Source of the DNA: an uncultured delta proteobacterium
Lineage (GTDB): Bacteria > Myxococcota_A > Polyangia > Polyangiales > Polyangiaceae
Length of the DNA stretch: 64,000 nt
Reading direction: 5' to 3'
Assembly (NCBI GenBank): GCA_963841435.1
Contig: CAWJCS010000004.1
Span: 576,001 to 640,000, forward strand
Shown here: positions 1-64,000 of the stretch, one piece after another
Layout: each line of letters starts with the position of its first letter
How positions within the stretch are numbered: position 1 is the first letter of the stretch
The notes under the pieces: generated by a model
Told to the model about the DNA's origin: nothing
Databases searched by the model: none
Seen by the model: only the letters and a program-made list of their open reading frames with translations
Position numbers and translations under genes: made by a program

Positions 1-9
1 GGGCGTGGT

Positions 10-391
10 CGCAGAGCTCGTAAGCCGGGTTCTGTTGCTCGCGCGAATTGCTTCGCGCGGGCCGGCGATCATTCCTCTGGGACGCGCGTCGCCGCGCGCC
101 TCGAGCGGCCTACCCGGGAGCTCGGGCGGGCAGCCCTCGAACGCTCCTCTACGTGGCCTTGCTCCAGATGGGGTTTGCCGTGCCACGTCCGTTACCGGAC
201 GCGCGGTGGGCTCTTACTCCACCTTTTCACCCTTACCCGAGCATCGATTGCTCGACATTCGGGCGGTTTGCTTTTCTGTGGCACTCTCCTCGAGGTCGCC
301 CTCACCGGGTGTTACCCGGCATCCTGCCCTGTGGAGCCCGGACTTTCCTCCCGGTGCCCGAAGGCACCGAGCGATCGCCTGAGCCGCTGCG
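10..391 (-). ncRNA. rnpB: RNase P RNA (bacterial type A)
   Basis: Reverse complement contains the universal rnpB motifs GAGGAAAGTCCGGGCTCC, AGTGCCACAGAAA, GGTAAGGGTGAAAAGGTG, GGCAAACCCCATCTGGAGCAAGGCC and ACAGAACCCGGCTTAC; the ends pair as a P1 helix. Boundaries approximate. Confidence 0.96.
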
Positions 392-399
392 GCGGACGG

Positions 400-408
400 A
401 GCCTAGCA
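400..408 (-). promoter_or_regulatory. Possible extended -10 element (TGcTAGGCT) for rnpB
   Basis: TG-n-TAGGCT ends about 8 nt upstream of the predicted rnpB 5' end, just after the sigma factor stop codon. Confidence 0.35.
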
Positions 409-413
409 CGAGC

Positions 414-1289
414 TCAGGCGGCCGAGTCGAGCGCGAGCCAGTTGCCGGAGCGGCGGGACAGATCGCGGATGCGCGTGCGGAGCTTGCGCTTCGCGCGAAC
501 CTCGAGCTGGCGCGCACGCTCGCGCGAAACGCCCAGCTGGCGGCCGATCTCGGCGAGGCTGAGCTCGTCCTCGCGGTCCGCCATCAAGCGCTTCTCCACG
601 ATGTAGCGCTCGCGCACGTCCAGATCGAGCAGCGCGCTCTTCACGGCGGAGCGCACGTGATCGTCCATTTCGGACGCTGCGAACGTCTCCTCCTGGTCGG
701 TGTCGGGCGCGGCCAAGAGGTCGCCGAGCGACGCCTGCGAGCCGTCGAACGGCTTCGAGTCGAGTGAAACGTCACGCGCGTCGAGGCGGCGGAGCATCGA
801 GCTCACGGTGGCCTCGGGAAGGCCGAGCGATGCCGCGAGCATGCCCTCGGCGTCCGGGCCTTCCCCGACTAGGTTGGCGATCTTCACGCGCTCGCGCCGC
901 AGTCGGAAGAACATCTTCGAGCGCAGTGCGCCCGAGCCGACGCCAACCAGGCTCCAGGAGCGGATGACGTGGTTCAAGACGTACGCGCGGATCCAGTACG
1001 CCGCGTACGTCACGAACCGGGTACCGTGCGAGAGATCGAACTTGCCGAGGGCGTGCACGAGCCCGAAGTTGCCTTCGCTCACGAGCTCCTCGAGTGGCAC
1101 GCCATAGCGCTGGTACTTGATGGCGATCGCCACGACGTAACGCAAATGAGAGCCGAGGACGCGCTCCTTCGCAGATTCGTCACCGAGCTCGCGGTAACGA
1201 GTGACCAGTTCTTGCTCTTCCTCCCGCGTGAGCGCCGGCAGGGCTCGCACGCGGCTGAAGTAACGGTGAAGCTCAGCACTTTGCGCCAT
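414..1289 (-). CDS. RNA polymerase sigma factor, sigma-32/RpoH family (myxobacterial SigB/C/E-like)
   Basis: Region 2 ELVSEGNFGL...KFD...RFVTYAAYWIRA, RpoH-box-like SWSLV...LRSKMFFRLRRER, region 4 SLAEIGRQLGVSRERARQLE. ATG at 1289 (TTG at 1301 possible). Confidence 0.92.
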   Translation of the reverse strand: MAQSAELHRYFSRVRALPALTREEEQELVTRYRELGDESAKERVLGSHLRYVVAIAIKYQRYGVPLEELVSEGNFGLVHALGKFDLSHGTRFVTYAAYWIRAYVLNHVIRSWSLVGVGSGALRSKMFFRLRRERVKIANLVGEGPDAEGMLAASLGLPEATVSSMLRRLDARDVSLDSKPFDGSQASLGDLLAAPDTDQEETFAASEMDDHVRSAVKSALLDLDVRERYIVEKRLMADREDELSLAEIGRQLGVSRERARQLEVRAKRKLRTRIRDLSRRSGNWLALDSAA

Positions 1290-1523
1290 GGTGTTTTCCA
1301 ACGCGCGACCGACTCGCGCCCTTCTCCACGACGGCTACGCGGGGGGGTACGTCAAAGTTGCGCGCCCCGGCTCATTCGTACGGACAGCAATGAGCGCTGG
1401 ACGCTTGCGCAGGTCGGCTCGCGGGCCTATCTCGGCGTGGACCGCCCGCTCCCGTGCCCGGCTCGAGGCGGCAGCAGCGGGGGACAACCCCGCTTCGGCG
1501 CAAAATTTCCGATCAGGCGCCGG

Positions 1524-1847
1524 CTAGGCCTTGAACGACGAGCCGCAGCCGCACGTCGAGGTGACGTTTGGGTTCGCGAACTTGAACCCGGACCCGTGCG
1601 CGCTCTCGACGTAGTCGATCTGGGTCTGGTCGAGGTACTGATAGCTGAGCGGATCCACGTACAGCGCAACGCCGTTGGATTCGAAGCGCTCGTCGAGATC
1701 CGTCGGGGCTTCCTCGAAGTAGAGGTCGTACTGGAAGCCCGCGCAGCCGCCGCCGATGACGCGCAGGCGTAAACCCTGCCCGTCCAGGCCCTCGGCCTTC
1801 GAGATTTCCCTGACCTTGTGTGCTGCGAGCTCGGTGATGGTGATCAT
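1524..1847 (-). CDS. A-type Fe-S cluster carrier (IscA/ErpA/HesB family)
   Basis: GGGCAGFQY and C-terminal NPN..TCGCGSSF motifs. Confidence 0.95.
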   Translation of the reverse strand: MITITELAAHKVREISKAEGLDGQGLRLRVIGGGCAGFQYDLYFEEAPTDLDERFESNGVALYVDPLSYQYLDQTQIDYVESAHGSGFKFANPNVTSTCGCGSSFKA

Positions 1848-1937
1848 CGTGGGTTTTTCCAGCTAGGGGCTGCCGGGCCAATGAGCCGGAAGGACAGCGC
1901 GCTCAGCAGGTTCTAGTATAGGCACGTGAGAACGCGC

Positions 1938-2708
1938 ATGCCATCCCCTTCGTTGAACGCGATCCTAGGCGTTACCGCGATTGTGGCCCTCTGGGCAGTT
2001 CCGGCGCTGGCGGACGAGCCGGTGTCCGAAGCGCCCCCCGAGAGCGGGCCGGATGCGACCCCACCTCCCGCGAGCCCGCCCGCCGAGGAGCACCCGCCGC
2101 TCGGACCGACGCCACTCGGACAGCCCGTGATCCGCCTGACGACGCCGGACCCGGGTCCGCCACCCGAGCGCACGGTGCATCAGCACGACGGCTTCTACGC
2201 CCGCTTCATGCTCGGTCCCGTCTACGGTCGGACACGCGTTTCGACGGACAGCGCGACTCACTCCAAGTACTCCGTCGGCGGCGCCGGGATCACGCTCGAC
2301 GCGATGGTGGGCGGATCGCCCAGCCCTGGGTTTGCCCTCGGCGGCGCGGTGTCCTTCGACGGGTTCGGGTACGCCGATGACGGCGGAGCGAACCTCCTCA
2401 TGCTCGGCGCCTTCATCGACGGCTTTCCCAACTCGCATGGCGGCTTTCACCTCGGTGGTCAGGCAGGGCTCGCGCTTGCCAACACGAGCCGCAAGGACGG
2501 GCGTGACGAGCTCGGGGGCGTCGGCGTCGGGACGTTGATCTGGCTGGGGCAGGGGTTTTGGGTCGCCGACGAGTTTTCGCTCGGCGGTCTCGTGCGCTTC
2601 GACGGCGCGCTCACGACCGACGGCTCAGGCAATAAGGGGCCGGATCCGGTGTCGTTGAGTGGCTTCAGCTACGGCGTCTCGCTCGGGCTCAGCGTGCTCT
2701 ATCACTGA
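1938..2708 (+). CDS. Secreted protein, probable small outer-membrane beta-barrel with Pro-rich N-terminal linker
   Basis: Signal peptide (..VPALA/DE), Pro-rich linker, HDGFYARF start of amphipathic strands, terminal aromatic (VLYH). Confidence 0.65.
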   Translation: MPSPSLNAILGVTAIVALWAVPALADEPVSEAPPESGPDATPPPASPPAEEHPPLGPTPLGQPVIRLTTPDPGPPPERTVHQHDGFYARFMLGPVYGRTRVSTDSATHSKYSVGGAGITLDAMVGGSPSPGFALGGAVSFDGFGYADDGGANLLMLGAFIDGFPNSHGGFHLGGQAGLALANTSRKDGRDELGGVGVGTLIWLGQGFWVADEFSLGGLVRFDGALTTDGSGNKGPDPVSLSGFSYGVSLGLSVLYH

Positions 2709-3870
2709 GCGCGCGAAGCACGCCCGAACGGCAGCCCGTGACGACTAGGCCGGGCGCGACCGGCGTCGGGCGCAGCGGATCCGGGCAGCCGGTGCCCGGC
2801 ACGGAGCGAGCTTCGCCGCCCGACGGGACGAGGACGATGGGAGCTCCCGCGATCACGACGAGCACCGTCCCCGCGTCGTCGGCGATGATCGAGCTTGCCT
2901 CGCCGCCCGCACCGTCGGGCAAGAGCGACAGCCGGCTCCGCTCGCGACCCCCCGCGTCGAGCTCGACGAGCACGCCACCGCTGCCGAGCACGTGAGCCGT
3001 GCCGCCAACACCGAGCGCGAAGTCGCGCAGATCCGCCGCGGGCTCGCCGTAGCGACGCTCACTCTCCGACGTCCGGAGATCGAGCGCCGCGAGCTCGCGG
3101 TCTCCGACGAGTGCGAACAGTCGATCGCCACTCAGCGCGACCTTCGTCACCGGGCCCCCGAAACGCCCGATCTCGCTGGCCTCGAGGGCCGGAGCTCGCG
3201 TGAGCACGCGCCCCTCGCGCTCGACGAGCAGCGTGGTGCCCCGCCAGTCGAATGCCGCGACGATTGCGCTCGCCGCCGAGCCGAAGAGCGAGGGGCTCGC
3301 ACGGGCGTTCACGCGCGCGAAACGCGCACCCGACGCAACGATGGCGCCGCCGTCGAGCGTCGGCGACGCGACGAGCGCGCCCTCGAGCTCGCCGAACGGC
3401 AGCTTTTCACGCGACAGCTCGCGACCATCCCCGCTGATGCTCACGACCTCGGCGTCGCGTGTCACGACGAGCGTCCTGCCGGAGCCGATCAGAATGGGCG
3501 CACCGAGCAGATCACCTCCGGGTCGCAGCGTCCAGGTGGTGTGACCCGCGGCGTCGACGGCGCTCACGCGCCCGTTGCCATGCGCCACCACGAGCTCGCC
3601 TCGCGCGTTCGCGACCGGAGCGCCGAGGATGGGGCCAGGGAGCCGCTTCTGGAAGCGGACCGCGGGCTGCTTCGGCAGCGCGACACGGCTGCGGCTCGAG
3701 CCCTCGAGGTCGAGCCGCGACGCGACCGCGGGGCCCTTCGGGGGTGCGGCCTCGAGGCGGAGCGGAACGCTGGGATCGAGCTTCTCGGCGGGGGCGAGCC
3801 GCGGCCCGAGTAGCCCGCCCGCGGCGACCGCGAGCCAGATGGGGGCTTGCTTCAGTGCTGCTCGATTCAT
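2689..3870 (-). CDS. PQQ-like beta-propeller repeat protein, secreted
   Basis: Signal-like N terminus; repeats such as GRVSAVDAAGHTTW and LVELDAGGRER. Confidence 0.6.
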   Translation of the reverse strand: MNRAALKQAPIWLAVAAGGLLGPRLAPAEKLDPSVPLRLEAAPPKGPAVASRLDLEGSSRSRVALPKQPAVRFQKRLPGPILGAPVANARGELVVAHGNGRVSAVDAAGHTTWTLRPGGDLLGAPILIGSGRTLVVTRDAEVVSISGDGRELSREKLPFGELEGALVASPTLDGGAIVASGARFARVNARASPSLFGSAASAIVAAFDWRGTTLLVEREGRVLTRAPALEASEIGRFGGPVTKVALSGDRLFALVGDRELAALDLRTSESERRYGEPAADLRDFALGVGGTAHVLGSGGVLVELDAGGRERSRLSLLPDGAGGEASSIIADDAGTVLVVIAGAPIVLVPSGGEARSVPGTGCPDPLRPTPVAPGLVVTGCRSGVLRALSDRAR

Positions 3871-4004
3871 GCAGCTCCGGCAGAGCATCGAAGACGCGTC
3901 ATGCTACCGGATCCCGGTTCGGTCGGCTCGCCTCGGTGTTGCGGCCTGCTAAACGGTCTGCGCGTCCACTCCTGGCAACGATACCCCGCACGGTGACCTC
4001 GACC

Positions 4005-5843
4005 ATGTCTTCCCACGCCTGGCTTCGCGGCGCCTGCCGTCTTGTTTTCCTGTCGCTTCTGCTCACCCCTTTTGCGTGCTTGTCGGGAACTGGTTCCGGT
4101 GACGACGCAAGCAGTGGGGCACGCGGCGCAGCCGCGGGGGCCTCGGGGAGCGGCGCGGGCTCGATGGGCATGGCTGGCAACAGCGGCGCGGGCGGCTCGG
4201 TGGCGGGGCAGGGGGCGTTCGCTGGCACGGCCGGGGCGGGCAGTGGCGCAAGCGGTGCGAGCGCCACCGGCGGCGCCGGAGCCGGCTCCGCGGGGGTCGC
4301 CGGGAGCGGGGGCCAGAGCGGCGGCGTGTCCGGCGGCGTTGGCGGCGCCGGACAAGCGGGTGCTGCCGGGGCCTCGTTCTGCGGCACGCTGACCGATTGC
4401 GATGGCACGTGCGTCTCGTTGCTCGATGATTCCCAGCATTGCGGGACGTGCGCCACGGCTTGCACCGGTGGCCAGGGCTGCGTCGGCGGCTCGTGCCAGT
4501 GCGTGGGAGGCACGCTCTGCAACGGTGCCTGCGTCGACACGAGCTCCGACGCCGCGAACTGCGGGGGTTGCGGCATCGTGTGCAGCGCCGGACAGGTCTG
4601 CTCGATCCCGACGGGACAGGCGACGGCGGTCTGCACCACGGGGTGCGCGGCTGGCCAGACGCAGTGCGGGCAAAGCTGCGTGGACCTCGCCACCAACCAC
4701 GAGAACTGCGGCGCCTGCAATCAGGCTTGCCCCGGACCGCAGACGTGCTCGGGTTCGACGTGCGGATGCAGCGGAGGCCTCTCGCCATGCAACGGCGAGT
4801 GCGTCAATCTCGCCAACAACGCGGTGCACTGCGGCGCCTGCGGCAGCGCGTGCAGCGCGCCCCGCACCTGCTCCAACGCGAGCTGCAGCTGCCCGGGCGG
4901 CCAGAGTCTTTGCAACAACCAGTGCGTCGACACCCAAACCGACGCCATGCACTGTGGCAATTGCAACGCGGCGTGCTCGAGCCCGCGGTCGGCCTGCGTG
5001 AGCGGCGCGTGCGCCTGCCCCAACGGGGGCTCCTTTTGCAGCAACCAGTGCGTTGACACGAAGACGGACGTCAACAACTGCGGGACGTGCGGCAACCAAT
5101 GCGCCACGGGCGGCAGCTGCTCCAACGGTACCTGCATGAACCCGCAGGCGACGAGCTGCGACATCGGTTCGAGCCACAACGGTGACGGCTCGTTCACGTA
5201 CTACTACTTCGGCCAGGGGACGGGTCGCGACGGCAACGGCTACCGCACGGCGTGCGGCTATTACGGCACCGAGAACGGCACGACCGACACGGTCGAGAAC
5301 ATCGCGAGCACGAGCCCCGCGAGCAACACGTACTTCGCGGCGATCCCCGCGGATTCGAGCTTCAACACCTCGAACAACTGCGGCGCCTGCGTCGAGATCA
5401 CGGGCCAGAACCAGAAGAAGATCATCGCGACGGTCATCGACTCCTGCCCCACGGCCAGCAATCAGCCGTGCCGTGACCGGCCCAGTCAGCACCTCGATCT
5501 CAGCAAGGCGGCGTTCGACCAGCTCGGCTACAGCGTGGGCAATCCGAGCGGCACGACCTGGCGTTTCGTTCCTTGCCCGGTGACCGGCAACGTGAAAGTG
5601 CGCTTCAAGTCCGGCAACGACAACGAGCTCTTCGTCGAGAACGGCATCACGTCGATCACGGCGGTCACCGTCAACGGCACGACGGCGTCGCGCACCTCGT
5701 ACGGCGCTTGGCACGTGAACAGCGCCATCATGACGCCGGCCACGTTGAACCTCACCGACAAGGCGGGGCGGTCGATCAGCGTGACGCTCAATTCGGGCAC
5801 CTCGAATCAGGACACTGGCAAGCAGTTTCCTGCCTGTCTGTGA
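4005..5843 (+). CDS. Lipoprotein with Gly/Ser linker, six Cys-rich (MXAN_6577/Stig1-like) repeats and C-terminal expansin-like domain (DPBB + CBM63-like)
   Basis: Lipobox-like TPFAC; repeats CVDxxxDxxNCGxCxxxC; ACG, CGACVEI, VIDSCP, HLDLS and WRFVPCP expansin D1 motifs. Confidence 0.85.
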   Translation: MSSHAWLRGACRLVFLSLLLTPFACLSGTGSGDDASSGARGAAAGASGSGAGSMGMAGNSGAGGSVAGQGAFAGTAGAGSGASGASATGGAGAGSAGVAGSGGQSGGVSGGVGGAGQAGAAGASFCGTLTDCDGTCVSLLDDSQHCGTCATACTGGQGCVGGSCQCVGGTLCNGACVDTSSDAANCGGCGIVCSAGQVCSIPTGQATAVCTTGCAAGQTQCGQSCVDLATNHENCGACNQACPGPQTCSGSTCGCSGGLSPCNGECVNLANNAVHCGACGSACSAPRTCSNASCSCPGGQSLCNNQCVDTQTDAMHCGNCNAACSSPRSACVSGACACPNGGSFCSNQCVDTKTDVNNCGTCGNQCATGGSCSNGTCMNPQATSCDIGSSHNGDGSFTYYYFGQGTGRDGNGYRTACGYYGTENGTTDTVENIASTSPASNTYFAAIPADSSFNTSNNCGACVEITGQNQKKIIATVIDSCPTASNQPCRDRPSQHLDLSKAAFDQLGYSVGNPSGTTWRFVPCPVTGNVKVRFKSGNDNELFVENGITSITAVTVNGTTASRTSYGAWHVNSAIMTPATLNLTDKAGRSISVTLNSGTSNQDTGKQFPACL

Positions 5844-5895
5844 GCTGGGCGCCTCTCGCCGTTGACCCCCCGGAGCGGGGTCGCGCGGCGTCCGA

Positions 5896-8007
5896 TCAGG
5901 GCGCGAGCTTCACGAGGTACTGCTCGTCGCCGGGTGGCGCGAGGATGGCCGGTGGCGAGGGGCCCCAGGGGTTCGGCACGAGCGCGAGCTCGACGCAAGG
6001 CGGTGCGGCGGGGTCGACATCGATCGGCGCGCTCCGGTAGGTGCCGACGACATCGCGTGGCGACGGCTTCACGTCGGCGCCGCTTCGGTGCACGCGCACG
6101 GGAATGCCGTCGTCGGGGCCGCCGTGGACGGTGACCTGCAGCACCGAGTAGCGAGAGCGTGGGCGCTCGATGGCGTCCTCGACGACGAAGCGGGTGCGCT
6201 TCCGGTCGGCAGGAGCGCAGAAGACGTCGACGTCGCGCGCCCAGCCGAACGCGCCGTGGACGCCCGTCGCCGAAACCAGCGGATTGCCGAGCGCGATCGT
6301 GTCGTTGGGCTCCACCTCGCGCTCGGGCACGGGCACGGACGGCCTGAGGATCAGGCGGTAGTCGTCGGATACGTTCTCGTAGACGGGTGTCGGCGCGCCG
6401 TCGAAGTACGACTCGTTGTCCTGCATGACGGCGACGACCCAGCTGCCGGGCTCGAGCTTGAGCGCGGGCACGTCGAGACGAACCCCCGGGCCGCCGAGGC
6501 AGTAGCGCGCGAACGGCTCCTGGCTTCCAGGTGGGTAGAGCAAGAGGCAGCTCGCGAGGTTCGGCAACGGCTCGAACGCGAGACGCACCGAGTCGGTGCC
6601 GGCGGGCAGCGTCACTTTGTAAAAGTCGCGGTCGCTCCGCGAGCGGTCGAGCCGCTGCCCGAGCCGACCCTTCACGTCGAGCGGGAAGGGGACGACGAAC
6701 GCCTCGCTGGCGGCGTTGTTGGGCTCGATTTCGCTGCCCTGGAAAGTCGGCGCGCGCGTGAGCGAGGAGTATAGGCGAACGATGCCGAAAACGCCGGCGC
6801 CGATCGCGGCCGCGAGCACGCCCCAAACGGCGTAGCTTCGCCGCCTGAGCTTGCGCTCGTACCGCTCGACCTCGTCGCGCGTGGCAGCCTCTCCGTCTCC
6901 GGGCTCGAGGCTCCGGAGCTTCTTCGAATCGAGCAGGAGCTCGAGGCTCGTGCCTCCGGCGCCAATCTCGGCGACGAGCGCCTTCTGCAGCGCCTGTGCG
7001 CTCGGGAAGCGGCGCGCGGGGTCTTTGGCGAGCGCGGTGAGAATCACGCGCTCGAAGCCGCGCGGCAGCAAAATGCCCGGTGCGCGCCGACTCGGCGGTT
7101 CGGGCTCCTCGGTCAAGTGCCGTGTGAGCACGCCCATCGGCGTGGCCGCGTCGAACACCACCGTGCCCGTGACGCACGCATAGAGCACGGCACCGATCGC
7201 GTAGACGTCGCTCGCGGGGCCAATGGCTTCCCCGCGGATCTGCTCGGGCGACATGTAGTAGGGCGTGCCCACGATTGCGCCGCTCGACGTCACGTCGGAG
7301 AGCTCACTGGACTCGCGGAGCTTCGCGAGACCGAAGTCGAGCACCTTGGCGAGCTCGTTGCCCGCCTGGCTGGGGACGATCATGATGTTTTCGGGCTTCA
7401 AGTCGCGGTGGACGATGCCCTTGTCGTGAGCCTCCGAGAGCGAGCTCAAGACCTGGATCATGATCGCGGTGGTGCGCTCCGCCGACAGATGGCCCTGGCT
7501 CGTGATCAGCGACCCGAGGTCGGTGCCGCGCACGTACTCCATGGCGAGGTACGCCAGCCCGTCGGCGTCACCGAAATCGAACACCTGCACGGTGTTGGGA
7601 TGCGACAGCTTGCTCGCCATGAGCGCTTCGCGCTTGAAGCGAGCCACCTGTGCGGAGTCACGCGTCAGCTCGCCCGTGAGCAGTTTGAGCGCGAGGATCT
7701 TGCCGATGCGCGCATGCTCGGCGCGGTAGACGACACCCATGCCGCCGCGGCCGATCAGCTCGAGGACGCGATAGCGCTCGGCGACGACGCGTCCGAGTAA
7801 TGGATCGGCATGATGGCGCTCGCGTGGCGCCCCGTTGTGGCGTGGGGGCGGCACCGTGGTCCCCGAGCGTTGCTCGGGGGCGCGTTCAGTGGGCGGCATG
7901 GTGGCGACCAGCGAGCTGCCACAGTTGGCGCAGAAGCGGGCGCGCTCGTCGTTCCGCGCGCCGCACCGACTACACGCGACGGCGGTCGTCGCTGCCTTCG
8001 CCGTCAA
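5896..8007 (-). CDS. Membrane Ser/Thr protein kinase (zinc ribbon, kinase, TM, extracellular PPC-like domains)
   Basis: CxxC..CxxC N terminus; GRGGMGVVY, ALK, HRDLKPEN, DFG, GTPYYMSPE; TM helix; two E-x-EPN(N/D) PPC-type starts. Start codon uncertain. Confidence 0.93.
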   Translation of the reverse strand: MTAKAATTAVACSRCGARNDERARFCANCGSSLVATMPPTERAPEQRSGTTVPPPRHNGAPRERHHADPLLGRVVAERYRVLELIGRGGMGVVYRAEHARIGKILALKLLTGELTRDSAQVARFKREALMASKLSHPNTVQVFDFGDADGLAYLAMEYVRGTDLGSLITSQGHLSAERTTAIMIQVLSSLSEAHDKGIVHRDLKPENIMIVPSQAGNELAKVLDFGLAKLRESSELSDVTSSGAIVGTPYYMSPEQIRGEAIGPASDVYAIGAVLYACVTGTVVFDAATPMGVLTRHLTEEPEPPSRRAPGILLPRGFERVILTALAKDPARRFPSAQALQKALVAEIGAGGTSLELLLDSKKLRSLEPGDGEAATRDEVERYERKLRRRSYAVWGVLAAAIGAGVFGIVRLYSSLTRAPTFQGSEIEPNNAASEAFVVPFPLDVKGRLGQRLDRSRSDRDFYKVTLPAGTDSVRLAFEPLPNLASCLLLYPPGSQEPFARYCLGGPGVRLDVPALKLEPGSWVVAVMQDNESYFDGAPTPVYENVSDDYRLILRPSVPVPEREVEPNDTIALGNPLVSATGVHGAFGWARDVDVFCAPADRKRTRFVVEDAIERPRSRYSVLQVTVHGGPDDGIPVRVHRSGADVKPSPRDVVGTYRSAPIDVDPAAPPCVELALVPNPWGPSPPAILAPPGDEQYLVKLAP

Positions 8008-10118
8008 GGGCGAGCCTTCAGCAGAAAATCCGCTTGCACGGCCGGGATGCGCGTGCCCGAGCGGGGCCCCTCGACGGAGCCGACGAGCGTGCCGAACGCG
8101 CCGATGGCGTCGCCGCTCGCGAGAGCGAGCTTGCCGCCGTAACTCACGCGCATGAGGCAGGGCGGAGCTTTGCAGCCGCTCTTCACGTCCATCACCATCA
8201 GGGTCGTGTAGTTGTCGGTGCGCGCCTCGACCACGGAGCCGTCGAGCGCGACGTTGAGCCCGCGCTGCCCTTCTGGGTCGGCAGCGATGGCGGCGTAGGA
8301 CGCCGTGGCGCGAGCTCGGACGAGCGCGGCCTCGGCGCTCAAGCTCTGCACGCGCCTGATGTGGATCATGACGAGGCGCGGGGCGAGATCCGGAGCGGTG
8401 GCGCGCACGGCGACCGTCGTCTCGCCGGCGGCGGACACGCTCATCATCTGCGCGAAGGCGCCGGCCTGATCGACGGTGATGGGGCGTCCCTCGACGGTGA
8501 CGTTCGCGTTCTTGGCGGTGTGCCCCGCGAGCACGAAGCCGGGACCCTCGATCACGATCGAGCTGCCGGGCGCTTGGACGACCAGGGGCACGATACCGAG
8601 ACGCACGACGACGTCGCCGTTGTGGGGCGTGCCGCCGGGAGGCGTCACGACGTAGGGGATACGCCGTTCCAGCGTCTTCACGGAAGCTTCGGAGCCCGTG
8701 ACGTCACGCGTGACGTCGACGACCGCCGCGGCGGTGCCGTCCGCGGAGAGCGGGACCGGATGGCCGTCGATCACGACGACGGAACCGGCGCGTGCGGTCA
8801 TGCGCGCTTCGACGACCGGCGGCGTCTCGTCGAGGCGCTTGGTGTCGCCCTGGATCCGGAAGTTGACCGGCACGGTCACGCTGACCTGCTCGGCGCGGCC
8901 AGAGCCGCGCTGCAGCTCGAGCTCGAGCTGGTTGTCCCCGACTGGCAAAGGACGCGCGAGCGTCAGCGCGGCCTTGCCCCCGCTGAAAGTGGTGCTCGCG
9001 CCCTGGAGCGTGACGCGCGTCCCGTCGGTGCAGCCGGGGCAGCCGAGCGCGAGCCTGTCACGCCCCTGGTCGTCCGCGACGAGCCGCGTCTCGATGGCGC
9101 CGCGCGCCCGATAGAAGAACACGGCGACGATGCCGGCGCTCGCGAGCATCGCCGCGCCGAGGATCACGAGCACGGTCACCCACGGCACGTGACGCCTACG
9201 CGGAACGCCCGGGATTTGTCCCGACAGCGGTTCGAATCCAGCGGGTGGCGGTGGCGGCGGCTCCTGCCACAGGGGAGGCGCCTCGGGTACAGCGGCGGGC
9301 TGCTGCTTCTCGACGCCTGGGTGGAGTGGGGCGATACCAGGGCGGGCAATCCCGAGGATTGTCTTTAGTGGTGCGGGACGGCCGCCGGGAGCGGGAGCGG
9401 GCGCATCGCCGGCGGGCGACGGGGCGCCCGCCGCACCGGCCTCCGGGGGCATCGGTGCCATCGGGGCGAGCCCGAGCATGGTGCCCTTGAACGTGTGGGG
9501 GCTAGCGGGCGGGACGGGCGGCGGGGACTGGGGTGGCGTCGCCGGTGGAGGGGGCGGATTCCCGGCGAAGGGCGAGGTCAGGCCGATGCCGACCATCGTT
9601 CCGCGAAAGTTCACCGCATGCCCCGGCGCCGGGCCGGGAGCTGGCGCCGCACCGGGGGCGGGGGCGGGGGCGCCGGTGGGGGGAGCATCTGAACGCGGCG
9701 GCGCCGACGGGCCGCCGGGCAGCGTGACGGTCTGCATGCCGGGTGGCTGTGTTGACGGTCCGCCAGGGAGTGCGACGGTCTGCCCACCGGGCGGTTGCGC
9801 CGAGCGTCCGCCGGGGAGCGTGACGGTCTGCATGCCGGGTGGCTGCGCCGACGGGCCGCCGGGCAGCGTGGTGGTCGGCACGCCGGGCGGCGTCGCTGAG
9901 GGCCCGCCTGGCAAAAGGACAGTCTGTCCGCCGGGCGAGGGGCCGAGCGGTGCGGTGACGCGTGAAGGTTGCGTGGGTCCACCCGCGCCCGGGCGGGCGA
10001 GCTGTCCCAGATGGCCGACGAGGGTCTGACCGAGCTGTGAAGCCAAGCTCGCACCGCACGCAGCGCAGCTCGAAGCCGCCTCCTGGCACGGCGTTCCACA
10101 CTGAGGGCACGGCCGCAT
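8004..10118 (-). CDS. Zinc-ribbon, Pro-rich repeat, single-pass membrane protein with extracellular beta-rich (Ig-like) domains
   Basis: MRPCPQCG...CAACG; long Pro/Gly region; TM (WVTVLVILGAAMLASAGIVAVFFY); stop overlaps the kinase start. Confidence 0.75.
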   Translation of the reverse strand: MRPCPQCGTPCQEAASSCAACGASLASQLGQTLVGHLGQLARPGAGGPTQPSRVTAPLGPSPGGQTVLLPGGPSATPPGVPTTTLPGGPSAQPPGMQTVTLPGGRSAQPPGGQTVALPGGPSTQPPGMQTVTLPGGPSAPPRSDAPPTGAPAPAPGAAPAPGPAPGHAVNFRGTMVGIGLTSPFAGNPPPPPATPPQSPPPVPPASPHTFKGTMLGLAPMAPMPPEAGAAGAPSPAGDAPAPAPGGRPAPLKTILGIARPGIAPLHPGVEKQQPAAVPEAPPLWQEPPPPPPAGFEPLSGQIPGVPRRRHVPWVTVLVILGAAMLASAGIVAVFFYRARGAIETRLVADDQGRDRLALGCPGCTDGTRVTLQGASTTFSGGKAALTLARPLPVGDNQLELELQRGSGRAEQVSVTVPVNFRIQGDTKRLDETPPVVEARMTARAGSVVVIDGHPVPLSADGTAAAVVDVTRDVTGSEASVKTLERRIPYVVTPPGGTPHNGDVVVRLGIVPLVVQAPGSSIVIEGPGFVLAGHTAKNANVTVEGRPITVDQAGAFAQMMSVSAAGETTVAVRATAPDLAPRLVMIHIRRVQSLSAEAALVRARATASYAAIAADPEGQRGLNVALDGSVVEARTDNYTTLMVMDVKSGCKAPPCLMRVSYGGKLALASGDAIGAFGTLVGSVEGPRSGTRIPAVQADFLLKARP
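9700..9935 (-). repeat. Coding tandem repeat, about 5 imperfect 48-bp units (PPGxQTVxLPGGPSAQ)
   Basis: Visible in the translation and in DNA (e.g. AGCGTGACGGTCTGCATGCCGGGTGGCTG occurs twice). Confidence 0.85.
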
Positions 10119-10192
10119 GGGGACGGGGGGGACTATAGCGCAAGGGGGCCGGCCGTCTCCGCAATCCTTGGCCCATCGGGTCACGCTGCCGT

Positions 10193-10974
<782 letters not shown>

Positions 10975-10978
<4 letters not shown>

Positions 10979-12279
10979 GCGTCTCGTTGAGCGAAATCCT
11001 CGCGGGAGCGGCCGCTCGCGCCGTGCCCCTGACGGGCGAGTGCGCGGGCTACCTCGTGCTCGCCGCTGCCGATCAGGTTGCCAGTTCCCCGCGCCGCGTC
11101 GAGCCCCGAGACGTGCGGCTTTCGGACGACGGCGCCGTCCGCATCAGCGGCGGCGCACCTGCCGACGACGGCACCGCCGAGCACGATCTGCGCGAGCTGC
11201 TCGATGGTTTACTGGCGTGGTCGAGCTCGGCGAGCTCGGGGCTCCTGCGCGCGCGCAGCCGGATCTCCGGTGCGGGTGTCGGTGCGCTGCTTCGCGAGCT
11301 CGAGACCGCGCTCATCCCCGTGAACCGATCCGCCGCGCGTCGCGCCCTCGCGCGCCTGGCTCGCGAGACCGAGCGCGCCAAGGACGCAGGGCGCTTTGAC
11401 GCCGCGGCTCCGGTGGCACCCGCGGGGGCTCGGCCTCCCGGCCCCGCAAAGCGCTCGGCGCCGTCGGAGCCGGCTGTGTCGGACGTCGCGCCGGACGTTA
11501 TGAGTCCCGAGCTCGTGGCGGTTGCGATGGCGCCCGTCGCCGCCGTCTCGCCGGCGGCGCCGCCCATCGAAGCCACCATCCCGCTTCCCACGCCGCGACC
11601 GCGAACGACCGCGAGCGAGCGCGAGACTCGCCCCGAGCCTGTGATCTCGCGCGCGAGCCAGCGGCCGCCTGCGCCGCCTGCGCCGGCCCCCCGCACCTCG
11701 ACGCCCGTGCTTGGCACGCGCGTCGGGACCAAGCACGAGGTTGACGAGGCGCTTGCCGTCGCCCGGGAGATCGATATCGACGTGAGCTTCGCGCCCGAGG
11801 AGCGGACGCTCGATCCCGACGACGCCGAGCTCATCGTGCTCGAAGGGGAGGACCTCGTGGCCGCGGAAGCGCACGACCTCACGGAGCGTTGCCCGCCGAT
11901 CGAGCCCGATTCGGCACGGCCGCCCGCCGTGGTGCTCGTGGCGTCGCCGCCGCCGCCCGCCACCGCGTCCGAAGCGGTGCCCGCCGGGGCCGAGCGTTCC
12001 GTGCCGCCAGAACCGGAGCATGAGGTTGCCGTTGTGACCGCCGCCGCCGACGAGCCCGACAGCAGTGTGCCGCCCTGGGTGAACACGGCTCCACCCGAGC
12101 CATCGCCGCGCCCTGCGACCTTCGTGCCCGTGCCTCGGCCGCGCGTGAGCAACGTCGAGGACCTGCTCGCCCGTCTCGAACGAGAGCCCGTCGAGCTGGA
12201 CGAGCTGCGCGCCGGGCTGAAGATAATCGCGGGGATGGATCCGACGCCCGCGCCCCCGGGCACCAGGCGCCCCGGCTGA
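10975..12279 (+). CDS. Hypothetical protein; N-terminal folded domain (possible degenerate kinase lobe) followed by Pro/Ala-rich low-complexity region
   Basis: ATGA overlap with hisF; GC3-rich reading frame. Confidence 0.65.
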
Positions 12280-12454
12280 CCCAGTCGCGCTTTGTGCGCC
12301 CGGCCGGCCGCCTCGCGCGCGCTCGCTCTTCCGCTGGGCCTGGAACTGATTGCCCCCGCTTTTTTGGCGGCGGTTTGGAGTTGGGCGTCCCGGCAAAATC
12401 CGACTAGGAAGTGGGCTCCGCGCTCGACCTCTTCGGGTCCAGCGGCTTCCTCCC

Positions 12455-13975
12455 ATGCCCGTCATCAAGGTCGGTGAACGCGCCGCACGAGAGGTCTACG
12501 CCACCCTCGCCGGCGCCACCACGGAGCTTTCGCCGATCATCGCGGCAACCCGAGAAGCCGTGGAACGAAGAGAGCCCGTCACGTGGCAACTGCCCGCGAC
12601 GACCGCGACGATTCACAGGCTCGAGGGTGCGTTTCGCCTCGCCACCGAGCTTGGCGCAAGCGTCGAGCTTTACCCGGTCGCTCCTTTGCCTGCACGGGAA
12701 CAAGCGTTCCTGGAGGACTTTGCGACCCACCTGCTCGCGGATTCTCCGGACGCGCCGAGCCCATTCGCTCAGCGCGCCCGCCTTGCAGGCGAGGTCGGCG
12801 AAGAGCTCCTGTATTCCGTCCTGGCCGCCGCGAGCCTGGCGAGGAGCGCTCCCCTGCCGGTCCCCGACAGCATCGAGGAAGTCGTCATCATCGGTGCGTA
12901 CGGGGGCGACCACGTGGGTGACGCCGCCATTCTCGGCGGCGTGCTGCTCGGTTTGCACGAAAAATACGGGGTGAAGGCCGCGCGCATCCTGAGCCACCGG
13001 CCCGAGCACACGCGAAGGCTCGCGGCGGGCCTTCGCACGCCGGTGGCGGTTCGCGTGTTCCACTACGACGTTCCGCGCGGCCGGGCTCAAATGGCCGAGG
13101 CCGACGCGCTCGTCGTCGCTGGCGGCCCGATGATGGACCTACCGAGGGTGCTCGCCAAGCACCTCGTCGTCGCGGCAGCCGCGCGCGCGGCGCACAAGCC
13201 TCTGCTCGTGGAGCGCGTCGGCATCGGTCCCTTCAAGCGCGAGCTCAGCCGGCGCGCAGCGCGGCTCCTGTTGCGGCAAGCGAGCCACGTCTCGACGCGC
13301 ACCAGCAAGGCCGCCGAGGATCCGATTCTGGCGGGCGTGAACGTCTCCGTATCGCGTGATCCGGCGTTCGACTACCTCGCCACCAGGACCCAGCTGGACT
13401 TGGTGACGCCCGCAGAGAAGGCCTCCGTCGACGAGCTGCTCGAGGGTGTCGGAGAACGAACCCTCATCGGGATCAACCTGCGACCGATCCGCCATGAATG
13501 GAGCGTCAAGGGCGAGTCTTATTCGGAGGATGCCGAAGGGCGGCTGATCCAGAGCCTGGCCGTCGCGATGCGCCGGCTTGCGAGCGAGCGCCAGGTGACG
13601 TTCGTTTTCTTCCCGATGAACCCGATCCAGTTCGGTCGGTCCGATCTGGAGTCGGCCTACCGCTTGCGCGGCGCCGTCGGTCCCGAGGTTGACTTTAGGG
13701 TGTGGGAAGCCGATCCCGACGTGGACGGGGTGCTTTACATGCTGCGACGGCTGAAGCTCGCGATCGCCATGCGCTTTCACGCCTGCATCTTCTCACTCTC
13801 GCAGGACCTCCCAGTCGTGGGCGTCGACTACTACCCGGGTCAGGGCGGCAAGGTGGAGCAGCTGTTCAACGACCTCGGTCGTGCCGACGACGTGCGCGTG
13901 ATGGATCAGGTGGACAGCGACTGGCTAGTGAGCCGTATCACGGCGCTGCTCGACAGGGGAAACCGCGCCGGTTGA
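12455..13975 (+). CDS. Polysaccharide pyruvyl transferase family protein with N-terminal extension
   Basis: GAYGGDHVGDAAIL, GGGP-like AGGP, VGIGP, DPAF, AMRFHA..., DY..KV motifs of the CsaB/WcaK family. Confidence 0.88.
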   Translation: MPVIKVGERAAREVYATLAGATTELSPIIAATREAVERREPVTWQLPATTATIHRLEGAFRLATELGASVELYPVAPLPAREQAFLEDFATHLLADSPDAPSPFAQRARLAGEVGEELLYSVLAAASLARSAPLPVPDSIEEVVIIGAYGGDHVGDAAILGGVLLGLHEKYGVKAARILSHRPEHTRRLAAGLRTPVAVRVFHYDVPRGRAQMAEADALVVAGGPMMDLPRVLAKHLVVAAAARAAHKPLLVERVGIGPFKRELSRRAARLLLRQASHVSTRTSKAAEDPILAGVNVSVSRDPAFDYLATRTQLDLVTPAEKASVDELLEGVGERTLIGINLRPIRHEWSVKGESYSEDAEGRLIQSLAVAMRRLASERQVTFVFFPMNPIQFGRSDLESAYRLRGAVGPEVDFRVWEADPDVDGVLYMLRRLKLAIAMRFHACIFSLSQDLPVVGVDYYPGQGGKVEQLFNDLGRADDVRVMDQVDSDWLVSRITALLDRGNRAG

Positions 13976-15479
13976 CCCGCTTCGAGCTGCGCAAGCTGAA
14001 GCTCGTGTGGGACTTTGCCGTCCTGTCGAGCGGCCAGGTCGCGGTCAAGGCACTCGCTTTTTTCGCCTTTGCATTCATGGCGCGCGCGCTGGGCGCCGTG
14101 TCCTACGGCAGGGTCGAGTACGTCATGGCCCTCTCGTCCTTCTTCACCATGCTGGTGGACGGAGGGCTCGGCCCCGTTGGGGTTCGCGCGCTCATGCGCG
14201 ACCCATCCGCTACGCGAACGGTCACCGCAAACGTCGCCGTCGCGCGCATCGGTCTTGCGCTGCTTGCCGTGCCGTTGATGGTGATCGTCGCGCGGCTGTC
14301 GGCACCCGCTGCCCACACGCAGATGCTAGTTTGGCTCTTCGCCCTGGCGCTAGCCGCGCTCCCGTGGCGCCTCGACTGGCTGCTTCAGGCGCGCGAGCGG
14401 ATGGCCCTGGCGTCCATGGCGCAGCTCCTTCGCATGGTCGTCTTCCTCGTGCCGGTGCTCGTGCTCGTGAGGCGCCCCGAAGACATCACCCTGGTCGGCT
14501 GGGCAGAGCTCGCTGCGGCGACCGTGACCGCCCTCTACTACGCCGGGGTGCAGAATTTTTGATCACGCCGATCAGCTTGCGCTTCTCTGCCAGCGGCCTC
14601 GCCGCGCTTCTACGCGAGGGGTTGCCCGTGAGTGGAGCGCAATTGGTCGCCGCGCTGAACCTCTACGCGCCGACCTTCCTGGTCGGCACCCTCGTCGGTG
14701 GGTCGGAAACAGCGTGGTTCGGTGCCTCGCATCGCGTCGTGATCTCGCTTTCGATCTTCGGCGTCATCTACCACTTCAATCTCTACCCGACCCTCACGCG
14801 GCAGCTTGCTGGCGGCGCCCGTCGCGATCTCGAAGCCGTCGTGCGCGCTTCGTACCGAACGGTGGCTTGGGTGAGCATCGGGGGAGCGCTGTTCCTGATG
14901 CTGTTCGCGAAGGTGCTGCTCTCCCTCGCGTTCGGCAACCGATTCGTGGCCGCCGCACCGACTTTCGAGATCTTGGTCTGGTTTCTACCCATCAGCCTGC
15001 TCTCGGGACACGCTCGCTGGTTGCTGGTCGCCGGAGGGCGCCAGGTCTTCGTGCTGCTCGGCCAGCTCACCGGTGCCGTCACCACCGTGCTGCTCGGTGT
15101 TCCACTCATCCAGCGCTACGGGGCGCCGGGTGCAGCGGCGACCATGCTGGGCGCGGCGGTGGCACTCTGGATCGCGACGCATCTTTTCGCCGTTCGAGCG
15201 ATCGGGCCCGTGCCCGGTGTGCGACCCATGGTCGTGCCGGCCGCCCTGGCCGCGCTGATCTGCGTTGCGGTTCAGCGACTGGGGCTAGGTCCGTGGGTCG
15301 GCGCTCCCGCTGGCGCGGCCGTCTTCCTCGGGCTCGCGGTCCTGCTCGATCGTCGCTTGCTACCGGATCTACGCCTGCTCGCGCAGGTCAAATCCGACGT
15401 CGCGCAGTCGTCCAGCCCCGTGCCCGATGACACGAAAGACTTGGCGAAGGCGGAGGGTGTGCCGCCTTCGGCGTCCTGA
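13972..15479 (+). CDS. wzx: Wzx-type oligosaccharide flippase (MOP superfamily); frameshifted at the T5 run 14556-14560 as assembled
   Basis: Multi-TM with ARALG..YG, DGGL, DWLLQARERM; second half (ASHRVV, YPTL, FGNRFVAAAPTFEIL) is in another frame; one extra T gives QNFLITP in a single ORF. Confidence 0.82.
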
Positions 15480-15508
15480 CGGAAGTCGCGGCGGCGACGC
15501 CACGCTGG

Positions 15509-16348
15509 TCATGCGCCGGGCTCCAGCGCGCCTGCCACGGCGAGCCGCCGGCGTGCCCTGCGGGTCAGCACCAGGAGCAACACCGACGCAAGAGCGGCAA
15601 GAAGCAACGAAGCCCGGAGCCACGGCGAGCGCTGCGGGCCGGGCGCGGCCCGAGGCGGCTCCGCACCTTCGCCGCCGAACGAGCTCGGGGCGGGCGAAAC
15701 GGCCGCGGGCGTCGTTCCCCCTTCGCCGAACGAGAACTGCCCGAGTGCCAGGTCATCGCCGAAGGGATCGGTGAGAGTGGTGGTGGCGGTCGAGTTGGCG
15801 CCGTTCCCGTCGACGACCGCAACGTAGAGCCCGACGTGGCCGGTGCTGGCGGCAGGTGCGGTCCAATCGAAGGACCATTCGATCTCGTTGGGGGTGCGGC
15901 CAGCGGACGCCAGGATTGCGGTTCCGCGCGCGTAATACTCGCTGGCGGCGTAGCCCGAGAACGAACCCGCAGCGCGACGCCCTGGATCGAGGGCCGTAAG
16001 AACGATGGAGTTGTAGTTCGAGAGCGGCGACGCGAGGCCTCGCGACTCGTTGAGCAGCTTGAACGTCAGCCGGTACGACTGCCCGGGAAGGTAGCGCCGC
16101 TCGGCCATCAGCTCGGGTGGATCGGATGCCACGCTGACGCGCGCCAGGAGCGGGGCTTCGATGTGGCAGGCAGCGCACGTCCAACCGTGCTCGCGTGGCG
16201 AGCCCGTGTAGAAAAGTCCTCCGCCTCCGCCCCCGCCGGGCTGCGTGTCGAACAGGTTGCCCGCATGGAACGCCAGCGCAGGGCCCGCCACGAGCAGGAC
16301 CGTTGCCGCAGCGGCGGCGGCTACAAGTCGCTTCCCGGCTCCACGCAT
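15509..16348 (-). CDS. Secreted Reeler-like protein with CxxCH heme-attachment motif and C-terminal TM + Arg-rich anchor (module gene B2)
   Basis: RBS GGAGG, signal peptide ..PALA/F, CAACH, WSFDWTAP, VDGNG, GDD; hydrophobic tail then RRARRR. Confidence 0.78.
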   Translation of the reverse strand: MRGAGKRLVAAAAAATVLLVAGPALAFHAGNLFDTQPGGGGGGGLFYTGSPREHGWTCAACHIEAPLLARVSVASDPPELMAERRYLPGQSYRLTFKLLNESRGLASPLSNYNSIVLTALDPGRRAAGSFSGYAASEYYARGTAILASAGRTPNEIEWSFDWTAPAASTGHVGLYVAVVDGNGANSTATTTLTDPFGDDLALGQFSFGEGGTTPAAVSPAPSSFGGEGAEPPRAAPGPQRSPWLRASLLLAALASVLLLVLTRRARRRLAVAGALEPGA

Positions 16349-16815
16349 GTCGGATCCTCCGTCTGCCCACTGGCCCATGCCACGAGTGTCTTGTAGTCGG
16401 CGTCGCTCGGCGAAGTGAAGACGTCCCCCTTGCCGAATTTGGTGGCGCCGCCGTGGTAGTAGCCACCGGCGACCTGATCGAGCGGCTTCATGAGGAGGAA
16501 GCTGGTGCCGGGATCACGCGCATCGAGGAAGGCACGCGCCGAAGCGAAGTTGAACGCTCGTTCTTCGTCGCGCAAAAAGGCGTTGCGGGTTGCTTCAGTT
16601 CCTCCGAGCCTGAGGCGGTTGCGGGCGTAGACACGGAAGTACCGCTGCGGATCACCGTGGCAGAGAAGCGCCGAACAGCTCTTGGTGAGCACGGGTTGGA
16701 CCCGGCAACGAAAGTAGGCCTCGTCGGCGCGTGCTTCGGTCCCCGTGCCCCCCAGGTCTGCGACGCAGCCCGCCACGAGGGCGACAACCATCAAGTGCGG
16801 CAACGGGCGTCTCAC
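16321..16815 (-). CDS. Lipoprotein, putative monoheme c-type cytochrome with CX4CH motif (module gene A2)
   Basis: Lipobox VAGC; F..RVQPVL..SCSALLCHG; LLMKPL....HGG; terminal LVAW helix. Confidence 0.75.
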   Translation of the reverse strand: MRRPLPHLMVVALVAGCVADLGGTGTEARADEAYFRCRVQPVLTKSCSALLCHGDPQRYFRVYARNRLRLGGTEATRNAFLRDEERAFNFASARAFLDARDPGTSFLLMKPLDQVAGGYYHGGATKFGKGDVFTSPSDADYKTLVAWASGQTEDPTCVEPGSDL

Positions 16816-17939
16816 AGGGAGCCTCCCAAGCCCAGCTCTGCCGTGAAGCCGCGTCGCTCCGGCAGTCGGGAAAAATCTTGGAACATGAACCAGAAGCCCG
16901 TGAGCTTGAGCTCGGCGGCGAGCTCGGAGAAAAAACCGACGGGCTGTGAGCGGTAGGTGAGGCGTAGACCCGCGAAGGCATCCCAGAAAGTCGAGAGCTC
17001 TCGATCGGCCGTCATGTAGTGCTTTCGAGCAGCATATCCGTCTTCGTAGAAGCGCGCTCCCGCTTGGTAGTAGCCGCGTACGAACAACGCAGGCTCGAAG
17101 CCGCCCAGGCCGAGCGCGTATTCGGTGCCAATCGTTCCGGCAACTACCCCCCAGTTGTCAACATAAGCGCGCGCGTGCGAGCGCAGCGCGCTGTCCTGGA
17201 AGAGGTGCCGATTGTAGGCGAGGACGAGCGCGTGCCGAAGGCGATGCGTCGGAACGACCTCCGGTGCGGACACGGTCCCCCCCGCGTTCGCCTCGTGGTA
17301 CCGCACGAAGCGATAAGGGCTTGCCTGGTAGCCGGATAGGTACGTCAACGCGTAGGTCAGTGACCAGATGTCGTTCCGGCTCGCCACCGCGACGAGGCTC
17401 GCGTTGCCGCCGTAATCTTGCTGCCTCTCGGAGAAGTTCGCGTCATGGGCGCGGCCGATGTCGTTTAGCGTGAGGTTGAGACCGAGGCCAAGGGTCAGGT
17501 TGTGGTCCAAGAGGTCGACGCTCCCCGCGAGGGCGAACGTGTGGGACCACCAGTCGTTCTCGGCCGAGCGCCGGTATGAAGCCGATACGGTGTGAATTCC
17601 GTCGCTGTAGCTCGGCGTGACGCCGGCCTCTTTGCGCACCTCGTTCCATCGCCCCGTGGCAGCGGACACGACATCAACCGAGGCGGAGGAAACGATGTCG
17701 AGCAGGAAATGCGCGCGCAGCCGGGCGCGCTCGAAGGCCCCGGCGTCGATGGCAGCGACGGTCGTCACCACCCGCGTCGCGTCGTCGTCTTGGTACACTC
17801 CGCCGCGCGCCGTGACCTCGAGCGGCGGCCCCTCGGCCCTGGCGTGCGGCAACGTCAGCAGCGCGCCGACCACCACCCCGAGGGCGATGGCTCGGATCAG
17901 GCCCGTGCGAGGCCGGCTTGCGACGCGCGATCCCGCCAA
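16812..17939 (-). CDS. DUF3570 family outer-membrane beta-barrel protein
   Basis: Signal peptide, DIVSSASVDVVSAAT, SxEND, GYQASPYR, DxWG, TADRELS motifs; directly follows DUF4266. Start may be TTG 17939 or an overlapping CTG at 17960. Confidence 0.8.
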   Translation of the reverse strand: MAGSRVASRPRTGLIRAIALGVVVGALLTLPHARAEGPPLEVTARGGVYQDDDATRVVTTVAAIDAGAFERARLRAHFLLDIVSSASVDVVSAATGRWNEVRKEAGVTPSYSDGIHTVSASYRRSAENDWWSHTFALAGSVDLLDHNLTLGLGLNLTLNDIGRAHDANFSERQQDYGGNASLVAVASRNDIWSLTYALTYLSGYQASPYRFVRYHEANAGGTVSAPEVVPTHRLRHALVLAYNRHLFQDSALRSHARAYVDNWGVVAGTIGTEYALGLGGFEPALFVRGYYQAGARFYEDGYAARKHYMTADRELSTFWDAFAGLRLTYRSQPVGFFSELAAELKLTGFWFMFQDFSRLPERRGFTAELGLGGSL

Positions 17940-17950
17940 GCTGGGTGGCC

Positions 17951-18163
17951 TCAGTTGCAGCCGCAGCCGCCGCCCAACGTGCCGTAGCCGCCCGACGCGC
18001 CCTCGCGATACTCGTAGACGTGCTGCTCGAGCGCCGTGGCTTCTGGGTCCTGGCCGAGCTGCATCTTGGGCTTGGCGAGGTGACCGCGCTGGTAGGGTTG
18101 GACGTGCGCGCAGCTCGCGCAAGAAAATGCAATCAAGCAGGCGAGCCAAGGGAGCTGGTGCAC
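17951..18163 (-). CDS. DUF4266 family small lipoprotein
   Basis: GTG start, lipobox CASC, VQPYQRGHLA, REGASGG and diagnostic C-terminal GGGCGCN. Confidence 0.85.
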   Translation of the reverse strand: MHQLPWLACLIAFSCASCAHVQPYQRGHLAKPKMQLGQDPEATALEQHVYEYREGASGGYGTLGGGCGCN

Positions 18164-18165
18164 GC

Positions 18166-18864
18166 TCAGCTGCCCTCTACCAGCACCAGCTTCCCTTCGG
18201 TGACGTCGTCGCCGAGCGACGACTCGCCGCCGCTGTTGCCGTCCACCATGCCGTAGTAGACGGTCACCTCTCCCGTGCCCGCAGCCGGTGCCACCCAGTC
18301 GAAGGTCCACGACGTGAGGTCCATGGCTTCCGTTGGCAGGACACCGTGGCAATCACCATAGACGTAGGTGGTGCGGAGGGTCGTGTCGGATTTCGGTGGC
18401 GCTGAAGTCGGGCACACCATGGAGTCAACGCCGGAATCGGTGAAATACTCCCCGGCGCGCATGCCCGAGGTGTCCTCGATCACCATCGCCATGGCGTTGT
18501 GGTTCTCGTTGTTGATGAGGTGCTCGCCCATCATTTGAACCGTGAACGTGTAGCGCTCGCCAGGCAGGTAGCCGTCCTCACCGCCCACATCGATCCAAGA
18601 CGGGCTCACGTCAACGAGGGCCTGGATCCCGCCTTGCTGCTTCGAGTCGTCGATGTGGCAATGCGAGCACTTGATGCCCCAGTCTTCGACGGCGCCCGTG
18701 CCGTAGATGCCGCCGGCCCCCGCACGAAGCGCGTTCGACGAGTTGTTGCCGTCAGCCGGGTCGTGCCAGCTCTTCAGAAAGGGAAATGCCCACACGGTTG
18801 CCGTGACGGTCAAGGCCGCGAGCCCTGCGAGCGAGAACCGAAGCCAAAGTCAACTGCGCGTCAT
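18166..18864 (-). CDS. Secreted Reeler-like protein with CxxCH motif (module gene B1); in-frame TGA at codon 5 as assembled
   Basis: GAGG-ATG at 18864, signal peptide, CSHCH, WTFDWVAP, VDGN, GDD; paralog of 15509-16348. Confidence 0.75.
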
Positions 18865-18870
18865 CGTACC

Positions 18871-19848
18871 TCAGTTGTTGGTGCTGCAGCTCGCGAGCGT
18901 CTCGCCCATGAGCCAGCGCCGGAGCTTGTCGTGTTCTGCGTCGTTGTTCCGGAACAGGTGAATGCCGGCGTGCGCCTTCCCGCCCACGATTGGCTGAGCA
19001 ATCAGATCGGATTCGTCCGGGCCGCCCACGGGGGTCCCCGTCGAGTCCAGAGCGAAGCCGCGGGCGCTGTCGTAGTTTCGGCGCCATTCCGTCGGGGTGT
19101 GAGGCTCGAAGTAGCAGCGGCACTCGATGGAGCCGATGCAACTTTCCGTTGGACCGCTCTGGCCCTGCTTGAGGCAGCTGTTGTTGGAGTCCGTGAGCAT
19201 CTCGCCCGTGATGCGCAGGCGACCTCGCGCGTAGATGCGCAGGGCCCGGCCCGCTTCCGTGCCGTGGCAGCCCATCATGGAGCACTTGCGATCCATGATG
19301 GGCTCGACGTTGCAGCGATAGAAGTTTTCGTCGAGCGCGGGCAGGGTCACCTGCGTGATGGGCTCGTTCACGGTCGTGCCGCAGCCGTTCTTGTCGGTGC
19401 AGCTGCGGGTGCCGTCGTCGCTGGAGCCGTTCGTCTGCCAGGGCGTGCATTCCCAGGCCTCGACGCAGCCGCTCGATCCCGCGCTGCCGCCGGTCGCACC
19501 GCCGCTGCCGCCCGTGGACGACCCGCCCGTGGACGACCCGCCCGTGGACGACCCGCCCGTGGACGACCCGCCCGTGGATGACCCGCCCGTGGACGCGCCG
19601 CCCATGCCGTTCCCGTCGCCCGCGTCGCCCACGAGACCCGAGCCGCCGTTGCTCGTTCCGCTGGACCCGCCGCTGGCGGATCCCTTGCCGCCCGAGCCGC
19701 TGCCGCCGCTCGCGGAAGCACCGCCCGTGGCAGCGCTGGGACAGATGCCGGCGGCACAGTCCGTGTTCGGCGCCTTGTCCTGGTTAGAGCCACACGCCCA
19801 GGCAAGCCCGAGCACACCCAAAGCAACAGCAGTCGGAAGTAACTTCAC
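18871..19848 (-). CDS. Lipoprotein with Gly/Ser/Thr linker, small Cys/Trp module and CX4CH putative cytochrome domain (module gene A1)
   Basis: Lipobox AWAC; GGSST repeats; YRCNVEPIMDRKCSMMGCHG, YARGRLR, NYDSARGF, HAG, LRRW; paralog of 16321-16815. Confidence 0.78.
   Translation of the reverse strand: MKLLPTAVALGVLGLAWACGSNQDKAPNTDCAAGICPSAATGGASASGGSGSGGKGSASGGSSGTSNGGSGLVGDAGDGNGMGGASTGGSSTGGSSTGGSSTGGSSTGGSSTGGSGGATGGSAGSSGCVEAWECTPWQTNGSSDDGTRSCTDKNGCGTTVNEPITQVTLPALDENFYRCNVEPIMDRKCSMMGCHGTEAGRALRIYARGRLRITGEMLTDSNNSCLKQGQSGPTESCIGSIECRCYFEPHTPTEWRRNYDSARGFALDSTGTPVGGPDESDLIAQPIVGGKAHAGIHLFRNNDAEHDKLRRWLMGETLASCSTNN
19511..19595. repeat. 15-bp coding tandem repeat (CCCGTGGACGACCCG) x5 plus a partial unit, encoding GGSST
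   Basis: Nearly perfect direct repeats seen in the sequence. Confidence 0.92.
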
Positions 19849-19918
19849 GCTAAGCCCTCAAGGGTGCCGCACCTTAGCCAACGTCGTCGGGCTCGTCACG
19901 CCCATTGACGCGAATCGG

Positions 19919-21841
19919 ATGTCGGTGGAAACGAACCTTGCCGTGAATCACACAAGGCTCAGGAGGATCCGCGCCGCGATCATCCTTGCCGTGCTGCTTG
20001 CTCCGGCCGTGCACTATCTCGCACTCGGCACAGAGGTGCCCGAGGGCACGTTCTTCCTCCTCAGTCGGCTGGACGGCTCCGTTGCCGCGCAGGATCCGGC
20101 AAATTTGGCGTATTCCCTGGCCCGGCCGCCGGTCTTCTCCCTCATGGAGTGGACGTTCTGGTTTCCGCTCGCGTACATCGCCGTCGGCTACGCCGCGCAC
20201 GCGTTGCTCCAGCTCGTCATGGTTTGGCTGGTGTGGCTCGGGGCTGGTGAAGGCGAAACGCTCGACCCCGAAGCGCGGCTGCTCTCTGCGGCGGCGCTGG
20301 CCCTCGTGGCGTTCCCGGTGCTCCACCTCCTGCGCCTCGACGATCGCGGCATGTCCCTCGTGCCTCATGACGCGTGGGAGGTGTTTTCCCACAGGACGCT
20401 TTTCTGGTGCCTCTCGGCGGTCGCAACCGGCGCGCTTGCGCTCGGCAAGACGCGCGTGGCGGTGTGGGTCACTGCCCTCAGCTGCTACATGCACCCGACC
20501 GCGGGCGTGTTGAGCTTCGTCGTGGTGGGGTCGATCGTGGTGGTCCAGGCGCTCCAGGCGCGCCGGTGGGTCATGCTGCTCGAGGTCGGTGGGGCATTTT
20601 TGGTCGGGCTTGCGCCGGCCCTGGTGAAACAGCTCGAGCGACTTCCAGCGGTGTTGAGCCGGCCCGTCTCCTCCGGAGCCTGGTATTCCGCGATGATCAA
20701 GGACGAAGCGGACGACTTTTCGTTCTTGTATCAGCTTCTCTACCGGCTTCCGCTCTGCGCGACGATAGGCGCGGTGATCCTGATCGCGCTCGTCGCCTAC
20801 GCGCTCCTGGTGCCCAAGTTTCACCGACGCCCGATGTTCTGGGCGGCGCTCCTACCCCCCGTTCTCTTCGCGCTCGGTGCGGTGGTCGAGCGCACGCTCG
20901 TCGTGGCCTACCCGACGCCACTCACGTTGCCGCTCGTGGCGCTCACGCCCGGCTACCGGTTGCCGAGCTACTCGTGCTTTCCGCTGTTGGTTCTCGCGGG
21001 CGGTGTCGTCGCGCGATTCTCCAACGTGGCGCGTGCGCGCTTTGGGACCCGCCTGCCGGTCTTCGAGGGCGCACGGCGTCTGATGATCGCCGCGGCCGTC
21101 GTCGCTCTCGGGTGGGGCCTGTTTCTCGTCAGCTCGCGCGGGCACGCTCGGCCCGCGCTCCGTTTCGCCCGCTGGGCCATCTCGGCGGGCAAGCTCGACG
21201 GGATCGAGCCTTACCTCGTTGCGGCGCAAGCGGCCGGGATGAACGATTTCAAGACCCCAGCGATCTTCACCCACGAGGGGCCCTACGTCCTTTACCCCGG
21301 GGAGCGCAATCTCGCCGTGATTCAACGCCTCGACGCGGGCCAACCGCCGGGCGAGCGAGACCGAGCAGCACTCGCGAGTGTGACCGCGGAAAGCTTCGCC
21401 GAGATCGTGCGGATGATCCGAGCGCGGGTCAAACCCGGAGACGGCCTGTTTGTGCCGCCGTACCTCTATTATTTCCGCGATGCATTGATCAACTACCCGA
21501 TCGTCCTCCAGGAGCACCACGACGGCAACGTGATGATGGGCGGGCCCGGCCTGTTCGGCTTCTTCGGCCCGCGCATGGTCAACGTGATGGGGTTCGACTA
21601 CGAGGGCATGCCGAGCCAGCACTCGCACCGCAACTTCAGTGCGATGCGCGAGGCGTTCCTGAGTATCGATGGCAAAAAGGCTCGCTCGCTCTTCGCCCGG
21701 TACCCCGCCTACCCGTACTTCGTGACCGAAGCACGACACTCGCTGCCGTTTCGCGCCGTCGCGAGGAACGGCGCTTTCGTCGTGTACGACCTCGCGGCGC
21801 CGCTCGAAGCCAGCGCGGGTGCGAGCGCGCCTCGGCGGTAG
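19919..21841 (+). CDS. Polytopic membrane protein with C-terminal soluble domain, putative GT-C-like glycan transferase/polymerase
   Basis: More than 10 hydrophobic segments, xHPxxG motif (YMHPTAG), C-terminal YFVT...RNGAFVVY typical of GT-C-associated domains; glycan-locus context. Confidence 0.55.
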   Translation: MSVETNLAVNHTRLRRIRAAIILAVLLAPAVHYLALGTEVPEGTFFLLSRLDGSVAAQDPANLAYSLARPPVFSLMEWTFWFPLAYIAVGYAAHALLQLVMVWLVWLGAGEGETLDPEARLLSAAALALVAFPVLHLLRLDDRGMSLVPHDAWEVFSHRTLFWCLSAVATGALALGKTRVAVWVTALSCYMHPTAGVLSFVVVGSIVVVQALQARRWVMLLEVGGAFLVGLAPALVKQLERLPAVLSRPVSSGAWYSAMIKDEADDFSFLYQLLYRLPLCATIGAVILIALVAYALLVPKFHRRPMFWAALLPPVLFALGAVVERTLVVAYPTPLTLPLVALTPGYRLPSYSCFPLLVLAGGVVARFSNVARARFGTRLPVFEGARRLMIAAAVVALGWGLFLVSSRGHARPALRFARWAISAGKLDGIEPYLVAAQAAGMNDFKTPAIFTHEGPYVLYPGERNLAVIQRLDAGQPPGERDRAALASVTAESFAEIVRMIRARVKPGDGLFVPPYLYYFRDALINYPIVLQEHHDGNVMMGGPGLFGFFGPRMVNVMGFDYEGMPSQHSHRNFSAMREAFLSIDGKKARSLFARYPAYPYFVTEARHSLPFRAVARNGAFVVYDLAAPLEASAGASAPRR

Positions 21842-21878
21842 CTTCGCGTAAAGGCCGGGCGCGCCGACGTACGCGGGC

Positions 21879-23189
21879 TCAGCTCGCCGAACTGCCGGCC
21901 GGCTCGGTGGCGGGCGCGGCGGAGGCAGCGCTCGCGGCACCGAGGACGATGCGATCGCCATCGACGTGCACGGGGTAGGTCTTGAGCTGCTTGAGGGCCT
22001 GGCAGGGGCTCGATCCCGACTGCATGTCGTAGGGGAGGTTATGCCACGGGCAGCGAATGCGCTGTCCCTCCACGTAGCCGAGGGACATATCGGCACCCTC
22101 GTGCGTGCAGCGGCGGCCGAAGGCGACCAGCGAACCGTCGGCAAGCCGTGCCACGCAGGTCGCCGTGTCAACGGCTCGGATCTCGCCGGGGCGAAGCGAG
22201 CTCGCGGAAAGGGGATCCTGCGCGGTCGGTGCGACGGGCGCCACGTCGGCGCTCGACGTGGTGCGGGCGCCGATGGCGCGGCGCACCAGAGTGCGCGCTT
22301 GACGCAGGCGAGTGCGAAAGTGCGTCACCGCGAGGCTCGCCGGGATCTCGCTGACGAAGCTCAGCGGGCCCGTGGCGAGCGGGCCGACGGCGAGCGGCGA
22401 ATACGCGTACATCTGCAAGTGGGTGTCGGCGAAACGCGGGCGGTCGAGCGTCAGCCGGAAGCTGACGACGTGCCGCGTCGAGTCGGTGTGGTTGACGACG
22501 GAAGCGTGGAGCTGGTCGCCGTGAAAGACCAGCGCGTCGCCTGGCTCCATGGCGACGTTCGTGGGCACGCCGGGACGCTGATCCGAGCGGATGTGGCAAC
22601 CGTTGCGCACGATGGGCGCCTCGTAGCTCTCGGGGTAGATGAGCAATCCGTTGCCGGTATCGACTCGGCCGAGCGCGACCCAGATGTTCACCGAGTTCAG
22701 CGGGCAGTCGAGCCAGCTGTCGCGATGGGGCCCGTGCGCGGTGATCTTGCCGTCGCCCCGCTTCTTACCGAATTCCTTGTAGGCTTGCTTGTGCGCCGCC
22801 GCTGCGTCGAAGGGGATGTGGAAGCGGATGTTCGGGAAGCGCTCGAAGTAGAAGGGCGCGTCGCTGCCGAAGATGCGAGGCACGGCGCGCCGCAGCAACG
22901 AGGGTGCCATGCGCAGTGCCTCCACGTAGACGGCTTCCGTCAGAGCGGGGATCGAATTGCCAGGCACGATCTCGTGCAGGCGTTCGAAACCGAGCTCGCG
23001 AACCCGCGCCGCAATTTCCGGTCCGAGCGCCTTGTCGATGCCGCGCAGACTGCCTTCGACCATGTCGTCGAAGACCCCTGTCCGCTGCATGGCGCCGCGT
23101 ATCACGAAATATTCGCCTGCGAGCACGCGGCTCCGAAGGTTCTCGCCCGGTCCTGGAAGGTCTTTGAGCTCGACTAGTGAGGCCGTCAT
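21879..23189 (-). CDS. Phytanoyl-CoA-dioxygenase-like 2OG-Fe(II) oxygenase fused to a C-terminal Rieske [2Fe-2S] domain
   Basis: HxD (PHRDSW), NIWVAL, PGDALVF..LHAS, RHVVSFR; Rieske CTHEG...CPWH. Confidence 0.88.
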   Translation of the reverse strand: MTASLVELKDLPGPGENLRSRVLAGEYFVIRGAMQRTGVFDDMVEGSLRGIDKALGPEIAARVRELGFERLHEIVPGNSIPALTEAVYVEALRMAPSLLRRAVPRIFGSDAPFYFERFPNIRFHIPFDAAAAHKQAYKEFGKKRGDGKITAHGPHRDSWLDCPLNSVNIWVALGRVDTGNGLLIYPESYEAPIVRNGCHIRSDQRPGVPTNVAMEPGDALVFHGDQLHASVVNHTDSTRHVVSFRLTLDRPRFADTHLQMYAYSPLAVGPLATGPLSFVSEIPASLAVTHFRTRLRQARTLVRRAIGARTTSSADVAPVAPTAQDPLSASSLRPGEIRAVDTATCVARLADGSLVAFGRRCTHEGADMSLGYVEGQRIRCPWHNLPYDMQSGSSPCQALKQLKTYPVHVDGDRIVLGAASAASAAPATEPAGSSAS

Positions 23190-23335
23190 GGAGTTTGCAA
23201 AGTGGGTGTCCCGAGCCAGGTTGCGAAAGGTACCCGGTGGCCGCGCTCGCGGCAATCGACCACCGATGACTTCGCGCTCGGTTGCGCGGCCCCACGAGGG
23301 ACCGCTCTACTCGGGCTGGAAAAACCGGTGCCGGG

Positions 23336-25156
23336 TTACTGGGCGGCGAGTACCCGGAAGAACGCCGCGTGCTGCCCGTTGATCTGCTTGTCGTAGCTAC
23401 CGGTCGAGGGAAACGGGTCGAGATTCCAGACGGCGCCCACCACCCCCCAGAGCCCCTCCGAGTTCACGGCCGTGCTGCGGTTGGCGTATTCGCCGGGGAT
23501 CCCGTCGTACGAAACGTACTTTCGCTGGGATAGATCCGCGGACATGACCACGAGAAAGCCTTCGCGGCTGCCGATGTGGCTCGAGACGAGCGCTCCGGGT
23601 GTGACCGGCAGGTCGCTCGAGTTGGTGGAACCCGTGATGTAGATGTCGCCGCCGGGACCGATGTCAACGCCCTCGGCGGAGTCCGCCTTGTCACCACCTA
23701 GCTGGGTGCTCGAAAGCATGCTCGCCCCGTCCGGTGCGACGATCGTGACCACGAGGTCAGCCGCGCTCGCGTGCGGGCTCGAATCGGTCACCGGGTAGTC
23801 CGTCGAGTTGCTGCCGGCGGCGATGACGGCGTTTCCGTCCTTGTCGATCGCGAGGGAATGCGTGTCCATGCCCTCATCACCACTTCCTCCGAGGTACGTG
23901 CAAAAGACCATCGAGCCGCTCGGGCTGAACTTGGCCAGGAGCAGGTCGCTGCCGCCGCCGGAGCTGCGCTGGAAAGCTCCGCTCGTGGTCGGCGCTCCGG
24001 CGCCTGGCTCGACGAACAGCGCGAAGGCGGTTCCGTCAGGCAGGACGCGCACCGACGGGTTGCTGCTGTAGTACCCGTTCGAGTCGTTGCCGCCGAGGTA
24101 GGTGCCGTATTCGACCGCGCTGCCGTCGGCCGAGATGCGAGCAAAGAAGGAATCGTAGTCGCCGCGCCGCGTGCTTTGCGCAGCGCCACTCGTCACGTAC
24201 TGGTCCATGTCGCTGCCGTTGATGGAGCTTGCGACCACGTAGATGCGCTTCTGGCTGTCGATGTCGATGTCCCGGATGAAGCCGGGGCCCGACTCACCGA
24301 AGTACGTCGACCAGATCAACGTGGAGCCATCGGCGCTCAGCTTGGAGACGAATCCGTCCTGGCTGCCGTAGGGCCCGTTGGGGGCGCTGTCGCCAGCGAA
24401 GGCCGTCTGGAGAGCGCCGGAGGTCGTGGGAAATCCTCGTCCCGCGCGACCCGCCACGTAAACGTCGTGCGAGGCGTCAACTTCGACGCCGTAGATCCGG
24501 TCGTAGTTGGGCCCGCCGAGATAAGTCGACCAAACCACTTTGCCGTCCGCGTCGAATTTCGTGATGAAGCCGTCGGTGTCGCCCTGCGTGCCGAGCTCGT
24601 TCCCGCCGGTGTTGTAGCTCGTGTCGTAGGCGCCGCTGGTGACGGGGAAGTCGGGCGACGATGTGCCGCCGACGACGTACATGGATCCCTGGTCGTCGAA
24701 GACGACGTCTCGAGCCATCTCCCAGGCCGTCGAGTTCCCATCGAGCAGGCCCGCTCTCAGGACCGAGAAGGTCAGCCCCGAGCCACCGCTCGTCCCGGCG
24801 CTGCCTCCCGACCCGCCGTTTCCGCTTGCCGACGAGCCTGCGCTGCCGCCGCTGGTGCCGCCCGTGCTGCCGCCCGTGCCGGCGGCGTCCGCACCAGCTT
24901 CGCCAGTGTCGTTGCCACTGCCGCCCGCTCCGCCGCCTCCGGTCGTCGTACCCGACGAGCCGCCCGTGCCTCCGCGGCCCGCGCTCCCGCCGCTCGATCC
25001 GCCCGATCCGCCCGATCCGGCGTTGCCACCCGTGGCGCCGGCGCCGCAATTCGCGCCGGTGCACGACGTGGCCGGTTTGACCGAGTCTCCGGAGCCGCAC
25101 GCACCGACGACGACGACGAGCCCCGCGAACCCCAACGTGAGAGCCTGAACTCGCAT
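23336..25156 (-). CDS. Lipoprotein with Gly/Ser linker and SBBP beta-propeller repeats
   Basis: Lipobox VGAC; repeats YVVGGTSSPDFPVTSGAY, DGFITK, WSTYLGG. Confidence 0.85.
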   Translation of the reverse strand: MRVQALTLGFAGLVVVVGACGSGDSVKPATSCTGANCGAGATGGNAGSGGSGGSSGGSAGRGGTGGSSGTTTGGGGAGGSGNDTGEAGADAAGTGGSTGGTSGGSAGSSASGNGGSGGSAGTSGGSGLTFSVLRAGLLDGNSTAWEMARDVVFDDQGSMYVVGGTSSPDFPVTSGAYDTSYNTGGNELGTQGDTDGFITKFDADGKVVWSTYLGGPNYDRIYGVEVDASHDVYVAGRAGRGFPTTSGALQTAFAGDSAPNGPYGSQDGFVSKLSADGSTLIWSTYFGESGPGFIRDIDIDSQKRIYVVASSINGSDMDQYVTSGAAQSTRRGDYDSFFARISADGSAVEYGTYLGGNDSNGYYSSNPSVRVLPDGTAFALFVEPGAGAPTTSGAFQRSSGGGSDLLLAKFSPSGSMVFCTYLGGSGDEGMDTHSLAIDKDGNAVIAAGSNSTDYPVTDSSPHASAADLVVTIVAPDGASMLSSTQLGGDKADSAEGVDIGPGGDIYITGSTNSSDLPVTPGALVSSHIGSREGFLVVMSADLSQRKYVSYDGIPGEYANRSTAVNSEGLWGVVGAVWNLDPFPSTGSYDKQINGQHAAFFRVLAAQ

Positions 25157-25516
25157 GTGAAAGTTACTCCTGTGCCCCTAGGCTAGCCCGGCGCCCGTCC
25201 GATGTCACACACGATCGCAGCGCTCGCCACCGGCCGCGCGGGTGCAACGCTCCGGCATTCCACCGTGCTTCGAACGCGTGTCTCGCTTTTCGACACCGCG
25301 GTGCCGTCGAAGCTCTGCCGCCCCGGTCCAGCGCGGCGGCAGAGTCGTGCGCTGTCCCGCACGACGCGGAGAGGCTCGGCGCCGCGCCGCACGACACCTG
25401 CGCGCCGTGCGGTGCTAGATGGCGGCGACGTCGTGTCGCAAGTGCGGACGCCACGTACGGCCGGGCAGCGGCTTGACTGGTAGCGCGCGAGCGTGCTCGA
25501 ACTGGAGCCTGTGACG

Positions 25517-27301
25517 ATGACGGAACCCCGTGCCCGCGGGCGCGCACGACGCCGAGCTTCGCTCGCGGTGTTCGGGCTGCTGGTCTTCCTGAGTAGCGTG
25601 AGCCTCTATTTCTCGGACCAGCGGCTGCTGTCCGATCGCACGCGCTTGCTGACGCTGCTCGTGTTCGCGCTCTTGGCCTGGTTCTTTGCACCGCCCGAGC
25701 GGCTACTGACAGCGCTGACGCGTCTCGCCCGCTGGATGGTCGTTCGAGAGCGCGTCGTCGTACCTGCGCTCGCCGTCTTCGCCAGCGCGTCGGCGGCTGC
25801 GGCCTGTCTGTGCATCCTCGAGCCGATGCCGCACGTCGCCGACGAGCTTGCCTACTTGTTCCAGGCGAAGGTGTTCGCCTCCGGGAACCTCGCCGTGCCG
25901 ACCCCCTCGATGCCCGAGTTCTTCACGGCGCACTGGGTCATCCCATGGCGCGGACAACGCTTTTCCCTTTTTCCGCCGGGCTGGTCCGGCTTGCTCGCGG
26001 CCGGCGTTCTGGCGGGCGCTCCGTGGCTCGTCAACCCGATCATCAGCGGCCTTTGTATCCTTGCCGTGCATCGCCTGGCACGGCAGCTCTTGGGGCCGCC
26101 GAAGGCGCTCGCCGTGGTTGCGCTCTGCGTCGTTTCGCCCTTCTTCGTGTTCATGGGCGCAAGCTTCCTGTCGCATCCGGCCTCTCTCCTTTTCACGACG
26201 CTGTCGGTGCTGTTTGCGTTGGAGGGAACCCGCCAAGGTCGCTTGCTGAAGTTCGTCGTCGCGGGCCTGTGCGCGGGGGTCGCGTTCCTGATAAGGCCGC
26301 TCGACGCGGTGGTGATCTGGGCCGTGACGGCTGCCACCCTCCTCTGGACGCAGCGAACGCGCGCGCAGCTCTTTCGTACGTTGCTTTTCGCGGTCCCGCT
26401 CGCCTTGGCGGGCGTCGCTTTCATTGCCTACAACCACGCCCTGAGCGGCGATTTTCGGACCTCGCTCGTCACGCTCGACTCGTCGCGCAACCGCATAGGG
26501 TTCGGGTCGGGTGTCGGTCTCTCCTGGGCCGGCTTCCCTTCGCTGGGGCACACGCCTTACCGCGGGCTCTTGAATCTCAACCACAATATGGCGGTTCTGG
26601 GCATCGACCTGTTTGGTTGGCCGGTGTCCTCGTTGTGGCCCGCGTTCGTCGCCGTGATCTGGGGCTTTCGTAGCGAGGCGATTCGTCTGGCGACCGCGAT
26701 CTGCGCCGGCCTGGCGTTCGCGTACCTTTTTTACTGGTACCACGGCGTCTGCTTTGGCGCGCGCTTCTACTTCTCGGCGTTGCCGTTCGTTTTGATGCTG
26801 ACCGTGGAGGGGCTAGCGCGGGCTCAGGCGGTCGTCTTCGCCAATGTCGCTCCCTGGCGCGGGCGACACTTCCACGTCGCCACATTCGCGGCGCTCTGCT
26901 TCGGGTTCTCGGCGCTCGTTTACGTGCCGACGCTCGGTTTCGTCGAGGCTCATCCCGACCAGCGCGGTGTCACGAGCGACTTGGAGCACTTCGTGCGCGA
27001 GCAACAGATCGACCGCGGGCTCGTCTTCGTGGGTCCGGGCCTTTACCTCTACTTGCCGGCGTTCGGGCGGAACGAGCTCGACCCGCTCACGAGCCCGGTG
27101 GTGTACGCGCTCGAGCGCGGGCCGGACGACCAGAGACTGGCGAGTGCGCTCCCCCAGCTGCCCGTTCACCATTTCACCCACCACCCGCCCGCTAGCGCGC
27201 TCTCACCCCTGGCGCGGCGCGTGCTGCACGAGGGCTACGTGCGGCGCGGCATCGAGCGCGTCCCAATCCCGGGTCGGCTGCGCGCGCTGTTCCGTCCGTG
27301 A
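25517..27301 (+). CDS. GT-C fold glycosyltransferase (ArnT/PMT, GT83/GT39-like)
   Basis: DELAYLFQA, FPPGW, SPFF...SHP, IRP.D, GARFY; many TMs. Confidence 0.8.
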   Translation: MTEPRARGRARRRASLAVFGLLVFLSSVSLYFSDQRLLSDRTRLLTLLVFALLAWFFAPPERLLTALTRLARWMVVRERVVVPALAVFASASAAAACLCILEPMPHVADELAYLFQAKVFASGNLAVPTPSMPEFFTAHWVIPWRGQRFSLFPPGWSGLLAAGVLAGAPWLVNPIISGLCILAVHRLARQLLGPPKALAVVALCVVSPFFVFMGASFLSHPASLLFTTLSVLFALEGTRQGRLLKFVVAGLCAGVAFLIRPLDAVVIWAVTAATLLWTQRTRAQLFRTLLFAVPLALAGVAFIAYNHALSGDFRTSLVTLDSSRNRIGFGSGVGLSWAGFPSLGHTPYRGLLNLNHNMAVLGIDLFGWPVSSLWPAFVAVIWGFRSEAIRLATAICAGLAFAYLFYWYHGVCFGARFYFSALPFVLMLTVEGLARAQAVVFANVAPWRGRHFHVATFAALCFGFSALVYVPTLGFVEAHPDQRGVTSDLEHFVREQQIDRGLVFVGPGLYLYLPAFGRNELDPLTSPVVYALERGPDDQRLASALPQLPVHHFTHHPPASALSPLARRVLHEGYVRRGIERVPIPGRLRALFRP

Positions 27302-27318
27302 GCGCGCCTGGCGCCCGC

Positions 27319-28701
27319 TCACTTCCACGCGGCGATCTGCTCGGGCGTGAGCGCATAGCGAGTGCCTTCCAGCACTTCGGGCACCATGCCGTCGTCGGTG
27401 GCCTCGTGCACCCACTCCCAGACCGTCCGCCCCGTCGGGTCAACCTCGAGCACGTGGCCGCGCCGTGCCTCCGTGATCAACAGATTGCCATTCGGTAGGT
27501 CCTGTACCTTGCCGCCCCACTGTGTGTAGAAGGGCTGTGAGAGATCCGGCGGGTAGATGCGCCGCCTGGCTTGGCTGCCCGTGTCGACGCCGACGAGCCG
27601 CGTCGGACCTAGGATGTCGCCCGTTTCGGTGCCATCGTTGCGGTTGTCGAACACGCGGATCCACCCGTCGCCGATGAAGTCAACGTCGTGCTGCTTGACG
27701 AAGCCGCTCGTGGTCCACTTGAGGCGTCCCGTCTCGTGATCGATGAGCATCACCGTGTGCACCGTACGGGCCGAGACCATGAGGTCGCCGGCCGCGAAGC
27801 TCGGGTACGTTGGGGCGAGCTCCGGTAGCAGGGGCTGCACGTCGTTCGTGTGCAGGATATCGTCCGTGACGCGCCCACCCGTGCGCCAAAAGAGCGACTG
27901 CTCGCCAGCATCGTAGAGCGCCTTGGTCACGCTGATGCTCTTCAGGATCTTACCGTCGCCCGAGATCTTGACGGCGTAATCCTCGACGACCGGTGCCTTC
28001 AGGCCGGGGAACGCCTTGAGTCGGCGTGCTCCGTCGGGCGTCTCCTCGATCCAGTCCATGCTGCAGACCCAGAAGTTACCGTCGGCGTCGCGCTCGACGG
28101 AATGATGGGCCCGGATCGGCAACTTCCAGAGGATCTTTCCCTTGGCGTTCATGCGAGCGACGGTCAGGTACTCGACGTTGAAGATCACGTCGCCGTTGTC
28201 GAATAGGTAGCTGCCGTGCACGTAGTTGTCCGACTTGTTTTTCGTGCCCGCGACGTGGTCGTGGTACGGAGACTCGGGCCAGATCGCGGCAGGGTCGGTG
28301 GGCCACTCGTGCAGCACCTTGCCGTGCGCGTCGAGTAACCGGATGGCGGGCTTGTAGCCGTTCGGTCCGAGCCAGGAGCTCGTCACCAAGGTCACGCCCG
28401 GCGCCATCTTCGCCGCGTCGACGATGCGGGCACCGGCGAATCGGTAAAACACCGGGGTCAGATTGTGCGGCTTCTTCGCCTGCTTCAGTGCGTCGTACTC
28501 GGCGTAGGCGCGCAGGAATACGGAATACGGAAAGCGCCGATGCCCGCCGATCCACATGCCGATGCCGAAGACCAGCAGCAGAACCGAGCCGCCGAAGGTC
28601 AACAGCGACATCCGATCGGTGAGCGGCTTGCGTTGCGGTGCCTTCGACGCCGGAGGCGCCTCGTCGGACGCCGGGGGCGGCTCGGGTCTCTCCGTGCTCA
28701 T
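27319..28701 (-). CDS. Membrane-anchored arylsulfotransferase (ASST-like) family protein
   Basis: N-terminal TM; HGSYL..NGD, HHSV, LHTNDV, QHD, FDN, LPNGNLLITE motifs. Confidence 0.85.
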   Translation of the reverse strand: MSTERPEPPPASDEAPPASKAPQRKPLTDRMSLLTFGGSVLLLVFGIGMWIGGHRRFPYSVFLRAYAEYDALKQAKKPHNLTPVFYRFAGARIVDAAKMAPGVTLVTSSWLGPNGYKPAIRLLDAHGKVLHEWPTDPAAIWPESPYHDHVAGTKNKSDNYVHGSYLFDNGDVIFNVEYLTVARMNAKGKILWKLPIRAHHSVERDADGNFWVCSMDWIEETPDGARRLKAFPGLKAPVVEDYAVKISGDGKILKSISVTKALYDAGEQSLFWRTGGRVTDDILHTNDVQPLLPELAPTYPSFAAGDLMVSARTVHTVMLIDHETGRLKWTTSGFVKQHDVDFIGDGWIRVFDNRNDGTETGDILGPTRLVGVDTGSQARRRIYPPDLSQPFYTQWGGKVQDLPNGNLLITEARRGHVLEVDPTGRTVWEWVHEATDDGMVPEVLEGTRYALTPEQIAAWK

Positions 28702-30027
28702 GGCGCCGCCTCGGGGCAAGCAGTGCGTTGCTTACCCCGGAAGGGGTCGCCAGCGCTGAGCGGCAGTCGCTGCACTTCCTCCACGAGGCCCACTTGACTC
28801 GGACCGATGCGGTTCACGTATTGCCAGACGATCTCGCCGTCCGGCGCGACCTCGATCGCGCGCCCGCCGAACGATTCGGTGAGCAACAGGTCCCCGTTCG
28901 GCAACAGCTGCTGCTTGCCCATCTTGTAGGTGAAAAACGGGTGCTCGGCGGTGCCCTCGAATGCCACCGTGAGGCGGTTGCCGGGCATGCTGATCCGGAC
29001 GATACGGCTCGAGCCACGCTTGGAGGTCGGCGCGACGTTGTTGTTGTCGAAGACCGAGATCGTGTTGCCGTCCACGAAGTCCGGGTCGTGCTGCGCAACG
29101 AGCTGTCCCACCGACTTGAACTTGAGGCGCAGGGTCCGCGGGTCGAAGACGAGCACCGAGTGAACGTCTCGCAACGAGATCATGATGTCGCCCGGCTTGA
29201 AGTAGCCAGGCTCGAGGCGCTTCGGGAACACCTCGACGTCGTTCAAGTGCAGCGGGTTGCCGCTGATGCGCGGGGACGCCACGAACGGCGCGCGCACGAG
29301 CAAGAGTCCCCCGAGGCCGTTCTCGCGCAGGACGTCGAGCACGGAGATCTCCACGTAGGACTCGTCCTTCCTTGGACACCTGCAGGATGAGCGGCTCCAC
29401 GAAGGGAGGTTCGTAGCCCGGCAGCCAGTCGATGGGCGACGTGCGTTCGCGGTGTGCCGGGATCCAGAGCGTGCCGTCGTCGTCTTCCGTGATGGCGTGA
29501 TGCGTGCGGTAGGGAAGGCGCCACACCGTCCGACCGCACGGGTCGAGACGCAGCAACGCCAGGTTCTCGAAGCTGAAGATGATGTCGCCGTTCTTCGCGA
29601 GGAAGGCGCCGTGAACGTGCGTGCCGGGCTCCGACTTGGGCCGTAGCGATTCCGGGATGTGGCGAGCGTCGGGCCAGAGCTTGAACCAGTCGGGGTTCCA
29701 CTCGTGAATGACCTGCCCTGCCATGTTGACGAGCTTGACGGACAAGCGATCGTTCGCGACGACCGAGGTGACGAGGTTGAGACCGGCGGCTGCGCGTGCG
29801 ACGGCCTCGGGTCCAGGGTTGGCGAGCACCTTGGGTCCGGGCAAATAGTAGATGGGCTCTTTGAACAGCGACGCGAGCGCGTCTCGCGCGCGGTCGATTT
29901 GGCGGGACGGGAAGAGGTGCGCCCCGGCCGAGTAATAGCCGTACGCGAACGCGATCACGCCGAGCCCGAGCACGAAGGCCACACGGGACAGGCGCTCGAG
30001 GCTCAGTAGGTTGACGACTCGAGACAA
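28698..30027 (-). CDS. Second ASST-like arylsulfotransferase; frameshifted near 29351-29352 as assembled
   Basis: HG..L..NGD and HHAI in one frame; LHLNDV, QHDPDF, FDN, LPNGDLLLTE in the other; removing one G gives VLREISV. Stop overlaps the paralog's ATG. Start uncertain. Confidence 0.8.
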
Positions 30028-30229
30028 GGTAAGCCCAGCAAGTAGAGAAACCGGCGCGTATGCACCCCTACCGCGCCGCAGGAACCAGGTCAATCCGCCC
30101 GCGGCCTTGGCGCGCTGCGCTTCCCGCCGCGTTGGGGCGGCCTTCGTCGGGCGCTCTTCTTCACGCCGACTGCGCGCGCGAGCGCACGGCCCTTTCCGGG
30201 GAGCGAGGATTCGTGCGACCATCGCCGCC

Positions 30230-30616
30230 GTGCATCTCCAAGACTTGGCGATTCTCAAAGGCCTCGTCGCCGTCGCCTGGGCGGACGGCCGTATCAGCTC
30301 GGAGGAGTCCGAGATCCTCGCGAGCTTGAGCGACGCTTTCGGCGCCACGCGCACCGAGCGGAGGGAGCTCGAGCTCTTCGCGAAGGAACGCCGCACGCTC
30401 GAGGACGTCCCCATCCACGAGCTCAGCTACGACGACCGACGAGTGCTCCTTCAGCACGCCGTCTTGCTCTCGTTCGTGGACGGGGAGCAGCACGAGCGGG
30501 AAAAGGCGCTGCTCGACGAGCTCTGCGAGCGGCTGCGCATTCCGGCCGTCGAGGCCCGAGGCATCGTGAGCGCCGCCGAAGAGCGCGCGCGAAGCTCGCT
30601 CAAGCTGCTCAGCTGA
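30230..30616 (+). CDS. TerB/DUF533-like tellurite-resistance family protein
   Basis: AVAWADGRISSEE and second repeat SFVDGEQHERE; GTG start. Confidence 0.8.
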   Translation: MHLQDLAILKGLVAVAWADGRISSEESEILASLSDAFGATRTERRELELFAKERRTLEDVPIHELSYDDRRVLLQHAVLLSFVDGEQHEREKALLDELCERLRIPAVEARGIVSAAEERARSSLKLLS

Positions 30617-30659
30617 GGTGCCCCCGGCGCGCGACGCGAACGATCTTTCGGCGCGCGCG

Positions 30660-31025
30660 TCAGCTCGCGGCAAGCCGATCGATCTCTTTGAGCAGCGCGA
30701 TGGGGCTGAACGGCTTGGTGTAGAAGGCGCTCGCGCCGGCCTCAGTGGCTCGCCTTCGCGAGCCATCGTCGTCCATCGCGGTAATGACGACGATCGGGAT
30801 CTTTTGCGTTTGGGGATCCGCGCGAAGACGTCGGCATACCTCGAACCCGTCGTATTGGCCGGGCATCATCAGATCGAGAAGCACCAGATCGGGGGGATCC
30901 GTCGAGGCAACGTCGATCGCCTTCGCGCCGGATGCCACGGCCGTCACCTTGTACCCGCGTCCCTGCACGAGCGCCTCGATCATGCGGCGAATCGAGTCCT
31001 GGTCTTCGACCACGAGAATACGCAT
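30660..31025 (-). CDS. Single-domain response regulator (receiver)
   Basis: ILVVED, LLDLMMP, ITA, TKPF. Confidence 0.95.
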   Translation of the reverse strand: MRILVVEDQDSIRRMIEALVQGRGYKVTAVASGAKAIDVASTDPPDLVLLDLMMPGQYDGFEVCRRLRADPQTQKIPIVVITAMDDDGSRRRATEAGASAFYTKPFSPIALLKEIDRLAAS

Positions 31026-31031
31026 CCGTTC

Positions 31032-32366
31032 TCAGGCCTTCCTCAGGTGTACCCATGCCTCGGTGCGGCCCTCGGGTGAGTCTCGGAGCTCGAGCTCCGC
31101 GGAGAGCGCCGTGGCCGCGGCGTCGGCGAGCACCAGCGCGACGCCGGCCGGCCTTCCCAGCCGCGTAGGATCGATGCGGTGCCGGATGACGTCCCAACGC
31201 GAAGCCTCGGGGACGGGCGGGCCGCCGTCTCGCACCGCGAGCGAGATGCCGAGCTCGGTCGTCACGACGAGCGCCGTGACGCTGCCGCCGCGTGGCGTCG
31301 CGCTGAGGGCGTGACCGAGCAGGCTGCGGAGCAGGAGGTCGAGCGCGGGGCGGCTGCCGCGCACGTTTGCCGTGGCGGGCGCTTCGACCGTGAGCGCCAC
31401 CTGGCCCCGAACGGCGCGCGGTTCGAGCTGGGCGACGGCCTGGCCGAGCAGCTCCGGGAGGGGCAGTGTCTCGCCGCGGCCCTCGATGTCGCACTCGATG
31501 ACGCCGCCGAGCTCCGTCACGAGCTCCTGCGCCGATGCGAGCCGCGACAGCGCGTCGCTCGGTGCGCCGCGCTCGAGGTCGCCTCGCGCGCCCTCGAGTA
31601 GCCCCTTGAGCGCACGGTGGGTCGCCGCTGCCACGCTGCGAACACCTTCGAAGCGCTCCGGATCGCCCCGGCTCGGAGGCGGGGCTTCGGTGCGCACGTC
31701 GCCCGCGGCGAGCATGCTGGCAAGCTCTCTCGCGTAGGTCTCGCCGAGCTGCTGCGCCTGCTCGAGCTCACGCCGAAGCTCGTGCACCTCGCGCTGATCG
31801 CTGGCACCGTCGGCCTGCAGGAGCACGGAGAGCGTCGCGCCCTCGAGCGCGACCGACCCGCCGTGCTTGAGCGCCATGCGCGCCAGCCAGCGGCTTTCGA
31901 GCTCGCCGAGCGCCGCCGTGTCGGGCCCGAGGTCGGCGCTGATGCGCACGAAATCCCCCTGGCGCACGATGCGCACCTCGACGGAGCTCTCGGACGGAGA
32001 TCGTCCGCTCGCCTGGGCGACGAGCAGGTGCAACATGCGCCTGAGCTCCACTTCCTCGCCGAACACTTCCGTGCCGGCACCCGGTTCGATGGCGACGCGC
32101 GCTCCCGGCGCGATTTCCACGAGCAGTGACGCGAGGTCGATGCGCCCGCGGCGCGCCTTGCCACGCCCGCCCACGTTGAGCGCGCTCAGCATCTCGATCG
32201 TGTCGTCCAGCGCGTCGAGGGTGGTCTCGACCGGCGGCGCGATCTGCCTCGCATCGCTCGGCGCGCGAAGCTGGTCCACCTCCGTCCTTAGTGCCTTCGC
32301 TGCGCCGCGGGCCTCCTGGGCAAGCAACCAGCTGATTTCATGGCGGGTGAGCCTCTCCAGCGGCAC
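31032..32366 (-). CDS. Degenerate histidine-kinase-like protein (two HATPase-like remnants)
   Basis: H-box-like LAQEARG, RGSRPALDLLLRSLLGHA, VRDGGP, GVAL, SPEGRTEAWVHL; adjacent to a receiver. GTG start inferred. Confidence 0.65.
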   Translation of the reverse strand: MPLERLTRHEISWLLAQEARGAAKALRTEVDQLRAPSDARQIAPPVETTLDALDDTIEMLSALNVGGRGKARRGRIDLASLLVEIAPGARVAIEPGAGTEVFGEEVELRRMLHLLVAQASGRSPSESSVEVRIVRQGDFVRISADLGPDTAALGELESRWLARMALKHGGSVALEGATLSVLLQADGASDQREVHELRRELEQAQQLGETYARELASMLAAGDVRTEAPPPSRGDPERFEGVRSVAAATHRALKGLLEGARGDLERGAPSDALSRLASAQELVTELGGVIECDIEGRGETLPLPELLGQAVAQLEPRAVRGQVALTVEAPATANVRGSRPALDLLLRSLLGHALSATPRGGSVTALVVTTELGISLAVRDGGPPVPEASRWDVIRHRIDPTRLGRPAGVALVLADAAATALSAELELRDSPEGRTEAWVHLRKA

Positions 32367-32450
32367 GCTTCCCGCATCTTGCCACGCTCCATTGCCGGTT
32401 GCTACGCGGTCGTTGCCCCGAGGGGCCGGGTTTGGTGGCAGATTCGAGGC

Positions 32451-34598
32451 GTGACGCGACTCGCGATCGTGGTGGTGCTCCTCGCGGGGGCGATCGCCTT
32501 CTCTTGCGGTAACGCCGCCGGGCCGGACCCCTTCGGAGCCGATTCCGGCGTGCGGGCCGGTCAGGGCGGCGAAGGTGGGATAGGGGGCGAGGGGGCCGCA
32601 CCCGAAGGGGGCGCACCACCCGATCTGGGCGGCGCCTGTCTCGACGACCAGCAGTGCGACGACGGCCTCGCCTGCACGAAGGACTCCTGTGACGACCGCT
32701 TCGAACGTTGCCGCCACGAGCCCGACGACGCGGCGTGCGACGACGGTGTCTATTGCAACGGCGTCGAGACCTGCGACGTAGCGCTCGGCTGCCGCGCGGG
32801 TCCGGTGATCGCCTGCTCCGATTCCGACACTTGCACGATCGACGTGTGCGTCGAGGAGAGCCAGAGCTGCCGCCACGAACCGCGTGACGCCGACGGCGAC
32901 GGTGACCCGGCGTTGAGCTGTGCCGGCGGCGATTGCGACGACACCGATCCGTTGATCTCGAGCGCCGCCTCGGAGCGATGCGACAACGGTCGTGACGACG
33001 ACTGCGATGGCGAGGTGGACGAGAACGACTGCGTGAGTCCAGCGTACGATCGCTGTGGTGACGCCCTCGAGGTCGAGGTGACCGGATCGTTTTCGCTGTC
33101 GACCGCCGGAGCGGCGCGCGACTTCTCGCTGTCGTGTGCAGCCGAAGATTCGTTTCGCGATCTCGTGATTGCCGTGATCGTACCGGACGGCGACCCTGTC
33201 GACATCGATGTCGTCGCACGGGCCGACGCCGGGAGCGTCGCGCTCGCGGCCACCGAACGCTGCGGCGACGAATCGGCGGAGACCGCGTGCACGCTGGGCC
33301 CTGGCACGAGCTCCCACGGGGGCACTACGCGCCTCCTTTTGCGCGCCGCCGAGCCTGGCGCCCACGCCGTATTGCTCGCCGTTGACGCGGAGACGGACGT
33401 TGCCGTTCGCGTGACGCTGCGTGAGCCATCCGTCGATCCCGGAAACGCGACCTGCGGCACCGCCTTGCCACTCTCACCCGGGATTCCCGTGCGGAGCGTG
33501 CTTGCGGACACGACCGATCCTGCGCCGAGCGCCTGCGAGGCGGTGACGACCGCGCGCTTCTATTCGTTCACGCTGGACGCGCCGCGCGACGTACACCTCA
33601 GGGCGGCCTCGCTCGATTCGTTCGGGGCGCCCGTGGTGTCCCTGCGCGACGCGGGCTGCAGCGAGCTCGACGACGAGCTCACCTGTCGCAGCACCGATCC
33701 TTCCGACCTTTTCGCACGGGCGCTGCCCGCCGGGTCGTACGTCGTCGCCCTGGCCGGCAAGGGGCCGAGCGAGGTCGAGCTCGTGCTCTCTCTCCTCGAC
33801 CCGACTAAAGCTCCACCGGGCGAAGGCTGCGGCGATGCGCCCGAGATTGCGGCTGGTGTCACGGCGCTCGTGGAGCTCGGCCAGCGTACCGACGCCGTGC
33901 ACATCGGGTGCCTTGCGGGCGCGCCGGATGCAAGCTTCGAGCTCGCACTTCCGGAGCGCTCCGACGTGATGCTCGTCGCGCGCGGCTCGGACGGCGATAC
34001 GATTGCCGCACTCTTGAGCGAGCCCGAGTGTGCGCGAGCGACCGACGTTCTCGCGTGCGAAGCGTCGGAAGCCTGGCCGCTGCGGAGCGTCGCGCACGGC
34101 GTCGCGAAGGGCAGCGTGCGCGCCGTCGTCGAAGCCCAGGCCGGCACGCCGGTGAGCCTGACGGCGCTCACGAGGCCGGCGCAAAACACCGAGATCGTGC
34201 TCCAGTCGGACGAGTGCGACGGCGCCGCCAGCGTGCCCCCGACGGGGGGACGCTTCGAGGGGACCACGGCCAATGCCTACGCGGATTACTCGGCAAGCTG
34301 CGACTACGGGGGTCAGCCCGCGGGAGGCGCGCCCGACCAAGTGCTGCGTTTCGATCTGCCCGAGCGGCGGCGCGTCGTCTTCGACATGCAGGGCTCGAGC
34401 TACGACACGCTGCTCGTGGTGCGTCACGACGACGGTTGTCCGGGGACGGAGGTCTCCGGAGCGTGCTCGGCGGGCTACCGAGACGGCCGTAGCTTCTTGG
34501 ATCTCGTGCTCGATGCAGGCGCCTATCAGCTGCAGATCGACGGGTACAACGGGGACAAGGGCAAGTGGGCGCTCGAGGTCTTCACGGGCGAGCCTTGA
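32451..34598 (+). CDS. Cys-rich lipoprotein with putative metal-binding (MopE-like) motif and multiple PPC-like domains
   Basis: Lipobox AFSC; CDDGLACTKDSC, DADGDG, DCDD..P..ERCDNGRDDDCDG; repeated DxC..A / PDQV.RF / G.Y...IDG units. Confidence 0.8.
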   Translation: MTRLAIVVVLLAGAIAFSCGNAAGPDPFGADSGVRAGQGGEGGIGGEGAAPEGGAPPDLGGACLDDQQCDDGLACTKDSCDDRFERCRHEPDDAACDDGVYCNGVETCDVALGCRAGPVIACSDSDTCTIDVCVEESQSCRHEPRDADGDGDPALSCAGGDCDDTDPLISSAASERCDNGRDDDCDGEVDENDCVSPAYDRCGDALEVEVTGSFSLSTAGAARDFSLSCAAEDSFRDLVIAVIVPDGDPVDIDVVARADAGSVALAATERCGDESAETACTLGPGTSSHGGTTRLLLRAAEPGAHAVLLAVDAETDVAVRVTLREPSVDPGNATCGTALPLSPGIPVRSVLADTTDPAPSACEAVTTARFYSFTLDAPRDVHLRAASLDSFGAPVVSLRDAGCSELDDELTCRSTDPSDLFARALPAGSYVVALAGKGPSEVELVLSLLDPTKAPPGEGCGDAPEIAAGVTALVELGQRTDAVHIGCLAGAPDASFELALPERSDVMLVARGSDGDTIAALLSEPECARATDVLACEASEAWPLRSVAHGVAKGSVRAVVEAQAGTPVSLTALTRPAQNTEIVLQSDECDGAASVPPTGGRFEGTTANAYADYSASCDYGGQPAGGAPDQVLRFDLPERRRVVFDMQGSSYDTLLVVRHDDGCPGTEVSGACSAGYRDGRSFLDLVLDAGAYQLQIDGYNGDKGKWALEVFTGEP

Positions 34599-34650
34599 CC
34601 CGCGCGCGCGCTTGCGTCGCACCCGAGGGCACTGGCAGAGTGGACGTTGC

Positions 34651-36609
34651 GTGACCCGTGTTTCGTCACTGCCTCCGTCGTCCCTGAGCGGTAACGCGTT
34701 CGCTTCGGACGTGCAGCCGGGCGTGCGCTACGTGCTCGAGCGCCACGTGGGCGAGGGCGGCATGGGACGGGCGTACCTCGCGCGGCGCGAGAGCCCGGAC
34801 GGCGCCGTGCCCGTGGTGGTGAAGGTCGTCGACCCGAGCTTCGGCGACGGGACCGTTTCCGCAGAGCTCGTCGCCCAGAAGGAGGCGGTAGCGCTCGGAC
34901 GGCTGAACGAGCGCGTGCCGCCCTGTCCGTTCGTGGTGCGCTTCATCGATACGGGCCGTGCGCACATCGGCGGTCGCCTCGCACCGTGGATTGCGCTCGA
35001 GTACGTGCACGGCGGCGTCGAGGGGACGACGCTCGAGGATCGCGTGCTCTACTCGATCCACCAAACCGAGTACGCGTTCGACCCGATCCGCGCCACGCAC
35101 GCCATTCGCTGCCTCGCGGCGGGCCTCTCGGCCATCCACGGCGTGGGGGTCATTCATCGCGACCTCACACCTGGCAACGTTCTGTGCTGCGGTTTCGGCG
35201 AGACCGAGATCTTCAAGATCTCCGATTTCGGTTTGGCTCGCCCCGTGGGGCTCGGCCGGACCTTCGCGGGGCTCGGCATCGGCACCGTGGGCTATGCGGC
35301 TCCCGAGCAGAGCGTGCAGGGGGAATCGCAGGTTGGCCCTTTTACCGACATTTTCGCGCTCGCCTGCGTCATCTTCTACGTGTTGACGGGCGAGCACCTG
35401 TTCGACGGAACCTCGCCCGTCGAAGTGTACGGAGCCATCAAGGAGAAGGCTCGACGTAGTGTCCTCGCGACGGCGGGCCTCTACCCGGACCTCAGGGCGC
35501 GTCCGGACGCCGTGCGTGCGCTCGACGCCGCGCTCGCGCGCGCGACCGCGTTCGACCCGGAGCAGCGCCCCGAGAGCGCCGAGGAGCTCGCGGCCGCCGT
35601 GCTGCCCTGGCTCGGCGAAAACGTCTCGGTGCCGCGTTCGAGCCGTCGACTGATCCAGACGATGCTCGGCGTGCCGCCGCCGTCGGACCTCTCCTCCTGG
35701 AGTTGGATCATCCGCCATCGGCCGCGTGACGACCTCATGATCCAGAGTGCGGCCTGGGACACCGATGGCCACTGTTTCGCGTTCACGCCCCGAGGCCCCG
35801 TGTTCTGGAACGGACAGGCACTCATCGGTGCGGCCGCCACGTTGCAGGAGCTGCCGCGCGGCATGGTGTTCGCACGCCGAGCCGAGGCCGGGGGCTGGCT
35901 CGTCGGCGGCGCGGGCGGGACGCTCGCGCTGTTCGGCAGCGAGGGAGTGCGGGACGTCGCGCAGGCGCCTTTTCAAGGCGTCGAGTTCGTCGACGGCTGC
36001 GGGCGACTCGATGACCTCGTGACCGCCGTCGCACGGCGGTCGGGCGGGGGCCTTTCGCTGTTCGCGATGTGCGGTCGGCGCTGGCTCCGGCCGTTGCCGC
36101 TCGAAGGAGTGCAGTTCGTGACGAGCATCGCGCGCTTCGACGACTCTCGTTTCCTGGTCGTCGGCAGGCTGGCGCGCGGCGTTGCGTTCGCGGCGCTCTA
36201 CACGCCGACGTTGTGGGAGCTCGAGCCGCTGCCGCTGCCGGAGATCCGCTCGCTGATGTGCGCGTCGGGCAATGCCGAGCGCGAGCTTGGTCTGTTCGTC
36301 GGCAGCGAGGGGCTGGCGGTGCGTCTCGATCGGAGCGGAACCCTGGCGTCGCGCGTTCCCGGTGGGCCGGATTCTTCCGCAAGCGCACTGGACGTGCGAG
36401 GCAGGGAATGGGCCTCGAGCCTCGGCACACTGTGGACGCGCGGGCCCGCCCTGGGCGAGGCGTGGCGGGCGGCATGGGCGGAGCCGGCGTGGGGCGCGCC
36501 GTTTTTGAGCTTGATGGCCGACTCGGGGTGGATTGTCGGGCTGACGGTCGACGGTGGCATCGTCGAGGGGCACTCCATCACGGCGCCCAGCAAGAAGGGA
36601 CGCGGCTGA
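34651..36609 (+). CDS. Cytoplasmic Ser/Thr protein kinase with C-terminal beta-propeller-like region
   Basis: GEGGMGRAY, VVK, HRDLTPGN, DFG, GTVGYAAPE; no TM; Trp-spaced beta repeats. Confidence 0.9.
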   Translation: MTRVSSLPPSSLSGNAFASDVQPGVRYVLERHVGEGGMGRAYLARRESPDGAVPVVVKVVDPSFGDGTVSAELVAQKEAVALGRLNERVPPCPFVVRFIDTGRAHIGGRLAPWIALEYVHGGVEGTTLEDRVLYSIHQTEYAFDPIRATHAIRCLAAGLSAIHGVGVIHRDLTPGNVLCCGFGETEIFKISDFGLARPVGLGRTFAGLGIGTVGYAAPEQSVQGESQVGPFTDIFALACVIFYVLTGEHLFDGTSPVEVYGAIKEKARRSVLATAGLYPDLRARPDAVRALDAALARATAFDPEQRPESAEELAAAVLPWLGENVSVPRSSRRLIQTMLGVPPPSDLSSWSWIIRHRPRDDLMIQSAAWDTDGHCFAFTPRGPVFWNGQALIGAAATLQELPRGMVFARRAEAGGWLVGGAGGTLALFGSEGVRDVAQAPFQGVEFVDGCGRLDDLVTAVARRSGGGLSLFAMCGRRWLRPLPLEGVQFVTSIARFDDSRFLVVGRLARGVAFAALYTPTLWELEPLPLPEIRSLMCASGNAERELGLFVGSEGLAVRLDRSGTLASRVPGGPDSSASALDVRGREWASSLGTLWTRGPALGEAWRAAWAEPAWGAPFLSLMADSGWIVGLTVDGGIVEGHSITAPSKKGRG

Positions 36610-36659
36610 GCCGCCGTCGCGCCTTGCGGCCGGCACACGGGAGACTATCCTCTCCCCCC

Positions 36660-37304
36660 ATGGCCGGACGTGGGCTAGCGGCGCTCGTGGCCGTGTGCGT
36701 GCTGTCTGTGGCAGGTGTTGCAGGCGCGAAGGAGGCGCGGCCCTTCACGCCAGGGTCCGTCGGGGACTTGTCCTATGCCGACCAGCGCTCGTTGCTTGCC
36801 GGTCAGATGGTGTCGCGCCCCGTGCGCTTCACGCGCCCCCACGGCGGGCGCTACGTCGGCGGGGTCTCGTACCAGATCGTGCGCGCGACGCCGGCACGGG
36901 TGATCGCCGCGCTGTCCGACGTGCGGTCGTTGCCCCATGCCCTGCCGCGCACGCTGAGCGCCGCGCTCTTGAGCCGCGGCGAGCGCAGCGCGCGCGTGGA
37001 GCTCACGCAGGGAAAGTCTCCGTTTCTCGTCACGTACACCGTGAACCTCGAGCAAGCCGAGGAGGGCGACCTCATCCGATTCTGGCTCGATCACAGTCGG
37101 CCGCACGACGTGCGGGACGTGTGGGGCTACTTCCGGGTCACGGCATTTTCGCATGGCAAGAGCCTCGTCACGGTTGCCGTGGCGCTCGATATCGGTCCGG
37201 GGATCGCGCGGCTCCTGTTCGAAGACCGCGTGGAGCGCATCATCTTGCGGGCGCCCGACAAGATCAGAAGCTTCGTCGAGCCGCGCGCGGTGGCCGGTCG
37301 ATGA
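36660..37304 (+). CDS. Secreted START/SRPBCC-like protein
   Basis: Signal peptide; I.ATP.RV..AL.D, IRFWL, GYFRV pattern of helix-grip folds. Confidence 0.55.
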   Translation: MAGRGLAALVAVCVLSVAGVAGAKEARPFTPGSVGDLSYADQRSLLAGQMVSRPVRFTRPHGGRYVGGVSYQIVRATPARVIAALSDVRSLPHALPRTLSAALLSRGERSARVELTQGKSPFLVTYTVNLEQAEEGDLIRFWLDHSRPHDVRDVWGYFRVTAFSHGKSLVTVAVALDIGPGIARLLFEDRVERIILRAPDKIRSFVEPRAVAGR

Positions 37305-38239
37305 GCGCTCTTGCTCGGGTTTCCGTCGTCGCGCTCAATACGTACCGCGAGGCGGTGCGAGCCCGTATCCTGCACGGCCTTTTCGCGCTCGCCCTGGCCA
37401 CCGACGGCTACGCGCTCGTGGTCGGCGCCTACGCGAGCCGCAGCCGCATGCGCGTCGTCAGTGACCTCGGCGCCGCGTCGATCTCGCTCTACGCCATCAT
37501 CGTTGCCGTCGTGCTCGGCGCCACCTCGCTCTACCGAGAGCTCGAGCTCAAGACGATCTTCCCCGTGCTCGCCAGGCCCATCGCGCGCAGCGAGTACCTC
37601 GTCGGGAAGCTGCTCGGTACCGTGCTCACGCTATTCGTCTTCGTGCTGGCAAACTCGGGGGCGCTCCTGCTCTCCCTCGCCGTGCTTTCGGGGAAGAATC
37701 CGCTCGAGGGCGCCCTCCTCGCCGTGGTGGTGACCGGAGGCGCCGTCGTGCTCGGGCTCCGGCGCCCGCGCCTCGGAACCTATTTGCCGCTCGTCGTTGC
37801 GGTCGTGCTCGCCGTCGCCGGATTCGCGCTCTCGGGCGGCGCGCCGGACGATCGGCGCGTCGTGGCGGGCTCGGCGGCGCTCACGTTGTGTGAGGTGGTC
37901 GTCGTGACGGCGATCGCCACGCTGTTTTCCGCGTTCTCTTCACCGTTTCTCACCGCCGTACTGACTTTCGGGGTGTTCATCGTGGGTCGTTCTGCCGACG
38001 CGCTCGCCAAGCTACCGGCACGCGTCTTCGGCGAGACCATCCACGAGATCGGCGATGCCGTGAGCAAGGTGGTGCCCAATCTGATGGTGTACGTGCCACC
38101 GCGCCCGCTGCTCACCGGTGAAGCCGCAGGCTCGAACCTGACGAGCTACCTCTTGCTTTCGGCCGGCCAGGCGCTCGCCTGGTGCACTTTCCTCGTCGTC
38201 ATCGCAAGCTTCGTCTTCAAGAAGCGCGACTTTTTGTAG
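37301..38239 (+). CDS. ABC-2 type transporter permease (PilI-like)
   Basis: ALNTYREAVR, RELELKTI..LARPI.RSEYLVGK, C-terminal FKKRDF. Confidence 0.85.
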   Translation: MSALARVSVVALNTYREAVRARILHGLFALALATDGYALVVGAYASRSRMRVVSDLGAASISLYAIIVAVVLGATSLYRELELKTIFPVLARPIARSEYLVGKLLGTVLTLFVFVLANSGALLLSLAVLSGKNPLEGALLAVVVTGGAVVLGLRRPRLGTYLPLVVAVVLAVAGFALSGGAPDDRRVVAGSAALTLCEVVVVTAIATLFSAFSSPFLTAVLTFGVFIVGRSADALAKLPARVFGETIHEIGDAVSKVVPNLMVYVPPRPLLTGEAAGSNLTSYLLLSAGQALAWCTFLVVIASFVFKKRDFL

Positions 38240-38246
38240 GTCTGCC

Positions 38247-38894
38247 TTGTCTGTCGGAGTCTGGGTTCGCCGCCTGTCGTACGGCTTCGCCGTGCTCGTG
38301 GTCGCTCTCGCGGTGATGACGTTCCGGGCGGTCCGGGAAGGGGAGGAAGCGCTCGCGGCGAGCGACCGCGCGTTCAACCAGGGCGATCTTGCCGACGCCA
38401 CTTTGCACGCTCGCCGTGCCGCGCTCGCCTACGCGCCCGGCGCTCCGCACACGCGGGCCGCGCTCGCACGACTGCGCGCGATCGCCGTCGGGTCCGAGGG
38501 GGCGGGCGAGCTGGCGACGGCCCGGCTCGCCTGGAGCGCGATTCGTTCGGCGGCGCTCGGTACGCGCCACGTCACCACGCCCTACGCCTCGGAGCTCGAC
38601 GAGGCCAATCGCGCCCTCGAACGCCTCGCGACCCCGACGGACGCCGCGGACCCCTCGGCGCGCTCGCGCGCCGAGGCCGCTGCGCGCCGGGCGCTCGAAA
38701 GGACCCCGGGACCGTCGCCGGGGGCGGTTGGGGGGCTGCTTTTCGGGGCGGCGCTCGCTGCGCTCGGTCTGTGGCTCGTCGCCGCGCGCGGCATCACCCG
38801 TGAGGGCAGGCCCGTCGTGCGGGGGCTCCTGCTCGGTCTCGCCGTGCTCGCGGTCGGTGCCGCTTGTTGGACCTGGGCGGCCTACCGGGCGTAA
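38247..38894 (+). CDS. Hypothetical membrane protein
   Basis: One N-terminal and two C-terminal TMs; fills the gap in the operon. Confidence 0.65.
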   Translation: MSVGVWVRRLSYGFAVLVVALAVMTFRAVREGEEALAASDRAFNQGDLADATLHARRAALAYAPGAPHTRAALARLRAIAVGSEGAGELATARLAWSAIRSAALGTRHVTTPYASELDEANRALERLATPTDAADPSARSRAEAAARRALERTPGPSPGAVGGLLFGAALAALGLWLVAARGITREGRPVVRGLLLGLAVLAVGAACWTWAAYRA

Positions 38895-38904
38895 AACAGC
38901 GGCG

Positions 38905-39915
38905 ATGGCTGCCCGCGCGCGCCCTACCGAGGGGGAACCGGAGCCCGCGGTCAACGACGCGCTCTCCCGGCTGGTGCGTCGCTTCGCCGAGCACCTGGCG
39001 AGCGAACGACGGGCCTCCCGCCACACGGTGCTCGCCTACCGCGGTGATCTCGAAAAACTCACCGCGTTCGCTCGTCAGCGCGGCGCCGCCCGCATCGATG
39101 ACATCGACAAGCTGCTTTTGCGCTCGTGGCTCGCCGCGCTCGCGCGCGACGTTTCCCCTACGACGCTCGCTCGCAAGCTTGCGAGCGTGCGCGCTTTCTT
39201 CGGCTGGCTCGAGCGCGAGACCATGCTCAAGAGGAACCCCGCCCACCAGCTTGCGAGCCCCAAGCTGCGCCGCAAGCTGCCGCGCTTTCTGCCGGCGGCC
39301 GCGGCGGGCGAGGTCATGGAAGCTCCCCGCGGCTCCAACGCGAGCGAGATCGAGCGGGTGCGCGACACCGCGCTGCTCGAGGTGCTTTACGGTTCGGGGC
39401 TACGCGTCAGCGAGCTCGTGGGCCTCGATCTCGATCACGTTGCGCTGGAAGAAGGTTTTTTGCGGGTGCTCGGCAAGGGCAACAAGGAACGCATCGTGCC
39501 GATCGGGCGTCTCGCCAAAGAGGCTGTAGAGGGCTACCTCGGCCGACGACCGGAGCTTCGCCACCCGAAGACCGGCGCGCAAGACGTGCGAGCCTTGTTT
39601 CTGTCGCTCCGCGGCTCGCGCCTCGGCGTTCGGCGCGTGCAGACGCTGGTCCAGCACTATGGCGCCATCGGCACGGGCCGTGGAGACCTGCACCCTCACG
39701 CGCTCCGGCACTCCTGCGCGACGCACCTGCTCGAAGGTGGCGCCGATCTGCGTGCCATCCAGGAGCTGCTCGGGCACTCGAGCCTCGCGACGACACAGCG
39801 CTACACGCACGTGTCCATCGACCAGCTTCTCGCGGTTTACGACCGTGCACACCCGCTGGCGCGGAAAGCGGCGCGGCGGGCGGGCCGTCCCCCGGTGCCG
39901 GAGCGCGACGAGTGA
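38905..39915 (+). CDS. xerC: Tyrosine recombinase XerC
   Basis: ERRASRHT..AY..DL, LYGSGLRVSEL, GKGNKERIVP, HPHALRHSCATHLLEGGADLR.IQELLGH..L.TTQRYTHV. Confidence 0.9.
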   Translation: MAARARPTEGEPEPAVNDALSRLVRRFAEHLASERRASRHTVLAYRGDLEKLTAFARQRGAARIDDIDKLLLRSWLAALARDVSPTTLARKLASVRAFFGWLERETMLKRNPAHQLASPKLRRKLPRFLPAAAAGEVMEAPRGSNASEIERVRDTALLEVLYGSGLRVSELVGLDLDHVALEEGFLRVLGKGNKERIVPIGRLAKEAVEGYLGRRPELRHPKTGAQDVRALFLSLRGSRLGVRRVQTLVQHYGAIGTGRGDLHPHALRHSCATHLLEGGADLRAIQELLGHSSLATTQRYTHVSIDQLLAVYDRAHPLARKAARRAGRPPVPERDE

Positions 39916-42131
39916 AGGGCTCCGCCGCCAATCCGCGAGGGGTCGGGGCTCTCACGGCTTCGCTGGCGGGGTCGGGGCTCGGTACCGTCATCGCGAGCGT
40001 CGTCGATGCTGGGTACGCCGCTCAGGGTCGTCCGTCGCTTTCGCTCGTGCTCGCGGAGCTCGGGCTTCTGGCGCCGCTCGGCGTTTTCGTGGGCATTTTC
40101 GTGGGTCTCACGCGGTGGCTCTTGCTTCCGTCGGATTGGCCCCGCGTGGGCGCGCGCCTCGCGGCGCTCGCCGACCGACCAATCGCGGAACGGCGTTCGC
40201 TCGCGCTCGCCGTGGCGGTGGGGGCCGCGAGCGCGGTCATAGGTCTCGTCGTCGGGACGCGCGTGGGCCTCGCGGTCCTCGCAGGGGCGGCGTCGCCGCG
40301 GGCCTCCGGAGCGGCGCTCGGGCTCGCGACCTGTGGCCTCGCGCTCGTCTTTTCGGTGGTGACGCTCGGGGCGGGCAAGCTGGCCGAGCGTCTCGAGCGC
40401 TTCGACCCGCATCCCGTGCGTACGGGCTTGCTTTCGCTCGGCGCGCTCGTCGGCGTGGTCGCCGCGCTCGTCGTGGGTGGGACGACGAGCGGGGCAGGTG
40501 GCAAGCTCGCGGTGTTCGGGGTGTTCAAGCGCGAGGAGCTCGATTTGCGCGGCGTCGCGCTCGTGCTCGTCATGGCGCTGCTTTCGCTCGCCGCGCCCGC
40601 CGCCCGTCGCGGGGTCGGTCGGGCGCTCGTCGCTCTGCTCGGCCTCGCGCCGCTCGCCTTCTTGCCTCGTACGGCTACGACCGGCCTCGACCGCGACGGC
40701 GCGCTCGCCATCGAGCGCCACGCTCCGCTCGGCAAGCCCGCGCTCGCGCTGGCCCGGCGCGCCGCAGACCGCGACCACGACGGTGTTTCGGCGCTGTTCT
40801 TCGGCGGCGATTGCGTCGAGGGTGACCCTCGCATCAATCCCGCGGCCGACGACATTCCCGGCAACGGTATCGATGAAGACTGCTCGGGCTCGGACGCCAG
40901 TCCCGTATCGCGCAAGAAGCCCGCCCACGCGCCGCGGCCGGTCGAAGCGGGTGAGTTCATCAAGACACACGTCCCCGAGCGCCCCAACGTCATGCTCATC
41001 ACCATCGACGCGACGCGCGCCGAGCTCGGCTTCACGGGCTACACGCGGCCGATCTCCCCGCACCTCGATGCGCTCGCGAAGGAAAGCACGGTGTTCGAGA
41101 ACGCCTATTCGCTCGCGTCGTACACGAGTAAGAGCCTCGCCCCGATGCTGATTGGGCGCTACGGCTCGGAAACGCATCGTGGCTGGCTCCACTTCAATCG
41201 TTTCAGCCGCGCCGACGTCTTCCTACCCGAACGCTTGAAGCGCGCGGGGATCTACACGGTGAGCGTCCAGGGCCACTGGTACTTCTTCAAGAACTACGGG
41301 ATGGAGCGCGGCTACGACCTCATCGACACCAAGGCGACACCTGCCGACCAGCCCATCGAGGGTGATCGCTCGTCGAACGGTGACGAGCTCAGCGACCGCA
41401 TCATCGCGACGCTCGAGCGGCCCGAGCTCGAGGCGCGCCAGTTCTTCTTGTGGTCCCACTACATCGACCCGCACGCGGAATACGTGCCGCACGACGATTT
41501 CGACTTCGGTCACCACGGTCGGGAGCGCTACGACGGTGAGATCGCGTTCGTCGATCATCACCTTGGACGCGTGCTCGACGCGCTCGCGAAGCGTCCCTTC
41601 GCGAAACGCACCGTCATCATCGTGACGAGTGATCACGGCGAAGCCTTTGGGGAGCACGGCCTGTACCGCCACGGCTTCGAGCTCTGGGAGGAGCTCGTGC
41701 GAGTTCCGCTCGTGATTTTCGTGCCGGGCGCGGGGCCACGCCGCGTGTCCGTGCCGCGCAGCGCGATCGACATCGCGCCGACGGTGCTCGACCTGTTCGG
41801 CATCGAACCGCCCGCCGCCGACGCCAAGGACGCATTGCGGGGCGAGTCGTTGCTACCGGACGTGGTAGGTCCGCCCGGCGAGGTGCCGACGCCCCGGCCG
41901 ATCTACATCGATATGCCAGCGGGGCCCTACAACGACGAGCGGCAGGCTTACATCGAGGATGGGCTCAAGCTCATCACGAGCCTCGGGCGGCCGCTCGGGC
42001 TCTACGACCTTCGCACCGACCCGGGCGAGAAGCGCGATCTGTCGGACGACCGCGCGAAGCTTTCGCCGATGCTCGACAAGACCAAGGCTTTCCGGCGCGC
42101 GCTCGACGAGGTGGTCGAGCATCCCAACTGA
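39912..42131 (+). CDS. Membrane-bound sulfatase-like/LtaS-like (alkaline phosphatase superfamily) hydrolase/transferase with MopE-like motif
   Basis: Multiple TMs; DRDHDG..GGDC...PGNGIDEDC; NVMLITIDATR, SYTSKS, DPH, SDHGE..GEHG..HG. Confidence 0.85.
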   Translation: MKGSAANPRGVGALTASLAGSGLGTVIASVVDAGYAAQGRPSLSLVLAELGLLAPLGVFVGIFVGLTRWLLLPSDWPRVGARLAALADRPIAERRSLALAVAVGAASAVIGLVVGTRVGLAVLAGAASPRASGAALGLATCGLALVFSVVTLGAGKLAERLERFDPHPVRTGLLSLGALVGVVAALVVGGTTSGAGGKLAVFGVFKREELDLRGVALVLVMALLSLAAPAARRGVGRALVALLGLAPLAFLPRTATTGLDRDGALAIERHAPLGKPALALARRAADRDHDGVSALFFGGDCVEGDPRINPAADDIPGNGIDEDCSGSDASPVSRKKPAHAPRPVEAGEFIKTHVPERPNVMLITIDATRAELGFTGYTRPISPHLDALAKESTVFENAYSLASYTSKSLAPMLIGRYGSETHRGWLHFNRFSRADVFLPERLKRAGIYTVSVQGHWYFFKNYGMERGYDLIDTKATPADQPIEGDRSSNGDELSDRIIATLERPELEARQFFLWSHYIDPHAEYVPHDDFDFGHHGRERYDGEIAFVDHHLGRVLDALAKRPFAKRTVIIVTSDHGEAFGEHGLYRHGFELWEELVRVPLVIFVPGAGPRRVSVPRSAIDIAPTVLDLFGIEPPAADAKDALRGESLLPDVVGPPGEVPTPRPIYIDMPAGPYNDERQAYIEDGLKLITSLGRPLGLYDLRTDPGEKRDLSDDRAKLSPMLDKTKAFRRALDEVVEHPN

Positions 42132-42135
42132 GGGC

Positions 42136-43122
42136 TCAGCCTCGCGGGCCGACGAGCGGCGCGAACGCGTCGGACTGGGCCAAGAGGCCCGGCAAGCCGC
42201 CCGTGTGGAGGTAGAGGGCGCGCGCGGGCTTCGGATCGAGCCGGCTCAAGCCGAACAGCGCCTTGCCCGTGTAGACCGGGTCGACGAGCAAGCCCGTCCG
42301 CCGCGCGACCTCGACCATGAAGGCGAGCTGCTCGTCACTCGCGAGCCCGTACGCGGGCCCCTTGAAAGCGTCGTGAAGCGTGGTCGTGGCGGTCGGGTCG
42401 AGCTCCGGATCGAGGTCGCACGCCTCGGCCACGATGCGAGCGACGACGCCCTCGAAGTAGGCGCGGTCGTCGCAAACGGCCATGGCGTGTGCCTCGCGCG
42501 CCACACCGTGACGGCGTATCCCGAGTGCGACCCCGGCCGCCGTGCCGCCCGACCCGCAGGCGTGCACGACCGCATCGAAGGTGCGTCCGCCCGCGAGCCC
42601 GGCGTCGAGCTGCGCGCGCACCTCGCCCATGGCGTCGACGTAGCCGAGCGCGCCGAGCCCGTTCGAGCCGCCCTCCGGAATGACGTAGCCGATACCCCCG
42701 GCGTCGTTCACGGCTGCGCGAGCTTCTTCGAGCAGCACGGCGCGAGCGCGATACTCGGCCGGCGTGATGAAGCGTACCGTCGCGCCGACCAGGTAGTCGA
42801 GCATCAGGTTGCCGACGACGGGCGGCGGCGCCGACGGCTCGGGCGTGCGCAGGAGCAGGACGCTCGAGAGGCCGAGCTCCGCCGCGACAATCGCCGTCGC
42901 GCGGGCGTGGTTCGACTGATGACCGCCGCACGTGACGAGCGTCGTGGCACCGCGCTCGAGGGCGTCCGCCGCGAGGTATTCGAGCTTGCGGATCTTGTTC
43001 CCGGCGGCCCCGCCCGCCGTGAGATCGTCGCGCTTGACCCACACCTCGGTCCCGACGAGCCGATCGAGGGCGTCGTGGTGGAAGAGCGGCGTCGGTAAGT
43101 ACGCGAGCGTCAGCTTGTTCAT
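42136..43122 (-). CDS. D-cysteine desulfhydrase / ACC deaminase family PLP enzyme
   Basis: PTPL, KRDD....GNKIRKL, QSNH, IPEGGSN, GSGGT, DPVYTGKA, LHTGG. Confidence 0.92.
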   Translation of the reverse strand: MNKLTLAYLPTPLFHHDALDRLVGTEVWVKRDDLTAGGAAGNKIRKLEYLAADALERGATTLVTCGGHQSNHARATAIVAAELGLSSVLLLRTPEPSAPPPVVGNLMLDYLVGATVRFITPAEYRARAVLLEEARAAVNDAGGIGYVIPEGGSNGLGALGYVDAMGEVRAQLDAGLAGGRTFDAVVHACGSGGTAAGVALGIRRHGVAREAHAMAVCDDRAYFEGVVARIVAEACDLDPELDPTATTTLHDAFKGPAYGLASDEQLAFMVEVARRTGLLVDPVYTGKALFGLSRLDPKPARALYLHTGGLPGLLAQSDAFAPLVGPRG

Positions 43123-43619
43123 GGTGGTCCGAGCTCCAAGAGGGGCGCCTCGCGCTCCACCTTGTCGCCGGCGCGAACGAGGATGCGAGCGACGGCGCCG
43201 GCACGCGGTGCCGCTATTTCGTTTTCCATCTTCATGGCCTCGACCACGACGAGCCCCGCGCCCGCTTCGACGCGCTCGCCTTCGGCGACCAGCACCTTCA
43301 CGACGCGTCCGGGCATGGGAGCCGTCACCAAACCGGGATGTCCCGTCGCCGGGCCCCGCTCGCGCGCGCGCGCGCCCTCGGTCTGTACCTCGACCTCGCG
43401 TCCGCCTGCGAGCTCGTAGCGCCCCGGCGCGGTGCCCGGTGCGAGCTCGAGCACGCGGCGGCCGACGCGCACGACGAGCGTGGGGTGCGTCGCGAGCACC
43501 GTGACCTCGCGGCTCTCGCCTCCCTCGATCGCCACGGCGTAGCTCGTTGCGTCCCGTGCTCGAACCACGAACGTCAGCTTGCTGCCGTCAACTCGCACGC
43601 GGTGCCGCCGTCCCGTCAT
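43119..43619 (-). CDS. Acyl-CoA carboxylase biotin carboxyl carrier subunit
   Basis: APMPGRV, EAMKMENEI biotinylation motif. Confidence 0.92.
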   Translation of the reverse strand: MTGRRHRVRVDGSKLTFVVRARDATSYAVAIEGGESREVTVLATHPTLVVRVGRRVLELAPGTAPGRYELAGGREVEVQTEGARARERGPATGHPGLVTAPMPGRVVKVLVAEGERVEAGAGLVVVEAMKMENEIAAPRAGAVARILVRAGDKVEREAPLLELGPP

Positions 43620-43697
43620 CTCGAAGCTTCGAGCTTAGTACCGCTTCGCCCGTTCTCCGCGGGCGCTGACGTTGTCGCAGAAAACGAGGGCTTGGCG

Positions 43698-44012
43698 CTA
43701 CTTGGCGGTGCCGCCGGCCGCGTCGGAGCAGATCACGGTCACGCGGTTCGGGGTGTACACGAAGAGGGTCAAGACCGAGACGACGCCCGTGAAAAAGTCG
43801 GGAGCTACGTGGATCTCGGCCCAGCCGCGGGGGCAGATGCGCTCGAGCTCGTAGGGTGGGCCGCCCTCGACGGTGCCGAGCAGCCAGGCGCTGTGCCAAT
43901 GCGCGTCGTAGCCCGACGCGATGTCGCCGGGCGGGCGGCCGCTGTACAGCCGGGTTTCGGCGCAGGAGGCGGCCGAGAGGCCGAACAGGGCGATCAGCGC
44001 GCTTCGACGCAC
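43698..44012 (-). CDS. Bor/Iss-like lipoprotein
   Basis: Lipobox AASC; ICP.G, TLFVYTP...VIC pattern. Confidence 0.7.
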   Translation of the reverse strand: MRRSALIALFGLSAASCAETRLYSGRPPGDIASGYDAHWHSAWLLGTVEGGPPYELERICPRGWAEIHVAPDFFTGVVSVLTLFVYTPNRVTVICSDAAGGTAK

Positions 44013-44254
44013 GTGATGACGACCTCCCTCGGCGTGTACAAGCCAAGCGTGACGATGCCCGCCAGCACCGTGAGTGGCGTTGGCGACACGCTGATGCGGC
44101 GCGCCCAGCCGCTCGGGCACACGTCGCGCACGTCGAGCTCGCGGTCGCCGAGGGTGCCGAGCACGTAGCTTTGCATGAACGCGACGCGCCCTCTGGGCCG
44201 GTGGGCCCCGCAGGCGGTCGCGGTGCAGAGCGCGAGCCCCAGACCGAGGGTCAT
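43994..44254 (-). CDS. Bor/Iss-like lipoprotein
   Basis: Lipobox ATAC; VCPSG, TLGLYTPREVVITC. Confidence 0.7.
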   Translation of the reverse strand: MTLGLGLALCTATACGAHRPRGRVAFMQSYVLGTLGDRELDVRDVCPSGWARRISVSPTPLTVLAGIVTLGLYTPREVVITCVEAR

Positions 44255-44289
44255 TCGGGTGGCACGGCTAAGGTCCGAGGTGACCTCCG

Positions 44290-44361
44290 TGGGCGCAGCA
44301 GGGATCGAACCTGCGACTTCGTCCGTGTGAAGGACGCACTCTACCGCTGAGTTATGCGCCC
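44290..44361 (-). tRNA. tRNA-Val(CAC)
   Basis: GGGCGCATAACTCAGCGGTAGAGTGCGTCCTT-CAC-ACGGACGAAGTCGCAGGTTCGATCCCTGCTGCGCCCA folds as a cloverleaf; CCA not encoded. Confidence 0.96.
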
Positions 44362-44427
44362 GAAAAAACCGGGAGCCTCTCTAGCGCGCTCGGCTTCCGC
44401 CCGCAATAGTAGTAGACGACCCACCCG

Positions 44428-45264
44428 ATGACGAACCCCGCTGAGCCTCCGCCGGGCCAGGGCCCGGAGGCCCCGCCCGAGCCCGCTCGCGTCGAGCAGG
44501 AGCTCGTGAGCGCGCCGCCGGGAAACCTTGCCCTTGGGCCGACCACCGCGGAGGCCTTTTCCCCGCAAACCGACGTGGAGCTCGCCGTCGTCCGCGCGCG
44601 CCATCGCGACAAGATCCTCGGGCTTGCCATCGTCGCCGCGACGTTCCTTTTCGGTCTCGGCGTCTCGGTGTGGGCGAAGCACGCTTCGCGGCCGGAGACC
44701 AGCGAGCCGCCCGGGCCTCCCACGACCGTTGGCGTGATCGGCTTCCCGTATCGGGTGGACGTCGTGGCGACGCTTCCGGCGGCCCGCGGCGCGACGAAGC
44801 GGACGCTCCTCAGGGGCATCGTCCTCGACGGGGTGCGGAGCGACGGGACGCTCAATCTCACCGAGGGACCGGGCCGCGCCCGCTACGTCTTCCAGAGCCC
44901 ACCGGGGCGCGGCCCGCAGCCGGCCCAGGCCGGCCCGCCGAGCCTGCGTCACGTCTATTGCGGCCGTCAGGAGGTTCAGCTCCGGCACGAGGGGTTGGTG
45001 GCGGCCGCCGATCAGGCTGCAACGCCGTGCCCGCCAGAAGACCTGACGCCGCTGCCCGACCCGCAGTGCTCGCTCGCCGCAATCTGGCAGCACGCGATCA
45101 AGAAGGGAATTCGCGGCGACCGGCTCGCGCACGTCGAGTACTACCGGGCGAACGGTGGTCCTGCCTGGCGCTTCGACTTGCGAGAAGGGGGCAAGCGGTT
45201 CGTCCTGTACGGCGACTGTCGCCGCGAGCTTCGAGGCACCTCCGCGTCGGGCCACGTGCCGTGA
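44428..45264 (+). CDS. Hypothetical single-pass membrane protein with Cys-containing extracytoplasmic domain
   Basis: TM (ILGLAIVAATFLFGLGVSVWA); four Cys; GTGA overlap with the LacI gene. Confidence 0.65.
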   Translation: MTNPAEPPPGQGPEAPPEPARVEQELVSAPPGNLALGPTTAEAFSPQTDVELAVVRARHRDKILGLAIVAATFLFGLGVSVWAKHASRPETSEPPGPPTTVGVIGFPYRVDVVATLPAARGATKRTLLRGIVLDGVRSDGTLNLTEGPGRARYVFQSPPGRGPQPAQAGPPSLRHVYCGRQEVQLRHEGLVAAADQAATPCPPEDLTPLPDPQCSLAAIWQHAIKKGIRGDRLAHVEYYRANGGPAWRFDLREGGKRFVLYGDCRRELRGTSASGHVP

Positions 45265-46307
45265 AGCGAGCGACGATCAAGGACGTTGCTCGCCGCGCTG
45301 GAGTCTCGACGGCCACCGTTTCGTTCGTGCTCAACGCCAACCCGAAGGAGGCGATCAGCGAAGGGGTCAGGCGCCGTGTGCTCGATGCAGCGCGTGGGCT
45401 GAGCTATCACCCGAGCGCCGCCGCGGCCGCGCTCGCCAGACGGCGCGTGCGCAACGTGGCGCTCGTCTTTTACAAGGACGTCGACACGATCACGAACCAG
45501 TTTTACTCGTTCGTCGTGCAGGGGGCGGTGAAGGAAGCGCTCGAGCGCGACTACGACCTGCTCTTTTCGTACGTCAACTCGACGTACGGCGGGTACGAAA
45601 GCCTGCCCAAGATCGTGCGCGAGAAGAATGCGGGCGGGGTGTTGTTCATGCGCCGCATCGAACCGCGGATGATCAAGGACATCCGCGCCCTGGGGATCCC
45701 CGTGGTCGCCGTCAACAACGCGCCGCGCCTCGACGGCATCGATTCGGTACAGATCGACAACCGGCGCGGCGGCGCGCTTGCCGCCGAGCACCTGGCTCAG
45801 CTGGGCCACGAGCGCGTCGCCATGCTCGTTCCGCGCAACCCGGCGCCGAGCGTGGAAGAGCGGCTCGAAGGCTTCCGGGTCGGTCTCGACAAGCACGACC
45901 TGCGCTTCACGAAGACGCAAAGCATCGTCACGGCGGAGGCGCTCAACTACGAGGCGGGCTATCTTGCGGCGCTCTCGACGCTCCGCAAGACGACGCTGAC
46001 GGGGCTCTTCTGCTCGAACGACGAGATGGCGGCCGGCGTGCTGCGCGCGGCGCACGAGCTGGGGCGCCGCGTGCCGCACGATCTCAGCGTCGTCGGCTTC
46101 GACGACATCACGATGGCAAACTACACCGATCCGCCGCTGACGACGGTGGGCGTCGTGAAGGAGCACATGGGGCGCCGCGCCATGGCGCGCCTCATCGAGC
46201 TCGTCGAGCACACGGACACGAAAGTGAAGACCGAGCTTGCGCCCGTCGAGCTCGTCATCCGTGCCTCGACGGGCGTCCTGCGCGAGCGCAGCAGCCGGCG
46301 CGGCTGA
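45261..46307 (+). CDS. LacI family transcriptional regulator
   Basis: ATIKDVARRAGVSTATVSFVLN HTH; VPHDLSVVGFDD, PPLTTV, LVIRAST. Confidence 0.96.
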   Translation: MKRATIKDVARRAGVSTATVSFVLNANPKEAISEGVRRRVLDAARGLSYHPSAAAAALARRRVRNVALVFYKDVDTITNQFYSFVVQGAVKEALERDYDLLFSYVNSTYGGYESLPKIVREKNAGGVLFMRRIEPRMIKDIRALGIPVVAVNNAPRLDGIDSVQIDNRRGGALAAEHLAQLGHERVAMLVPRNPAPSVEERLEGFRVGLDKHDLRFTKTQSIVTAEALNYEAGYLAALSTLRKTTLTGLFCSNDEMAAGVLRAAHELGRRVPHDLSVVGFDDITMANYTDPPLTTVGVVKEHMGRRAMARLIELVEHTDTKVKTELAPVELVIRASTGVLRERSSRRG

Positions 46308-46382
46308 GCAGGCCGGTCCGCGGGCTCGAGGAGCGGTGGTACCGCCGCCGGTTCGGGTTACGGCGGCCGAGAGGAGCGCGTC

Positions 46383-47331
46383 CTAGGTCCGGGTCTGCCC
46401 AGCGAGGCAGGCCCGGACCAGCGCGTTGAACCGTACCCGTCGCGACGCATTGCACCGTGTCGGCGCCGCCGTAGTAGACCTTCACCTCGCCGTCGCTCTC
46501 GACGACGGCACCGGAGGTGAAGACGACGCTCGGGGTCTGCCCCACGAGCTCGTAGGGCTCTTCGGGCTCGAGGATCGCCTCGCGCGCGAGGCCGAGCAGG
46601 CGCGAGGGATCGCGCAAATCCAGAAGGCAGACGCCGAGCTGATACACGTAGTGCTGCGCGCACTGCGTGCGCACGCCGTGGAAGATCGTGAGCCAGCCTT
46701 CCTTGGTGCGAATCGGCATGGCGCCGGGGCCAATCTTCGTCCAGGCCCAGCGCACCTGTGCGTTGCGCAGCACGCAGCGCGACTTGCCCCAGAAGATCAG
46801 ATCCGGCGAATACGAGATCCACATGTCGCCGAAGTTGCCGCCGGTGTTGGGGCGCTCGAGGCGCGCGTAGAGCCCCCCGATCTTCTCGGGGAACAGGACC
46901 CCGTTGCGGTTGTCCGGCGCCGACACGTGGCCGAGCCAGTCGAAGTGATCGAAATCGCGGGTGCGAAGCAGGCTCAGGCGGCAGCCGTGACCGCTGTGCG
47001 CGGCGTGCATCAAGTAAAACTGGCCGTCCAGCTCCGTGATGCGCGGGTCGTAGTACATGCCCGCCGTGTACTCCGCGAAGTCCGGGTCGCCGTGGGGCAG
47101 CTCCGCGGGTGCGGGCCGCGGCGTGAAGCGATAGCCGTCGTCGCTATCGGCGACCCAGATGCGGTTGACGAGCGCGGCGTCCTCGACACGGCACGCCATC
47201 ACGTAGGCTGCGCCGTGCTTGATGATCCCGGAGTTGAAGACGCGCTTGATGCCGGAACCGGCCGGAAAATCACGCCCGGTGAGGATGGGATTTTTCGGAT
47301 AGCGGCGGAGCAACGGCGAGGAGGCGGTCAC
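46383..47331 (-). CDS. Glycoside hydrolase family 130 beta-mannoside phosphorylase; probable 1-nt insertion near the 3' end (46429-46430)
   Basis: RYPKNPIL, VFNSG, YYDPRI, NRNGVLFPEKI, KIGPG, VYYGGADT; as assembled it reads on to 46255 into the convergent LacI gene. Confidence 0.9.
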
Positions 47332-47383
47332 GCGAGGGTCTCGCCGTGTAACAGGCGAGTCCGGCTCCGTCAAACCTCGCGGG

Positions 47384-48139
47384 CTACAGAATGTCGGCGA
47401 GGTGCCACCCGCACATGGCGTTGACGACGGCGCCGCCGGGGCAAGTGGCGGGCGCCACGATGAAAGCGCCGGATATTTCGCCGTCGCGTTCGCAGGTGCA
47501 CGTGGAGCTCGCCTGGGTTCCTTCGCAATCGATGGAGTAGCTCGAGCCGTCGGTGCAATCCTCGAGGCTCTGCTGACACACGAACGAAGTCTCGTTGTCC
47601 GTGCCCGGGCGCCCCGCCGTGCCGCCGCCGGCGCCGGCGCGGCACACGACGACGCCACCCGTGGGGGCCGGATCCGTCGGGTCAACCTTGGGGCCGTCCC
47701 CACCGATGCAGGCCGGGGGCAGCACGTCCGGATTGGCGCAATATTGCGTCTCGTCGGCGCTCTCGCACGACGTGATGCCGTCGAAGCAGAGCATCAAAGT
47801 GTTTGCCGCCTCTTCACAAGTGCTGCCGCGCGCCGCGATGTCGTTCATCGTCGCTAGGCATTGTGCCTGGCATTCGTCGTTCGTCGTCGGCGTGCAGGAG
47901 CAGCTCGATGGCGTCGGCCCCGACCCGCCGGAGCCCGCGCCCGTGCCGGCGCTTCCGGATGTCTCGACGCAGTTGCACGTCTCGCTCAGACAGCCGCTCA
48001 GGCGTTCGCAGGTGGACGCGCAAAACGAATCGATGCGTTCGGACAGCGTCTCCGTGCCCCGCTGCTCGGCGACGGGACTATCGACCACGCAGGCTGGGAC
48101 CAGCAGGGCGACGATGAACGCAAGCTGTGCTCTCGGCAT
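47384..48139 (-). CDS. Cys-rich lipoprotein
   Basis: Lipobox VPAC; many Cys; terminal CGW. Confidence 0.7.
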   Translation of the reverse strand: MPRAQLAFIVALLVPACVVDSPVAEQRGTETLSERIDSFCASTCERLSGCLSETCNCVETSGSAGTGAGSGGSGPTPSSCSCTPTTNDECQAQCLATMNDIAARGSTCEEAANTLMLCFDGITSCESADETQYCANPDVLPPACIGGDGPKVDPTDPAPTGGVVVCRAGAGGGTAGRPGTDNETSFVCQQSLEDCTDGSSYSIDCEGTQASSTCTCERDGEISGAFIVAPATCPGGAVVNAMCGWHLADIL

Positions 48140-48221
48140 GATCCATATCCTCCCACCTTGCTCGGCTCCGTCCGAGTCCGGTTTCGCCATGTAGGTGCCG
48201 GCAGTCGGCTCCATCCTTCGA

Positions 48222-48932
48222 TCATTGTGCGGGCAGCGCCGCGAGCAGGCGCCGCAAGCGCTCGGCGTACAGATCGTCCGGCCTTTCCGCGAGGCACCGC
48301 TCGGCGAGACGTCGCGCTTCGTTGCGCCTGCCGAGGCGGGTGAGCGCCTCGACCTGGATGAGCTCGCGCTCGCGCGTCAGTGCGCCGCCGGGGAAACGCC
48401 GGGCGTGATCGCGCGACAGCGCGAGCGCCGCTTCGGGGCGCGCGTCGAGCGCTCGACGTGCTCGCTCGAGCAGCCGCGTTTCGTCGAGCAAGCCTTCGCT
48501 CGCCGACGGCAAAGGGGGCGCGCGCATCGGCTCCGTGACCCCGCCCGAAGGCTCGGGCTCCGCGGACGGTGCGGCGACGGCCTCGGCCCGGGCCGTGTGG
48601 CTCGGAGCGGGTCGCACGCCGGGCCCCGTGCGGAGCGCTCGTGCGGGCGCCGGCGCCACCTCCGGCACGGTGCGAGGGCGATCGAGCTGATGCTCGACCA
48701 CCGCGACGGCGGACGCCGTGGCCACACCCGCCGCGACGCCAATCGCCGCGGCGGTCTTCACCGTGAACCACGCGGCCGCCGTCACCGGTAGCATCGACAG
48801 GCGCGTGACACGGGCGCCGACGCGGGCGCGAAGCTCGGGGTCGAGCGCTCGCACGCGCCGTGCGTCCTCGAGGACGCCGACCAGCTCCGGCGGCGCTGCC
48901 GGGTCGTCTCGCCAGCGACGGGGCTCGTTCAT
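48222..48932 (-). CDS. Putative anti-sigma factor (TM, Pro-rich linker, C-terminal TPR-like helices)
   Basis: Coupled to the ECF sigma; LLERARRAL...HARRFPGG.L.RERE pattern. Confidence 0.7.
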   Translation of the reverse strand: MNEPRRWRDDPAAPPELVGVLEDARRVRALDPELRARVGARVTRLSMLPVTAAAWFTVKTAAAIGVAAGVATASAVAVVEHQLDRPRTVPEVAPAPARALRTGPGVRPAPSHTARAEAVAAPSAEPEPSGGVTEPMRAPPLPSASEGLLDETRLLERARRALDARPEAALALSRDHARRFPGGALTRERELIQVEALTRLGRRNEARRLAERCLAERPDDLYAERLRRLLAALPAQ

Positions 48933-49516
48933 GTTTCACCTCCGGGCACGCGAAGACCCGTCTTCGCGAGCGAGCGCGCCACGCGGGCGCGCGCCTGATG
49001 CAGGCGCGAATACACCGTGCCGATGGGAGCACCCACGAGGTCGGCAATCTGTTGGCAGCTCTGCCCCTCGAGCTCGAAAAGCACGAACACCGCGCGCTGC
49101 TCGAGGGAAAGCCGAGCGAGAGCACGCGCGAGACGACGGCGGTCGTCGTGCAGCACGGCCGTGCCCTCGGGCGTCTTGGTATCGGCCTGCTCCGGCGGCT
49201 CGGCGGTCGCGCGCTCCCGGCGAAAGTACGCCTTCCTCCGGTGGCGGGCGGTGACGCGCAGGCAGATACCGAACAGCCAGGTGGTGACCTTGCTCTTGCC
49301 GTCGAAGCCCGAGAGCTTGCGGTGAACGACGACGAAGACCTCCTGCAGCAGGTCTTCGAGATCGGCTTCCGTCACGCCGAGGTGCTGGAGCGAGCGCCAC
49401 ACGAAGGCCGCGTGCTCCCGGTATAGAGCGTCCACGCTCCTCGCGGCCATGATACCGAGGGCGCCGTCGTTCGCATCGGCCGCGAGCAAGAGCTCCACTT
49501 CGCAGTCAGTGCCCAC
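48929..49516 (-). CDS. ECF RNA polymerase sigma factor
   Basis: LYREHAAFVWR, DLLQEVF, TWLFGI, IADLVG.PIGTVYSRL..AR. Alternative ATG at 49450. Confidence 0.93.
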   Translation of the reverse strand: MGTDCEVELLLAADANDGALGIMAARSVDALYREHAAFVWRSLQHLGVTEADLEDLLQEVFVVVHRKLSGFDGKSKVTTWLFGICLRVTARHRRKAYFRRERATAEPPEQADTKTPEGTAVLHDDRRRLARALARLSLEQRAVFVLFELEGQSCQQIADLVGAPIGTVYSRLHQARARVARSLAKTGLRVPGGET

Positions 49517-49531
49517 GCGCGCCTTCCGCCT

Positions 49532-50640
49532 TCACAAAAAGAGAGTCCGACACCCAGCCCGCCTAGGAATCCGGCCGCCGGCTCGGTCCACACCACGGGG
49601 CTCGACGCCCCCAGGACGGTCAGTCGCCTCCGCAGGACGGGGACGAGCAGCGAGGCCGCGGCCTCGACGAAAAGGGCCCGGGTGACGTGGAGCTCCGCGG
49701 CCGCGCCCGCCGAAACACCGAGCACGAGAGGCTCGCTACCGCCACTTGGCACAATCGGGGTCGCCGCGCTGCTCTCGGGCACTCGGACGAGCGTCCTCAG
49801 AGCACCCAACCAGGGTCCGCCGCTCGCGGCGACCAGGGCGAGCGGTGTGTCGACCAGCGTCGCGACGACCTCGGCACCGACGCTCGTCAGCCCCACGTCC
49901 ACGTCGAGGTCATCGCGGGCGATGCTTGCAGACGCGAGGTACGTCCCGACGAGCTGCCAACCGATGCGCGGGTGAGGGCGCCCCGCCACCGTCAGCGAGA
50001 AGCCAGGAACCGACGCGGGGACCAAGCCGATCCCGAGCGCCGCACGGACGACTCCGTGGCCGAGCTCGCGGTGGGTTGCCTGGGGCGGAGACTCGCGCAG
50101 GGTCGGCGTCGCCCGCGGCCCGGCACGCTGCTCTTGGGGCGCAGCGCCGGGTGACACCGTGGGGCGGGGAGGGGTGGGGGCCGGTTCCGTGTTCGGGGGC
50201 GCTTCGTGCGCGCTGGCGGGCGGCGGTGTCTCCGCCGCCACGCGCGCTGTGAACGTGGGGTCGATGAGCAGCGCGACGGCGAGCGCCGTGGCGCCGAAGA
50301 TGGGCCCGCAGTCGACGTCGGAGCTTGCGAGCTGTCGCCGGCCGAGGGGCGTGCCGTCGCGATCGAGTATGCGGATGGTGGCGGCGTAGCCGGAAGCGTC
50401 GTGGGCGAGGTAGATCTCGATGGCGCGCGCAGCGTTGGTGTCGAACGGTGCGCGTCCGAGCCGCGTGGCCACCTCCTCGGACAACGCGAGCGCCGTTGGG
50501 CAATGCTCGGCGCCGTCCCCGCGCACCCAGGCGAGCGAGTAGCGCTCCGCCGGAGCCAAGGGCTCGCTTGCGGGGTCGGCCGAGGCAACTCGCGCCACGA
50601 CCAGGGCGCCCACCAGCGTACCCACGCGAACGACCCACAT
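49532..50640 (-). CDS. Secreted protein with periplasmic N-domain, Pro linker and probable C-terminal beta-barrel; true stop probably 49532 (homopolymer frameshift)
   Basis: Signal peptide, C..C N-domain, amphipathic strands ending GVGLSF; as assembled it runs to 49372 inside the sigma gene. Confidence 0.6.
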
Positions 50641-50780
50641 CGGGGGCGACTCTAATCCTCGAGGCGTCCCTTAGCAGGCCCTTTCTGGTAGGAGGCGACC
50701 CCGGTCCCCCGCCGAAATGAGGTCGAGGCGCGCCGTTCCACGCAGGGGTCGGAAACGGGCGGCATCGAAGGCCTGCTGCC

Positions 50781-51428
50781 TCAGGGGCGGTCCTCGGGCG
50801 ACGCTTTCCGTCCGAGCAACGCGAAGATCCGTCGCCAGACCGCGGCGATCGACTCGGCGTCCGACTCGCTCGCGCCGACGAGGGGCCGCCCGTCGCTCGC
50901 GACCGCCGCAAGCGCAGTCCGGCGTTTCGAAAGAGGCAGCCTGTCGAGCTTGGTCGCGACGAGCAGCGTGGCGGGGGTAGGGCGGCCCTTCTTTTTCGAG
51001 CCCTCGATCATGGTCAAAAGATCGCGATCGTCCGGCTCGAGGCCGCGCCGCACGTCGACGAGGATGACGACGAGCGCGAGCGCCGGGCGCTCGAGCAGGT
51101 AACGCTCGGCGAGCATCGCCCACGCGACGCGCTCGGTCTTGGCGCGTTGCGCGAAACCGTAGCCCGGCAGATCCACGAACGAGAGCACACCGCCGTCGCG
51201 CGTCTTCACGGCGAAGAAGTTCAGCGTCCGCGTGCAGCCCGGCGTCGAGCTCGTGCGCGCCAGGCCCTGCCGGTTCATGAGGCGATTGAGCAGCGTGCTC
51301 TTGCCGACGTTCGAGCGGCCCGCGAAGGCCACCTCGACGGCGACCGATGGCGGCAGCTCTTCCGGTCTTGCGGCGGCGGCGCTGAACTCGGCCGACAGCG
51401 CGTAGGGGAGGGGCGGCTTGCGGCTCAA
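50781..51428 (-). CDS. engB: Ribosome biogenesis GTPase EngB/YihA/YsxC
   Basis: EVAFAGRSNVGKS, TSSTPG.T, DLPGYG, TKLD. Confidence 0.95.
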   Translation of the reverse strand: MSRKPPLPYALSAEFSAAAARPEELPPSVAVEVAFAGRSNVGKSTLLNRLMNRQGLARTSSTPGCTRTLNFFAVKTRDGGVLSFVDLPGYGFAQRAKTERVAWAMLAERYLLERPALALVVILVDVRRGLEPDDRDLLTMIEGSKKKGRPTPATLLVATKLDRLPLSKRRTALAAVASDGRPLVGASESDAESIAAVWRRIFALLGRKASPEDRP

Positions 51429-53041
51429 GGGCGGCCCTTTCCGGCGAGGCGCCGCGAGAGCTCGCGACCGAGCGTCAAGAGCTCGGGGCTTCGCAGCACG
51501 AGCGCCAGCACCGCGAAGGCGACGACGAACGAGCCCGCGCCCGCCACGCCCGGCAGGGCTCGCGCGAGCGCGCCGGCACCTGCGCCCGGCTCGAGCGCTC
51601 CCGCCACGGTGCGGCCCACCGCCACGGCGCCGAGCGACGCTCCAGTGACGCGCGCGAGCGAGCTCATGACCCCGTGCCCCGCGACGCTCGGCAGCTTGCG
51701 CACGAGCAACACGGCGAGCAAGAGGGCCTGGACGGCGCTCGACCCGGTGACGGCCCAGGAGATGCCGACGTGGCCGAACGGCGAGCGCAGCGCGAGGGCG
51801 AGCACGATGAAAACGCACAGGTCGGTCGCCGCCACCAGCACGGGCGTGCGGGTGTCACCGACGGCGTAATACACCCCGAGCAGCTGGCGCACGGCGGCAA
51901 TCAACCACACACCCGAGCCCTGCGCCACGAGAGAGGCCGCGGTTTGCCGGGCCGCCTCGCCCCCGAACTCGCCGCGCTGGAACAGCAGCACCACGATCGG
52001 CTCGGCGAGCCCCACGAACAGCGCCGTGGCTGGAATCGCGACGAACAGCGCGAGCTTCAAGCCGAACGCGAAGGTGCCGCCGAGCTGGACGAGCTCGCCT
52101 CGCGCGGCGAGCCGGGAAAGGCTCGGTAGCGCCGCCGCTTGCAGCGCCATCACGAAGATCCCCTGCGGAAAGTCGCAGAGCCGCATGGCCCAGGTGAAAT
52201 AGCTCTGCGCTCCCAGGCCGAGCTCGGAAAGGAAACGGCGCGCGAGCACAACGTCAACGTAATAAACGCCGATGCCGAACAGCATCGGTCCCATGCGCCG
52301 CAGCACCTCGCGCACGGCGGGGTGGCGGAGCTCGAGCGTCGGTGCGCCGAGGTAGCCGATGGCGGCGAGGCTCGGCCATTGCGCGGCGACCTGGAGCACC
52401 CCGCCCAAAAGCGCGCCCGCGACGAGCGCGAGCCCCGTATCGTAACCGCGCGCTCCCAGGTAGCCCGGCAGCACGAGCGCGAGCACGACGAACGAGACGT
52501 TCAAGAGCCCCGGCGCGAACGACGTGGCGACGAAGCGCGCGTGGGTGTTGAGCGCCGCAGCGCCGAGCGCGGCCGTCCCCATGAACAGGATGTAGGGAAA
52601 GACCCAGCGCGTGTAGAGCACGGTGCGCTCGAGCTGCCCCGGAATGTCGCGATAACCGGCCGCGAACAGGTCGACGAGCGTCGGCGCGAACCCGACGCCG
52701 AGCACCGTCACCGCGAAGAGCGCCGCGAGCGACAACCCTCGCATGGCCACGAAGAACCGTCGTGCGGCGTCCTCTCCCTCGCGCTCCCGCACGTCGACGA
52801 GCACGGGGAGCACGGCGTTCTGGATTGCGCCTTCGGCGAGCAGCTGTCGGAGCACGTTGGGAATGGTGAACGCCACGAAGAACGCATCGGTCACCGCTCG
52901 CGAGAACACGGCGGCGATGGTCTGGTCGCGCAAGAGCCCCACGAGGCGGCTCGCGAGCGTGCCGACGGCAACCACCCCGGCGCGCTCGGCGATGCGTCGA
53001 TGCTCACCGGCCGTGCCGGAGCTCTTGGAGGCCTCGCTCAC
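51425..53041 (-). CDS. murJ: Lipid II flippase MurJ (MviN)
   Basis: SRLVGLLRD, DAFFVAFTIPN.LR.LLAEG, P.GIF, LFQRGEF, DTRTP. Confidence 0.95.
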   Translation of the reverse strand: MSEASKSSGTAGEHRRIAERAGVVAVGTLASRLVGLLRDQTIAAVFSRAVTDAFFVAFTIPNVLRQLLAEGAIQNAVLPVLVDVREREGEDAARRFFVAMRGLSLAALFAVTVLGVGFAPTLVDLFAAGYRDIPGQLERTVLYTRWVFPYILFMGTAALGAAALNTHARFVATSFAPGLLNVSFVVLALVLPGYLGARGYDTGLALVAGALLGGVLQVAAQWPSLAAIGYLGAPTLELRHPAVREVLRRMGPMLFGIGVYYVDVVLARRFLSELGLGAQSYFTWAMRLCDFPQGIFVMALQAAALPSLSRLAARGELVQLGGTFAFGLKLALFVAIPATALFVGLAEPIVVLLFQRGEFGGEAARQTAASLVAQGSGVWLIAAVRQLLGVYYAVGDTRTPVLVAATDLCVFIVLALALRSPFGHVGISWAVTGSSAVQALLLAVLLVRKLPSVAGHGVMSSLARVTGASLGAVAVGRTVAGALEPGAGAGALARALPGVAGAGSFVVAFAVLALVLRSPELLTLGRELSRRLAGKGRP

Positions 53042-53080
53042 CGTGTCTTCCTTACCATCGACGCGCCGCGGCTCAGGAAT

Positions 53081-53818
53081 TCACGAAAGGCCTGCGTGTG
53101 TTCTCAGCACGTGTTCCACGAGATCCAGCGCTACCTCCGCATCGCCTTCGCCGAGCTCGCCGGGGTCGCCGGTCGCCGCCGCGCGTCCCAGGCGTCGGCG
53201 CCTGTCGGCCGCAAGCCTCAGCCGTGCACCGCCACAGCTCCGGCACAGGAGGCCGCCGCGCGTGGGGTCGACCAGGCCCGGCAGGTCCGGTGGGCACTCC
53301 TTGCCGCAGCTCACGCAGCGCTCGAAGTCGACGCCCCAGCCGAGCACCGTGAGCAGCGAGAGCCCGGCCGCGGCCAGCGTGGCGCGGGCGTCCACGGGCT
53401 CGGGCCCGGCGAGGCGGTCGAGTACGCCCTCGATGACGCGGAAAAGCTCGGGTTCTGGCGTGCGAGCCGGAGCGGCCTGTCTCACCCAGGAAAGCGCGCG
53501 GCCCGCCGCCTCGAGCCGCGCGAGGTCCGATATCAGCGCGAGGCGCGGGCGCTCGATTTTCGCGTCGCGTAGCCCGAATAGGTCGCCGTGCGTGCGCTCC
53601 TCGAGTGCGACCTCGAGCGTGTGCATGGGCTCGAGCGCGCCACCGAACCGTCGCGTGCTGCGGCGTGCGCCTCGCGCAAGTGCCGAGAGCTTGCCGTGCG
53701 TCTCCGTGAGCAGCGTGATCACGAGGTCGGCGTCGCCGTACTCGACGCGCTTGAGCAGCAGCGCTCGCGTCGTGCGGATGCCGTCCGCGGAGCGCGCGCG
53801 CGTTCGCGGTCGGGTCAA
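53081..53818 (-). CDS. recO: DNA repair protein RecO
   Basis: YGDAD..ITLLT..HGK....ARGARRS..RFGG.LE; CxxC...CxxC zinc finger. Confidence 0.93.
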   Translation of the reverse strand: MTRPRTRARSADGIRTTRALLLKRVEYGDADLVITLLTETHGKLSALARGARRSTRRFGGALEPMHTLEVALEERTHGDLFGLRDAKIERPRLALISDLARLEAAGRALSWVRQAAPARTPEPELFRVIEGVLDRLAGPEPVDARATLAAAGLSLLTVLGWGVDFERCVSCGKECPPDLPGLVDPTRGGLLCRSCGGARLRLAADRRRRLGRAAATGDPGELGEGDAEVALDLVEHVLRTHAGLS

Positions 53819-54243
53819 GCGAGGGCGGCTGGCCGCGCAGCCGGACCGACGGAGAGCTCCTGCGGCATGTCGTCACCGCGCGGCCGGAGCACGATGCTCA
53901 ACGCCAGCGTGAAGAGGATCAAGAGGAGCACGAACGCAATGGCGACGCCGAAGCGACGAGTGCGAGCCGGACGCACCGGGCTCGTGATCGGCAGCGGTGT
54001 GACCCAGGCCACCCGGCGGCTCGCCGTGTAGCGAGCGAGCACGTCATCCGGCGGAACCTCGACGGCACGCGCGTACGCGCGCAAGAAGCCGCGCACGAAA
54101 ACCTCACCAGGAAGCTCGTCGAAACGATCGGCCTCGATGCGCTCGACGCTCGCGATGGGCACGCGCGTCGCTCGCGACACCTCGGCGATGCTCATGCGCC
54201 GTGCTTCACGGAGCTCGCGGAGGTGTTGGCCGACCGAGGTCAT
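53815..54243 (-). CDS. RodZ-like HTH membrane protein (short form)
   Basis: GQHLRELRE..., LPGEVFVRGFLRAYA, C-terminal TM. Confidence 0.85.
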   Translation of the reverse strand: MTSVGQHLRELREARRMSIAEVSRATRVPIASVERIEADRFDELPGEVFVRGFLRAYARAVEVPPDDVLARYTASRRVAWVTPLPITSPVRPARTRRFGVAIAFVLLLILFTLALSIVLRPRGDDMPQELSVGPAARPAALA

Positions 54244-55064
54244 GGGGGACCCGAGCCTACTTCTAGTTTTTGCAACATGGAGCTACAATCTTTGCCGGTT
54301 TTCGTCGCCCGCGAGAGCTCGACGCAAGCCTTCAAGTCCGCTCGGGCCGAGGGAGTATCGCCGCTCCGAACGAAGCCCCTCGCGCGCCCGGCCCACGCTT
54401 CCTGCAGCGCGCTACACCCCGGGGCCTCGGTTTCCAGTGCGCGCGTAAAGGCCTCGCGTGCGAGCGAATTTTCGCCTTTGCGTTCGTAGGCGAGGCCGAG
54501 GCGGAAGTTCCCCACGCAGAATTGCGGCTGCGCCGCGATGCTGCGGCGAAGCGCGTCGATCGCCGGCTCGAGCTTACCGAGCTCGAGATAGGCCCAGCCG
54601 AGGTTCCCCCAGGCATTTTCCGGCGTTTGGTAGAGGATGTCCTGGGTCAGCGGCAAAAGAAGCTTCACGGCATCCGCTGCGCGGTGCTCGTGGATCAGCA
54701 CGACCGCGAGGGTGTTCGTGGCCTCGCGGAAGTCCGGTTTGAGGTTCACGGCGCGCCGCGCCTGAGCCTCTGCCTGGGGCAGACGACACTCTGCTCTGTC
54801 CCGACTGCAGAAGTCGAGATAGAGCAGAGCCACGAGGTGCGCGGCCTCGGCGTTGTCGGGGTCGAGCTCGACCGCTTTGAGCGCGTGGTCGAGCGCCCCG
54901 CGTGGGTCGTCGCGGCGCAGCCAGAGGTCTCGCGCCACATCGTACTCAGTTTCGGCCTGGCGGCTGGCGTCCTGGGCCTGCGGCCCACCGGCCGACCCGC
55001 TCGAGCAGGCAACGCATGCCGCGACCACCGCCGCACGCCACCGACCGGCCACCCGTTCGCTCAT
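54240..55064 (-). CDS. tgl: TPR lipoprotein, Tgl/PilF type IV pilus secretin pilotin
   Basis: Lipobox CVAC; TPRs; LYQTPENAWGNLG and PQFC motifs; pilF-rodZ-type synteny. Confidence 0.72.
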   Translation of the reverse strand: MSERVAGRWRAAVVAACVACSSGSAGGPQAQDASRQAETEYDVARDLWLRRDDPRGALDHALKAVELDPDNAEAAHLVALLYLDFCSRDRAECRLPQAEAQARRAVNLKPDFREATNTLAVVLIHEHRAADAVKLLLPLTQDILYQTPENAWGNLGWAYLELGKLEPAIDALRRSIAAQPQFCVGNFRLGLAYERKGENSLAREAFTRALETEAPGCSALQEAWAGRARGFVRSGDTPSARADLKACVELSRATKTGKDCSSMLQKLEVGSGPP

Positions 55065-55765
55065 GAGAGGGGCCGGACCCGGTCCCGCTGCGGACCGCCG
55101 CGCAGCTGGTCCTTGAGGCTCAAAAGCGCGTAGAGCTCGCGCAGCGTGTCGAGGTCGGAAACTTCGACGCGCTCGTCGCGGATCCGCACGTAGCCCGTCT
55201 CGCGCAGCTGCGAAACGACGCGCTTCACCGCGTCAACCTCGAGCCCGACCTGCGCGGAGAGCTCGAGGGGGGAGACCTTGAGGCTCACCTCGCCGTTCAC
55301 CTGCGCCCTGGTCTCGATCTCACGTTGAGCGAGCTTCATCAAGGCGACCACGATCTTGCTCTGATCGTCGCGCACCATGAGGATCTCGATTTGCTCCTCG
55401 GCCTCACGCAGACGCCGGAGCACCTGCTCGAGCACCCCGAGGCCGACGTCGGGGTGCCCGGCGAGCACCTTCTCGAAGGTCTCGCGATCGAACGCCAGGG
55501 CCATGCCCTCGTCGAGCGCGACGGCGGTGGCGCGACGCACGGACCCCGGCTGCAGCGCCGACTCACCGAACAGGTCTCCGGCGCGGGCCACGCGCAGGCT
55601 CCGCTCCATCGCGCCCACCTGCTTGAACAGCCTGACGCGCCCGCTCTGCAACAGGAACGCGAAATCGGCGGGCTCTCCGTCCCTGAAGAGCACCGTGCCG
55701 GCCTGGAAGCGACGCCCATAGCGCGCGAACAGATCGCCTTGCTCCGGGTTTTGTCCTTCGGACAT
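55061..55765 (-). CDS. CRP/FNR family transcriptional regulator
   Basis: LFRDGE, GDLFGE, RRATAVA cNMP domain; C-terminal HTH. Confidence 0.9.
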   Translation of the reverse strand: MSEGQNPEQGDLFARYGRRFQAGTVLFRDGEPADFAFLLQSGRVRLFKQVGAMERSLRVARAGDLFGESALQPGSVRRATAVALDEGMALAFDRETFEKVLAGHPDVGLGVLEQVLRRLREAEEQIEILMVRDDQSKIVVALMKLAQREIETRAQVNGEVSLKVSPLELSAQVGLEVDAVKRVVSQLRETGYVRIRDERVEVSDLDTLRELYALLSLKDQLRGGPQRDRVRPLS

Positions 55766-55829
55766 CGCCGGGCAGAGTAGTGCCCCGCCGCTGTCCCCGC
55801 AAACGTTTGCCGGCTGGCCGTGCGCGAGC

Positions 55830-56513
55830 CTAGGCCCCGGGCTCGCGCAGCGGAGACGGGGGCAGGTTCGGCAGCGTCGCGCCCGAGTCGCGGACGTAGT
55901 CGGGCTCGAGCGACGAAGCTCGCATGTCGGCTCCGACGCCCAGCAGCGCCACGAAGGTTGCGTGGGGAAGTGCGCTTTCCGGGCTCGCGAAGACCGGTAG
56001 GGACGGGCCGAGCTCGGCGGCCGCCTCGCCGATCGCGACGGCGTCTTGGTCGCCGAGCGCCGCGATGACGTGCGCGGCGGCGCGCTCGCGGAGCACCGCG
56101 CAGGGGCGCATGAGCGCGTCGCCGTGCACGTCGTAGGCCCCGAGGAACAGCTCGCCGCGACGGGCGTCGAGCACCGCGACGCGCACGCGTGGGTCGGAAT
56201 GGGGCACGGCGCGAGCCATGGCCGATAGCGAGCCGACGCCCACGACGGGGCGGTCGAGACCGAGCGCGATGCCCTGAGCGAGCGCGATGCCGACGCGAAG
56301 CCCGGTGAACGACCCGGGTCCGATGCCGACCGCCAAACGATCGATCGCGGAGCGCGTGAGGCCGGCCTCGGCAAGCACCCGATCGACCAGCGGCAGGAGC
56401 GCCTCGGCGTGAGCGTTCGTCCGCTCGTGCTCGAGCGCGACGATGGCCCGTTCGTCCTCCACGAGGGCCACGGAGCCTCTCCGCGTCGATGTTTCGATCC
56501 CGAGCACGCGCAC
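55830..56513 (-). CDS. tsaB: tRNA t6A biosynthesis protein TsaB
   Basis: VLGIETS, HAEALLP, GPGSFTGLRVG, DARRGE, EPDYVR. Confidence 0.94.
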   Translation of the reverse strand: MRVLGIETSTRRGSVALVEDERAIVALEHERTNAHAEALLPLVDRVLAEAGLTRSAIDRLAVGIGPGSFTGLRVGIALAQGIALGLDRPVVGVGSLSAMARAVPHSDPRVRVAVLDARRGELFLGAYDVHGDALMRPCAVLRERAAAHVIAALGDQDAVAIGEAAAELGPSLPVFASPESALPHATFVALLGVGADMRASSLEPDYVRDSGATLPNLPPSPLREPGA

Positions 56514-56542
56514 GGCGAGTTTTCTACTACCATGGATCCCTC

Positions 56543-57751
56543 GTGCCCTCGTCGATCCTGCCGCGCTTCGACTTCCGAGCCGAGTTTGCCCTCGCGGGCG
56601 ACACGGGCTCGCGCCGCGACCACTACGAGGACGCCGCGCTGCTCGCGCCAGAAGTGGCGATGTTCGCGGTCGCCGACGGCATGGGCGGTCACCAGGCGGG
56701 AGAGGTCGCCGCCAAGCTCGCCGTCGACACGGCGCGCCGCAGCTTGTCGGGGCGCGACGCCCAGCGCACGATCGAGAGCTACGTCTCGCGCGCTGACCTC
56801 GAATCGCGGCGCGCCGTCTACGCGTGTCTGCGCGCGACGTTTCTCGAGGCGAACCGTGTCGTGCGAGAGGACGCCGAGCGCACCCCCGAACGTCTTCACA
56901 TGGGAGCGACGCTCGACCTGGTTTGGCTGGCGCGCGGCAACGCGTTCGTGGCACACGCGGGAGACGGTCGTGTGTATCTCGCTCGCTCGCGTGCGATGAT
57001 CCTGCTCACTCAAGATCATTCGCACGCCGCCGCGCAGCGCGGGACCAACCCGGGCCACGCGCGCAGCGCCGGAATCACGAACGCCATCGGGCTCGCGGAC
57101 GTGCTCACCGTCGATACGCTGTTCGTCGATCTGAACCGTGGGGATCGCCTCTTGCTCTGCAGCGACGGCGTGCACGGCCAGGTGACGGACGAGGCCGAGA
57201 TCGGCGAGCTCTTGCGCGTCGGCAACCCCGAAGGGAGCGCGCGGGCCCTCGTGGCCCGAGCCGGCCAGCACGGTCGGGACAACGCGACGGCCGTCGTGAT
57301 CGAGATCGGAGAGCGTTTCGTGAGGCGTACCGATCGCGATCGGGGGCTCGTCGCCGAAGATCTGGAGCGAGCACTGCAGAGCCCGCTGCTCGTCGATCTG
57401 CCGCAGTCGTTTGCGCTGAGCACGCTTGCCGCCGCCGTCGAAGTCGAGCTCGCCGCCGGAGAAACATTGCCGCGTCTCGTCACCAACGATCTCGTGTCGT
57501 ACATCGTGCTCGACGGCGTGCTGCGCTATCCCGACTCGGAGCGCACCATCGGTGCGGGCGCGCTCGTCTTCCCGGAGTCGCTCGTCGGGATTGCCGCGCA
57601 GGAAGAGCCGCCGCGCGCGGCCCAGACGGCACGCCTCCTGCGCCTGCGCGCCGACGACTTCTCGGAGATCTGCGCCGACCCGCGCCTCGCAGCCGAGCTC
57701 TATCGCCGCCTCGCGGCCCACCTCGCTCGTCTATCGCTCCGGGCTCGCTGA
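56543..57751 (+). CDS. PP2C Ser/Thr phosphatase fused to a C-terminal cNMP-binding-like domain
   Basis: R...ED, VADGMGGH..GEVAA, AHAGD.R.Y, LLCSDG, GRDNAT; YIVLDG...FPE..L, TARLLRL. Confidence 0.88.
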   Translation: MPSSILPRFDFRAEFALAGDTGSRRDHYEDAALLAPEVAMFAVADGMGGHQAGEVAAKLAVDTARRSLSGRDAQRTIESYVSRADLESRRAVYACLRATFLEANRVVREDAERTPERLHMGATLDLVWLARGNAFVAHAGDGRVYLARSRAMILLTQDHSHAAAQRGTNPGHARSAGITNAIGLADVLTVDTLFVDLNRGDRLLLCSDGVHGQVTDEAEIGELLRVGNPEGSARALVARAGQHGRDNATAVVIEIGERFVRRTDRDRGLVAEDLERALQSPLLVDLPQSFALSTLAAAVEVELAAGETLPRLVTNDLVSYIVLDGVLRYPDSERTIGAGALVFPESLVGIAAQEEPPRAAQTARLLRLRADDFSEICADPRLAAELYRRLAAHLARLSLRAR

Positions 57752-57922
57752 GCGTTCGGACGGGGTTCGCCGAGCGGTGGCGTCGTGAAATTCCGTCGGC
57801 GCGGATCGGACCCGGATCAGCTGGCGGCCGGCGAGTCGCCGGGGCCGAAGGAATGGCATAGTCCTTCGCCCCGTCCGCCTCGCCGGGCGGTGAGCCTAGG
57901 CCGCTGAAATGGCGAATTCGAC

Positions 57923-60058
<2,136 letters not shown>

Positions 60059-60194
60059 CGGCTTCCCGCGGCCGGGATTGCTCGGGAGAACGGCGTTCTT
60101 TCGCCCCGTGGGGCCGCGGCCGCCTGCTGGGTGCCGCGGGGCGTGGACGGCGCTTCGCCGAGTGCGGGGGGTTCGAAGCCCGTGCCGATGGCGC

Positions 60195-60222
60195 TTGCAT
60201 TCGGCCGCGAAGCGACTAGGTT
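60195..60222 (+). promoter_or_regulatory. Possible sigma70 promoter for tRNA-Pro (TTGCAT-N16-TAGGTT)
   Basis: Partial consensus match about 43 nt upstream of the tRNA. Confidence 0.35.
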
Positions 60223-60265
60223 CCGCCCTGTCATTCGCCCGGGCTTGCCTTGGCGACGGTCGGTT

Positions 60266-60343
60266 CGGGGCGTAGCGCAGCCTGGTTAGCGCACTAGACT
60301 GGGGGTCTAGGGGTCGCCGGTTCGAATCCGGCCGCCCCGACCA
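60266..60343 (+). tRNA. tRNA-Pro(GGG)
   Basis: CGGGGCGTAGCGCAGCCTGGTTAGCGCACTAGACT-GGG-GGTCTAGGGGTCGCCGGTTCGAATCCGGCCGCCCCGACCA; CCA encoded. Confidence 0.97.
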
Positions 60344-60450
60344 ATTGGCACCCCGGTTCGACGCCGGGCCTTGCCCGCTCTGCGGGCTTCCCACCTCGGG
60401 CGGGCTAAGATGCCGGGATGGCTTGGGTGCGAGGTTCGGATTGGCGTGCG

Positions 60451-61656
60451 ATGCGTGGGGCGCTCGTCGGCTTGGTGGTCGTGGTGGCGTGTGGGGGTCG
60501 CAGCATCCGCTACGACGGCGAGGAGAGCGCGGGTGATACGGGCGGCGGCACCGGTGGTTCCGGAGTCGGAGGAGGCGGCGGACGGGGCGGCAGCGTCACG
60601 ACCGGCGGTAGCGGCGGACGGGGCGGGAGCGTCGCGACCGGCGGTGGCGGTGGGACCACGGGTGGCGTTGGAGGCGCGACGGGCGGCGTCGGAGGCGCGG
60701 GCGCCATCGGCGGCGTTGGCGGCGACGCGATGGGAGCGCAAGGTGGCAGCGGCGTCGCAGGTAGCCCCTGCGTGCCGAACCGCTGCGAGCACAATGGGCG
60801 GTGCTTCGATGGACTCTGCGACTGCTCGGGAACGGGCTACGAAGGCTCCTTCTGCGATAGCGACGTTGACGAGTGCGTTTTCGACAACGGGGGCTGCGAT
60901 CCCCTGACGAAGTGCACGAACGTTCCTGGGAGCCGCGTTTGCGGCCCGTGCCCGCCCGGCTTCGACGGCACGGGCGAGAGCGGCTGCAAGATGTCGAACC
61001 CGTGCGACCCCAACCCCTGCCAAAACCAGGGAGCCTGCGGGATTAGCGCAGGCAGCTTCGTCTGCAAGTGCGTGCCACCGTGGGACGGACCGACCTGCGA
61101 GTCTCCGCTCACCAGGGTCACGATCGGCGTCTCGGATCGCGGCTGGTGGAATCAGAGCGGTCAACACACGACCGGATTGCAAAATACCCTGACGGGTTAC
61201 TGCGGAACGTGCGGCTTCGCGGTCGTCTACAATTCTTTTTTCGTGTTCTATCTGCCGGTGTGGGCGGGTACGCTCACGAGCGCGACGCTGATGCTCGAGC
61301 ACGAGCAATATCAGAGCCCTGACTCGACCGAAGCGTTCTCGGTGTGGGACGTCTCGACGCCGCTCTCGACGTTGCTCGGCACGTCTACCGGCAATACGGC
61401 TCCGTACGAAGATCTGATGGAGGGGATCCCCTACGGCAAGTTCGTGGCGACGGCTCAGACGGTCGGTACCGTGCTCTCGATCGAATTGTCGCCTGACGCC
61501 GTGAAAGGGATTGCCGCGTCGCAGGGGAGCTCCTTTGCCCTCGGCATCCACGAGGACTCGTACTCGGGAATCGGCGCGGGTATCGACGAATGGGCGCGCT
61601 TCAGCTTCGACAACGAAACGCGCGTGCAGCAGCTGTTGCTCACCATCGCGCCCTGA
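60451..61656 (+). CDS. Lipoprotein with Gly-rich linker, three EGF-like domains and a C-terminal beta-sandwich
   Basis: Lipobox VVAC; CxPNxCxxxGxC..CxCxxxGxxC; Ca-binding EGF DVDEC...CTNVPGS..C.PCPPGF.G.G. Confidence 0.85.
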   Translation: MRGALVGLVVVVACGGRSIRYDGEESAGDTGGGTGGSGVGGGGGRGGSVTTGGSGGRGGSVATGGGGGTTGGVGGATGGVGGAGAIGGVGGDAMGAQGGSGVAGSPCVPNRCEHNGRCFDGLCDCSGTGYEGSFCDSDVDECVFDNGGCDPLTKCTNVPGSRVCGPCPPGFDGTGESGCKMSNPCDPNPCQNQGACGISAGSFVCKCVPPWDGPTCESPLTRVTIGVSDRGWWNQSGQHTTGLQNTLTGYCGTCGFAVVYNSFFVFYLPVWAGTLTSATLMLEHEQYQSPDSTEAFSVWDVSTPLSTLLGTSTGNTAPYEDLMEGIPYGKFVATAQTVGTVLSIELSPDAVKGIAASQGSSFALGIHEDSYSGIGAGIDEWARFSFDNETRVQQLLLTIAP

Positions 61657-61684
61657 GCGGCGCGCGTCGCGGGAGCTTTGCCGG

Positions 61685-62824
61685 TCAGGGGCAGCCGATG
61701 CGCTCGGTGGCCACCGCAACGTCGTCGTACCACATCGTGCGCGACGGACCGTGGAACTCGAGGAAGCCGAAGACGAACGTCTGGTAGGTGAGAGCGGTCC
61801 AGCCCGACTTGTCGATCACGGGGGTGCCGTCCGAAAACACCTGGATGTGGCCGTTCGGCCCGTCGAAGAACGCTTCGGCGCAGTGCCAGGTGTCCTTCGC
61901 GAGCAGCACGCCCCCGGAGCCGCAGGCCATCGTGCCGCCGATCGAGGTGACGACGTCGTCATGGAGATTCATGACGACCTGGCAGTATTGCTCCGCGACT
62001 TCCATCAGGTCGCCGCTGTTCTGATCGCCCGTGCCGGTGGTCGCGCCGAAGAAGGCGTTGTGCTCGGACTGGCCGAGGTCGACGTCGCTGCGAACGTAGA
62101 GGCGCACCCAGAAGCTCGGCGCGGGTGCTGGCACGGAGAGAAGCCGGTAGCTGTAGCCGTCCAAGCCCGTCGGCTTGACCATGAACGAGTGGCTGCCGCC
62201 GTGCGCCACGGTGTCGTCGATCGCGACGAAGTCTGCCCATTGCGCGGCCTGGTAGGTTGGTTGGTAGGAGCTGCCGGCGGGCAATCCCGTGCCTTCGAAA
62301 TCGGCGCAAAAGCTCGCTGTGCTGGGGCAAGTGGTGGCGGCGCCACCCGTGCCGCTCGTTCCGGCGGCGCCGCTCGTCCCGGCCGAGGCGCCTGCGTCGC
62401 CGCCGCTGCCCCCGATGCCCGCGTCGCCGCCCATCGCCAAAGCGCCCCCGAGCCCCGCGTCGCCGGCGATGCCACCCTGGCCCGCCGTGCCCGCGTCGCC
62501 GCCGCTGCCCGCGTCGCCGCCGCCGCCAGCACCCGCCATGCCCGCCGCGCCGCCCGCCGGAGCGCCTCCCGCCGCTGCGAAACCGCCGGCACCGGCCGTG
62601 CCGCCCACGCCGCTCGTCGCGGCGGCTCCGCCGCTGCCGACGCCTGCACCGCCTGCCGTTGCTCCCGAGCCACTCGCTCCACCGCTCCCGGCTGCGGCGC
62701 CTGCGCCCGTGCCGCCCGTCCCCGGCTCGCCGCTCGGCGTCCCCGCCGAGCACGCGCCGAGCACGACGATGACTCCAAGGTGTAGCGCTCCGAGCGCTGG
62801 GTGGAAGGTTTGGCCGCGAAGCAA
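61685..62824 (-). CDS. Lipoprotein with Gly/Ala linker and Cip1/polysaccharide-lyase-like beta-sandwich domain
   Basis: Lipobox LGAC; FCADFE, AHGGSHS, FWVRLYV, WHCAE, MWYDDVAV..ERIGC. Start uncertain. Confidence 0.65.
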   Translation of the reverse strand: MLRGQTFHPALGALHLGVIVVLGACSAGTPSGEPGTGGTGAGAAAGSGGASGSGATAGGAGVGSGGAAATSGVGGTAGAGGFAAAGGAPAGGAAGMAGAGGGGDAGSGGDAGTAGQGGIAGDAGLGGALAMGGDAGIGGSGGDAGASAGTSGAAGTSGTGGAATTCPSTASFCADFEGTGLPAGSSYQPTYQAAQWADFVAIDDTVAHGGSHSFMVKPTGLDGYSYRLLSVPAPAPSFWVRLYVRSDVDLGQSEHNAFFGATTGTGDQNSGDLMEVAEQYCQVVMNLHDDVVTSIGGTMACGSGGVLLAKDTWHCAEAFFDGPNGHIQVFSDGTPVIDKSGWTALTYQTFVFGFLEFHGPSRTMWYDDVAVATERIGCP

Positions 62825-62899
62825 GAAGCCGCAAGCTTAGCAAACGCTCGCGGCGCGCGCTCGCTCGGCGCCGCCCCCTTGCAGCCCATTCGCTGCGCC

Positions 62900-63625
62900 C
62901 TAGCCGGAAAGATCGACCACGCCGCGAAGCACGACCGGGCACGATTCCGTCCCCGTCTTTTCGTCGTACTGTTGGTGGTAGTCCTCTGCCTTGTAGAAGG
63001 AGCCGATCGCGCCGATCTCGGTCGTGATGGGCTTTCTGAGCTGCCCCTGCTCCGCTTTGCGCGAGCGCTCGGCTGTCGCCTTCTGTGCGTCGGAAAACGT
63101 GAAGATGGCGCTGCGGTATTGATCGCCAAAGTCGGGGCCCTGCCGATCCTTCGTCGTCGGATCGTGCGTCGCCCAGAAGACCTCGAGCAGCTTTTCGTAC
63201 TTCACGCGCTTCGGGTCGAACTCGACGAGCACCGTCTCCGCGTGGCCCGTCGTGTGCGTGCACACTGCTTCGTAGGTCGGGTTCTTGGTGCGGCCGCCCG
63301 TGTAGCCCACGGCCGTCGCGACGACGCCGGGGACGTGGCGGAACGTGTTCTCAGAGCCCCAGAAGCAGCCTTCGGCGAACGCCGCGAGCTCGTTTCCCGC
63401 TCGCGGCGTCAGTGGCGTGCCCATGCCGGCGTGCCCGGGATCGGTGCCGACCTTGGTTTTTGCAGGCATGGCCGTCTTCGCGTCGGCGGCGCCCGCGGGT
63501 GCAGCCGGGCCAGCCGCATGAGCCGTGGACGCGCGCGGCTCCGGTGCCTGCGATTGCCGCGACTGGCATGCCGCGACGGTCGTGGTGAAGAGGGCGAAAA
63601 CCAGGGTTTCGAACGAGCGGGCCAT
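62900..63625 (-). CDS. msrA: Peptide methionine sulfoxide reductase MsrA with lipoprotein signal
   Basis: GCFWG, GYTGG..NPTY..VC...TGHAE, HDPT...RQGPD.G.QYRSAIF, AEDYHQQY; N-terminal VAAC lipobox. Confidence 0.94.
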   Translation of the reverse strand: MARSFETLVFALFTTTVAACQSRQSQAPEPRASTAHAAGPAAPAGAADAKTAMPAKTKVGTDPGHAGMGTPLTPRAGNELAAFAEGCFWGSENTFRHVPGVVATAVGYTGGRTKNPTYEAVCTHTTGHAETVLVEFDPKRVKYEKLLEVFWATHDPTTKDRQGPDFGDQYRSAIFTFSDAQKATAERSRKAEQGQLRKPITTEIGAIGSFYKAEDYHQQYDEKTGTESCPVVLRGVVDLSG

Positions 63626-63748
63626 ACTCTTCGTACGGAAGTGGAGGGGGGTGGTTTCACCGAGTTCGAACCGGCGGCGCTCGCTCGGTGAGCCGCGAAG
63701 CCTCCGTGGCGGTTCGTAGTGCTCGTGAGCTTCTCGGGGCACGTCCAC

Positions 63749-64000
63749 ATGGTTCGCGCAGCGTTCGCTCTTATGACGCTTTCATTGGGGTGCAGCACGG
63801 ATACCGGGCCTTTGACGGCTCAAGGGGGGGTGGGGGCTGGGGCCGGAACGGCTGGTAGCGCCGGGCTCGGCGGCGCCGGCGGCGGATCAGCGCCCGGAAA
63901 GGGCGGTACGGACGCGGGTGTCGCCGGAACGGCGGCGCTCGGCGCGACGGCCGGCGGGGGGAGCGGTGGGGGTGCAGCTTCGCCAGGGGCGGCTGGTGCG
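63749..64000 (+). CDS. Gly-rich lipoprotein, 5' part only (truncated by window end)
   Basis: MVRAAFALMTLSLGC lipobox then an open Gly/Ala-rich frame to the window end. Confidence 0.6.
   Translation, partial: MVRAAFALMTLSLGCSTDTGPLTAQGGVGAGAGTAGSAGLGGAGGGSAPGKGGTDAGVAGTAALGATAGGGSGGGAASPGAAGA

Follow-up and report, generated by a model that had tools for sequence, protein, structure and literature searches.

In myxobacteria, a conserved operon links a known, unexplained envelope flavin barrel, DUF3570 with DUF4266, to two previously undescribed pairs of exported proteins, here called A and B, which probably carry heme. The operon lies on the minus strand of a 64,000-nucleotide stretch of a Polyangiaceae genome assembly, the whole of which is referred to as the window. 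In our reading, the flavinylated DUF3570 envelope redox system is not replaced at this locus but occurs in a cytochrome-bearing variant. Our tentative explanation, to which we give slightly less than an even chance, is that the DUF4266/DUF3570 extracytosolic redox system has been elaborated within this lineage into a form both cytochrome-bearing and flavinylated.

Organization of the operon

The ORF list and translations place six co-directional minus-strand genes in the order A1-B1-DUF4266-DUF3570-A2-B2, in agreement with the original prediction except for the start of B1. A1 (18871-19848) encodes a 325-aa lipoprotein in which a Gly/Ser-rich linker is followed by a C-terminal A domain with the motif CSMMGCH, a second invariant His and extra Cys pairs. 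B1 (open frame 18166-18849, expected ATG at 18864) carries a choice-of-anchor V/Reeler-like domain with CSHCH. DUF4266 (17951-18163, GTG start) is a small lipoprotein with a C-terminal GCGCN, i.e., a CXC motif. DUF3570 (16812-17939) is predicted to form an outer-membrane barrel and carries DIVSSAS and VDVVSAAT, both of which resemble flavinylation motifs; its TTG start precedes a good signal peptide, and the stop-to-stop frame extends to 18149. A2 (16321-16815) is a 164-aa lipoprotein with CSALLCH and the invariant His121, and B2 (15509-16348) is a second choice-of-anchor V/Reeler-like protein, with CAACH, a C-terminal hydrophobic helix and an Arg-rich tail. All four CXnCH motifs are thus present as first reported. 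The junctions range, as had also been described, from small gaps (6 nt from the A1 stop to ATG 18864, 2 nt for B1/DUF4266, 11 nt for DUF4266/DUF3570) to short overlaps (4 nt for DUF3570/A2, 28 nt for A2/B2), and the 28-nt overlap recurs in at least six related loci (L011, L013, L014, L015, L021 and L026). A1 and A2 are paralogues (30% identity, E 2e-14), as are B1 and B2 (28% identity, E 5e-18), and the heme-type motifs co-align within each pair. Polysaccharide biosynthesis genes neighbour the operon within the window.

B1 had been placed at 18166-18864, and this was ruled out as an open frame by an in-frame TGA (18852-18850) four codons past ATG 18864, from which translation reads MTRS*LWLRF.... 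The sole listed in-frame start is TTG 18813, and because its use would remove the signal peptide, export of B1 is conditional on the TGA being a sequencing error or read through. The earlier statement that all six proteins have export signals needs this qualification for B1. A clean ATG and a signal peptide are found in all 13 B1 orthologues whose N-terminus was inspected.

The DUF4266-DUF3570 core and its predicted cofactors

Both core genes have clear Pfam matches: DUF3570 to PF12094 (E 5.2e-22, 78.6 bits, cut-off 25; 65 bits in the genome profile search) and DUF4266 to PF14086 (E 4.7e-24, 85.5 bits, cut-off 27). According to the text of PMC8238504, ApbE flavinylates DUF3570 at two [S/T]GA[S/T] motifs, and DUF4266 has a conserved C-terminal CXC. 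The CXC is present in 17/17 DUF4266 copies. At the aligned positions the window DUF3570 reads SSAS and SAAT, in which the Gly is lost and the Ser/Thr-x-Ala-Ser/Thr frame is kept. The motifs read SGAS and SGAT in the canonical loci L035-L037; in A/B-type loci accompanied by ApbE they read [ST]CAS and [ST]AA[TS], also without the Gly. The C-terminal residue of the window DUF3570 is Leu, and that of its relatives is Phe.

Neither ApbE nor a thioredoxin-like protein was found in the window, as previously noted. Genome-wide, there are three DUF3570 genes, no matches to FMN_bind or NQR/RNF, and a single, unlinked ApbE gene of lipoprotein type, which is located on contig C3 (C3:914034-914885) among unrelated neighbours and may still flavinylate DUF3570. 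The proposed search for heme maturation genes recovered a Ccm system in the genome (CcmE twice, PF01578 three times), and ResB was not found there. With CXnCH motifs, Sec export and a maturation system in the same genome, the A and B proteins are candidate c-type cytochromes, heme attachment being predicted from sequence.

The A proteins

A1 and A2 matched no family in Pfam or NCBIfam, cytochrome families included, and no solved structure matched the A fold. CX4CH and a second His are kept in every A-type copy examined: CX4CH with GG..H in 16/16 A1-type copies, and CX4CH in 19/19 A2-type copies. Among aligned A2 homologues, C17, C37, C47, C52, H53, H121 and C157 are invariant in 31/31, and C47, C52, H53 and H121 are invariant over 30 A1- and A2-type sequences. 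The single CX4CH together with the second invariant His would make up a bis-His c-type heme site.

The resemblance to known cytochromes is centred on the motif. Family members gave only weak, motif-driven matches to cytochrome families (4/31 and 1/31), and among the members of the nearest Pfam-bearing Atlas clusters (scores 0.92 and 0.90), 16% and 50% carry PSCyt1 (PF07635, 'Planctomycete cytochrome C'). A has in common with PSCyt1 and with the heme domain of fatty-acid cis/trans isomerase the start V-x-P-[IVL]-x4-C-Xn-C-H-G, whereas it has GG..H.G at the site where PSCyt1 has MPP. PSCyt1 had no hmmscan match to A1 or A2, and in hhalign the A profile aligned with it over 16 columns around the motif only (probability 22.9%). 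The A proteins are previously undescribed and probably carry heme.

The B proteins

B2 and B1 score 52.7 and 43.9 bits against the choice-of-anchor V model of NCBIfam (NF041895, cut-off 42). They are divergent members, since typical ones score 85-128 bits (against 44-53 here) and, unlike B1 and B2, do not adjoin DUF3570. In Pfam, neither Reeler (PF02014) nor cytochrome f was matched at E<=1. Profile scans thus recovered DUF3570, DUF4266 and choice-of-anchor V among the families originally proposed, and left Reeler and the cytochrome families unmatched. A PDB profile search with B weakly matched the F-spondin reeler (E 0.05). The B model has the Reeler beta-sandwich fold, and cytochrome f is a further structural match that takes in the N-terminal CxxCH stretch. 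B and cytochrome f share a beta-sandwich, the large domain in cytochrome f, and an N-terminal segment with CxxCH. The secondary structure of the B model shows no small domain, and B is without the membrane-complex partners of cytochrome f. The heme of cytochrome f is ligated by the N-terminal amino group, and the mature N-terminus of B lies about 15 residues further from its CxxCH than that of cytochrome f does. In all B copies read, an aromatic residue immediately follows the predicted signal-peptide cleavage site.

CxxCH is present in 33/34 B copies (14/15 among B1-type frames), so that conservation of the motifs, on which the original prediction depended, holds for B as it does for A. In an alignment of 51 B sequences C58, C61 and H62 are invariant, and there is no invariant distal His or Met. 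The B proteins are previously undescribed and probably carry heme, and their fold resembles that of plant cytochrome f. B1 has no C-terminal anchor. The B2 tail in the window consists of a hydrophobic helix and RRARRR with no Cys, and so falls outside the MYXO-CTERM type, which is defined by an invariant Cys, a helix and an Arg-rich end. Many B2 orthologues end in a MYXO-CTERM-like tail, several of them with the Cys, and one cluster is named MYXO-CTERM by its source.

The spacing of the Cys residues bears on whether heme is bound at all. In the wider choice-of-anchor V family, CxxCH occurs in 14/21 members, and six others have CX1, CX4 or CX5-CH; CX1CH is not known as a heme c site. Distant A relatives have CxxCH or CX5CH in place of CX4CH, and A-like domains in a wider set have CX2, CX4, CX5 and CX9 spacing. 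This variation in the wider families (CX1, CX2, CX4, CX5 and CX6-CH) would suit a non-heme reading. In that case CXnCH would be a metal-binding His preceded by a Cys pair or a disulfide loop, A and B would be envelope proteins that bind or chaperone a metal, copper for instance, and DUF3570, DUF4266 and ApbE would supply reducing power, e.g., to reduce Cu(II) or Fe(III). The non-heme reading would also fit the Cys-rich protein inserted between B and DUF4266 in four more distant relatives (L042, L043, L045 and L046), the fusion of 11 Cu-binding_MopE motifs with an A domain in L044, the Cys-rich repeats of the two other choice-of-anchor V proteins in the genome, and the link of some DUF3570 clusters to iron transport mentioned in PMC8238504. 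However, spacing is fixed within the A1/A2 and B1/B2 lineages, and the His right after the second Cys is invariant, which is a heme c signature. PSCyt1 matches above the Pfam cut-off in the phylum also include CX4CH and CX6CH; therefore, variable spacing alone does not exclude a cytochrome-type family. We regard metal binding in place of heme as rather unlikely.

Conservation of the operon and placement of its products

The neighbourhood was compared across 18 related double-module loci, with their flanks, from Polyangia and other myxobacterial MAGs. DUF3570 adjoins A2 and B2 in 18/18, with A1-B1 also present in 14/18, and two gene orders were found. In a phylum sample of 151 genomes, the A profile was detected in 36, DUF3570 in 49 and both in 30, and the two lie within 5 kb of each other in 25. 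The predicted co-occurrence of A and B with DUF3570 and DUF4266 holds in 18/18 of the related loci.

ApbE, redoxin and DsbD are all absent from the flanks fetched with the 18 double-module loci. The missing redoxin and DsbD would fit their replacement by the second A-B pair. Canonical clusters of the same phylum (L035-L037) have the order DsbD-redoxin-DUF4266-DUF3570(-ApbE). These observations would suit c-type cytochromes that face the periplasm and offer an alternative electron entry to DUF3570/DUF4266, in the role of DsbD/TlpA, for thiol or oxidative-damage repair of envelope proteins and not for extracellular transfer. The missing anchor of B1 is in line with such a placement, and the text of PMC8238504 describes cluster variability as consistent with redundancy between flavinylation and cytochromes. 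Nevertheless, the tail of B2, of MYXO-CTERM type in many orthologues and lacking only the Cys in the window copy, argues for the surface, since that tail is treated as a sorting signal in 10.1101/2023.06.07.544157. In more distant relatives (L042, L043, L045 and L046) a single cluster holds one A-B pair, DUF4266-DUF3570, and ApbE, a TlpA-like redoxin or both, and L038 is another single-module relative with ApbE or redoxin. Because L042 and L043 keep both redoxin and ApbE with A-B, the pair is in those two loci an addition and not a replacement. We judge a purely periplasmic role unlikely.

A structural or adhesive role would make B a Reeler-type adhesion module and A an unrelated lipoprotein, with Cys and His serving folding only and shared export or anchoring as the link to DUF3570. 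It could draw on PMC10691727, where the Reeler domain of eukaryotic CYBDOM proteins is described as an adhesion module whose function is unknown, on choice-of-anchor domains being typical of surface proteins and on the adjacent polysaccharide genes. Such a role is very improbable given the invariant His after the second Cys in both families, the second invariant His in A, and an association that is specific to a family of proven flavoproteins and extends, among relatives, to ApbE, redoxins and a di-haem oxidoreductase.

Proposed mechanism

Under the preferred reading of a cytochrome-bearing, flavinylated DUF3570 system, DUF3570 would be an exported, probably outer-membrane beta-barrel, and the C-terminal CXC of the small lipoprotein DUF4266 would be redox-capable. 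In the B proteins, CxxCH would lie just ahead of the Reeler/cytochrome f-like sandwich, with B2 tethered by its C-terminal helix. Electrons may pass from the periplasmic pool to the A hemes, on to the flavins and CXC of DUF3570-DUF4266, and then to B hemes located on the cell surface or close to it; the flow may also be reversed. The substrate to be reduced or oxidised would be extracellular or in the envelope, and a metal is the likeliest candidate. The original prediction of a redox complex formed by the barrel and four monoheme cytochromes gains partial support from the co-occurrence, the conserved motifs, the B fold, the Ccm system and the lack of ApbE and redoxin in the flanks of the double-module loci. 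A and B do not stand in for the ApbE/thioredoxin system, as more distant relatives combine A-B with one or both of its members.

Comparison with known systems

The closest described relatives are the DsbD/TlpA-ApbE-DUF4266-DUF3570 flavinylation-associated clusters of PMC8238504 (Meheust et al. 2021, eLife). The window shares with them the adjacent, co-directional DUF4266 and DUF3570 and the DUF4266 CXC, and in its DUF3570 a Ser/Thr-x-Ala-Ser/Thr sequence occupies each of the two published motif positions; the ApbE of this genome has no other recognisable substrate. It differs in that the window and the 18 closest loci are without ApbE, a thioredoxin-like protein and DsbD, and the core is instead flanked by two pairs of CXnCH proteins, which do not figure in the passages of the article consulted.

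Porin-cytochrome conduits (MtrCAB, Pcc) offer a second comparison, since the window likewise has a putative outer-membrane barrel encoded beside exported proteins with heme motifs, at least one of which has a surface-anchor-type signal. In those conduits multiheme cytochromes are threaded through the barrel, whereas A1, A2, B1 and B2 each carry a single CXnCH, which sets the locus apart from the Mtr/Pcc type. Here, the putative barrel itself would carry flavins, and the locus points to an unexplored route for electron movement at the bacterial surface.

Organization of the six-gene operon

Six genes in the same direction occupy positions 15509–19848 on the minus strand of the window (ORF list). 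A1 (18871–19848) and A2 (16321–16815) encode paralogous lipoproteins (30% identity, E = 2e-14), and B1 (open frame at 18166–18849) and B2 (15509–16348) encode paralogous proteins (28% identity, E = 5e-18) that match the NCBIfam choice-of-anchor V model with 43.9 and 52.7 bits, respectively, at a cut-off of 42. The Cys/His motifs are in register within each pair. Between the two pairs lie DUF4266 (17951–18163; PF14086, E = 4.7e-24) and DUF3570 (16812–17939; PF12094, E = 5.2e-22). As read from the DNA, the DUF4266 start was assigned to a GTG at 18163, 2 nt past the B1 stop, and the DUF3570 start to a TTG at 17939, ahead of a normal signal peptide. The operon is bordered on either side by plus-strand genes, one polysaccharide flippase-like with its end at 15479, the other starting near 19955 and encoding 628 aa that match no family; a promoter and terminator scan of 15200–20200 returned nothing useful. 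The source genome measures 7.78 Mb in 6 contigs and is 95% complete, and the window, high-GC DNA (GC 0.65–0.73), corresponds to positions 576001–640000 of its contig C4 (G000:C4:576001-640000).

The original prediction placed the B1 start at ATG 18864, a start that fails, as an in-frame TGA follows four codons later at 18852–18850 (minus strand). The hydrophobic core of the signal peptide and its cleavage site are still encoded in frame downstream of this TGA. All 13 B1 orthologs whose N-termini were printed start at an ordinary ATG, encode a signal peptide and are free of such a stop. A sequencing error, a recent nonsense mutation and a leaky stop could each explain the TGA.

Other features were observed in and around the operon. 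In A1, the lipobox and a Cys-containing pre-domain are separated by a long linker of Gly, Ser and Thr that includes tandem GGSST units (~19400–19750), and the opposite strand holds a long spurious ORF (19355–21841). The flippase-type polysaccharide-biosynthesis gene on the plus strand (13702–15479) is apparently split across two reading frames, with a match to the first part of Polysacc_synt in 13702–14562 and a hydrophobic continuation without family match in 14007–15479. Such a split would reflect a frameshift in the gene or else a mistake in the assembly. On the minus strand, 21879–23255 encodes a 458-aa protein with a PhyH-type dioxygenase region and a C-terminal Rieske [2Fe-2S] domain.

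Conservation of gene order and motifs

In a search for close relatives of A2, 134 of 250 candidates passed E ≤ 0.001. The 120 matches listed are 50–72% identical to A2, come from myxobacterial MAGs and metagenomes, and are all unnamed or "hypothetical." The 40 commonest spellings of CX4CH cover 117 of these 120 (three rarer spellings lay beyond the printed list), and a Cys 14 residues ahead of the CH is found in 120/120. An alignment of 31 A2 relatives is invariant at C17 (the lipobox), C37, C47, C52, H53, H121 and C157.

Related loci were collected by a pattern scan with one genome per species, and their gene content was determined by tblastn. This gave 18 loci, of which L018 and L019 differ so little that they are to be counted as one. 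Their record titles name Polyangiaceae, Polyangium, Polyangia, Polyangiales, Sandaracinaceae, Byssovorax, Nannocystaceae and Myxococcales, with one "Pseudomonadota bacterium" and one "Deltaproteobacteria bacterium." The association of A and B with DUF3570 and DUF4266 recurs in these genomes, in line with the original prediction: DUF3570 directly adjoins A2 and B2 at all 18 loci, in the same direction at 17 (L024 is divergent), and DUF4266 was seen at 17/18, the remaining locus (L010) being truncated by a contig end. A1 and B1 are additionally present at 14/18. The order A1-B1-DUF4266-DUF3570-A2-B2 is shared by the window, L016, L017, L023 and L025, and ten loci have the order DUF4266-DUF3570-A2-B2-A1-B1. 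The 28-nt overlap between the A2 stop and the B2 start recurs in the window and at least six other loci, which suggests coupled translation.

The heme-type motifs, on which the reading of the operon as an outer-membrane redox conduit with four monoheme cytochromes depended, proved to be conserved as well. Across the 18 loci and the window, CX4CH is present in every A copy (16/16 A1-type, 19/19 A2-type) and CxxCH in 33 of 34 B frames (19/19 B2-type, 14/15 B1-type), the exception, from L013, being a partial frame that lacks the N-terminus. The C-terminal CXC of DUF4266 is found in 17/17 copies.

The A domain as a putative cytochrome

Twelve positions (P41, C47, C52, H53, R58, R69, E85, G118, H121, W147, G150 and C157) are invariant among 30 A1- and A2-type sequences. 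Judged from these residues, the domain would fit a bis-His heme site with a C37–C157 disulfide. The source genome encodes CcmE twice and three PF01578 genes, and ResB was not found in it; its cytochrome c maturation machinery is System I, which tolerates CX4CH.

The A-domain family comprises 1513 cluster representatives at E ≤ 0.001. It has no Pfam or NCBIfam model, and neither A1 nor A2 matched these libraries at E ≤ 1. Distant members carry CxxCH or CX5CH at the same position. The nearest Pfam-labeled Atlas clusters carry PSCyt1, with scores of 0.92 (16% of members) and 0.90 (50%, with CTI). A Pfam scan of 31 A2-family members gave weak motif matches only (GSu_C4xC__C2xCH in 4/31, PccH in 1/31), profile–profile comparison with PSCyt1 (hhalign) aligned 16 columns, the motif only, and the A2 structure model was weak and had no structural neighbor.

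Sequences above the Pfam PSCyt1 cut-off at five loci of the phylum (L080, L081, L086, L087 and L034) have CX4CH or CX6CH instead of CxxCH; expanded Cys spacing is thus common in this putative cytochrome group. The source genome also encodes a 1020-aa lipoprotein on the minus strand of contig C3 (G000:C3:966113-969172; 5111–8173 of locus L008), unlinked to DUF3570. Its three A-like domains carry CX9CH, CX4CH and CX4CH, its middle is propeller-like, and a CAGCH is found in the C-terminal part. In other genomes, proteins of ~1000 aa with A-like domains (HZS_alpha or PD40 matches) adjoin DUF3570 at L038, L039 and L040.

The B proteins resemble Reeler domains and cytochrome f

An AlphaFold2 model of B2, built from 51 sequences, reached a pLDDT of 85.9 and matched the Reeler domain of F-spondin (E = 4e-7) and cytochrome f (E = 1.4e-4) in Foldseek. 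A second structural comparison gave values of 11.4, 2.9 and 126 for the Reeler domain, first and third values of 9.0–10.3 and 138–143 for 16 cytochrome f entries, and first values of up to 8.1 for the next unrelated sandwiches. Since the cytochrome f alignment starts at chain residue 1 and B2 model residue 42, the B2 CxxCH (58–62) falls where the heme-binding N-terminal segment of cytochrome f aligns. In the 51 B sequences, C58, C61 and H62 never vary, and no further His or Met is invariant.

The heme of cytochrome f is ligated by the amino group of its first residue, an aromatic, and the title of entry 1ctm (cytochrome f) mentions "unexpected heme ligation." Every B copy with a printed N-terminus has an aromatic residue right after the predicted small-x-small cleavage site: F or Y in 19/19 B2-type copies, followed by His in 18/19, and F or W in 14/14 B1-type copies. 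An automatic pattern count gave 19/19 and 13/14, the miss being the V-W-A|F of the window. Although this parallel with N-terminal heme ligation in cytochrome f is suggestive, B has its mature N-terminus ~15 residues farther from the motif, in a stretch modeled with low confidence.

Two more choice-of-anchor V proteins are encoded on contigs C5 and C4 of the source genome (G000:C5:317324-318994 and G000:C4:193182-195788). Both have an N-terminal CxxCH, long Asp-rich, Cys-rich repeats and Gly-rich linkers, and both end in a MYXO-CTERM-like Cys, helix and Arg-rich sequence.

Possible flavinylation of DUF3570

DUF3570 is a proven ApbE substrate of unknown function, flavinylated at two [S/T]GA[S/T] motifs; it is usually accompanied by ApbE and a thioredoxin-like protein, and often by DsbD as well, and DUF4266 has a conserved C-terminal CXC (PMC8238504). 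In our alignment, canonical loci read ...MSGAS... and ...MSGAT at the flavinylation sites, the window DUF3570 reads DIVSSAS and VDVVSAAT, with no strict [S/T]GA[S/T] motif, and A/B-type loci with an adjoining ApbE read D[IV]M[ST]CAS and VDV[VI][ST]AA[TS]. From this alignment, the Gly is lost across the whole A/B-associated clade, including the loci with ApbE in the same cluster, and the acceptor Ser/Thr and the preceding Ala are kept. The last residue of outer-membrane barrel proteins is usually Phe; it is Phe in most DUF3570 relatives and Leu in the window copy.

The source genome has three DUF3570 genes and one ApbE, which has a lipoprotein-type N-terminus and unrelated neighbors. FMN_bind and NQR/RNF-type genes were not found in this 95% complete assembly. 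By the logic of PMC8238504 an "orphan" ApbE implies another substrate, and the DUF3570 proteins are therefore likely to be its substrates in this genome.

The other two DUF3570 genes both lie on contig C6. One (G000:C6:1823301-1825183) has the motifs TSAS and STAS and a redoxin-like stretch directly after it, so that the same genome also has a more canonical DUF3570–thioredoxin pair. The other (C6:1715907-1717415) has SGAT and SSAT.

A and B genes beside the flavin system

The wider distribution was surveyed in 151 genomes drawn evenly from the phylum, whose members are interrelated, so that the counts are not independent events. The A-domain profile matched in 36/151 genomes, DUF3570 in 49/151 and both in 30/151, with the two matches ≤5 kb apart in 25/151. 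Leaving out 16 weaker second-fragment rows, 35/82 DUF3570 rows have an A match within 5 kb. None of the ten genomes with the top-scoring DUF3570 (E < 1e-50) has an A match.

Twelve further loci were examined with Pfam and tblastn. Three with high-scoring DUF3570 are canonical: DsbD-redoxin-DUF4266-DUF3570 (L035), redoxin-DUF3570 (L036) and redoxin-DUF3570-ApbE (L037). The A-associated loci are of mixed composition. A, B, a Cys-rich protein, DUF4266 and DUF3570 follow one another in L042, L043, L045 and L046, ending with a redoxin in L042 and with ApbE in L045 and L046, and preceded by an ApbE/redoxin fusion in L043, where the Cys-rich protein has a MYXO-CTERM-like end. In L038, a di-haem oxidoreductase (DHOR) is followed by a 974-aa protein that has A domains and matches HZS_alpha, then by a small A, DUF3570 and ApbE. 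In L044, B, DUF4266 and DUF3570 come after a protein that bears 11 MopE-type metal-binding motifs together with an A domain at its C-terminus.

The Cys-rich protein is secreted and conserved in the four loci that hold it, with the start ...TSCDI.TG.SC...GCDCDHDGY..., a Pro/Asp/Thr-rich linker and a MYXO-CTERM-like end; its gene contains masked stretches (runs of X) in L045 and L046. It is missing from the window's clade.

Because relatives combine A-B with ApbE or redoxin in one cluster, A and B belong to the flavin system as accessories and do not take its place. A complete replacement of the flavin system by the A/B genes was considered and rejected on account of the relatives that have ApbE in the same cluster. 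Neither the window nor the flanks of the 18 loci contain ApbE, redoxin or the Cys-rich protein; the window's clade has duplicated the A-B pair and lost these three genes from the cluster.

Proposed function

We tentatively propose, at slightly under even confidence, an electron exchange within the cell envelope: on one side would stand the A proteins as lipoprotein cytochromes and the B proteins as cytochromes of a Reeler/cytochrome f-like type, on the other a flavinylated DUF3570 barrel and the CXC lipoprotein DUF4266. B2 would be tethered by its C-terminal helix; many B2 orthologs have a MYXO-CTERM-type tail, which is treated as a sorting signal, and DUF4266/DUF3570/TlpA neighborhoods have been noted for another C-terminal signal (10.1101/2023.06.07.544157). 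As a first guess, the substrate may be a metal, because some DUF3570 clusters are linked to iron transport (PMC8238504) and MopE-type proteins occur in relatives.

The same MopE-type neighbors would also suit A and B motifs that serve as non-heme metal-binding sites. So would the wider choice-of-anchor V family, where CxxCH is present in 14/21 sequences and CX1, CX4 or CX5-CH in six (one print was cut off), a spread of Cys spacing that is unusual for heme c sites. We regard this explanation as rather improbable. A purely periplasmic role, in which A and B provide electron entry in place of DsbD/TlpA, strikes us as unlikely. A structural or adhesive role of A and B is very doubtful.

The core of the proposed electron exchange between A, B and the flavin barrel, DUF4266 and DUF3570 with ApbE in the genome, belongs to a system that has been described but whose function is unsolved. 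The passages of PMC8238504 considered here name no A/B partners, and its cluster tables may list such neighbors uncommented; a literature text search for "reeler domain" together with "cytochrome f" found nothing, and among the matches listed for "choice-of-anchor" no title concerned the present topic. This type of locus gives DUF3570 defined, conserved partners and thus a testable hypothesis on the electron-exchange partners of the flavin barrel. Two sizeable families become candidate cytochromes as well, the A domain and the DUF3570-linked branch of choice-of-anchor V, and for myxobacteria the locus would, if the proposal is true, point to a capacity for extracytosolic redox chemistry or metal handling that is unstudied. 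Ferric reductase-like proteins of animals carry a Reeler domain of no known function next to DOMON and cytochrome b561 (PMC10691727). Heme binding by B, if true, would give the Reeler fold a redox role in bacteria, and cytochrome f a structural relative outside photosynthetic complexes.

A bolder version, which we consider unlikely as a whole, is that the B branch is a bacterial Reeler/cytochrome f-sandwich cytochrome, possibly N-terminally ligated, forming with A, flavinylated DUF3570 and DUF4266 a flavo-cytochrome path across the myxobacterial outer membrane. Such a trans-envelope conduit would differ in build from the multiheme porin-cytochrome systems.
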